A DNA stretch of 30,768 nucleotides. Origin: a virus. Lineage: Duplodnaviria; Caudoviricetes. The notes below the pieces were generated by a model. That model had not been told where the DNA came from, ran no database searches, and saw only the letters and a list, made by a program, of their open reading frames with translations. The stretch lies in the IMG/VR virus record IMGVR_UViG_3300027672_000050, positions 1 through 30,768 of that record, one strand, 5' to 3'. The position numbers were made by a program, and so were the translations under genes. Position 1 is the stretch's first letter. The number at the start of each line of letters is the position of its first letter. Below, piece after piece: positions 1-30,768 of this stretch.

Positions 1-3000
1 AACTGTTCATATGTTAAACCTGGTTTAAGTCTCTTAATAGCCGTCTGAGACGTTACGCCTTTACTTCGTTTACCTGTAGCTTCATAAAAAACTTTCATTA
101 AACTAGAAGGTATTTTTAACCCAGTACCTTTAACAGGTTTATATGCTTGAGCGTCTACAGTTGCTAGCTCAGGAGATACGTTTTCTGGTGGTAGTAATTT
201 AAACAAATCAGTACCCATAGATTTTATAACATCTTGGATTTTACTAGACTCTGATTTTATAACCATACCAACTTTAGCGTCAGGATAGTATTTCTTAATC
301 TTGTTTATATTGCTATCGTCAACGATTACATCTTTGTAAGTTAAATTGTCAGCAGGATCAGTTACTTTTAAAACAGGTATATCAAATATCTCAGCTGTTA
401 CTTCAGTTGCTAAGTCTTTTAAATTACCAAAAGTAGATTTATCTATGCTAACTTCACCAGATTCAACTATGTTTTTTATAGCTTCTCTGTACTTGTTTTT
501 TGATTCTTGATTTCTTACTAGTTCAATAGGTTTTATCTTCCTAGAAGTCTTGTCAGTAGCCACTTCTGTTGTTGTAGAAGTGTCAGCAACAGCTTCTCTT
601 ACTGAGCCAGCAGTTCCAGCTTCAGCATCTAAACTTTTATCAGCTATTTTTTTAAACTTCTCATAAGTTTGTTGAGCTTTAGGGGCAATATTATTATATA
701 CCCAAGTTGAAAATTTTGCTTCACTAGGATTGTAAGATTTTAGTATAGTAGGGAAAAAACTTCTTAAATAATCTCTTACTTCTGTCCTATCATAATCTCC
801 TTTTCTAGTATCGTATTTTATAGCGTTTAAAGCCATTGTATCAAACGAGTCAACTAGATCAGCCTCTGCAACTGCTTTTTCTTTAGAGCTAGTATCTTCT
901 GATTTTATAGTCTCTATTAGATTTTCGTTGTTATATACTTTCTTAGGTTTTGATTCTTTGTCTGAAGTTTCTTTTTTAACTGTAGGTTTTTTAGTTGACT
1001 CAGTTTTGGCTTTGGCTTCGTTTCGTTCAGCTGTTTTTATTTTGTTTTCTAAATTAGATTTAGCAGCATCGAAAGCAAATTCATCGTCAAAATCAAACTC
1101 ATCTAAAGCATCTAGCTCTTCTTTAAGAGCGTCTACTTGTTCTTTATTAGTCTTAGATAAAGATATATCGTTAATAGTACCTATCTCTGAGGACTTTACT
1201 CCTCGCTCAGTTTCTTGGTTTCTAATGGCTTCTATAACACTAGAATCAACTTTATCGTTTTTAAGTATACTATTATTGTATTGCTTTAAAAACTCAAAAA
1301 CATCTTCACCTGATTTAAAACTTATATTTTTATAACCTTGTATTTTAAGTAAATTTATTACAAACTTTTTAAGTTTTGTGAAAACATTTTCATCGTATTT
1401 TATATCCTTGTTAAGTATACCTTCAGAGAAATAAGTTAAAAACTCTGAGTCATGATCTTCAGTTTTTACATTTGCATCTAGTTGTGATTGAACCCAATTT
1501 AATTGAGATGAGTTTAATTTTTCTTTAAATTCTTTAACTATTCTAGATTGATTTTGTATATCTCCAAGAACAGCATTTAGCACAGGGTGCAACACCTCGT
1601 GGTTAGACACTGATACAGAACCTTGTTTAAGCGCTACTGTTTTATCCACGAATATTTTACCCGCTCCGATAAAAGCACCGTTAGATCCTCTAGCCTCAAT
1701 AGCGGCATCTTCTAAAGACATGTTTGTATTTTCAGAAATAGCTTTTATATAATCCTCAGTGCTATTAAATACTTGAGGACCTTTTTTAAATCCTAATTTT
1801 TTTGCTAAATCAGAAGCCGCTTTATTTCTTCTCTCAAACATTCTTTCGTTAGAGTTCCTGAATAAGTCTTTATTAACTTTTTTTATTTGTTTTAATTTTT
1901 GCTCCGCTAAGTTCTTTACAATTTCTTTTGTTTTTGGATTCTTAATCTTAGCGTTTAAGCTGTTTATTTCTAGTTTATTCTTAGCGTAGGCTTTAACTTC
2001 TTCAGAAGTCATGTTTTTTAAAGCATTACTATTCTGAGACTTAATATCAACTACTTTAGATATTTCTTCTTTTATAGCCTCGTCTATTAGTTTTGAACTT
2101 TCAACATCTGCTGTTTTTTTACTCTTATACAGCTCAGAAAGTTCGTTAGATGAATTTATTACAACCTGTTTTATCTCGTCAGGCATTAACACGTATTCAG
2201 CTGCTTTTACAGCGTTTACGTTTCTATTCTTAGCAGCACCAACACTTGTACCAGCGATACCAAAAACAGATCCAACAAGACCTTCTTCCGCTATTGATTT
2301 CCAGTCTTTAGATAAATCAAACTCTCTACTTAATCCAACGCCAGTATAGTTAGGTAGAGCGTCTAATAGCAGCGATGTAGTTTTAGTAGCTGCCTCAGAA
2401 CCAAATTCACTAGCAGTGTTTATACCTAGTTTTTTAATCAAACTTTCAGAACCACCTCTTATTAAATCTTCAGCAGCTTTTCTATTACCTTTATTAGTTA
2501 AAATTCCAGCTCTTTTTAATACACCTCTAGTAGCAATCTCAAAACCAGCTTCAATAGTTCCACTAGCTAAAGCATTAGCAACAAGATTAGCTGTGTTAAT
2601 TGAAGGATCTTTTTCAAACTCTTCGGTGAATTTAGCTCCAGCAGAAGAACCACCTAAAGCAACTAAGCCACCTATCCCTAAAGAAGCAGCAACAACAGAA
2701 GGTAAAGACTCTAGAGCACTACCAACAGCTCTTTCACCTGCTATTAAATAATTGCCTTCTTCTATGTCATCAATAATACTTTCATTTTCGTATTCTCTAA
2801 TACTTGGCTCTAGTTTTTGTATAAAAATTTCAGCAGCTAAACTGTGATTAAAATTCACAGCGCCTCTACTTTGTTTCGCTACTTTCATTAAAGCTTTTTT
2901 CTCCTCTGGAGTACCTTCGTAATCAGAATCAAAAGCGTTCAAACCAGCCTCCATGATAGAAAACTCTACCATATCTACAAAATCTACGCTATTTTTAACA

Positions 3001-3665
3001 AAAGAAGCAAAACCTCTAACAGTTTGAGCGGCATAGCTTTCTATTAAGCTTGGTTGTGTTGTTTCTTTTAATATCTTCTTAGCTTTATTATCTATTTCCT
3101 CTGGTGTTATCTCAAACTCTACTATACCATCAAAACTATATTGTCTTTCTATTTCGTTACTAGCAGCTTCTTGCAGTTTTATCTTTTCACTACTTTCTAG
3201 TTTTTCAAATTCATCACTAGAGAAATCATCTCCAGTAATAATATTTTGATCCATTTTAAATAAGTCATTTTTGTAGCCTTGTAAAACAGCTGCATCTGAT
3301 TTATTAACTTCACCTCCCTGTTCTATGTAATCATTTATTTGCTTTTCAGTTTCTTCTATGCTAGAAACCAATAAATCTCTTTCACTAAACTCTTTTAGTT
3401 CAGGTTCTTGTAACTCCGAAGAAGTATCTTCCAACTCTAAATCCGTATCTTCTGGTTGTACACCTGATATTATTGATGCTCTGCTTGGAGTTGCTACTGG
3501 CACTACATCCGCATCCTTTTCTGCAGCACCATTTTGAAAATCCTGTGTTTCTTCTTCTTGTACTAACTCCGCTTCAGGGTATTGCGTTAGAAAAAAATCA
3601 ATTGATTCTTGTGAGTATTCAGTTACATCAACTATTGTTCCGTCCTCTATTTTGTATTTTGTCAT
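1..3665 (-). CDS. Giant virion/ejection (polyvalent) protein, truncated at the window edge; Gly/Ala-rich membrane-type segment, zincin HExxH domain, sigma-2-like domain
   Basis: Not in the ORF track because no stop is reached. ATG at 3665 (MTKYKIEDGTIVDVTEYSQESIDFF...). The same frame reads HEVLH at 1601-1587, KFSTWVYNNI near 716-687 and ...AIKRLKPGLTYEQ at the edge, about 1221 codons. It lies after the tail and ejection genes, where giant virion-packaged proteins sit in crAss-like phages. Confidence 0.85.
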   Translation of the reverse strand, partial: MTKYKIEDGTIVDVTEYSQESIDFFLTQYPEAELVQEEETQDFQNGAAEKDADVVPVATPSRASIISGVQPEDTDLELEDTSSELQEPELKEFSERDLLVSSIEETEKQINDYIEQGGEVNKSDAAVLQGYKNDLFKMDQNIITGDDFSSDEFEKLESSEKIKLQEAASNEIERQYSFDGIVEFEITPEEIDNKAKKILKETTQPSLIESYAAQTVRGFASFVKNSVDFVDMVEFSIMEAGLNAFDSDYEGTPEEKKALMKVAKQSRGAVNFNHSLAAEIFIQKLEPSIREYENESIIDDIEEGNYLIAGERAVGSALESLPSVVAASLGIGGLVALGGSSAGAKFTEEFEKDPSINTANLVANALASGTIEAGFEIATRGVLKRAGILTNKGNRKAAEDLIRGGSESLIKKLGINTASEFGSEAATKTTSLLLDALPNYTGVGLSREFDLSKDWKSIAEEGLVGSVFGIAGTSVGAAKNRNVNAVKAAEYVLMPDEIKQVVINSSNELSELYKSKKTADVESSKLIDEAIKEEISKVVDIKSQNSNALKNMTSEEVKAYAKNKLEINSLNAKIKNPKTKEIVKNLAEQKLKQIKKVNKDLFRNSNERMFERRNKAASDLAKKLGFKKGPQVFNSTEDYIKAISENTNMSLEDAAIEARGSNGAFIGAGKIFVDKTVALKQGSVSVSNHEVLHPVLNAVLGDIQNQSRIVKEFKEKLNSSQLNWVQSQLDANVKTEDHDSEFLTYFSEGILNKDIKYDENVFTKLKKFVINLLKIQGYKNISFKSGEDVFEFLKQYNNSILKNDKVDSSVIEAIRNQETERGVKSSEIGTINDISLSKTNKEQVDALKEELDALDEFDFDDEFAFDAAKSNLENKIKTAERNEAKAKTESTKKPTVKKETSDKESKPKKVYNNENLIETIKSEDTSSKEKAVAEADLVDSFDTMALNAIKYDTRKGDYDRTEVRDYLRSFFPTILKSYNPSEAKFSTWVYNNIAPKAQQTYEKFKKIADKSLDAEAGTAGSVREAVADTSTTTEVATDKTSRKIKPIELVRNQESKNKYREAIKNIVESGEVSIDKSTFGNLKDLATEVTAEIFDIPVLKVTDPADNLTYKDVIVDDSNINKIKKYYPDAKVGMVIKSESSKIQDVIKSMGTDLFKLLPPENVSPELATVDAQAYKPVKGTGLKIPSSLMKVFYEATGKRSKGVTSQTAIKRLKPGLTYEQ

Positions 3666-3697
3666 TATATGATTACTTTTAACAATATATTTGATTA

Positions 3698-5209
3698 TTA
3701 ATTATTTGACTTATCGTACGCTTCCATTATTTGCATGTTTCTAGTCAGTTTATTGTATGGCCCAGGGTTTTCTTCGTCCCATTTATCAGCAAATTTTTCA
3801 AAATCACTTTTTGATTTTTTACCTAGCTTTTCTTTAGTCCCTGCTCTAAGAGCTTCTGAAAACTGTTTTCTCATTAGCTTAGCATCTTTACCGCCACCAT
3901 CTCCAGCTTTTGAAGCTTTAAATAATCGAGTGTAAAAATCTATTCTACTATCTGGATCATTCATATTAAAGACTAAGTCTTCATTGCCATCGTAACCTTT
4001 TCTATCTGTTGCGTTTATAGTAATAGTATTATTTCCTTCATCATAAATACCTTCTACCCCTGTATACTCTATAAGCGATGACATAGGATTTTCTTCAACC
4101 TTGTCATAAAATGCTTTACCAGTTTCAATAAGATCAGGTTTAGTTGGAGCTTTCTTAGTTTCAACAGATCCAAATTTTAAGCCTGTATTTAAAGTCTTTT
4201 GAGCAAATTTATTAGCAGTATACTCTGCATATGCTTTTGTTATTACTTTTTTAGCGGCTATAGACTCAGGGCTGTCTTGAATCCATGTTTTTTGGTAAAC
4301 AATAGTATCTGCACCTTCTTTTCTTAAAACATCATTATACAAAACTATTGCTTCTCCTGCAGTCAGCGATTCTACTTGAGCCTTTGCGTAAGGTTCTGCT
4401 TTAATTAAGAAATTTTCTTTACTAGGTAATCTAGATTTCCTAAATTTATTAGAGCCTTTACCTTCCTCGATACTACTCTCTGGTTGACCTGCATAAGCAG
4501 GGGAGTTTGGATTTTTTAGATCCATTTCAGAAGCAGCTCTATCAGCCACTTCTTGCATATCAGAAGTTTCATCTGGTATTATTTGAGGGATAGATAAATT
4601 ATTCATATCAGGATTTAAAGAAGAACCGGCGCTTGAACCATTTTCGTTTAAAACATCTATTCTAACTTCTGCCGATAAACCTCTTGGATCAAAATTTAAT
4701 TTCTTACTACCAGGAGCTTGATTATAACCATACAATATATCGTTTTTATTAAGAACACCTGTATCAGCGTCTTTCCTTAATCCACCCATTACGCCTAAAC
4801 CTTTTTCTCTTGCGGCTACGTAATCTTGACCACCAGCTGTTGTATTAGCTAGCATGTTTTTAATCGTTGTTCCGCTATTATCCATATTGGTAATAAAAGA
4901 ATTCATCTCTCTAGTTCTTTTAGAAGGATTTATCTTCATGTACTCACCGTACTCGTCTAATAAATCATACATTTGATCAAGGTTGGTAGCTTTATTAGCA
5001 TTGGCTACTTGATTTAGTTGACCAGATATTCTATTGATTCTTTCTTGAGACTTAGCGACTACTTCCTCGTTTAGTTTAGCGCGTCTTTCGTACTCTTTTT
5101 TTTGTTCGCTAGCGTAATCAGAAAACGTACCTGCTAAAGATTTTTGTAAATCTCTTACGTACTGGCCAGACTGAGTGTCTACTATTTGTTTTGGGTTTCT
5201 ATAACTCAT
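3698..5209 (-). CDS. Hypothetical protein, probable internal virion/ejection protein (503 aa)
   Basis: Long ORF with an N-terminal coiled coil, between a pilot-like gene and the giant gene. Function inferred from position only. Confidence 0.6.
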   Translation of the reverse strand: MSYRNPKQIVDTQSGQYVRDLQKSLAGTFSDYASEQKKEYERRAKLNEEVVAKSQERINRISGQLNQVANANKATNLDQMYDLLDEYGEYMKINPSKRTREMNSFITNMDNSGTTIKNMLANTTAGGQDYVAAREKGLGVMGGLRKDADTGVLNKNDILYGYNQAPGSKKLNFDPRGLSAEVRIDVLNENGSSAGSSLNPDMNNLSIPQIIPDETSDMQEVADRAASEMDLKNPNSPAYAGQPESSIEEGKGSNKFRKSRLPSKENFLIKAEPYAKAQVESLTAGEAIVLYNDVLRKEGADTIVYQKTWIQDSPESIAAKKVITKAYAEYTANKFAQKTLNTGLKFGSVETKKAPTKPDLIETGKAFYDKVEENPMSSLIEYTGVEGIYDEGNNTITINATDRKGYDGNEDLVFNMNDPDSRIDFYTRLFKASKAGDGGGKDAKLMRKQFSEALRAGTKEKLGKKSKSDFEKFADKWDEENPGPYNKLTRNMQIMEAYDKSNN

Positions 5210-5219
5210 ATGTTATTAA

Positions 5220-6023
5220 TTAAAATTTGTAAACAGGTAATCCTGCAAAGCCTGGTGTTGAAGAATCTCTAGATTGACTAGTGTTTAACGGAGGAGGTGT
5301 AAACCCAGAACCAGTTGTTGTGTCAAAACCTTGTTTATCAAAACTATTAGCGGAACCAGATGCACTCATAAAGCTACCAGCAGTTGAAGCGAGTCCTCCT
5401 ACCATGCCTGTAAAAGCGCCTGTTCTATCAGCAGATGCTTGAGCTTCTATAGCTTCTTGACCAGCTATTTGAGCAGATACTCTATCCAATTGCGCTACTT
5501 CTCTACCTTCTCTTATACCAAACTCAAACTGTTTACCAGAAGCTTCTGCTTGTTGTATTCTTTGAGCTTCAGCCATTTTTTGTTGTTGCTGTCTTTCTTC
5601 TCCTTGTGCTCTTGCTTTTTCGTTTTGAGCTTCTTGAGCTTCTATACTAGCAGAAACACCTTTTTTACTCTGTAACGCTGCTTGAGCTAAAGCTGTCGCT
5701 CCACCGGCACTTGCGCCAGTAGCTCTAATAGTATCTAAAGTATTTGCTAAAGATATATCAGCTTGCTCTATTTGTATTTCAGCCGCTTGAGTAGCAACTC
5801 CTAACGAAGCATATGGATTTGTAATCATATCACTAAGATTAGTTACGCCTGCGTAAGGGTTAATTATTTCTTGTCTAGAGTTTTCTAGCGAAGTAAGTTT
5901 AGCTTGAAGTCTTTGTTTTTCACGAGCTGCTGCTTCTTCTTTTCTTCTAGCAGAGGCCATACCAAATAATCCACTGACTATTTGTACCCCTCCTGAAAAT
6001 ATTGCTGCTGGTCCTAATGGCAT
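5220..6023 (-). CDS. Putative DNA ejection/pilot protein (267 aa)
   Basis: Gly/Ala-rich hydrophobic N-terminus (GPAAIFSGGVQIVSGLFGMASA), Gln/Ala-rich coiled coil and a second Gly-rich hydrophobic patch (GAFTGMVGGLASTAG). This architecture is typical of the podovirus ejection protein that follows the nozzle gene. Confidence 0.65.
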   Translation of the reverse strand: MPLGPAAIFSGGVQIVSGLFGMASARRKEEAAAREKQRLQAKLTSLENSRQEIINPYAGVTNLSDMITNPYASLGVATQAAEIQIEQADISLANTLDTIRATGASAGGATALAQAALQSKKGVSASIEAQEAQNEKARAQGEERQQQQKMAEAQRIQQAEASGKQFEFGIREGREVAQLDRVSAQIAGQEAIEAQASADRTGAFTGMVGGLASTAGSFMSASGSANSFDKQGFDTTTGSGFTPPPLNTSQSRDSSTPGFAGLPVYKF

Positions 6024-6045
6024 ATTTTTGTTTTTTATTTATTTA

Positions 6046-7611
6046 TTAATAAGATGATTCTGAGTAGCTTGAAGACACTGCAAAAAGTTCTTTAAATCCT
6101 CCAGGATCTGTTCCCCCTATAAGTAATTCTACATTGTTAGATATTGTTTGTGGGGTGTTAACTTCTATATTATCACCTGTTATCGAGACAATTACCGTTC
6201 CAGTTGTTACACCTTCACCTAAAACAGCTTTACCAACTACTAAAGAGCCTTTTATTTGATTTAAAGGTATAGTTGTGCTATCATTAACAGACTGAGATGT
6301 TCTAGCTATAGTTCCGTCTGTAGACATCTCCACTGTTGCGTAAAAACCTTTTACACCAGAAACACTGTTACCCCATAATATCTCTTCGTTAAAAGCAGAA
6401 GAGTTGTTAATTATGTTAGCAAAATACTTATTTTCTTTTCTATTAAAACCTATTCTATACTTAACTCCGTCTTCATAATATACTCCTTCTTCATAGCTAT
6501 ATATAGGTAAAGCTACATCACCTAAAGCAGAGTTATGTTCATCAGTGTTAAAGCTTTTTACTTCCCACCCGCTGTTTCCTTCGTAGTTAACTGTATTAAA
6601 TACCTTAGGCATGCTAACTTTAGGGTTTAGTATTAACTTTACAGTAGAAGGAGATGAATGTCCATAAAAACTATTTCTATTAACACTATTATCATAATGC
6701 CTCCACAATCCTCCGTCTTTAACGCTATAGTAAGAGTTTCTTAAACTAAAAGTTTTATCAGGATTATATGTAAAGAAACTAGTCCAACCATTAACCTGCT
6801 CATCAAATGATAGTGTATTAAAATTATCAGTACTTAAAGCTTTTTTAGTGTTAAGTACATATTGTTTATTATAGACGTCCCAACCAGCAACAACACTACC
6901 AGGAACCTCTCCAGAGTCAATATTACTAAATTCATCTCTAAAATAATCATACATTTTATAGTTAGATATTTCAGTTATACCATCCATAGATAACCTAAGA
7001 ACAGCGTTTCTATCTCTATCTGTAAAATACTTTCTATAACCATAAGCAGCAAAACTACCAGGGTCTCTACTTATACCAAACTCTCCACCGTAAGGCATTA
7101 TTGTACCTATAGTAGTGTTAACATTTGTAATACTTCCACCACCTTCAGCGGAGTATATAGCGTCTTTATCTATTAACGCTTTAGATACTTTAGATTCTTG
7201 AAATATAAGTAAATTAGTGTCTTCTGCATATAGTCTCTGTATACTTCCATTAGCTGGGTCAGCTGATTTTATTATATCTTCACCTATAGAAAAAACATTA
7301 GTATCATTAACACCTGTTCTAGAATTATATATTCCAGAATATATTAAAGAGTTAATTCTATTAGAAGCGTTAGGCTCGTCTTCTACCAAGTAAGCTTTTA
7401 CACCATTACTAACAACGGTATTATTATAACCACCTCTTATTCTAGACTCTTCAACAACATAGCTAAAAGCTGGTTGAGTAGAAGATGCTACAGGGAATCC
7501 ACCTACACTATCAGGTATACCAGTAGAACCATTCCATATAGGTCGGTTGTTTTTGTTAGTTTTCTTCAAAAGAAAAGTGTTAAAATACTCTACTTCTATT
7601 ACTATGCTCAT
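6046..7611 (-). CDS. Tail nozzle/stabilisation protein, C-terminal part (521 aa)
   Basis: Motifs ESRIRGGYN, LIYSGIYNSRTGVN, GSIQRL, GEFGISRDPGSFA, YFTDRDRNAVLRLSMDGITEIS and GWTSFFTY resemble the beta-propeller C-terminal half of P22 gp10-like / crAss-like stabilisation proteins (recognised from memory). Confidence 0.7.
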   Translation of the reverse strand: MSIVIEVEYFNTFLLKKTNKNNRPIWNGSTGIPDSVGGFPVASSTQPAFSYVVEESRIRGGYNNTVVSNGVKAYLVEDEPNASNRINSLIYSGIYNSRTGVNDTNVFSIGEDIIKSADPANGSIQRLYAEDTNLLIFQESKVSKALIDKDAIYSAEGGGSITNVNTTIGTIMPYGGEFGISRDPGSFAAYGYRKYFTDRDRNAVLRLSMDGITEISNYKMYDYFRDEFSNIDSGEVPGSVVAGWDVYNKQYVLNTKKALSTDNFNTLSFDEQVNGWTSFFTYNPDKTFSLRNSYYSVKDGGLWRHYDNSVNRNSFYGHSSPSTVKLILNPKVSMPKVFNTVNYEGNSGWEVKSFNTDEHNSALGDVALPIYSYEEGVYYEDGVKYRIGFNRKENKYFANIINNSSAFNEEILWGNSVSGVKGFYATVEMSTDGTIARTSQSVNDSTTIPLNQIKGSLVVGKAVLGEGVTTGTVIVSITGDNIEVNTPQTISNNVELLIGGTDPGGFKELFAVSSSYSESSY

Positions 7612-10600
7612 AAATATATTTTTACTTGTTATCGCTATTAATTAATATTATGCGTTGTAAACTCCATCTTCATACTCAAAAGTAAAGTTAACAGGGTCTG
7701 GATTAAACACGGTGCTTTGTGTTATAGTGTAAGTAAATAGTGTCGGTATACACTGACCAGCTAAAAATTCAGTCCTTGCGGCTGACTCGTTTAATAGAAA
7801 ACTTTTCCAGGTGTCGCATGTCCTACCGGCAGCGTCGCCTCCTGCAGGAATAAGTATAACACCACCAGTTACAGGAGCACCTGAATTAGCTATCATATGA
7901 CCCCAAGGATCTGTTTGATTTGAGTTTGTTACGTCCACGTAATAATACCATCCAGCTGCTAAATCCACAGAAACACTTTCAAACAGCACTGCGTCTCCAA
8001 CGCTAAGACCTAAAGAACCTGCAAAATTATTAAAAGTAATAGTGTTACCAACAACGCTATTTATAAAATTTACAAATCGTTTTTCTATAAACACTTCTGC
8101 ATTGTCATCTAATAATTGTATATTGTTAGTAGTTATAATACTACCATTAATAGCAGTAATTACTGTTCCAGATGCAACACCGTCACCAGCAACAGTGTTA
8201 CCAACAGCTAATGATCCATTTATTTGTTTCAATGGTATATCATAACTAAGAACTGCTCCATCAACAAGAGCGGTTGCATTTTGAAGAACTGCAAATTGAT
8301 TAGGTTGAACAATGCCTGACAAGTTACTAACTGTGATCGTGTTTGAGTTAACTATTGAAGCCACTGTTGCAGCTCCATACACAGAGGTGTTTCTTGGTGC
8401 GATATACATTTTAAACCAAGTCCTAGTGTACGCGGCTCCACCTGACGTTTGCCCTAAAGTGCCATTTATAGTTTCTATTACAAAACCACTAACATCTAGA
8501 GCCATATTAATTTTTACATCTCTAAAAGTAGATAAAGAAGGATCACTTAGCTTTATTTTAACTGTATAATTATCAGCTGGCATGCTCGTGTTTTGATAAC
8601 CAGTATTAGTAATAGCTCCTGTAGAAGAGTTTATTGCAAAATAATTTGTATTTGTTCCAGTAGAAGAAACTTCGCTTTCCTTACTCCATACTAAATCTTG
8701 AGATCTGTTCAAAGGTGGATTTGAAACGTCTACCGTTGTACCGGCTGAGCCGTTATAACCAACTAAAGTTATAATATTCTGGATAGTTGGAGAAATGAAC
8801 TCTGTAGATATAAGACCTGTATAAGGAGGTGTTTCATCAATACTACTTAATATTATAGGATTTTCGTTAACTAAAGTGATTGTTTCGTTGAAAGAAGCTG
8901 TTTGACCGTTAACAGTTGCTGTAAAATTAAATTGAAAATTGTTTAAAGAACTATTAGAATTAAAATACACGTTATCCATATAGGCTTGTGTAGTGAATAT
9001 ATTATACTCTCCAGAACCTGTTGTTGTTTCTGTTAATAAAAAATAAGCTCCACTTGAGTATGATGTCTGTACATTAATACCTCCGCTAATAACAGACGCT
9101 ATGGTAAGTGGAGAGTTTATTTGAGAAACAGGTGTTTTTTGCTGAAAAGCATCAACTAAGTATATAGGCGCTGTAAATATCGCAGGATACACAGGCGGTG
9201 TTGCTTGCGTAGGCCATAGAGCCTCTGTAAAAGGCGTTGTGTTGTGGTCGTTTATACCAGCCGCAGCTAATCCATTTACATTAGTTGTTAATATACCTTC
9301 ATTTATCTCACCAATTAACCCCGTTGTTGATGTTTCCCAAAATATATCTAGAGAACTAACAACTGGTTCGGTTTCATAAATAGCTAATTGTTGGATACCA
9401 GGCGTCTTAAAAGAAGAAACCGTAGCTGAGTCTCCAGCTGTAACGTTTACAGAAAAAGTAGCATCAATAGTAGCAGCTGCTTTGTAAGATAATTGAGTAC
9501 CGTTAACTACAGCTACATCTTGATTCAAGGTGACTGTCATTGGTGCACCTGTGTTCAGTACAATATCTAAAACAAAAGTATTATCAGGTACACCAGTACC
9601 AGATAACGAGTCACCGATTTCTAATAATGAAGTCGTTTGAAGCTCTATTTCATTTGTAGAAGTACTGGCCTGCGCTGTTATTAAAGTGCCAGTTGCTGGT
9701 TGAGGTGTAAAACCACCTGAGTCAACTTTTAAATTTTCTGGTAAACCAGGGCCTGTTATATTGTCACCAACTTGTACGTTAGAAGTGTCACCGGATACAC
9801 CTATCAATCTTATCAAATCTGATGTAGCTGTTAAAGAAATTATACCAGTAAAAGTAAAAAAGTTAGTTGTTGCTATTTGACCAATTTTAGCATTAGTACT
9901 TATTTTAGCTATAAGAGGGTTAGAGGTAAAAGAATAAAACTGAGGAAAAAGGTTTGGTATTGGTGGATCTTGACTATTGTAATCAAACAACGTACTCATA
10001 TCTGCTATAGACGTCACAACATCAGTAGCTGCTCCAGGAAAATATTGCGCATTACCTTCTCCAACGTTAAGAATTATAGCTTCAGAAGAGTTTTGAACTC
10101 TACCAAAAAGCTGTACAGAGCTTCTATAGAGTTTCTGATCTGGCCCTATTTCTGTTAAATCTCTAGGTACTTTGTTAATATTGTCACTTGTTAAAGCTAT
10201 ATGAGAAGTATTACCTAGCTCTAGAGTGGTATCAGTTGGATAAGAAGCCATGATGCCAGGTAGGTATACATTGTAATATTCTTGTTCGTTTTGTTTTACA
10301 ACAACCTTGAAGGAATACCAACCTAAAGGATTATAACTATCACTATCAGACTCTCCATTATATACACCTGGCTCTCCGTTTACGTAGTTTTTAGTTGTTC
10401 CTATTTGTTTATTTATTGATAATTTTATAGAATTACCTAGCCAATCTATAGGATTGATGCTACTGTCTATGTATGGAGAAAACAATGTAGAACCAATAAA
10501 ACCATTACCGTTTATTTCTACATAACTTGAATTATTCGAAAGTATAGTTGTTGATTGTCTACCGTATCTATCTGATAAAACAATACCTACTTGATATGTT

Positions 10601-11973
10601 CTATTTGTTTTTAAAGAACTGTTAGGATGAGAAACAGAGCTTGTTGTGTTTATAGATTTAGAAACTGGTTCAAAGGTTAAGGTATCAGACAGTCCTAATG
10701 TAACATCTTTACTTAAGGTTATAATAGCACCGGTTATATCTGTTATAAAGGTTTCTGAAGGCACTCCAATAGCTATAACTACACTACCAACAGCTACAAC
10801 GCCACTAATGCTAGAAATTGATACTGAGTTGGAGCTTTCTATAGAGCTAACTACAGCTGAGCCATTGTTAAGATTAAAGCTTAATTTTTCTGATACTAAA
10901 ACATTGTAGTCTATAATAGATGGAGGAGTGTGCTTGTCTTGAAAATTACCATAAACAACTCTATTGCTTATAATTTCTTGAGAAAGCGCTTTTACCGGTA
11001 CTTTATCATACACTCTAGTAATTTCATTTGATGGTAATGTTTTATAAGGTTTTCTAGAGTTGTAAACGTAAACAAAAAAGTTTGGATCACCTATAGTTAG
11101 CTCCACTCCACTAGATATACTTTGCGCAGCGCTAAGCGTTATAACGCCGCTTGTTGTAGAGTTTTCATCATATTCAAAACTAACTACAGTTGGATAACCA
11201 GTTACACCAACTCCTTTTACTATTTCACCTATTTTAATACCTCCTTTTAAATTAGTAAACAAAACAGCTACAGACGCTTGAGGTGATGAACCAGTGGTGA
11301 AAACTCCAGAAGAATTTTCTATATCGCTTATACTAATTGTGTCTACGACCTTAATATTTAAACCTTCTGACTCTTTATATAATACATCAATACCAGTTAT
11401 TTTTAAAGCTTGATTAATTTCGTAATTAACGTAAGGTAGTGGTATTCTTAAATCTAGTTTATTAACTTTATTCTCAACAAAAGAAACAACAGTGCTTCTA
11501 AAAGCGTTTGATTCATCATTAACTTTATCAAGATTTTCTTTATCAGTGTACATGAAGTAACCATCTTGTTTAGGTATAAATGCTGACTGAGTAAAAGTAG
11601 AAAATAAAGATTTTTCTCCATCATCGTATTTAAACCTGTAAGCAAATCTAACAAATTTGTCTTCTAAAAAAGACGGATCACCCGCGTATTCAGGATCGTA
11701 ATATGGGTTTGAATTAAACACTAGTTTTTGACCAGCAGTTAAAGACGGTAGATTTCCACCTAATACAGTTATATCCCAATAAGAATTAACAGAATCGTAA
11801 ACAGCAGTGCTTAATGTAACTCCATTGACATTTACTATATAACCAGTAGTAGTATCAACATAAGAGACAGAAGCCCCTGTGTTGTAATTATCTGACGTTA
11901 CCACTAAATCTCCTTTAATGTTTTTTATAACTGCTGTTGTACTAGTCGAAGAAACAACTACTCCGGTACCTCC
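6112..11973 (-). repeat. Dispersed protein-level repeat: ~65-85 aa beta module (consensus I/L-x-x-I-x-G-x-L/I/V-x-V/I-G-x-x-V-x-G-x-G-V-x-x-x-T-x-I/V-x-x-I), about 8 copies
   Basis: Approximate copies at 6112-6309, 8086-8280 (inside 7975-8373), 9481-9696 (inside 9413-9858), 10669-10863, 11089-11307 and a divergent one at 11716-11973. Example pair: IPLNQIKGSLVVGKAVLGEGVTTGTVIVSITG vs IPLKQINGSLAVGNTVAGDGVASGTVITAING. Confidence 0.7.
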
Positions 11974-12627
11974 GTTAGGATAGTTTAAACTAGTAACATC
12001 TTTAAGTGTTGATTCATAATCACCAACGCTAGAGCCAGTTATAATACTAGGCTGATAAGTCTGTATAGCTTCATACGGATTATATTTAGCTACAGATATA
12101 TGATCTTCGCTTGTGTAGTAAGTGGGATTAGAAATGTTATTTTTATTTGCAATAGATACATTTATCTTTCTTGGTTGATTTCGGTTATCTGTCCAAAACA
12201 ATAAGTTTTCTAGTAAATTAACGCCATATATTGGGTTTGTTTTAGAAAAGTTTAAAAAAGAACCTTCAACTAAAAGAGTTGCTACATCGGATAAAGTATT
12301 ATACGAAAATATAAAATTGCTAGAAGATTTATTATAACTTGGATTTGTTAAATTTACTTCAGAATAATTTGTAAAAAATAAATACAAATTAGAATTAAAT
12401 TCGTCAGCTAAAAATCCAATACAACTTATATCACTAACCCCTGTTATAGCGCTGAAATCCTCTATACGTACGTTACCTAAAACACTTTCAAGCGCGCCAA
12501 CGTCAGAACTTTCTGATCTACTAACTTGAACATTTGAAGCGTTTCTATATTCTCCTGATGGTAGAAGTCTACTATCAAGATCTTTATTCATTTTAGACTT
12601 TATAAAAGCGTTTTTAACTTCTGCCAT
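7648..12627 (-). CDS. Tail nozzle/stabilisation protein, N-terminal part with inserted beta modules and a cadherin-like domain (1659 aa)
   Basis: N-terminus KMNKDLDSRLLPSGEYRNASNV, then LLFWTDNRNQPRKIN, FVRFAYRFKYDDGE, QEIISNRVVYGNF and RTYQVGIVLSDRYGRQS, motifs characteristic of crAss-like stabilisation proteins. Follows two tail ring genes. Confidence 0.75.
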   Translation of the reverse strand: MAEVKNAFIKSKMNKDLDSRLLPSGEYRNASNVQVSRSESSDVGALESVLGNVRIEDFSAITGVSDISCIGFLADEFNSNLYLFFTNYSEVNLTNPSYNKSSSNFIFSYNTLSDVATLLVEGSFLNFSKTNPIYGVNLLENLLFWTDNRNQPRKINVSIANKNNISNPTYYTSEDHISVAKYNPYEAIQTYQPSIITGSSVGDYESTLKDVTSLNYPNGGTGVVVSSTSTTAVIKNIKGDLVVTSDNYNTGASVSYVDTTTGYIVNVNGVTLSTAVYDSVNSYWDITVLGGNLPSLTAGQKLVFNSNPYYDPEYAGDPSFLEDKFVRFAYRFKYDDGEKSLFSTFTQSAFIPKQDGYFMYTDKENLDKVNDESNAFRSTVVSFVENKVNKLDLRIPLPYVNYEINQALKITGIDVLYKESEGLNIKVVDTISISDIENSSGVFTTGSSPQASVAVLFTNLKGGIKIGEIVKGVGVTGYPTVVSFEYDENSTTSGVITLSAAQSISSGVELTIGDPNFFVYVYNSRKPYKTLPSNEITRVYDKVPVKALSQEIISNRVVYGNFQDKHTPPSIIDYNVLVSEKLSFNLNNGSAVVSSIESSNSVSISSISGVVAVGSVVIAIGVPSETFITDITGAIITLSKDVTLGLSDTLTFEPVSKSINTTSSVSHPNSSLKTNRTYQVGIVLSDRYGRQSTTILSNNSSYVEINGNGFIGSTLFSPYIDSSINPIDWLGNSIKLSINKQIGTTKNYVNGEPGVYNGESDSDSYNPLGWYSFKVVVKQNEQEYYNVYLPGIMASYPTDTTLELGNTSHIALTSDNINKVPRDLTEIGPDQKLYRSSVQLFGRVQNSSEAIILNVGEGNAQYFPGAATDVVTSIADMSTLFDYNSQDPPIPNLFPQFYSFTSNPLIAKISTNAKIGQIATTNFFTFTGIISLTATSDLIRLIGVSGDTSNVQVGDNITGPGLPENLKVDSGGFTPQPATGTLITAQASTSTNEIELQTTSLLEIGDSLSGTGVPDNTFVLDIVLNTGAPMTVTLNQDVAVVNGTQLSYKAAATIDATFSVNVTAGDSATVSSFKTPGIQQLAIYETEPVVSSLDIFWETSTTGLIGEINEGILTTNVNGLAAAGINDHNTTPFTEALWPTQATPPVYPAIFTAPIYLVDAFQQKTPVSQINSPLTIASVISGGINVQTSYSSGAYFLLTETTTGSGEYNIFTTQAYMDNVYFNSNSSLNNFQFNFTATVNGQTASFNETITLVNENPIILSSIDETPPYTGLISTEFISPTIQNIITLVGYNGSAGTTVDVSNPPLNRSQDLVWSKESEVSSTGTNTNYFAINSSTGAITNTGYQNTSMPADNYTVKIKLSDPSLSTFRDVKINMALDVSGFVIETINGTLGQTSGGAAYTRTWFKMYIAPRNTSVYGAATVASIVNSNTITVSNLSGIVQPNQFAVLQNATALVDGAVLSYDIPLKQINGSLAVGNTVAGDGVASGTVITAINGSIITTNNIQLLDDNAEVFIEKRFVNFINSVVGNTITFNNFAGSLGLSVGDAVLFESVSVDLAAGWYYYVDVTNSNQTDPWGHMIANSGAPVTGGVILIPAGGDAAGRTCDTWKSFLLNESAARTEFLAGQCIPTLFTYTITQSTVFNPDPVNFTFEYEDGVYNA

Positions 12628-12636
12628 ATCTATATA

Positions 12637-13842
12637 TTATTTTATCCACTTAGATTTACCTCTCATTACTTGCGTTATTTCTTCTAATTTAATATTAGAT
12701 AATCTTATTTTAGCATTTCTAAGTTTAGCAACTTTTTCTCTTTTTAATCTATTGATAACATACTCAGGCTGGTTTGACTTAATAGCCATAACAGCATAGT
12801 TTATATAAGCATATAAAGCTTCTTCTGCTAGCTTAGGTATTCTAGTATCTAAATCACTTGATAAGCCATCTGATACATACTCTAAAACTATTAATTTATC
12901 TTTTAAATTACTAGAAAAAGACATTTTACCTTCCCTATCATTTATAGTAAACCAACCATTACTCTGCGAGGTTTGAGGATCTAAGCCGTATTGTTGACCA
13001 ACTCCTATAGAGCTAAATACACCATATGCATCATAATCAAGAATAACATTATCATTCAACGTGTTACCACTTATTAAATTGTCGTTAGCATTTCTCCATC
13101 TTTCCTCAGTTAGCGAAGTACCTTGTAAGTTTTCACCAAAATTATCCTGAGTTGGAATACCTTTACCGTCCTGTATAGGATTTTCATAAGGATTTGTAGT
13201 TAAGTTATTGGCTGGGTATATAGGTCTTTTGACACCTAGTTGATCTATCCAAGAAACACTAACATAGTTAACATAGTCTTGAGGTATAACAACGCTTAAA
13301 CTAGGTGGTATACTTAATTCTTGAGACTTTACACTTTTCAATGTATCGTAGCTAAATTCTTGTAAACCTCTTTTAGCATGAAATATTATATCTGTACGTT
13401 TAACACTTGGAATTAATTTACCAGCTCCTACGTAAGCGACTAAGAAATTATTTATAACATCACTAAGTTTAGTATAAGAATAACCCCCGTAATTATTTTC
13501 AACAGTTTGACCAAAAGCGTCTCTGTCTCCGTAATTACCTCCGTCTAATATTTTCAATTGAACAACTACACTAGTGTTAACAGGTAAAGCTGCTGTAAAA
13601 GTTACAACATTACCTATAACAGTATAAGCCGCCGTGTACTCAGTATAAGTAAAAGCACCAGGAGCCGAAGTGTAAAGTTTAAAATTGTTTAAAGCATAAT
13701 TTGTTTTAGAAGGATCATTGCTGCCAAATACTAAATTAGTATTAAAAGTAGTTGTAAAAGACTCATTGATAGCACCAGTAGCTGAGGTAAAGCCTTGAGC
13801 ACCTGCGTAATACTGTTCGTTAGTTTCTGTTATTAATGACAT
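12637..13842 (-). CDS. Tail tubular/ring protein (401 aa)
   Basis: Motifs DVINNFLVAYVG, FHAKRGLQEFSYDTLKS, PQDYVNYV and LEYVSDGL...IPKLAEEALYAYI. Position between the capsid and nozzle genes, as in crAss-like phages. Confidence 0.65.
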   Translation of the reverse strand: MSLITETNEQYYAGAQGFTSATGAINESFTTTFNTNLVFGSNDPSKTNYALNNFKLYTSAPGAFTYTEYTAAYTVIGNVVTFTAALPVNTSVVVQLKILDGGNYGDRDAFGQTVENNYGGYSYTKLSDVINNFLVAYVGAGKLIPSVKRTDIIFHAKRGLQEFSYDTLKSVKSQELSIPPSLSVVIPQDYVNYVSVSWIDQLGVKRPIYPANNLTTNPYENPIQDGKGIPTQDNFGENLQGTSLTEERWRNANDNLISGNTLNDNVILDYDAYGVFSSIGVGQQYGLDPQTSQSNGWFTINDREGKMSFSSNLKDKLIVLEYVSDGLSSDLDTRIPKLAEEALYAYINYAVMAIKSNQPEYVINRLKREKVAKLRNAKIRLSNIKLEEITQVMRGKSKWIK

Positions 13843-13845
13843 CTA

Positions 13846-14610
13846 TTAGCTTTTTTGATTTATTTCGTTTTGTTGTATCTCTTGAGCAGCTACTTGTATA
13901 ATCTGAGGATCTCTTATTATAACTCCAGAATAAAATAATATTCTAGTTACAACCTCGACTTGCTCTGAGCTGTTTAATTCAAAGTTTATAGAGTTAGCAG
14001 AGTCGTATATATATTGACCAACAGTACCTAAAGTAAAATTCCAAGCTATATTCCTAGGTGCTCTAAGTAAACTAGTTGAAACACCGCTCTGTATAGTGTC
14101 AGGTTTAACTATCAATTTATTAGACTCGTATAAATAAGTTGGAAAGCTTTCAGTTGAAGCCGTTAGTGGTGATCTTTGTATGTTGTAAAATTCGTTTCTA
14201 GACAACCTTTGTATCTCAGTTGATAAACCGTTTACAGGTGTAAACACAGGTGTGCCTAATTTATAAAAAGAAACTGCGCTACCTTGAGGTATCGAGCCAT
14301 CGTATATTATGGTAGGATTTTCAAAAACTGGATTTGTAGGTAGATCAAATTTTCCGTTAGCAAATGTACAATCACCTTCAGTTTTAAAAGGAGACATTTT
14401 CTCGTCGATACTCATTTGTCTATCTGAGTAATCATAATCTGATTGTGGCACTCGTAGTTGTTGGTTTAAGTCATCAAAATACTGCTCGAATATATCAAGC
14501 TGTACCTGTGTAGCTGTTCTATTAAACTCGTCAGGTGTAATATATCCACGCTGCTCTTTGTTTAGTATTAATAAAACTGTTTTATATACTGTATCTACGT
14601 TTATTGCCAT
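13846..14610 (-). CDS. Head-tail adaptor/ring protein (254 aa)
   Basis: N-terminal INVDTVYKTVLLILNKEQRGYITPDEFN and C-terminal ILFYSGVIIRDPQIIQVA resemble crAss-like ring proteins; position supports this. Confidence 0.6.
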   Translation of the reverse strand: MAINVDTVYKTVLLILNKEQRGYITPDEFNRTATQVQLDIFEQYFDDLNQQLRVPQSDYDYSDRQMSIDEKMSPFKTEGDCTFANGKFDLPTNPVFENPTIIYDGSIPQGSAVSFYKLGTPVFTPVNGLSTEIQRLSRNEFYNIQRSPLTASTESFPTYLYESNKLIVKPDTIQSGVSTSLLRAPRNIAWNFTLGTVGQYIYDSANSINFELNSSEQVEVVTRILFYSGVIIRDPQIIQVAAQEIQQNEINQKS

Positions 14611-14626
14611 TTTTATTTTTTATTAT

Positions 14627-14662
14627 AATATAACCGGCCACAATTAGCGACCGGTATATATT
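14627..14662 (-). terminator. Intergenic stem-loop, probable intrinsic terminator or processing site
   Basis: Minus strand ACCGGTCGC-TAATT-GTGGCCGGT (9 bp with two G-U pairs that work only on this strand), flanked by AATATA/TATATT. The U-tract is weak. Confidence 0.55.
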
Positions 14663-14674
14663 AATTATTACATG

Positions 14675-15505
14675 TTAATTCATGTTTTTCTCTATTGATC
14701 TAAAAACTTCTACACCTTCATCTGTCTTAAAATAAGAAGCCATAGCTGAATAAGGGTTTTCGTCAAAAGGTACTGTCATAAGTTTTCTACCATTTGATCC
14801 CCAGTTAAACGTTCTTTGGTCTTGAGATAGAACTATAATACCTAATTCAGAAGCTGTAATAGCTACGTTTCTAAGTTGTACATTTTCATCATTAGCTAAT
14901 TCTAAGAATAAAGATGGATTGTTTCTAGCAAACAATAATAAATCTCTTCTAAGCTCTTTAGAACTCATGCTAGATACCTTAGAACCTAACTCAACTCTTA
15001 ATATAGCTTCGCATTGATCTACATCCATTTCACGAGCAGCATTTAAAGCATCTATTTGAAGATCTAAAACATCTAATTCGTCTTCAGCTTTTTCAACCGC
15101 GCTAAACTCTTCGTATAACTTATTTTTAAGTGGGTGATAAAGAGATAATAGTTTTTGTAAATTTTGTTTTTGTTTTGGAACAGTTAAAACACCGTCCATG
15201 AACCTAATGTGACCCATTGTGCATTCTCCTTTTTGTTCATCTACTAGTGGAGAAGATTGGTTTGTAGCATATCTTATCTCTCTTTGTTTTCCAGACTTTT
15301 CATCAAAATACAATAAAGCATGTTTTCTAGTGTGTCTTCCTGGTATTGTAAGAGTTAAAGGGCTTTTATCTCCTTTTAGATAGTATATTCTATCTTTTAT
15401 TTCCCATTCAGGTTTAATTTCTTTTTTAATTGAAGTTGTTGTAACAACTTTTTCTTCTTGAGGAGCAACCTCAACTTTTTTTGCTGGAGCTTTTTTAGTA
15501 GCCAT
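14675..15505 (-). CDS. Conserved virion-module protein downstream of the major capsid gene (276 aa)
   Basis: Lys/Glu-rich disordered N-terminus, then REIRYATNQSSPLVDEQ and SSKELRRDLLLFARNNPSLF. Function unknown. Confidence 0.6.
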   Translation of the reverse strand: MATKKAPAKKVEVAPQEEKVVTTTSIKKEIKPEWEIKDRIYYLKGDKSPLTLTIPGRHTRKHALLYFDEKSGKQREIRYATNQSSPLVDEQKGECTMGHIRFMDGVLTVPKQKQNLQKLLSLYHPLKNKLYEEFSAVEKAEDELDVLDLQIDALNAAREMDVDQCEAILRVELGSKVSSMSSKELRRDLLLFARNNPSLFLELANDENVQLRNVAITASELGIIVLSQDQRTFNWGSNGRKLMTVPFDENPYSAMASYFKTDEGVEVFRSIEKNMN

Positions 15506-15527
15506 AATATGATATAATTTAATAATT
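15503..15527 (-). promoter_or_regulatory. Duplicated 25-nt leader, copy 1 (AATTATTAAATTATATCATATTATG)
   Basis: 24/25 identical to 18343-18367; both copies end at the ATG of a head-module gene. Confidence 0.5.
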
Positions 15528-15536
15528 TGAAAAGTG

Positions 15537-15578
15537 TGACAATAGCCTTAGTATATATATAGTAAGGGGCTAATGTCA
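15537..15578 (-). terminator. Second stem-loop after the major capsid gene
   Basis: Minus strand TGACATTAGCCCCTTACTATATATATACTAAGGCTATTGTCA, an imperfect inverted repeat followed by CACTTTT. Confidence 0.45.
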
Positions 15579-15585
15579 TATAAGA

Positions 15586-15626
15586 GTAATGATTACCCCC
15601 GTAGTTTCAACGAGGGTAAAAATTAC
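15586..15626 (-). terminator. First stem-loop after the major capsid gene
   Basis: Minus strand GTAAT-TT-TTACCCTCGT-TGAAACT-ACGGGGGTAA-TC-ATTAC, a 10-bp core stem with one G-U pair, 20 nt after the capsid stop. Confidence 0.6.
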
Positions 15627-15646
15627 ATTAATTTACTTTTGAATCC

Positions 15647-17107
15647 TTAGATTCCTTTGAATAATACAAAGTTGTTAGCAGCTTGAGTTACTAAACATCT
15701 TTCTGATAAGAAGTTAACTTGCATTGCATCTAAATCAGAAGTTGCAGCACCACCAGCAGAACCAGTTAACCAAGATTTCATTCTTCTATCATCTGATTGA
15801 GAAGCTCTATATCTTACATGTAAGAAAGGTCTTCTGATGTTAGTTCCTAAAATTTGATCATAAACAGTAGAAGTTCCAGCAGGTATTAATACACCTTCAA
15901 TAGAACTGATACCATCGATTCCACCACGAGTAGAAGCATCGTTTAAGTATTTCCAGTCAGTTTTGTAGAAGTCATAAGAACCTCTTCTGAATCCAGAGAA
16001 ACCTAAGTTAAGAGCCATTTCTTCAGAGTTTTCGAATAAACCAAAAGCAGTACCACCAGCGAATCCACCAGAGATAGCAGCTAGCATATCGTCAAAATCA
16101 AGAGATGTTTGTCTCTGTAAGAATAACATGTTCTCTTCAATAGCTCCTTGAGTATCTAAGTTTTTCAAGATGGCATCAAATTCGTCAAGACCAGCAGCAG
16201 CAGTAAATCCTACTTCTACGTTTCCACGAGCTTGAATAGCAGAGAATAAACCTTGAGTACCAGGTAATCCAGCTGAAGCGTTAACACCTGCTGCAATTTG
16301 GTTATACTCACCTTCTACCATACTCATTTCTAAGTAGTCTTCAAAACGTAATCTTGTTTCAGATTCAGCTTTTAAGTACCATAGGTATCCAGATGTTCCG
16401 TCTTCAGTTGCAACTTCTACCCATCCAATTTGAGCCATATCAGATCCAGAAACTTGGTACTGACTTCTGATGATCACAGGAGAGTTAGAGAATTGAGTTA
16501 ATTGAGGCTCTACACTAATACGAGCAGCTGAGTTACCAGCGCCTGCACCTAAGCTACTTCCTTTTGTGTAAGCAGAACCATATACAAATACTTTTAAACT
16601 TGGTATTACACCAACAGCAGTAGCTCCAGCTACAAATCCAGCAACTAAACCAGCACCATTAAAAGGAGCAACAGTAAAGTTACCTCCAGCACCAGCAGTA
16701 GTAGCTGTTACGATTGCTTTTACTTCAACACCAGTTGTAGGGTTTAAAAGAACTACAGTATCATTTATAGAAACAACGTTATTAACGTTAGCCGCTACAG
16801 TAATTACGTTAGTTGTACCAACGTTAGCTCCAATACCAATTCCTTGGTAAGAGATATGTAATCTGTTTTGCTCAGACCAAATTACTTGATCAGAAGTCAT
16901 TGGCATTTCAGCACCAACCATTTTTAAGAATCCAGATAACGTTCTGTTTCCATAACGCTCTACTTCTTGTTCGTAAATTTCAGGTAAATATTGTTGCGCG
17001 AAAGTTGCACCACCTGCACCAGCTGCGTTAAACTGTAAATAGTTTGTAGCTAGTAATTGTTGTGTTTGAGATGGTACTAAACCACCAAACTGAGGAGTTA
17101 AACTCAT
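15647..17107 (-). CDS. Major capsid protein (486 aa)
   Basis: Follows portal and scaffold genes and precedes a stem-loop pair. Motifs QQYLPEIYEQEVERYGNRT, SDQVIWSEQNRLH, GYLWYLKAESETRLRFEDYLEMSM and NLGFSGFRRGSYDFYK match the capsid family of marine Bacteroidota phages. Confidence 0.85.
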   Translation of the reverse strand: MSLTPQFGGLVPSQTQQLLATNYLQFNAAGAGGATFAQQYLPEIYEQEVERYGNRTLSGFLKMVGAEMPMTSDQVIWSEQNRLHISYQGIGIGANVGTTNVITVAANVNNVVSINDTVVLLNPTTGVEVKAIVTATTAGAGGNFTVAPFNGAGLVAGFVAGATAVGVIPSLKVFVYGSAYTKGSSLGAGAGNSAARISVEPQLTQFSNSPVIIRSQYQVSGSDMAQIGWVEVATEDGTSGYLWYLKAESETRLRFEDYLEMSMVEGEYNQIAAGVNASAGLPGTQGLFSAIQARGNVEVGFTAAAGLDEFDAILKNLDTQGAIEENMLFLQRQTSLDFDDMLAAISGGFAGGTAFGLFENSEEMALNLGFSGFRRGSYDFYKTDWKYLNDASTRGGIDGISSIEGVLIPAGTSTVYDQILGTNIRRPFLHVRYRASQSDDRRMKSWLTGSAGGAATSDLDAMQVNFLSERCLVTQAANNFVLFKGI

Positions 17108-17121
17108 AATTTTTGTTTTTT

Positions 17122-18345
17122 TTAGTTAAACTTTTTTGTTTTTATTCTTAATTTTGAAGAATCAAGACCGCTAATAGATTTAACTTTTAAACCATTTACA
17201 AATTCACTACCGTTTACCGCAGTTCTCGGTGTGTCTGTAATGTTCTTAGATTTGTTGACAACGTCTCGAACCGCGTCAGCTTTTCCTTGTTCATAAAAAT
17301 GATTTACAATACTATCTGCATTAGCAGCAATATAAAGAGCTTTGTGATAACCTTTTGTATCTGTTACATCACCTTTGTCGTTAAGGAACTTCCCTACGAA
17401 ATTATTAATGTTAGATTGGTCTTCTGCAACTTTACTAGGATTTTGAACTCCATACCTAAACTTTTTACCACTAACATCGAAATCAAAACCTTTGAAATCG
17501 TTAGCAAAATAGTCTTTAGTTTGAGACGTGAAATCTTCGTGCTGTTTAGCAACTTTATTTTGATCTTCTTTGTATCGGTTGAAAAAGTCAGTAGCTTTTT
17601 GTTGGTCTTGAGTTACGCCTGGTCTCAACTTGATCTCGTCGTAATATTTACTCTTTGTTTCCTCTAAAAAGTTTTTAGCTTTCTCAACTTCTTCTTTAAA
17701 CGCAATTTTTTTCTTGCGTATATCTTTGTCATCATCTAGATCTTCGTCATATTCATAGTCTTCTAGTACTACGTCTATGTCTTGTGAATCTAGATATGGT
17801 TTTGTTTTTTTATAATATTCTTTAAGTAAAGAAGTTTCATCTATAGCAGAGTAGTCAGCATTTAATCTAACATAGTCTTCTACAGTACCTCCAGTATCTT
17901 CCATGAAGTTAACAAGTTTTTCGATGTTTTCAGGTAGCTTTTTACCTAAAACTTTTTCATCTCTTAAAGCTTCTTTTACTTCTTTAGTAACTTCTTTAAC
18001 TTCTTCGGTTTCTTCTTCTGTTATTTCTTGCAGCTGCGTGAACTCGGGAGTATCATTTGAAGAGGTGACTTCGTTTCCTGATCCCACTTCTTGCAATCCC
18101 ACTTTGGGCTGTTCTGTGCGTAGCACGCTTTCCTCTGAGCTTTCGTTTTGAATGGCATTTTCTTCTTCTTGTTTTGGAATAACTACTTTAGTTACAGTAT
18201 CAGGCGCATCTATTAAAGGCTCCTTAATATTAACTTTAGTAATTTCTTGATCTTTTTTAGCTAATTGCTTAGGTTTCTTTGCCTTACCTTTAAGACTAAA
18301 TTCACCTTCCTGCTTAGCAGGTTCATTTGTTTTTACTTCTGACAT
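17122..18345 (-). CDS. Putative capsid scaffolding protein (407 aa)
   Basis: Acidic, Glu/Lys-rich and largely helical or disordered, located between the portal and capsid genes. Confidence 0.7.
   Translation of the reverse strand: MSEVKTNEPAKQEGEFSLKGKAKKPKQLAKKDQEITKVNIKEPLIDAPDTVTKVVIPKQEEENAIQNESSEESVLRTEQPKVGLQEVGSGNEVTSSNDTPEFTQLQEITEEETEEVKEVTKEVKEALRDEKVLGKKLPENIEKLVNFMEDTGGTVEDYVRLNADYSAIDETSLLKEYYKKTKPYLDSQDIDVVLEDYEYDEDLDDDKDIRKKKIAFKEEVEKAKNFLEETKSKYYDEIKLRPGVTQDQQKATDFFNRYKEDQNKVAKQHEDFTSQTKDYFANDFKGFDFDVSGKKFRYGVQNPSKVAEDQSNINNFVGKFLNDKGDVTDTKGYHKALYIAANADSIVNHFYEQGKADAVRDVVNKSKNITDTPRTAVNGSEFVNGLKVKSISGLDSSKLRIKTKKFN
18021..18158 (-). CDS. Overprinted 45-aa basic protein in the +1 frame of the scaffold gene (MPFKTKAQRKACYAQNSPKWDCKKWDQETKSPLQMILPSSRSCKK)
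   Basis: ATG at 18158 after an A-rich leader (CAAGAAGAAGAAA-ATG), TAA at 18023-18021. Hand count gives 65/138 G+C (47%) versus 25-30% in nearby 60-nt blocks. Shares the M-P-F-K start and KSPL motif with free-standing small genes in this window. Confidence 0.6.
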   Translation of the reverse strand: MPFKTKAQRKACYAQNSPKWDCKKWDQETKSPLQMILPSSRSCKK

Positions 18346-18367
18346 AATATGATATAATTAAATAATT
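18343..18367 (-). promoter_or_regulatory. Duplicated 25-nt leader, copy 2 (AATTATTTAATTATATCATATTATG)
   Basis: 24/25 identical to 15503-15527. Confidence 0.5.
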
Positions 18368-18377
18368 AAGTACAGCT

Positions 18378-20783
18378 TTATCTAGGGCCAAAACCTTCTA
18401 AACCAAAACCACCTAAAACGTCATTACCTGAAGATTCAAAATTCTGAGGTAATCCTTCTGTTTGTCTTTGATTTATTAATTCTGATTGCTGTGTTCCCTG
18501 TAGTTTTATTCTTTGATCTTTCCTATCTTCTATCTCTTGCTCTCTTTGATTTTGTGTATTCATTTGAGCTTGAGCTAATTGTATGTTATAATTAAACTCT
18601 TCAGCCATAAGCTCTCTTTTTAGTTGAACTTCAGTTTGCATTCTCTGTATTTCAAACTGAGACTTAGCTTGTTCTAAATTAACTTTTTCAGAAGTAAGAG
18701 CTTGTTGTTTTTGAACCTCAAACATAGCAGCTTTTTCAGCAGCCTCAGAATTTGCTTGAGCTTGTGCTTGTATATTTTGCTGTTGTTGTTGTTGCTCTCT
18801 TTTTATTTTTTGAGTTTGTCTAAGTTTTAAAAACTGATTAGCTACTTTAATATTTCTTATTTGTCTAATGTCAATAGCATCTGACAAAGCTATAGCACCT
18901 GTTTGTAAAGCCATTTGAATATTCTGCTCTAGTAAAGCTTTTTCTTCTTCTTCAGGTTCTAATTGTAAAAAGATACCAAAGTCATGAAGCTGTAAATCCA
19001 TAAACTCTTCTAATGTTTTAGTATTAAACGTACTTATAGAATTTATTAACGAGTTTTCAGTTAAAGGGTTTTTTATTAAATCAGCAACTTTAAGACTTAT
19101 GTTTTCACACACTCTTAAAGTAACAAACAATAAAGAATCTAATAGATGTTTTGTAGCTGTATTAGAAGCGTTTGCTGCTAATTTCTGAACTCCAACTAAA
19201 GCATCTTTATCTGGTTGGCTACCATCTCTAGCTTCGTTTAATCCAGTTACGTCTCTTATCATTTGTAGGTAATATTGATATGTACCTATTAAACTTTGTA
19301 TTTTAGCTTGACCAGAAGATGTTGATAATTCTTGTATAGGCACTTTTCCAGCATTTAAACCACCTTCTTGATTAAGTGATCTACCTACTATAGAACCAGT
19401 TTGAAAATACATATTAAGAGCTTCTGCTGGATTATAATTCGTACCGTTACCTAAATCAACTTCAGCTAAACCATCCATGTCTAAGAATACACCATCAGGA
19501 ACTATTCTAGACATAACTTGTTGCAGTTTTAAATGAGTTAGTTGAATCATGTCAGCAAAACCAGTTATCTTACTAACAACAGACTCTATACGTCCTTTAT
19601 ACATCTTAGGTGCACTAATACAGTAGTTCATTTCTACTTTAGTAGTATCAGCGTTTGGCCTAGTCATGTTTTCAGCCATTTTCCACTCTAGCATTAGATT
19701 AGTACCTAACACCTTGGCGCCAGTGTATAATACTTCTATACTTCTAGAAACTCTTTCAAAATTATCATTTTCTGGAGGGTTAAAAGAATCTGTTTTTTCT
19801 AAAGCTTTTTCTAAGCCTTGTTCTGTTCTTTTAATTTTAAAAACTTGGTTCATATAAGTTTTATACTCAAAGTACATTACTTGAACCGTGTTTTCATCGT
19901 AATTACCCCAACCTGTAACGTATTGAGAATTACCTGGAGTTTTTTGTATTCTTTCTAACTCTTCGTTTGAAAGGTTTGGAAACTGCTTTTTTAATTCAGG
20001 TATTGTTACAGCTTTTACTTCTCCTACATAATATATGTCTTCAAAGTTTGGATCTTCTGTATAAGAGTAAACCATATAAGCTGGATCAACGTAGTCTATA
20101 ACTATACCTTGTGATTTATCAAAACTAGTTTTAGTAGCTCCTATACCTATAACAGTTAAGTCTTGAGCTATTCTTTTCTTTGTTTCATCAAATTTATTAC
20201 CTGCTAAAACGTTATTTATAACTTCTTCCTCAGCTACTTCTACGTTTTGCTTATAAGTCATTTGCATGTGTAGATCAAGCTCTTCATCGCTTTCAGGTAG
20301 ATCTTCCATATTTTGAGTTCTAGAAAAATCCATACCTAAGTTTTCTTGTAAATTAACAAGAGCTTTTTTGGTATTCATATCCTGCTCTATAGCTTGTGCA
20401 TAATCTGTTCTGTTTTTTACAGAAAAAGGATCTTGAGCATAAGCTGTTATATCATATGATTTATTAGACAATCCGTTAGCAACTATGTCTACAAACTTAG
20501 ATATAATAGGAACAGGTGTCCAGTCTAAGTTTAAGTATGATAAATCACCATTGATAGATAATTCATTTTTATATTTTTGAACACTTTGCTCTCCTCTAGC
20601 ATATAATCTTAATTGATGAAAATTACTATAATACTTAGCATATCTGTTTCCGGATCTTCCTCCTTGAAACCACTCTTGCTCTATGGCTCTACCCACTTGT
20701 ATACCGTAATCTAGACTTGCTTTTTCTTCATCGCTAACTACTTGACTAGGGAATGAACTATAAGTATTAGTTTGTATCTTCAT
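18378..20783 (-). CDS. Portal protein (801 aa)
   Basis: Directly after terL. Motifs LRLYARGEQS, SYLNLDWTPVPIISKFVD and MIRDVTGLNEARDGS, with a long Gln-rich C-terminal coiled coil like a P22-type barrel. Confidence 0.85.
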   Translation of the reverse strand: MKIQTNTYSSFPSQVVSDEEKASLDYGIQVGRAIEQEWFQGGRSGNRYAKYYSNFHQLRLYARGEQSVQKYKNELSINGDLSYLNLDWTPVPIISKFVDIVANGLSNKSYDITAYAQDPFSVKNRTDYAQAIEQDMNTKKALVNLQENLGMDFSRTQNMEDLPESDEELDLHMQMTYKQNVEVAEEEVINNVLAGNKFDETKKRIAQDLTVIGIGATKTSFDKSQGIVIDYVDPAYMVYSYTEDPNFEDIYYVGEVKAVTIPELKKQFPNLSNEELERIQKTPGNSQYVTGWGNYDENTVQVMYFEYKTYMNQVFKIKRTEQGLEKALEKTDSFNPPENDNFERVSRSIEVLYTGAKVLGTNLMLEWKMAENMTRPNADTTKVEMNYCISAPKMYKGRIESVVSKITGFADMIQLTHLKLQQVMSRIVPDGVFLDMDGLAEVDLGNGTNYNPAEALNMYFQTGSIVGRSLNQEGGLNAGKVPIQELSTSSGQAKIQSLIGTYQYYLQMIRDVTGLNEARDGSQPDKDALVGVQKLAANASNTATKHLLDSLLFVTLRVCENISLKVADLIKNPLTENSLINSISTFNTKTLEEFMDLQLHDFGIFLQLEPEEEEKALLEQNIQMALQTGAIALSDAIDIRQIRNIKVANQFLKLRQTQKIKREQQQQQQNIQAQAQANSEAAEKAAMFEVQKQQALTSEKVNLEQAKSQFEIQRMQTEVQLKRELMAEEFNYNIQLAQAQMNTQNQREQEIEDRKDQRIKLQGTQQSELINQRQTEGLPQNFESSGNDVLGGFGLEGFGPR

Positions 20784-22994
20784 TTATTTAATCATTTTTG
20801 ATGACGCGCCTGTGTTGTCATATTTTTTTATACCTAAGTTTATACTTTTATATTCTTTTTTAGCTGTTGGTGTGTATCTATTCTTGTTACATGCCATTAA
20901 AGCTAAACCAGAACTTATGGAAGCATCATGTTTTGTTCTGTTATTTATATTAAATTTAGCCCAATCTTCTAAGGTTCTTTGAAAGTACATGTCTCCATAA
21001 CCTCCTTCAGTTTTACCAATGTTTGTATCTACGTATGTTTCTATAGCGGAAGCGTGAGCTTGTTTTATGTCTTCACTAGAGTTAGGTATTCCACCTATTT
21101 CTTTTTCAGTTACTGATAATTTGTTCCAAACCTTATCTGGTCTATTCATAGAATAACCTCTATAACCTCTTCTTCTGAAATAATATAATAATCTAGGCTT
21201 GTTGTTTTCACAAAGTAAAGGCATACCGTAAAATATACATGCCATTAATACATCTTCAAAAAACATCTCAGCTGTTTGTGGTCTAGCAATATATTCTAAA
21301 AAGAAATGATTGGGAGGTACGTCCTCCATACTAAATTTTGTTAAACCGTGTAAAGCTCCATTAGAACCTCTACCATCAACTGTACCTGATATATCATAAC
21401 TATCACAACCAAACGCTCCACAGTGATCATTACCTGGATACTTGGTATTACCTTTAATTATTACACGATTCTGAAGATTTATAGGTGGAACCCAAGTTAT
21501 ATTAAATCTACCGTCTTTATTAGGCATAAATAAAACCTTAGAATCTTTAACACCATTCTCCCATTGAAAACTACCTTTAGTTACTACAGAGGTGTTTCTT
21601 AAGTCTTCATTGTAATCTATTTGCTCGTATATTTTTGTAAGATTAAAAAGCGATTGCTTTGTTTCATCTCTAAAAGCGTGCTGCTCTGTTCTTGGGAATT
21701 GACGATAGTATTCGTTTAAACCATCTTGATCGTTTTTTAAACCATCTACTTCGTTTTGCCAATACTCTATTACTCCTTGATCTATTGGATCACCCTGTGG
21801 TCCTTTTACTTCTTTACCCGGAGTGTTGAATACAGGAAATCCATAAGAATCAATGTATCCTTCGTAGTTCCATTCCATAGGTATGAACAAACTATAGAGT
21901 CCTGAACGAGTCTGTCCATTGGCATTTCTTTCGTTAATATTTGAATCATAGTATAATTTTTTAAAATTTTCACCACCCTTATCTAGAGCGTTTGATGTTG
22001 AGCCCATCATACATTTACCTATAATCCTAGAACCTAGTCTTAAACAAGTTTTAGTTACCCTCCAGTTGTTTAATATATTTGTAGGTCTTTCCCACTTTCC
22101 ACTCTCATCATGTACTAGTAGTTTTAATTTTTCCCCGTCATACGAGTTGTCTCCTGTGTTTTTCCAGTCGATCGTCGTGTCGAGCCCCGATATTTCTTGT
22201 AGCTTTTCGTTGGTATCAAGTTTCTTTCGTGTAAACTTCGACGCTGGTACTCTATAAGCGAGTTCTGTTTTTGGCCTGTCCATACCGTCTTGTATCGGTT
22301 TGAAAAAGAAAGGGTAGTTGATCGATATTGGTACAACTTTGTCCGTAAACATTTTTTTCGCATCAGGCCCAGATTTTGATAATATACCAAATCTAGAGTC
22401 TGTTGATATTGTTGCCTGGTTAACTGTTTCTCCAGATGCCATAAACGAGAATCCAGAACGTCTGTTTTTAAGGTAACACATACCGTATGATCTGACGTCT
22501 GCTTTACAAGCTTCCCAGAATAAGTAGAATAATCTGTTTGACTCCCTAAAATCTGGCTGCCCAACATCAATCTTGGACCACTGCAAGTACATGTAGTTAG
22601 TACCAGTAATATAAGTAGAAATGTCTTTATTATTAAACCACATTCCTTCATCTCTTCTTTTAAACTCTGTATCGATATAGTCATACCATTCTTCTTTAAA
22701 GTTCGTAGGGTAATCATCCCAATCAAAAACAGATTTTATTTTTTTTAGCTCTTTAGGGTATTGAGTATGCTGCCACTTGTTTGATTCAAAAGAAACAACA
22801 TTCTCTTGTTTCGGTAGAGCTATATTTAAACCTTGTATATTGTAAATTTCACCTATTTGACCAGTCTTACTTATAACAACAACGTCGTGCTCTTTGTTAT
22901 AACCATACTCCCATTTCTTGTATTTGTTTAATCTATTTACAATTTTGGGTTTTATGTGGTCTTTTAAAACGCTATATAGAGTTTGCTCGTACAT
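20784..22994 (-). CDS. terL: Terminase large subunit (736 aa)
   Basis: Walker A-like YLKNRRSGFS, Walker B LLVHDESGKW, coupling motif MGSTSN, RNase H-like nuclease motifs FGCDSYD and KHDASISSGLAL. Confidence 0.92.
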   Translation of the reverse strand: MYEQTLYSVLKDHIKPKIVNRLNKYKKWEYGYNKEHDVVVISKTGQIGEIYNIQGLNIALPKQENVVSFESNKWQHTQYPKELKKIKSVFDWDDYPTNFKEEWYDYIDTEFKRRDEGMWFNNKDISTYITGTNYMYLQWSKIDVGQPDFRESNRLFYLFWEACKADVRSYGMCYLKNRRSGFSFMASGETVNQATISTDSRFGILSKSGPDAKKMFTDKVVPISINYPFFFKPIQDGMDRPKTELAYRVPASKFTRKKLDTNEKLQEISGLDTTIDWKNTGDNSYDGEKLKLLVHDESGKWERPTNILNNWRVTKTCLRLGSRIIGKCMMGSTSNALDKGGENFKKLYYDSNINERNANGQTRSGLYSLFIPMEWNYEGYIDSYGFPVFNTPGKEVKGPQGDPIDQGVIEYWQNEVDGLKNDQDGLNEYYRQFPRTEQHAFRDETKQSLFNLTKIYEQIDYNEDLRNTSVVTKGSFQWENGVKDSKVLFMPNKDGRFNITWVPPINLQNRVIIKGNTKYPGNDHCGAFGCDSYDISGTVDGRGSNGALHGLTKFSMEDVPPNHFFLEYIARPQTAEMFFEDVLMACIFYGMPLLCENNKPRLLYYFRRRGYRGYSMNRPDKVWNKLSVTEKEIGGIPNSSEDIKQAHASAIETYVDTNIGKTEGGYGDMYFQRTLEDWAKFNINNRTKHDASISSGLALMACNKNRYTPTAKKEYKSINLGIKKYDNTGASSKMIK
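22124..22651 (-). CDS. Candidate overprinted membrane-anchored or lipoprotein-like protein in the +1 frame of terL (175 aa from ATG 22651; frame open from 22726)
   Basis: About 200 stop-free codons, while other minus-strand alternative-frame ORFs in the track are 70 aa or shorter. terL synonymous codons avoid +1 stops across this span. N-terminus MKECGLIIKTFLLILLVLTTCTCSG. Confidence 0.45.
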   Translation of the reverse strand: MKECGLIIKTFLLILLVLTTCTCSGPRLMLGSQILGSQTDYSTYSGKLVKQTSDHTVCVTLKTDVLDSRLWHLEKQLTRQQYQQTLDLVYYQNLGLMRKKCLRTKLYQYRSTTLSFSNRYKTVWTGQKQNSLIEYQRRSLHERNLIPTKSYKKYRGSTRRSTGKTQETTRMTGKN

Positions 22995-23269
22995 TACTTA
23001 GATCTTCCTTCAGCAAAACCTCTAAAAGACTTTTCTTGTTTAACCTCTTCTTTTTTAGGATCAAGCATTTTCTCCTCTTCTTCGATACGATTAAGAATTT
23101 CAAAAGCATCAAATATAGCCAGTTTCTTAGTAGCTGCAGCATTTTTAAGTTTATCAGCAGATAAATCATCATCAGAATCAACAATAGCTTCCTTAGCTAC
23201 TTTAATTAACTCTTCAACTGCTTTCTGCCCAGCTAGGATTATATTCTTCTTGGTTTCCTTTGTGTTCAT
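22994..23269 (-). CDS. Small helical protein, putative terminase small subunit (91 aa)
   Basis: Coupled to terL by a TAATG stop/start overlap at 22994. Assignment by position only. Confidence 0.5.
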   Translation of the reverse strand: MNTKETKKNIILAGQKAVEELIKVAKEAIVDSDDDLSADKLKNAAATKKLAIFDAFEILNRIEEEEKMLDPKKEEVKQEKSFRGFAEGRSK

Positions 23270-23819
23270 ATTTAATTACAATATCATTAGATTTCATACA
23301 ATAAACTCTTTGCTTGTCTATAATAAAATCCCATTCACTGTTAGGTGTAAAACCTAATACATCTCCTGGGATTATTTTAAGAGCTTCTAAGGACTTATTT
23401 CCGTATTTTAGTATACCAATAAGTTTTTGTTCTTTTTCTAGCTCTAAAGAGTTATTATTCTTTAAAGGCATTACAAAGCATCTGTCTCCAAATGATTTCC
23501 AATTACCTGTATTTTTATACAAATATATTTGATCTATAGCGCAAAAGTATAATCCATCTTCAAAATAAGATCTACTATTTTTTTTAACACCCTTCATATC
23601 ATAGAATACTCTAAAAACATTATGGTGGACTACTACTATATCTCCTTTTTTTATATCTGTTTTAAAAGCTTTAGGAGTTTCAACAACTACAGCCATATTA
23701 TTGACTGATTTAAAGCTTTCTATTTTCGTATTCAAGACTAAGGTCTTATCACCAAGTTTTATTTCATTTTCATATCTATCACCTAATGGCTTAATTATGA
23801 AATCGTATAAACTTTTCAT
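23214..23819 (-). CDS. Tandem GroES-fold (co-chaperonin-like) protein (201 aa)
   Basis: Two GroES-like units: FIIKPLGDRY...AVVVETP...IKKGDIVVVH and FGDRCFVMPL...GILKYG...IIPGDVLGF...RVYCMKSNDIV. Overlaps the next gene by 56 nt. Confidence 0.6.
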   Translation of the reverse strand: MKSLYDFIIKPLGDRYENEIKLGDKTLVLNTKIESFKSVNNMAVVVETPKAFKTDIKKGDIVVVHHNVFRVFYDMKGVKKNSRSYFEDGLYFCAIDQIYLYKNTGNWKSFGDRCFVMPLKNNNSLELEKEQKLIGILKYGNKSLEALKIIPGDVLGFTPNSEWDFIIDKQRVYCMKSNDIVIKYEHKGNQEEYNPSWAESS

Positions 23820-24047
23820 TTAATACTCTAGATCGTATTCAACGGATATAGCCATGTTAGAATTAAACTTCTTCCATGGCATTATCTCATCTCCTTTTTT
23901 TATGAATATACTATAAGAGTTTGATTCTTGATTGTGTAAAATTGCTGATATTGTGTGTCCTCCATAAACTTGTTGACTTACAGCATAATGCATTGCATCG
24001 TTTTTGTAATCAGAACCAATACTTATTTTTCTTATAACATTAGACAT
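23820..24047 (-). CDS. Hypothetical protein (75 aa, MSNVIRKISIGSDYKNDAMHY...)
   Basis: The track gives 23820..24071. The ATG at 24047 overlaps the upstream stop by 8 nt and is the likelier start; the stop abuts the next ATG. Confidence 0.65.
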   Translation of the reverse strand: MSNVIRKISIGSDYKNDAMHYAVSQQVYGGHTISAILHNQESNSYSIFIKKGDEIMPWKKFNSNMAISVEYDLEY

Positions 24048-24297
24048 CTTCAGGTTTATTTTCTTTTTCAATGAAAGTATACGAACCGTCTTCTAGATTA
24101 ATGCTAATAGCACCGTATTTTTCTTCTAGATCATTTTTGCTTTTTTCTATATCTGAATTAAACTCAGACAATTGATGTAACGTTGAATGCTTTTGAGCTT
24201 CTAAGTAACCAATATTTGATAATAAATCGTTAACAGTTTTTTGTTTTTCTTTAATGTTTGTTAACTCTTCTGTTGTAATCTTTTGTTCTTTTGACAT
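24040..24297 (-). CDS. Small coiled-coil protein (85 aa)
   Basis: ATG at 24297 after AATTAAATTAAATACA. Heptad-like helices ending in LEEKYGAISINLEDG. Confidence 0.6.
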   Translation of the reverse strand: MSKEQKITTEELTNIKEKQKTVNDLLSNIGYLEAQKHSTLHQLSEFNSDIEKSKNDLEEKYGAISINLEDGSYTFIEKENKPEDV

Positions 24298-24365
24298 TGT
24301 ATTTAATTTAATTGTTTTCATACTATGATAGTTACATAGTGTACCGTTTAATTACTTATTTAGTC

Positions 24366-24566
24366 TTACTGTAAAGGATTAATCCCATTTTCTAATAACA
24401 CTTTTAACCACTCGCTTTCTGTTGTGTAATAATCCACTTCATTCCAAAAAGTATCTAAACAACCAGTTGGTAATACTGAACTATAAGCCATTATATTTAC
24501 TCTTTCATTATCCCAACATATAAACCAAGTTTCTCTTGAAGGGTTACATAATTCTGAACTTTTCAT
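24366..24566 (-). CDS. Hypothetical protein (66 aa), possible partner of the LRR protein
   Basis: Starts 4 nt after the LRR gene stop, on the coding strand. Confidence 0.55.
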   Translation of the reverse strand: MKSSELCNPSRETWFICWDNERVNIMAYSSVLPTGCLDTFWNEVDYYTTESEWLKVLLENGINPLQ

Positions 24567-24570
24567 ATTT

Positions 24571-25419
24571 TTAAGTTGTATAAGTTATAGTCCATCCTTT
24601 AGCTACTAAACTATCGATAGCTGCTAAACCAGTTGCACTTGGAGTAGAACCACCACTTTGGTCAAATGTTCCGTTACTTTGACCAGCAGTATCAATACTA
24701 ACCAATATATTATCTATTGATGTTTGTGATAAATTAGTATTTCTAAACGCTCTTGCGTAAATAGTTGCAGGGGAATTGTCAAACATATTTGCAGGGAAAT
24801 TCACTAAATTAGAATTAAGTTGCCAAGTTTTATAGAATGTAGCAGAAGAAGATAAATCTAGGCTAGGAAACGTTGTAAAATTACAACTACTAAAAGCTGC
24901 TTCAAACGAAGTAACAGAACTTGTATCTATCAACGGTAAAGTAGAAACACTTGTATTTTGAAAAGTTAATCTAAAATTTGTAACAGTTTCAAAATGTCCA
25001 ATATCCGTAGCACTTATTGTTAAATTATTACAACCTCTGAATACAAATTGTTGAGAACCACCACCTCCATAATTTCCAAAATTAGAAATATCTAATATCT
25101 TTAATCTGTCTCCACCATTGTTAAAGTAAAACAATCTAAAGTCACCTACTTCAGCACTAATAGTAACTGTATGTGTTCCATCCCCACTAGGAAATGTTAT
25201 TGTGTGGTCTCCAGTTAATCCAGTAGCAGTATAACCATCACTAGTAGAAACATCATATAAATATGTTGACGCAGAATTTGTTGGTATTGTGAATTGATTA
25301 TCATTACTTGTACCTACATTATCAGATTGAACAGTGAATACTATATCATTATTAACACTTGAATAAATTTCAAGTACTCCGCTAGGTATACCAATACCCA
25401 TACTGATACCCATAGCCAT
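24571..25419 (-). CDS. BspA/DUF285-like leucine-rich-repeat protein, putative virion adhesin (282 aa)
   Basis: Repeats FETVTNFRLTFQNT, LPLIDTSSVTSFEAAFSSC and FPSLDLSSSATFYKTW; cap TNLSQTSIDNILVSI...LVAKGWTI; N-terminal beta domain (GDHTITFPSGDGTHTVTI). Confidence 0.65.
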   Translation of the reverse strand: MAMGISMGIGIPSGVLEIYSSVNNDIVFTVQSDNVGTSNDNQFTIPTNSASTYLYDVSTSDGYTATGLTGDHTITFPSGDGTHTVTISAEVGDFRLFYFNNGGDRLKILDISNFGNYGGGGSQQFVFRGCNNLTISATDIGHFETVTNFRLTFQNTSVSTLPLIDTSSVTSFEAAFSSCNFTTFPSLDLSSSATFYKTWQLNSNLVNFPANMFDNSPATIYARAFRNTNLSQTSIDNILVSIDTAGQSNGTFDQSGGSTPSATGLAAIDSLVAKGWTITYTT

Positions 25420-25420
25420 A

Positions 25421-25954
25421 TTACTTAGCTGATATTAATTGTTGAACAGTAGTTTCAGTTGCTAAAACATAGTCTACAGTTACTGGTAAAAAACCACCAG
25501 TTCCTAAACCTTTAAAAGTTACAGCATCTGCTGCAGTTGGAAAAGCGTTTACTACGTTTATAGTGAATCCACCAGCTGTACCTCCTGATACAGTTACTAT
25601 ATCGCCTTGTCTGTAACCAGTACCAGCAGCTACAATTGCGGCAGCTGTTATTGCACCACCTACGACTGTTGTAGTTAAAGTAAGACCAGTTCCTAAACCG
25701 CTAGCCGAAGTAGTTGCTTGACCTACGCCAGCTGTATAACCGCTACCTCCAGATCCTAACGTAATAGTAGATACTACACCTTGAACACCTACTGCTCCAG
25801 CAGGTATAACTTTTAAATCTTTACCAGCAGTTGTATTGTCTCCAATATATATAACAGCTGAGTCTAAGAAAGTTGTAGTATTTATAGTATCACTAGGTGT
25901 ACAGACTTTTACTTCGTTTGTAGCAAAATCAGGTTGATTTCCAAATTGTCCCAT
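25421..25954 (-). CDS. Putative structural protein with a Gly-rich GxGY beta-repeat insert (177 aa)
   Basis: TITLGSGGSGYTAG...AIVAAGTGYRQGDIVTVSGG lies between AVIYIGD...DLKV and VTFKGLGTGGFLPVTVDYVLAT. Confidence 0.55.
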   Translation of the reverse strand: MGQFGNQPDFATNEVKVCTPSDTINTTTFLDSAVIYIGDNTTAGKDLKVIPAGAVGVQGVVSTITLGSGGSGYTAGVGQATTSASGLGTGLTLTTTVVGGAITAAAIVAAGTGYRQGDIVTVSGGTAGGFTINVVNAFPTAADAVTFKGLGTGGFLPVTVDYVLATETTVQQLISAK

Positions 25955-25972
25955 TTTTATTTATTTATTTGT

Positions 25973-26359
25973 TTATTGTTTTTTTGATTTCTCCCAAGTT
26001 CTACCTACAAAGTAAGCACCATACACTGTAATAAGTAATGACTGAAATATTGGTATGTATTCTTTTGTTATCTTAAATTCCCCTACGTTTCCGTCCGTGA
26101 AAACTAACAAGCTAAATATAAATGTTAAAAACACTAAAACTAAAGGTCTAATATTTTTAGCTAACCAGCTATCGGAAGCCATATCTGCTTTCCATCTATC
26201 TGTAACTTGTTGTTGAGCTTCGCTATCTGCTTTTTCTAATATCTCTTGTATTAGTCTTTGCGCTTCTAGTTTTTCTTCTTTAGTTGTAGTAAGCTTATCG
26301 ATAACGTTACCTACTTCTTTGATAACGCCACCTGTTAACCATTGGAATATTTTTTTCAT
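25973..26359 (-). CDS. Holin, GTA-type 3TM family (128 aa)
   Basis: Amphipathic N-terminus, RWKADMASDSWLAKNIRP motif, hydrophobic helices LVLVFLTFIFSLLVF and IFQSLLITVYGAYFVGR, basic C-terminal tail. Confidence 0.75.
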   Translation of the reverse strand: MKKIFQWLTGGVIKEVGNVIDKLTTTKEEKLEAQRLIQEILEKADSEAQQQVTDRWKADMASDSWLAKNIRPLVLVFLTFIFSLLVFTDGNVGEFKITKEYIPIFQSLLITVYGAYFVGRTWEKSKKQ

Positions 26360-26634
26360 TAAATCACTGGTTTACCTGGAGTGTACATGAATGAACCTCC
26401 TCCTTTTCTAACAGTGTATGAACCTAAATTGTTTGCTCTTTTTTCAACTGTAGATTTTGGAAACTTAGCTTTAACTATTTCAAATTGCTCGTCAAAACCT
26501 TTAACTTGAGCTTCTGATTTTGTTATTTTTTTCTTAGGTTTTTTTGGATCTGGATCAACTTGCAATAAAGCTGAATCTAATCCTCTACCGGTTTTAGCCA
26601 TCGGAGATCTTCCTGCTGTTTGTTTGTAAGCCAT
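26359..26634 (-). CDS. Small basic protein (91 aa, MAYKQTAGRSPM...)
   Basis: A-rich leader; TAATG overlap with the holin start. Confidence 0.6.
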   Translation of the reverse strand: MAYKQTAGRSPMAKTGRGLDSALLQVDPDPKKPKKKITKSEAQVKGFDEQFEIVKAKFPKSTVEKRANNLGSYTVRKGGGSFMYTPGKPVI

Positions 26635-26651
26635 TGTTTTATTTATTTTGT

Positions 26652-26960
26652 TTATGATTTTTTGTAAGCCTCAGCTTCCCAAGGTAAGTTTTTAGCGCCT
26701 TCATTCATTTGTGCTCTTGAGTATTTTTTTCCTTTCCAATATACATATTTATCGTCGTAATCTAAATCACCACGTTTCATTTGGTTTATATGTATTTTTT
26801 CGTGCTTTATAACACTTTCTTTTTTTGATGGATCTAAGTCTTTATTAAGTAAGATAGAACCGTTGTTGTTAGCTTTACCTAAAACACCGTCTTCCATATC
26901 TACACTGTAAATAGGAGTGCTATCGTAATTATAAGGTGGTGTGTTTAGTTTGAATGCCAT
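26652..26960 (-). CDS. Minimal zincin-like metallopeptidase (102 aa)
   Basis: VLGKA...GSILLN strands, VIKHEKIHINQ (HExxH) and a downstream LPWEAEAY third-ligand motif. Confidence 0.7.
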   Translation of the reverse strand: MAFKLNTPPYNYDSTPIYSVDMEDGVLGKANNNGSILLNKDLDPSKKESVIKHEKIHINQMKRGDLDYDDKYVYWKGKKYSRAQMNEGAKNLPWEAEAYKKS

Positions 26961-26970
26961 AAATAGTTTT

Positions 26971-27006
26971 AAAAAAAATCCTACGGGTTTTTACGCCCGT
27001 AAGATT
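26971..27006 (-). terminator. Rho-independent terminator
   Basis: Minus strand AATCTTACGGG-CGTAAAAA-CCCGTAGGATT (11 bp with one G-U pair) running into a T8 tract, 11 nt after the stop at 27018. Confidence 0.8.
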
Positions 27007-27017
27007 AATTAGTTTAA

Positions 27018-27383
27018 TTAAGCTGTAAAAGCAGCGCTAGTGAAAGTAACGTTTACTTGAGGCGTTGTAATCACTTGTCTCCCTGAACCAGTTTGTCCTA
27101 AAGGAATTTGCGCAACACTTACAGGTGACCCTACTGTTGATACTACTCCACCTGGATTAGCAGTTATTGCAGCTTGGATAGCGTTTAACACGTCGTTAGC
27201 AACTAAAGGTGCTAAGTGTGTTACTCTCCATTTTTTCGTAGCAGTTAAATTGTTATCAAAAAAGATATCAGTTGTAGTTGTGCTACCTGTTGCAATTCTT
27301 GTAATTTGGTCGATGTTAATCAACAATTCTGAACCTGTTGTTGCTCCTGGAGCAGTTAGGTTAAATTTAATGTACTTTGCCAT
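27018..27383 (-). CDS. Hypothetical protein, possibly an abundant virion protein (121 aa, MAKYIKF...)
   Basis: ATG at 27383 (AAAAATG context) is preferred over 27425, whose extension is only the translated hexamer repeat. The gene has its own terminator. Confidence 0.65.
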   Translation of the reverse strand: MAKYIKFNLTAPGATTGSELLINIDQITRIATGSTTTTDIFFDNNLTATKKWRVTHLAPLVANDVLNAIQAAITANPGGVVSTVGSPVSVAQIPLGQTGSGRQVITTPQVNVTFTSAAFTA

Positions 27384-27387
27384 TTTT

Positions 27388-27418
27388 GTTAGTGTTAGTG
27401 TTAAGTTAGTGTTAGTGT
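27388..27418 (-). repeat. Tandem hexamer repeat (ACTAAC)n in a 5' leader
   Basis: Plus strand gttagt gttagt gtta a gttagt gttagt gt, ending 4 nt before the ATG at 27383. Confidence 0.85.
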
Positions 27419-27462
27419 GTGGCATTTTTGAGTTTTATAACAGATCTCTACTGTTTAATTAT

Positions 27463-27756
27463 TTACATTCTACTCTTAGAGTGCTTAGACATAAAAGAAC
27501 CACCAGCTCGTGAATCAATTGGATTGTCACTTAGTAAGTTTTTCTTTTCTTGTTTATTAGATTCATAACCTTTGTTTTGATTATACAAAGGAGATTTTTT
27601 CATCATAATACCTGATTCTCCAGCTGCTACTTCTAGTTCTTTTTTCTTTTCGTATTTAGCTGCTTTTTTATCCCCGCTTTTATAGTCAGCGATAGCGTTT
27701 CTAGCGTAGTCTTGTTCTACTTTTTGTTTTGATTTTTTTAAAGGTGATTTTTTCAT
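27463..27756 (-). CDS. Lys-rich small protein with two MKKSPL motifs (97 aa)
   Basis: MKKSPLKK at the start and MMKKSPLYN internally; A-rich leader. Confidence 0.6.
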   Translation of the reverse strand: MKKSPLKKSKQKVEQDYARNAIADYKSGDKKAAKYEKKKELEVAAGESGIMMKKSPLYNQNKGYESNKQEKKNLLSDNPIDSRAGGSFMSKHSKSRM

Positions 27757-27779
27757 TTTTATTTATATTTATTTATTAT

Positions 27780-28061
27780 TTAACATTTCCATCTTCTACG
27801 TGCTGCTAATCCTCTTTCACCTTTCCACCCTTTGGATCTAGCACAAAAAGACTTTCTTCTTTTAGCATCTTTACTACCTGGTTTAACATCACCAGTTACA
27901 GCTGTTTTAAGTTTACTACCTGGGTTTTCTTTTTTATATTTTTTAACACCAGCAGCTGTCATACCTGCTCCTTCTTTAGTAGATAAAAAGTTTCTACCTT
28001 TTCCTTTAGTTGTTTTACGAACTCTTAAGAAAGGTGATGAGTCTGGTTGAGTGTAAGGCAT
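27780..28061 (-). CDS. Very basic phage protein, DUF6321-like (93 aa)
   Basis: GMTAAGVKKY...PGSKLKTAV...KRRKSFCARS...ARRRWKC pattern recalled from a widespread phage family; the family name was not checked by search. Confidence 0.6.
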   Translation of the reverse strand: MPYTQPDSSPFLRVRKTTKGKGRNFLSTKEGAGMTAAGVKKYKKENPGSKLKTAVTGDVKPGSKDAKRRKSFCARSKGWKGERGLAARRRWKC

Positions 28062-28062
28062 T

Positions 28063-28221
28063 TTATTTTTTTTTGCTATTAAACCATCTATCTAACGTGT
28101 AGCCTATACTAACTAAAAGTAAAACAATTTTTAAACCTAATTCTATAGTAGAAAAAGTAGCAACGCTTAATGTCATTGCATTGAAAAACCATATTTTTAA
28201 ATCTTGCATATTGCCTAACAT
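28063..28221 (-). CDS. Small membrane protein (52 aa), possible second holin or antiholin; not in the ORF track
   Basis: MLGNMQDLKIWFFNAMTLSVATFSTIELGLKIVLLLVSIGYTLDRWFNSKKK fills the gap with 1 nt spacing to both neighbours. In-frame ATGs at 28221 and 28209. Confidence 0.7.
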   Translation of the reverse strand: MLGNMQDLKIWFFNAMTLSVATFSTIELGLKIVLLLVSIGYTLDRWFNSKKK

Positions 28222-28222
28222 T

Positions 28223-28408
28223 TTATAGACCTTGAGCTATTTTAGTAATAGGTAGTCCTTTTGACTTCCCACAACCACAAGGCGCTTTAGATACTTGCAT
28301 GCCATTTATACCTGAACTAGATCCTTTACCCATTGGAAAACCTGTAACGTCTAGTGGTCCATCCCATATTGCATTTTCACCAACTTGACCTTTTGCTTTA
28401 TCTTTCAT
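28223..28408 (-). CDS. Small Gly/Lys-rich protein (61 aa)
   Basis: Tightly packed on the coding strand; GENAIWDGPL and PCGCG motifs. Confidence 0.6.
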   Translation of the reverse strand: MKDKAKGQVGENAIWDGPLDVTGFPMGKGSSSGINGMQVSKAPCGCGKSKGLPITKIAQGL

Positions 28409-28414
28409 AATAAT

Positions 28415-28681
28415 TTATTTTTTAAATTGTTTAAAATCTTCCTTTTGAACTCCAGGTTCACCATTATACATTGGATCTAATTTGTAAAAAGGAGGATTAG
28501 CTAATGACGCTTGTCTTTGTGTCTCGTTTCCAAACATAGAATTAGCAGATGCTTGTACGCTGTCATTGAATAAAGGCTTAGCTGTACCTAATTGATTACT
28601 AGCTTTAGGCGGTGTCAGTGTGTACTGAGGTTCTTGATCAACCATTTCGTTATTTGGTTGTGGAGTATTTTGATTTATCAT
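28415..28681 (-). CDS. Hypothetical Pro/Gln/Asn-rich protein (88 aa)
   Basis: Starts 1 nt after the upstream stop; looks disordered. Confidence 0.55.
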   Translation of the reverse strand: MINQNTPQPNNEMVDQEPQYTLTPPKASNQLGTAKPLFNDSVQASANSMFGNETQRQASLANPPFYKLDPMYNGEPGVQKEDFKQFKK

Positions 28682-28682
28682 A

Positions 28683-29129
28683 TTATCTATTTTTATCTTT
28701 GTTTACGTAACTTATAGCTTTAGTTAAAACCTTATCTGTGTAAGACTCACCTTTAACTAACTTGTTGCTTCTACCATTCATTGAAATATCTTCTTCGCCT
28801 AGCATTATCTTATACATTTTGTTTATAAGATGCTTGCATTTAAAAGACACTTTGTATATGTGGTATTTTTGAGTTGTATGATTTCTTTTTCTCCAAACAA
28901 CTATCCAACCTTCTTTAAGAAGCCTGTTCCATCTTCTATTATCCCAGCTATAAGAATAAGTACCTTCTATAAAATCGTTTTTAGTAAAATACTCTATGCA
29001 ATCAAAGTAAATTAATAGTTCTAAATCAGAATCATTTAAGTCATTGTTTTTACAAGCCCATTTACGTATTATGCGATAATGTTTTAACAAGTTCATATCT
29101 TTTATATCCCTTGCCTCTAGCCTTCTCAT
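28683..29129 (-). CDS. Putative winged-helix (MarR-like) DNA-binding protein (148 aa)
   Basis: NDLNDSDLELLIYF...FTKNDF...RWNRLLKEGWIVVWR...YHIYKVSFKCKHLI fits a winged-helix pattern. ATGA overlap with groES. Confidence 0.5.
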   Translation of the reverse strand: MRRLEARDIKDMNLLKHYRIIRKWACKNNDLNDSDLELLIYFDCIEYFTKNDFIEGTYSYSWDNRRWNRLLKEGWIVVWRKRNHTTQKYHIYKVSFKCKHLINKMYKIMLGEEDISMNGRSNKLVKGESYTDKVLTKAISYVNKDKNR

Positions 29130-29392
29130 AAAACAACAACTATATCTTGTAACTTTATAACGTGGTAAATATCTTTTTCAAATTCTATTTTATGACCAGC
29201 ATGTCTATCAAAGTATATTTCACTACCTTCTTTCAACCCTGCAGCCTCTGCCTCTTCACCAACCGAAACTACAGTTGCTTTAGTGTACCTAATATCTTCT
29301 CTCTGGTTCTGAGCAAGAAGTAAACCACCCTTTGTCTTGGTGGTCCCTTCTTTTTCTTTGTTTATAATTATATTTCTACCTATCGCTTTCAT
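29126..29392 (-). CDS. groES: Co-chaperonin GroES (88 aa)
   Basis: MKAIGRNIII, mobile loop TKTKGGLLL, ATVVSVG, LKEGSEIYF and YHVIKLQDIVVVL. Confidence 0.9.
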   Translation of the reverse strand: MKAIGRNIIINKEKEGTTKTKGGLLLAQNQREDIRYTKATVVSVGEEAEAAGLKEGSEIYFDRHAGHKIEFEKDIYHVIKLQDIVVVL

Positions 29393-30768
29393 CTATTCTC
29401 AAGTTGTTTATTACACAATCTGTTGACAAAATAGTAGTAGCTACTGAAGCCGCATTTCTTAGCGCACTCTTCGTAACTAGCAAAGGATCTATAATACCAG
29501 CTTTAATCATATTAATAGTTTTACCATTAACTACATTTAAGCCGACTCCTTTAGTTTTAGGTGATTCGTAACCTTTTATACCAGCATTATCTAATATTGT
29601 CTTAAAAGGTGCTCTAATGGCCTCTAGAAGAACACTCTCGCCCTCTGACTTACTTGTTATTCTATCAGAAGCATTTAGTAGTGCAATTCCACCACCTGGA
29701 ACAATACCTTCTTTAATAGCCGCTTTGGTAGCGCAGATAGCGTCTTCAACTCTATCAGTTTTTTCTTTTAATTCAATTGCAGAATTAGCACCTATTTTAA
29801 CTATAGCTATTTTAGCTGATAGCATTGCTAATCTTCTCTCAAGTTGAATTATCTCGTGTGATTGACTTGATTCTGTTAATTTAGTTTTAATATCTTCTAT
29901 AATATCTTTAACTTCATCACTAGAGTCTTTTACTTGTAAAACTGTCTCGCTGTGAGATGTAACACTTTTCAAACATGTTCCTAAGTGTTCTATCTGGATC
30001 ATATCCATATCGTCACCTAAGTCTTCGTTTATAATTGTAGCGCCTGTTAGCAAAGCTAGATCATCTAAAACTTCTTTCTTGCTAATGCCATAAGTAGGTG
30101 CATCTACAACGTTTACTTTTATGTTACCCTTATTCTTGTTCATAGCTAAAGCCGATAAAACACCTTGATCTAAATCGCCTATAATAAGCAAAGGTTTATT
30201 GTTTTTTATTACGTACTCTAGCACTGATTGTATTTGTCTAATTGTATCTATTGGAGATTCTACTAGCAAGACTAATGGATTATCTAATTCAGCTGTTTTT
30301 AGCTGTTGATTAGTAATGAAATGCGAGTTAGTTACTCCTTTATCGTATTGCACACCGTCTACAACTTCTACTTCTGTTTTCCCATCTGCTGATGTCTCCA
30401 TCATTACCACACCTGTATTATTAACAGCTCTAAAAGCGTTTGCTATTATTTTACCAAGCTCTGGATCGTTGTTAGTTGATATAGTAGCTATCTGGTCTAT
30501 CATGTTACCTTCAACGCTTACTGATATTGATTTTAAATATTTAACAACTTTTTCCGTAGCAGAGTTTATGCCATTTTTTAATTCTCTAGAATTTTGTTTA
30601 CCTATAACCTTATAAGCTTCTTGCAATATAGCGTGAGCTAACACTGTTGCAGTTGTGGTACCATCACCAGCTTCTCTAACTGTTTTTCTAGCAGCTTCTT
30701 TAAGTAGAGTTGCACCCATGTTTTCTACAGGGTCTCTAAGTATTATTGAATCAGCTACAGTTACACCA
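29376..30768 (-). CDS. groEL: Chaperonin GroEL, 5' end outside the window
   Basis: The frame stays open upstream of the track start (GVTVADSIILRDPVENMGA...). Contains AGDGTTTATVLA, DRVEDAICATKAAIKEGIVPGGG and GIIDPLLVTKSALRNAASVA. No GGM tail. Confidence 0.97.
   Translation of the reverse strand, partial: GVTVADSIILRDPVENMGATLLKEAARKTVREAGDGTTTATVLAHAILQEAYKVIGKQNSRELKNGINSATEKVVKYLKSISVSVEGNMIDQIATISTNNDPELGKIIANAFRAVNNTGVVMMETSADGKTEVEVVDGVQYDKGVTNSHFITNQQLKTAELDNPLVLLVESPIDTIRQIQSVLEYVIKNNKPLLIIGDLDQGVLSALAMNKNKGNIKVNVVDAPTYGISKKEVLDDLALLTGATIINEDLGDDMDMIQIEHLGTCLKSVTSHSETVLQVKDSSDEVKDIIEDIKTKLTESSQSHEIIQLERRLAMLSAKIAIVKIGANSAIELKEKTDRVEDAICATKAAIKEGIVPGGGIALLNASDRITSKSEGESVLLEAIRAPFKTILDNAGIKGYESPKTKGVGLNVVNGKTINMIKAGIIDPLLVTKSALRNAASVATTILSTDCVINNLRIDESDR

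Follow-up and report, generated by a model that had tools for sequence, protein, structure and literature searches.

Three ways are known by which phages begin transcription: they use promoters of the host, inject a polymerase, or inject enzymes that modify the polymerase of the host. T4 gp55 is a minimal phage sigma, and sigmas of this type are free proteins that serve the late genes and are made while infection is under way. PMC7824862 discusses minimal phage sigmas. In the main text of the study of polyvalent proteins with zincin-like metallopeptidase (MPTase) domains (PMC5512222), the transcription cargoes described are N4-like polymerases and host-modifying enzymes, and the word 'sigma' occurs 0 times.

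The protein analysed here carries a diverged sigma-2-like domain inside a giant product of the virion block. It resembles the polyvalent proteins, as presented in that main text, in being a giant multidomain protein encoded beside virion genes, with an intact zincin, a swappable enzyme slot and, putatively, the kind of self-processing that has been proposed for such zincins (Iyer et al. 2017, PMC5512222). With the N4-like and crAss-like virion RNA polymerases (PMC13434306, 10.1101/2020.03.07.982082, PMC5512222) it shares the position of last giant gene of an ejection cassette, a zincin and a putative part in first-round transcription, but it has no polymerase catalytic motif and would borrow the host enzyme. 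Like the gp55-type sigmas it would act as a reduced sigma on host core polymerase at phage promoters but, unlike them, would arrive ready-made; gp55 is not named among the Foldseek rows listed.

The domain itself has the helical bundle, the (Y/F)DP..KFST(aromatic) core and the predicted beta-prime interface of sigma-70 sigma-2 (PF04542). It differs from it in lying inside a 2,000–3,600-aa protein, in scoring below the Pfam cut-off, in its eroded region 2.2 and in being followed by a 240-aa domain, no sigma-3 or sigma-4 having been detected. The nearest named counterparts, phi38:1 gp101 (Callevirus) and elemo gp18 (Elemovirus), occupy the same gene slot, match the family profile N-terminally and are annotated as structural; in contrast, no sigma-2 was detected in either, at limited sensitivity, and gp101 has no HExxH. 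A literature search, with supplements and subscription journals outside its scope, found no paper describing an embedded or injected sigma-2.

The phage and its giant protein

The window (the whole 30,768-nucleotide stretch of viral DNA that was analysed, IMG/VR record IMGVR_UViG_3300027672_000050) was assigned by Pfam and PHROGs scans to the late region of a marine podovirus-type phage. Its genes run in the order GroEL/ES, terminase, portal, capsid and muzzle-like genes, followed by a 267-aa, a 503-aa and a giant ORF (Table 1). In this late block GroEL is accompanied by a gene resembling GroES and by another, small gene that adjoins it (23214-23819 and 29126-30719, minus strand).

The original prediction had placed the phage in a Crassvirales frame. 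The capsid protein is closest, among GenBank phages, to those of ctfjg026, Maribacter phage Panino and the Flavobacterium elemo phages (44–48%), and then to Callevirus (39%). The 85 capsid-matching records comprised 68 Flavobacterium elemo phages, 15 Cellulophaga phages (those listed being Calle, phi38:1, phi40:1 and the phi13:2 group), Panino and ctfjg026, and Crass_capsid matched the window capsid with E 0.0024, under the Pfam cut-off. As the nearest capsid relatives are Elemovirus, Panino and Callevirus/Pervagoviridae, the phage was kept out of Crassvirales. No relative was found in the genome contigs searched for a prophage or host link, so it is from the capsid relatives that we infer a probable Flavobacteriia host. 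In one relative, the 99%-complete genome G002, the capsid gene was not recovered as a single frame in the ORF scan (L065:19404-19868 region); the split may be a frameshift, an assembly error or a region-boundary artefact.

The peptide on which the prediction was built was found letter for letter in the minus-strand ORF running from 3665 to 3, which is open at the window edge. It had been placed at 930..627; the peptide is indeed there, but its true span is nt 923-627 (aa 915-1013), 930 being 7 nt too far and in a frame with stops. KFSTW begins at aa 984 (nt 716). The full length of the protein, 2,290 aa, was obtained from a metagenome contig (L007) that is identical across the sigma-2-like domain.

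Table 1 Features of the giant protein and of the surrounding late genes, with positions in the window
Feature	Position	Strand	Basis
Sigma-2-like domain (regions 1.2 and 2.1-2.4, SLD-type motif at end), aa 911-1015	621..935	-	Profile, AlphaFold, Foldseek, co-fold
Zincin-like metallopeptidase domain (approximate bounds) with HEVLH at aa 689-693 (nt 1601-1587) and E741 as third ligand	1266..1733	-	
ISLSK linker motif, aa 834-838, candidate processing site	1152..1166	-	
Acidic helical hairpin, aa 840-889, long-linker members only	999..1148	-	Model pLDDT >90
Disordered linker from SLD motif, aa 1009-1038	552..641	-	pLDDT <50; conservation
Start of conserved ~240-aa alpha/beta domain, aa 1043-1283	3..539	-	pLDDT ~90
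Gly/Ala-rich hydrophobic helices, as in ejected proteins (putative role)	2631..2729	-	Hydropathy scan, peak 1.4
Giant modular protein of polyvalent type, of whose 2,290 aa the first 1,221 are in the window; closes the virion block	3..3665	-	
503-aa gene, middle of putative ejection cassette	3698..5209	-	Position as phi38:1 gp100, elemo gp19
Gly/Gln-rich 267-aa gene, first of putative three-gene ejection cassette	5220..6023	-	
Muzzle-like and other structural genes, major capsid protein, portal, large terminase	6046..22994	-	Pfam, PHROGs

A tblastn search of the giant protein against GenBank phages gave no match. Locus searches yielded 59 long reading frames with the sigma-2-like domain, which is more than a chance feature. 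A profile from an alignment of 17 relatives was run against 1.84 billion representatives and recovered 83 proteins at E<=0.001, from which two repeat-driven matches were dropped. There are 45 members of at least 2,000 aa; the shorter ones look like fragments.

The architecture is that of a polyvalent-type protein: a large multidomain chain beside virion genes, with variable domains. An HExxH motif lies 143–262 aa upstream of the sigma-2-like domain in 40 of the 45 giant proteins. In 51 aligned rows the zincin residues are kept at H689 (45), E690 (43), H693 (44) and E741 (44), the remainder being nearly all gaps. The zincin that had been predicted in the same chain is thus present, with HExxH and the downstream Glu intact in 43–45 of 51 rows. 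In the full-length protein, linker motifs of the ISLSK type come again at aa ~1283 and ~1618 and enclose a variable slot (L007 aa ~1290-1620) which, judged from pattern matches only, holds a HAD-type motif in 27/45, an EH nuclease-like motif in 13/45 and a PWC motif in 3/45. Beyond it, L007 aa ~1630-2260 form a strongly conserved 630-aa helical C-terminal domain without a Pfam family, which is also present at E<1e-200 in five extra genomes (G004, G005, G008, G010 and G011). The columns of the acidic hairpin have an occupancy of 0.37–0.49 in the family alignment; a role in mimicking DNA, in the manner of sigma region 1.1, is speculation. Among 34 distinct close relatives, four carry an insertion of 42 aa in the loop that precedes KFSTW. 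The insertion is near-identical among L004, L028, L052 and L054, whose alleles otherwise differ, suggesting recent exchange.

The sigma-2-like domain

The window sequence alone has no Pfam Sigma70_r2 match. Pfam and PHROGs scans of the window and 14 giant homologues showed no sigma family, and single-sequence and shallow-profile searches of the PDB returned nothing. Sigma70_r2 was matched by only 6 of 60 family members, with a best E of 0.0058, under the cut-off; YidB and VG15 scored similarly, and were rejected as identities because their matches are likewise under the cut-off and the fold search gives them no support. As a direct Pfam match is absent, the case for sigma is made by the family profile together with the fold and co-fold results described below.

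When a profile of 60 sequences was searched against 177,635 PDB sequences, the top match was a sigma factor, 8x6g_H, with E=9.1e-5 over 78 aligned positions; lower rows were short Kelch matches (E ~0.006-0.009) and RpoS (E=1.4). ESM Atlas features of the domain led to Sigma70_r2 clusters at 0.94, with PF04542 in 41% of members. The AlphaFold model is a helical bundle with pLDDT 88, and the top Foldseek rows for it are mostly sigmas, each of them weak (E 0.39-1.8), no match reaching E<=0.001. The nearest structures are 8x6g_H (S. aureus SigB), 7lq4_A (WhiG complex) and 8b3z (SigE N-terminal domain). Of the fold and Sigma70_r2 check that had been proposed for the domain, the helical bundle and the sigma rows stand, while the Pfam match and a Foldseek value of E<=0.001 were not obtained.

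A small helical bundle might resemble sigma-2 by chance, and the lack of a significant Pfam or Foldseek value fits such a coincidence, as do the similar scores of other Pfam families for single members. It is nevertheless very unlikely, given a profile E of 9.1e-5 with alignment at the level of motifs, and given that Atlas, fold and co-fold all indicate sigma independently of Pfam. We regard homology of the domain to sigma-2 of the sigma-70 family as close to certain, and this central claim of the original prediction is borne out by the 60-sequence profile, Atlas, AlphaFold and Foldseek.

The KFSTW core, expected to be conserved in homologous giant proteins, is conserved: of 60 aligned domains, 53 retain F985, and S986 and T987 are each found in 58, and the W column is an aromatic position (Y20, F19, W14, H4). 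An SLD had been expected downstream, and an SLD-type motif follows the domain directly. On the DNA-facing side, position 978 is aromatic in 60/60, P980 is kept in 52 and Y1001 in 57. Where sigma 2.2 has its Asp, the aligned column is E, D or N in 57/60, whereas the column aligned to the SigB Gln is S in 30, D in 12 and A in 11 of 60, and the next column is E in only 10/60. The region 2.2 signature, of the DLIQE type, thus appears from the alignment to have drifted, and the strongest conservation is on the DNA-facing 2.3 side rather than on the core-binding 2.2 side.

What follows the domain differs from a complete sigma factor. No sigma-3 domain was found: the SLD motif and a disordered linker, which may resemble sigma region 3.2, come straight after sigma-2. 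A region-4 HTH had been looked for in the continuation of the gene, and an HTH-like stretch is visible there by eye only. The suspected sigma-4 was rejected, as Atlas gave it no support, hhalign of the downstream region against a phage sigma alignment and L061 gave E>=0.15 and Foldseek gave no significant match. Because the SLD motif, the linker and the 240-aa domain follow without a sigma-4 match, we describe a sigma-2 module and not a full sigma-70 factor. The 240-aa domain has no ESM Atlas match, and the three-domain model has no significant Foldseek match; it is a candidate for the DNA-reading partner of sigma-2.

Descent of the embedded domain from the phage's own separate sigma was also considered and rejected, there being no match between the two. 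L061 is a true Sigma70_r2 protein and was matched by hhalign (probability 94, E 2e-7), but it had been retrieved via the shared motif, which biases the match, and the result was not counted as evidence.

Proposed delivery, release and docking

The last three genes share their slot with phi38:1 gp99-101 and elemo gp20-18. At least four of these six proteins carry a structural label, among elemo gp20, elemo gp18 and the three phi38:1 proteins, elemo gp19 being unlabelled, and the prediction that the gene lies at a virion-gene position agrees with the annotation of the slot as 'structural' in phi38:1. Sequence comparison of the 503-aa gene with phi38:1 gp100 and elemo gp19 found no match. The profile values for the N-terminal parts of gp101 and gp18 may be inflated, since the matched regions are rich in coiled coil; gp101 also has a Gly/Ala-rich hydrophobic stretch similar to that in the window. 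The main texts of PMC13288928 and PMC5335546 do not name phi38:1 gp101, and that of PMC5335546 does not contain 'sigma'.

FS[KRE] motifs, as candidate processing sites, lie around the domain. Some 320–420 aa after the domain start, at the end of the 240-aa domain, they occur in 24/45 members against 2.7 expected, and within 100 aa before the sigma-2 domain in 9/45 against 2.7 expected. Before the C-terminal domain they occur in 14 of the 30 members with an anchor-pattern match, two or three of these anchors being misplaced. By eye, many short-linker members also show looser variants a few residues ahead of sigma-2.

The domain was co-folded with beta-prime of F. johnsoniae (RPOC_FLAJ1 1-370), the fit to Flavobacterium polymerase having been put forward as a check. 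The score was 0.78, against 0.28 for the best of three controls, and the pass mark is one that 116 of 157 solved complexes attain, as do 2 of 215 mismatched pairs. Three runs shared >=89% of contacts, with partner pLDDT >=83. The contacts are made mainly by domain residues 16-28 and 51-63 with beta-prime 272-319, the clamp-helix region; on the sigma side they involve helices 2.2 and 1.2/2.1. This is the usual arrangement of sigma-2 and the clamp helices. The predicted fit agrees with the expectation; as sigma-core complexes have already been solved, the pass may show likeness (memory) rather than binding. Real binding of the domain to core polymerase is, on this model, probable.

The domain might instead be a repurposed nucleic-acid-binding or structural module, which grips single-stranded or forked DNA at ejection, or serves as a spacer, and makes no contact with RNA polymerase. 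The loss of the DLIQE-type signature with retention of the aromatic/Ser/Thr pocket would suit such a role, as would tolerance of the 42-aa insertion and the extreme divergence or absence of the domain across the wider clade. It is at odds with the acidic or Asn residue kept at the sigma 2.2 Asp column and with a confident, canonical-looking interface in three co-fold runs, which may itself be memory, and we think it unlikely.

It had also been suggested that the module might serve a virion polymerase, and crAss-like phages do package a polymerase with a DFDxD motif (10.1101/2020.03.07.982082). That the domain is an initiation factor for a phage-encoded enzyme of this kind is scarcely credible here: the motif D[FYLIV]D[GIL]D is in 0/59 homologous frames and in 1/45 representatives, there in an unconserved stretch, and no RNA polymerase family was found among the 33 proteins of G002 scanned. 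As this genome has no recognisable polymerase, the need for the host enzyme was counted in favour of an injected sigma.

A candidate early promoter and its possible readers

Relatives of the phage contain clustered, co-oriented copies of ACAAnnnAAATACGA-N9-GATAATA, 5–10 of them ahead of small, probably early genes; the clustered motif is new here. G002:44222-48516 has six co-oriented copies of ACAAnnnAAATAC(G/A)A-N9-GATAATA in 4.3 kb, in a small-gene region before the replication genes, and G001 (129.5 kb) has clusters of 8 and 5 within its first 77 kb (13190-19082 and 75165-76593). Against shuffles, matches number 8 vs 3.7 in G002 and 14 vs 3.1 in G001. An IMG/VR scan gave at least 171 loci (L076-L246), and the motif is estimated to occur in ~1,700 stored IMG/VR stretches. 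Among the matches listed, the spacer is exactly 9 bp in 150/194, and an ACAA upstream of the motif, outside the search pattern, is 86–92% conserved over 148 sites. The motif looks like a phage-specific early promoter, as a candidate. It is missing from the window, which does not include the early region. No exact match occurs in Panino, ctfjg026 or elemoF; the single one in phi38:1 has a 10-bp spacer and falls within a gene. In G010 a motif cluster is repeated at both ends.

TAnnTTTG is the consensus of the Bacteroidetes promoter element. These elements were tried as an alternative and rejected, as they are not enriched in G001 (112 vs 96 expected) or G002 (101 vs 90).

The genomes with the motif also encode a separate sigma. 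In G002 it is a single canonical-looking protein of 255 aa (L067:13091-13855) beside recombination and primase genes; the separate phage sigma keeps DLIQ, and its family is very large, with at least 8,000 matches, all of the 8,000 candidates scored (P0097-P0216 among the proteins retrieved). Such a sigma is encoded in 7/7 motif-bearing genomes inspected (G001, G002, G004, G005, G008, G010 and G011). The separate sigma genes of G001 are at 20865 and 83144; these two genes 62 kb apart and the two motif clusters suggest that the record (L005) may be two related genomes joined.

Either the embedded sigma-2 or the separate sigma could read the motif. Of 25 contigs searched, sigma-2 in a long frame was found in 4/17 with the 9-bp motif and 0/8 with other spacers, one of the latter eight matching sigma-2 in a 263-aa frame. 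Five complete motif-bearing genomes previously scored negative (G004, G005, G008, G010 and G011) were inspected directly. Each of them encodes a capsid homologue and the separate sigma, along with the zincin and C-terminal portions of the giant protein. Sigma-2 is matched weakly in G011, and G005 and G011 have the 240-aa domain. The other four, G004, G005, G008 and G010, gave no significant sigma-2 match (Pfam 0/8 segments; iterated profile not convincingly above reversed controls), although inspection by eye shows, at the expected place behind the zincin, a sigma-2-like stretch whose end is near an S(I/L)D-type motif. Four reference phages do not discriminate, since motif cluster, sigma-2-like domain and separate sigma are absent from them together. 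Gene order favours the embedded factor, because in five genomes (G002, G004, G005, G008 and G011) the separate sigma gene lies downstream of the motif cluster and in the same orientation.

The same data bear on a possibility in which the injected protein grips beta-prime without choosing promoters, as a decoy that displaces host sigmas or a tether that brings in the variable enzyme, while a separate or host sigma reads the motif. The co-fold pass without any sigma-3 or sigma-4, the canonical separate sigma in all seven genomes and the enzyme motifs of the variable slot can be explained in this way. We find it doubtful nonetheless: the best-kept residues are in the DNA-facing 2.3 region and not the core-binding 2.2, a phage without its own polymerase would gain little by blocking the core, and a separate sigma whose gene lies downstream of the motif cluster cannot fire that cluster first.

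The reading that we prefer, at a probability of roughly 45%, is that the diverged sigma-2 in the giant protein is injected, released by the zincin and works at the motif as a minimal sigma for the host polymerase. The modular protein would be packed in the virion and injected with the DNA. Its own zincin would cut at FS[KRE]-type linkers, freeing a piece of ~370–450 aa that contains sigma-2, the linker and the 240-aa domain; in short-linker members this piece would have its N-terminus where free alternative sigmas begin. Sigma-2 is predicted to dock on beta-prime of the host RNA polymerase and would open GATAATA, while the 240-aa domain, in place of sigma-4, would read the upstream ACAAnnnAAATACGA block. 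The motif promoters would then drive small early genes and the downstream canonical phage sigma, which would take over.

More tentatively, and short of an even chance, a widespread uncultured marine clade of podoviruses, of Flavobacteriia type, may start infection in just this manner: with a pre-made sigma cut from an ejection polyprotein, in which a new DNA-binding domain replaces sigma-4, steering host polymerase to ACAAnnnAAATACGA-N9-GATAATA and launching a second sigma. A bounded protein fragment and a candidate promoter are both halves of a bench test, for which a phage isolate is not needed. The motif marks the early region of the clade and is worth reporting whichever factor reads it. 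If the proposal is true, an injected sigma would give phages a third means of starting an infection, next to host promoters and an injected polymerase.

Follow-up and report, generated by a model that had tools for sequence, protein, structure and literature searches.

A conserved gene nested in a probable phage scaffold gene, with homologues in giant genes and as free-standing copies

On the evidence of its conservation and substitution pattern, the open reading frame (ORF) at 18021-18158 of an Elemovirus-like phage is a conserved, selected protein gene nested within a second gene on the same strand. We consider it fairly likely that this gene encodes a basic two-helix peptide, initiated at its own start codon on a late structural message and likely packaged in the head, and that a block of about 110-140 nt encoding it has moved between scaffold genes and giant virion-protein genes.

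The window (the whole 30,768-nucleotide stretch of DNA that was analysed) is a 30.8-kb virus record, 49% complete, from an Elemovirus-like Bacteroidota phage (Table 1). Its closest cultured relatives are the Elemoviruses of Flavobacterium, whose proteins are 44-45% identical (capsid) and 39% identical (the gene containing the nested ORF, hereafter the host gene, over its C-terminal part) to those of the window. The host gene encodes an acidic protein whose C-terminal part was modelled as long helices. It matched no family in Pfam or PHROG, the C-terminal model matched no fold in the PDB, and the Elemovirus homologue is annotated only as 'structural protein'. Because no family or fold matched, the label 'scaffold' rests on position and make-up; judged by its position, acidity and helical model, the host gene is probably the head scaffold.

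Table 1. Features of the window discussed in the text
Feature	Position	Strand	Remarks
Nested 45-aa gene	18021..18158	minus	+1 frame of host gene; net charge +8; two Cys
A-rich, weakly folded leader of nested ATG	18159..18178	minus	A at -3, -6 and -12; C at -13
Host gene, 407 aa, acidic, probable scaffold	17122..18345	minus	Lies between portal and major capsid; helical model
Variable acidic N-terminal linker of host gene, codons 1-134	17944..18345	minus	Codons 63-108 hold the nested gene
Portal protein	18378..20783	minus	phrog_6547, E 3e-141
Major capsid protein	15647..17107	minus	phrog_13704; 44-48% identical to Elemovirus and MW202828 capsids
Terminase large subunit	20784..22994	minus	phrog_6681
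5' part of giant gene at Elemovirus gp18 position	3..3665	minus	25% identity over 291 aa, weak

A 15-nt A/T motif occurs in identical form at 18343-18357 and at 15503-15517 (minus strand), ending at the start codons of the scaffold-position gene and of a 276-aa gene, respectively. The leader of the scaffold-position gene was nearly invariant across 134 relatives, and the motif is a possible late promoter or translational signal. By eye, the 447-aa ORF at 29376-30719 and the 88-aa ORF at 29126-29392 resembled a GroEL/GroES pair, and the 201-aa ORF at 23214-23819 matched a GroES model.

Conservation, selection and translation start

The nested ORF runs from ATG to TAA over 45 codons within the 407-aa ORF, and its translation was identical to the peptide quoted in the initial annotation, which had claimed a real gene here. 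Stops occurred throughout the translation of the plus strand over the same span. G+C content was 47.1% in the nested ORF, 32.6% and 30.4% in the two 138-nt flanks and 32% in the remainder of the host gene. Of the 138-nt segments sampled across the contig, only 0.06% were as G+C-rich as the nested ORF. The 47% given by the initial annotation therefore held, and its figure of 25-30% for the neighbourhood was slightly low. The rare host-frame codons that it had noted were borne out by the relative codon index of the host frame, which dropped from 0.67 across the remaining host gene to 0.33 within the overlap. An A-rich leader before the nested ATG and an acidic linker around the gene, both described earlier, were likewise present, and annotation had indeed missed the gene, for example in cultured Elemovirus genomes, where the copies are unannotated.

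IMG/VR yielded 594 relatives of the host gene, and we examined the best 80. The start codon and open +1 frame expected of a real gene were retained in 53 of these 80, each of which had a Met-Pro start, an open +1 frame of 37-52 codons and a stop; the nested start in these 53 relatives fell in the host string D/N-A-I/V or close variants. The nested ORF was absent from the scaffold-position gene in 26 relatives, and in one (L053) an indel had joined it to the host frame. Open +1 runs of at least 45 codons also occurred in the linkers of 8 of the 26 host genes scored as peptide-less (five with another ATG-led ORF and three without a start). Because such chance runs occur, the length of the open frame counts for little by itself, and the case for the gene rests on conservation and selection.

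A different basic +1 ORF of 42-43 codons was observed at linker codons 41-90 in L057, L063, L064, L067 and L070, all scored as peptide-less. Identities for this ORF versus the host frame were 26 vs 21, 27 vs 20 and 26 vs 25, and it is a possible replacement gene or decayed copy.

Selection was assessed in a set of 134 distinct host genes, 108 of them with the ORF, which had been enriched by later peptide searches. We calculated dN/dS from 30 close pairs that had no member in common and whose peptides were equally long, counting each frame by a simple method. The nested frame had a dN/dS of 0.156 (bootstrap range, 0.11-0.20), equal to that of the host C-terminal domain (0.152), and the host frame within the overlap had a dN/dS of 1.03; +1 pseudo-frame controls gave 0.63 and 1.37. 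Synonymous variation in the host frame was suppressed in the overlap, as a real nested gene would require, with host pS falling about threefold, to 0.118 from 0.29 and 0.37 outside. The change at third positions dipped at codons 61-100 and nowhere else in the host gene, and the rate of +1 stops per codon was 0.000-0.006 at codons 61-90 versus about 0.1 in the flanks. The retained start, frame and stop, together with purifying selection in the nested frame, thus uphold the claim of a real gene. Other +1 ORFs in the C-terminal part of the scaffold, considered as a second nested gene, were rejected as shadows for this lineage (pseudo-frame dN/dS 1.37, third-position change not reduced).

The pattern of changes also bears on whether the ORF might merely reflect a host-frame motif or an RNA or DNA signal, with no protein made. 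Chance +1 runs of such length in these linkers favour that explanation, as does some constraint on the host frame: a pure shadow control gave a dN/dS of 1.55 against 1.03 in the overlap, which indicates that the host frame retains a little constraint. However, changes in the overlap numbered 241, 105 and 108 at the first, second and third host codon positions and were thus concentrated at nested third positions. The copies in giant genes described below behaved in the same way, with a dN/dS over the first 30 codons of 0.10 in the nested frame versus 1.46 in the host frame (11 hand-picked pairs) and changes of 55, 21 and 11 by host codon position. In addition, stops broke the would-be host frame in 36 of 47 free-standing homologues. 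We therefore regard a signal without a protein as extremely improbable.

In Flavobacterium, A at positions -3, -6, -12 and -13 was reported to be a positive determinant of initiation in the available text of PMC6847099. All four positions were A in 56% of 94 distinct leaders versus 5% of 8,771 same-phase linker positions, and three of the four were A in the window. The mean folding energy of the leader region was -1.6 versus -5.2 kcal/mol. The 20 nt upstream of the nested ATG are thus likely a Bacteroidota-type initiation region. Contigs from RNA runs covered the region in 30 of 30 bins for X1, 24 for X2, 9 for X3 and 30 for the unlabelled X7, and were uninformative on transcription level or starts.

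These leader features argue against a model in which ribosomes slip from the host frame and so produce a shortened scaffold protein that ends in a basic tail. Frame-joined forms that would fit such a model are known (L053 and the called proteins P0134, P0135, P0176 and P0217), but they are rare, are joined on different sides and resemble single-base indels. Moreover, Met1-Pro2 was invariant, and the peptide module was N-terminal in free-standing and fused relatives. Frameshifting is accordingly a very unlikely source of the peptide. In L053:2631-3816 and the four called proteins, the indel joins the peptide to the scaffold on either side; these may be assembly errors or rare variants.

A peptide family and its two-frame block

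As a single query, the window peptide matched one called protein, and a profile built from 14 relatives matched 2,856 short and 1,458 longer called proteins, and 3,978 clusters at 50% identity. The stand-alone homologues called for as a check on the nested gene were thus found, and in unrelated phages. Annotated free-standing copies occur in phage 023Pt_psg01 and, as gp48 with a tail rich in Ala and Lys, in Streptomyces phage FlowerPower; a further copy is present in Synechococcus phage S-CBS2. The S-CBS2 member (L164:3001-3111; S-CBS2 position 34225 onwards) is unannotated and overlaps the stop of gp045.

The median net charge was +11 to +12 in all three location classes (scaffold-position, long-gene and free-standing), and that of the window peptide was +8. 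AlphaFold modelled the peptide with moderate confidence (pLDDT 69) as two short helices (residues 6-14 and 22-28) followed by a basic tail. Among the 120 longer relatives listed, 103 began with the module and continued into unrelated domains, and most others carried it after a short extension ending in Met. Fusion partners, scanned in 88 proteins, included three lysozymes, two InPase domains and domains of the SET, AAA kinase, cupin and DnaJ-like types, and most had no Pfam match.

Known families and folds gave little further information. No Pfam family passed for the peptide members. The PHROG family phrog_1375 (function unknown) matched 8 of 35 nested peptides (best E 4e-5) and two free-standing copies (E 1e-5 to 1e-4), and it did not match the window peptide or the Elemovirus copy. 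DUF3008 (PF11450), suggested only by an atlas lead of 0.84-0.86, was dismissed after none of 5 records and none of 92 members matched, and PDB sequence hits to designed propellers proved to be chance matches summed over repeats. The peptide model matched no PDB fold and, at an E value of 0.001, no entry in BFVD, where weak rows were uncharacterised viral proteins including one from Harvfovirus (E 0.037). A literature search that lacked the primary Elemovirus paper returned no description of the family or its nesting; 'MPFKS' in the available text of the phage paper PMC12919940 belongs to an unrelated C-terminus.

A subtype with a pair of Cys residues was observed in 63 of 100 scaffold, 8 of 29 giant-gene and 0 of 44 free-standing copies. 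Both Cys residues were kept despite a basic insert of 8-12 residues between them, and they possibly form a disulfide or metal site.

The initial annotation had linked the nested peptide through the motif KSPL to small genes at 26.3-28.1 kb of the window. This resemblance was not homology, as the family profile had no match there. KSPL occurred in 12 of 100 scaffold-nested, 0 of 29 giant-nested and 0 of 44 free-standing peptides, and we rejected it as a family mark because it is present in a minority of scaffold-nested copies only. The looser motif S-P-(L/F/M) was seen four times in 713 aa of small genes versus five times in 8,895 aa of large genes (26359-28061 for the small genes); the numbers are small, and it is possibly a common short motif.

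The peptide frame is probably older than the linker frame, because free-standing and fused homologues are widespread and the would-be host frame is broken by stops in most free-standing copies, as counted above. The term 'overprinted' used in the initial annotation therefore had the polarity backwards: the peptide frame is far wider in distribution and more constrained than the linker frame. De novo overprinting, for which the available text of Sabath et al. 2012 (PMC3494269) gives confinement to a host-gene subclade and a lack of outside homologues as the criterion, was rejected, since homologues exist in unrelated phages. The present pair is similar to such overprinting in having two frames of which one is more constrained; unlike in that case, the nested frame is the widespread one with low dN/dS, and the linker frame is probably derived.

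Nested copies differed from free-standing copies at sites where the host frame would be affected. Phe3 was encoded by TTC in 107 of 109 nested copies versus 26 of 47 free-standing copies, a codon choice that avoids a stop in the host frame. At fourfold sites, T before AAx was found at 0 of 383 sites in nested copies versus 92 of 334 in free-standing copies, and GC3 was 0.68 in nested copies versus 0.25 in the host domain. Read in the host frame, the block was 22% Glu and 10% Gln. We propose that a Lys-rich gene whose third positions are G or C would yield a stop-free, Glu/Gln-rich string in its -1 frame, and that such a two-frame block could then recombine into any tolerant acidic linker and leave the host protein unbroken. 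The G+C island and the mobility would both follow from a block that reads harmlessly as an acidic linker.

Copies in giant genes and relocation

Profile scans of IMG/VR placed the peptide in three kinds of location. The first scan, of 80 loci, contained 69 scaffold-position, 8 long-gene and 3 free-standing copies, and the second, of 80 loci overlapping the first, contained 11, 22 and 47, respectively. For these counts, four truncated scaffolds were relabelled manually, and four loci whose short open frames arose by chance were treated as free-standing. All nested copies lay in the +1 frame, whatever the host gene. The 30 long hosts, whose open frames ranged from 932 to more than 2,400 aa, resembled the scaffold in the block only and fell into five clusters once the block was masked; among the 20 that were scanned, two matched a DarB-like model, one matched LPD23 and five matched phrog_32588. 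In GTDB, we obtained 15 hits on metagenome-assembled genome contigs that are likely phage, all nested (seven in scaffold-like and eight in long genes).

Cultured phages contain such copies as well. The window peptide matched 68 of 68 Elemovirus records; in NC_055853, an unannotated 42-codon +1 ORF lies inside the 3,694-aa structural gene gp18, and in MW202828, the peptide lies inside a 3,859-aa gene. The Elemoviruses (Flavobacterium phages vB_FspP_elemo) have the same gene order as the window, and their peptide is 74% identical over 31 aa. Unlike in the window, however, it resides in gp18, and their 339-aa scaffold-position gene has no peptide. In the portion of the giant gene present in the window (the 5' part only), we found no copy. 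The initial annotation had tied the nested gene to the scaffold; this link does not stand, because sister phages have their copy inside a giant gene.

The DNA common to giant-gene and scaffold copies was limited to about -20 to +121 nt. Within it, the best giant/scaffold pairs were identical at 109 of 126, 97 of 107 and 115 of 141 nt (82-91% over 107-141 nt); the protein identities of capsids and scaffolds between the window and Elemoviruses are those given at the outset. A search for the peptide in 50 records, of which the 42 single-copy records had been chosen for having a copy, yielded one copy each in 42, and the eight misses were fragments 8-34% complete. A search for the scaffold matched 11 of 37 records, and these 11 all had a giant-gene copy and none had a scaffold copy; they represent one subgroup and are non-independent, and the L254 scaffold may be cut at its 5' end. 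No peptide was detected elsewhere in 13 fragments (8-62% complete) with a peptide-less scaffold. The peptide may be dispensable, because 26 of 80 relatives had no scaffold copy and none was found elsewhere in these 13 fragments.

On a quick tree of the scaffold group, absence of the peptide required 12 changes (at least 7 forced), and peptide subtypes required 30 changes versus a minimum of 8. L062 and L045 were 98% identical over the 3' 700 nt and differed by a block at the nested ORF. In approximately unbiased (AU) tests of a 43-column peptide tree, a single clade was not rejected (p = 0.16 for scaffold copies, 0.06 for giant-gene copies and 0.41 for all nested copies), a result also compatible with one ancient transfer.

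Two side observations concern individual loci. The cassettes of L197 and L199 had zero nucleotide differences over codons 2-30 and their host proteins were 61-71% identical, which suggests recent exchange. The 25-codon ORF at L143:1826-1903 opens with 11 residues almost the same as those at the start of the peptide; it lies 675 nt upstream of a full copy in the same giant-gene span and is a possible degenerate duplicate.

The compatibility of the AU tests with monophyly leaves room for a head-related gene that is real and is not a mobile cassette. In that case, either the two host genes captured free-standing genes separately, or a single ancient transfer took place, after which copies were inherited vertically and some were lost. 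One free-standing copy (L225:3989-4150) starts about 10 nt past the stop of a giant phrog_32588 gene and is a possible capture intermediate, and phrog_32588 giant genes host nested copies elsewhere. Even so, we judge this history improbable. Each host gene contains at least two subtypes, Cys-pair and non-Cys, and copies match best within their own subtype across hosts, with 78-91% nucleotide identity in the twelve best pairs, whereas scaffold copies that differ in subtype have only about 30-40% of residues in common. The absence of the Cys-pair subtype among the 44 free-standing members and the excess of subtype changes on the scaffold tree also speak against it. From these sequence comparisons, relocation between host genes has very probably occurred at least once, and repeated relocation is likely.

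Possible function and meaning

For the product, we moderately favour, by analogy with known systems, a role in which one part tags it for packaging into the head and its basic tail binds DNA. The initial annotation had likewise proposed a basic protein internal to the head; the small, basic nature of the predicted product bears this out in part, and the head location is putative. Translation would initiate internally at the A-rich, Bacteroidota-type leader. Removal of the initiator Met, which the specificity of the enzyme allows when Pro follows, would leave an N-terminal Pro, and the first 38 or so residues would constitute a portable N-terminal module. Acting much like a capsid-targeting tag, this module would bring the peptide, and in other phages fused cargo such as lysozymes or InPase, into the prohead, and the Lys/Arg-rich tail would bind packaged DNA.

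The available text of PMC9026906 describes a T4 N-terminal capsid-targeting sequence on varied basic internal proteins, and in that of PMC5512222, phage InPase domains are considered likely to be packaged in the virion and MuF is said to carry fused effectors. In the present family, as among the T4 internal proteins and MuF fusions, a short module begins proteins of various kinds, many of them basic, and it may work in the same way. Unlike the T4 sequence, the module is about 38 aa rather than 10-19 aa and has no sequence match to it; searches of PHROG, Pfam and PDB detected no homology to T4 internal proteins. The peptide also resembles the microvirus J protein, a strongly basic, DNA-binding protein of about 40 aa found inside the capsid, in size and charge. 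It differs from J in having no family, sequence or fold match with it and in belonging to a tailed dsDNA phage.

Evidence from gene context was mixed. The giant Elemovirus host gene gp18 is annotated as 'structural protein'. A head, connector or tail gene was nearby at 18 of 41 free-standing loci (12 head-type and 6 tail; 133 of 145 neighbours scanned, with no background rate), and the other 23 had no virion gene among the scanned neighbours, some lying beside replication or metabolic genes. A loose, self-chosen prohead-protease motif followed the module in 76 of 160 fusions, a count that has no control, and the predicted complex of peptide and capsid (alignments of 92 and 70 rows) scored 0.00, which weighs neither way.

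The main rival to head packaging is a role directed at the cell, in which a real, relocatable gene produces a peptide that forms no part of the virion and acts late in infection, for example on ribosomes, on RNA or on the timing of lysis. The 23 free-standing loci without a virion neighbour and the presence of the family in phages with very different heads and hosts point in this direction. Small basic peptides often bind RNA, which also counts for it. On the other side, no ArfA or other host-factor family matched among 35 or 92 members, so that an ArfA-like ribosome rescue peptide was rejected; the nested copies examined sit in scaffold-position or giant genes; and the fused cargo includes lysozymes and InPase. 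A cell-directed role is thus unlikely, though very slightly less so than the non-mobile history considered above.

Nested genes as such are already known, and what is new here is a nested gene that, judged from the sequence comparisons, is apparently mobile between host genes. In phages, E in D and B in A of phiX174, where D is a scaffolding protein, and Rz1 in Rz of lambda are nested out of frame. Like these pairs, the present gene is complete, with its own start and stop, on the same strand inside another gene. Unlike these fixed partners, it also occurs free-standing, fused at the N terminus of other proteins and in non-homologous host genes of sister phages. Nested overlaps make up about 30% of annotated viral overlaps according to the available text of PMC7017920.

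In the usual view, a new frame arises on an old gene and stays there. Here, an old and widespread gene lies inside other genes and appears to switch hosts, with the linker frame as a by-product, which would be a different route to overlapping genes. We tentatively suggest that this old small gene may be a portable two-frame cassette that hops between unrelated head-protein genes and is expressed inside them, and that its product may be an unrecognised N-terminal head-packaging tag that crosses phyla and has thousands of members. The finding also exposes a blind spot of annotation, as the matches in 68 cultured Elemovirus records lie beneath a gene annotated as structural, and because cultured phages carry the peptide, its expression and function are testable at once. 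Should the module prove to be a packaging tag, about 4,000 protein clusters would gain a function, and the entry of lysozymes, kinases and InPase as cargo into diverse phage heads would be explained.
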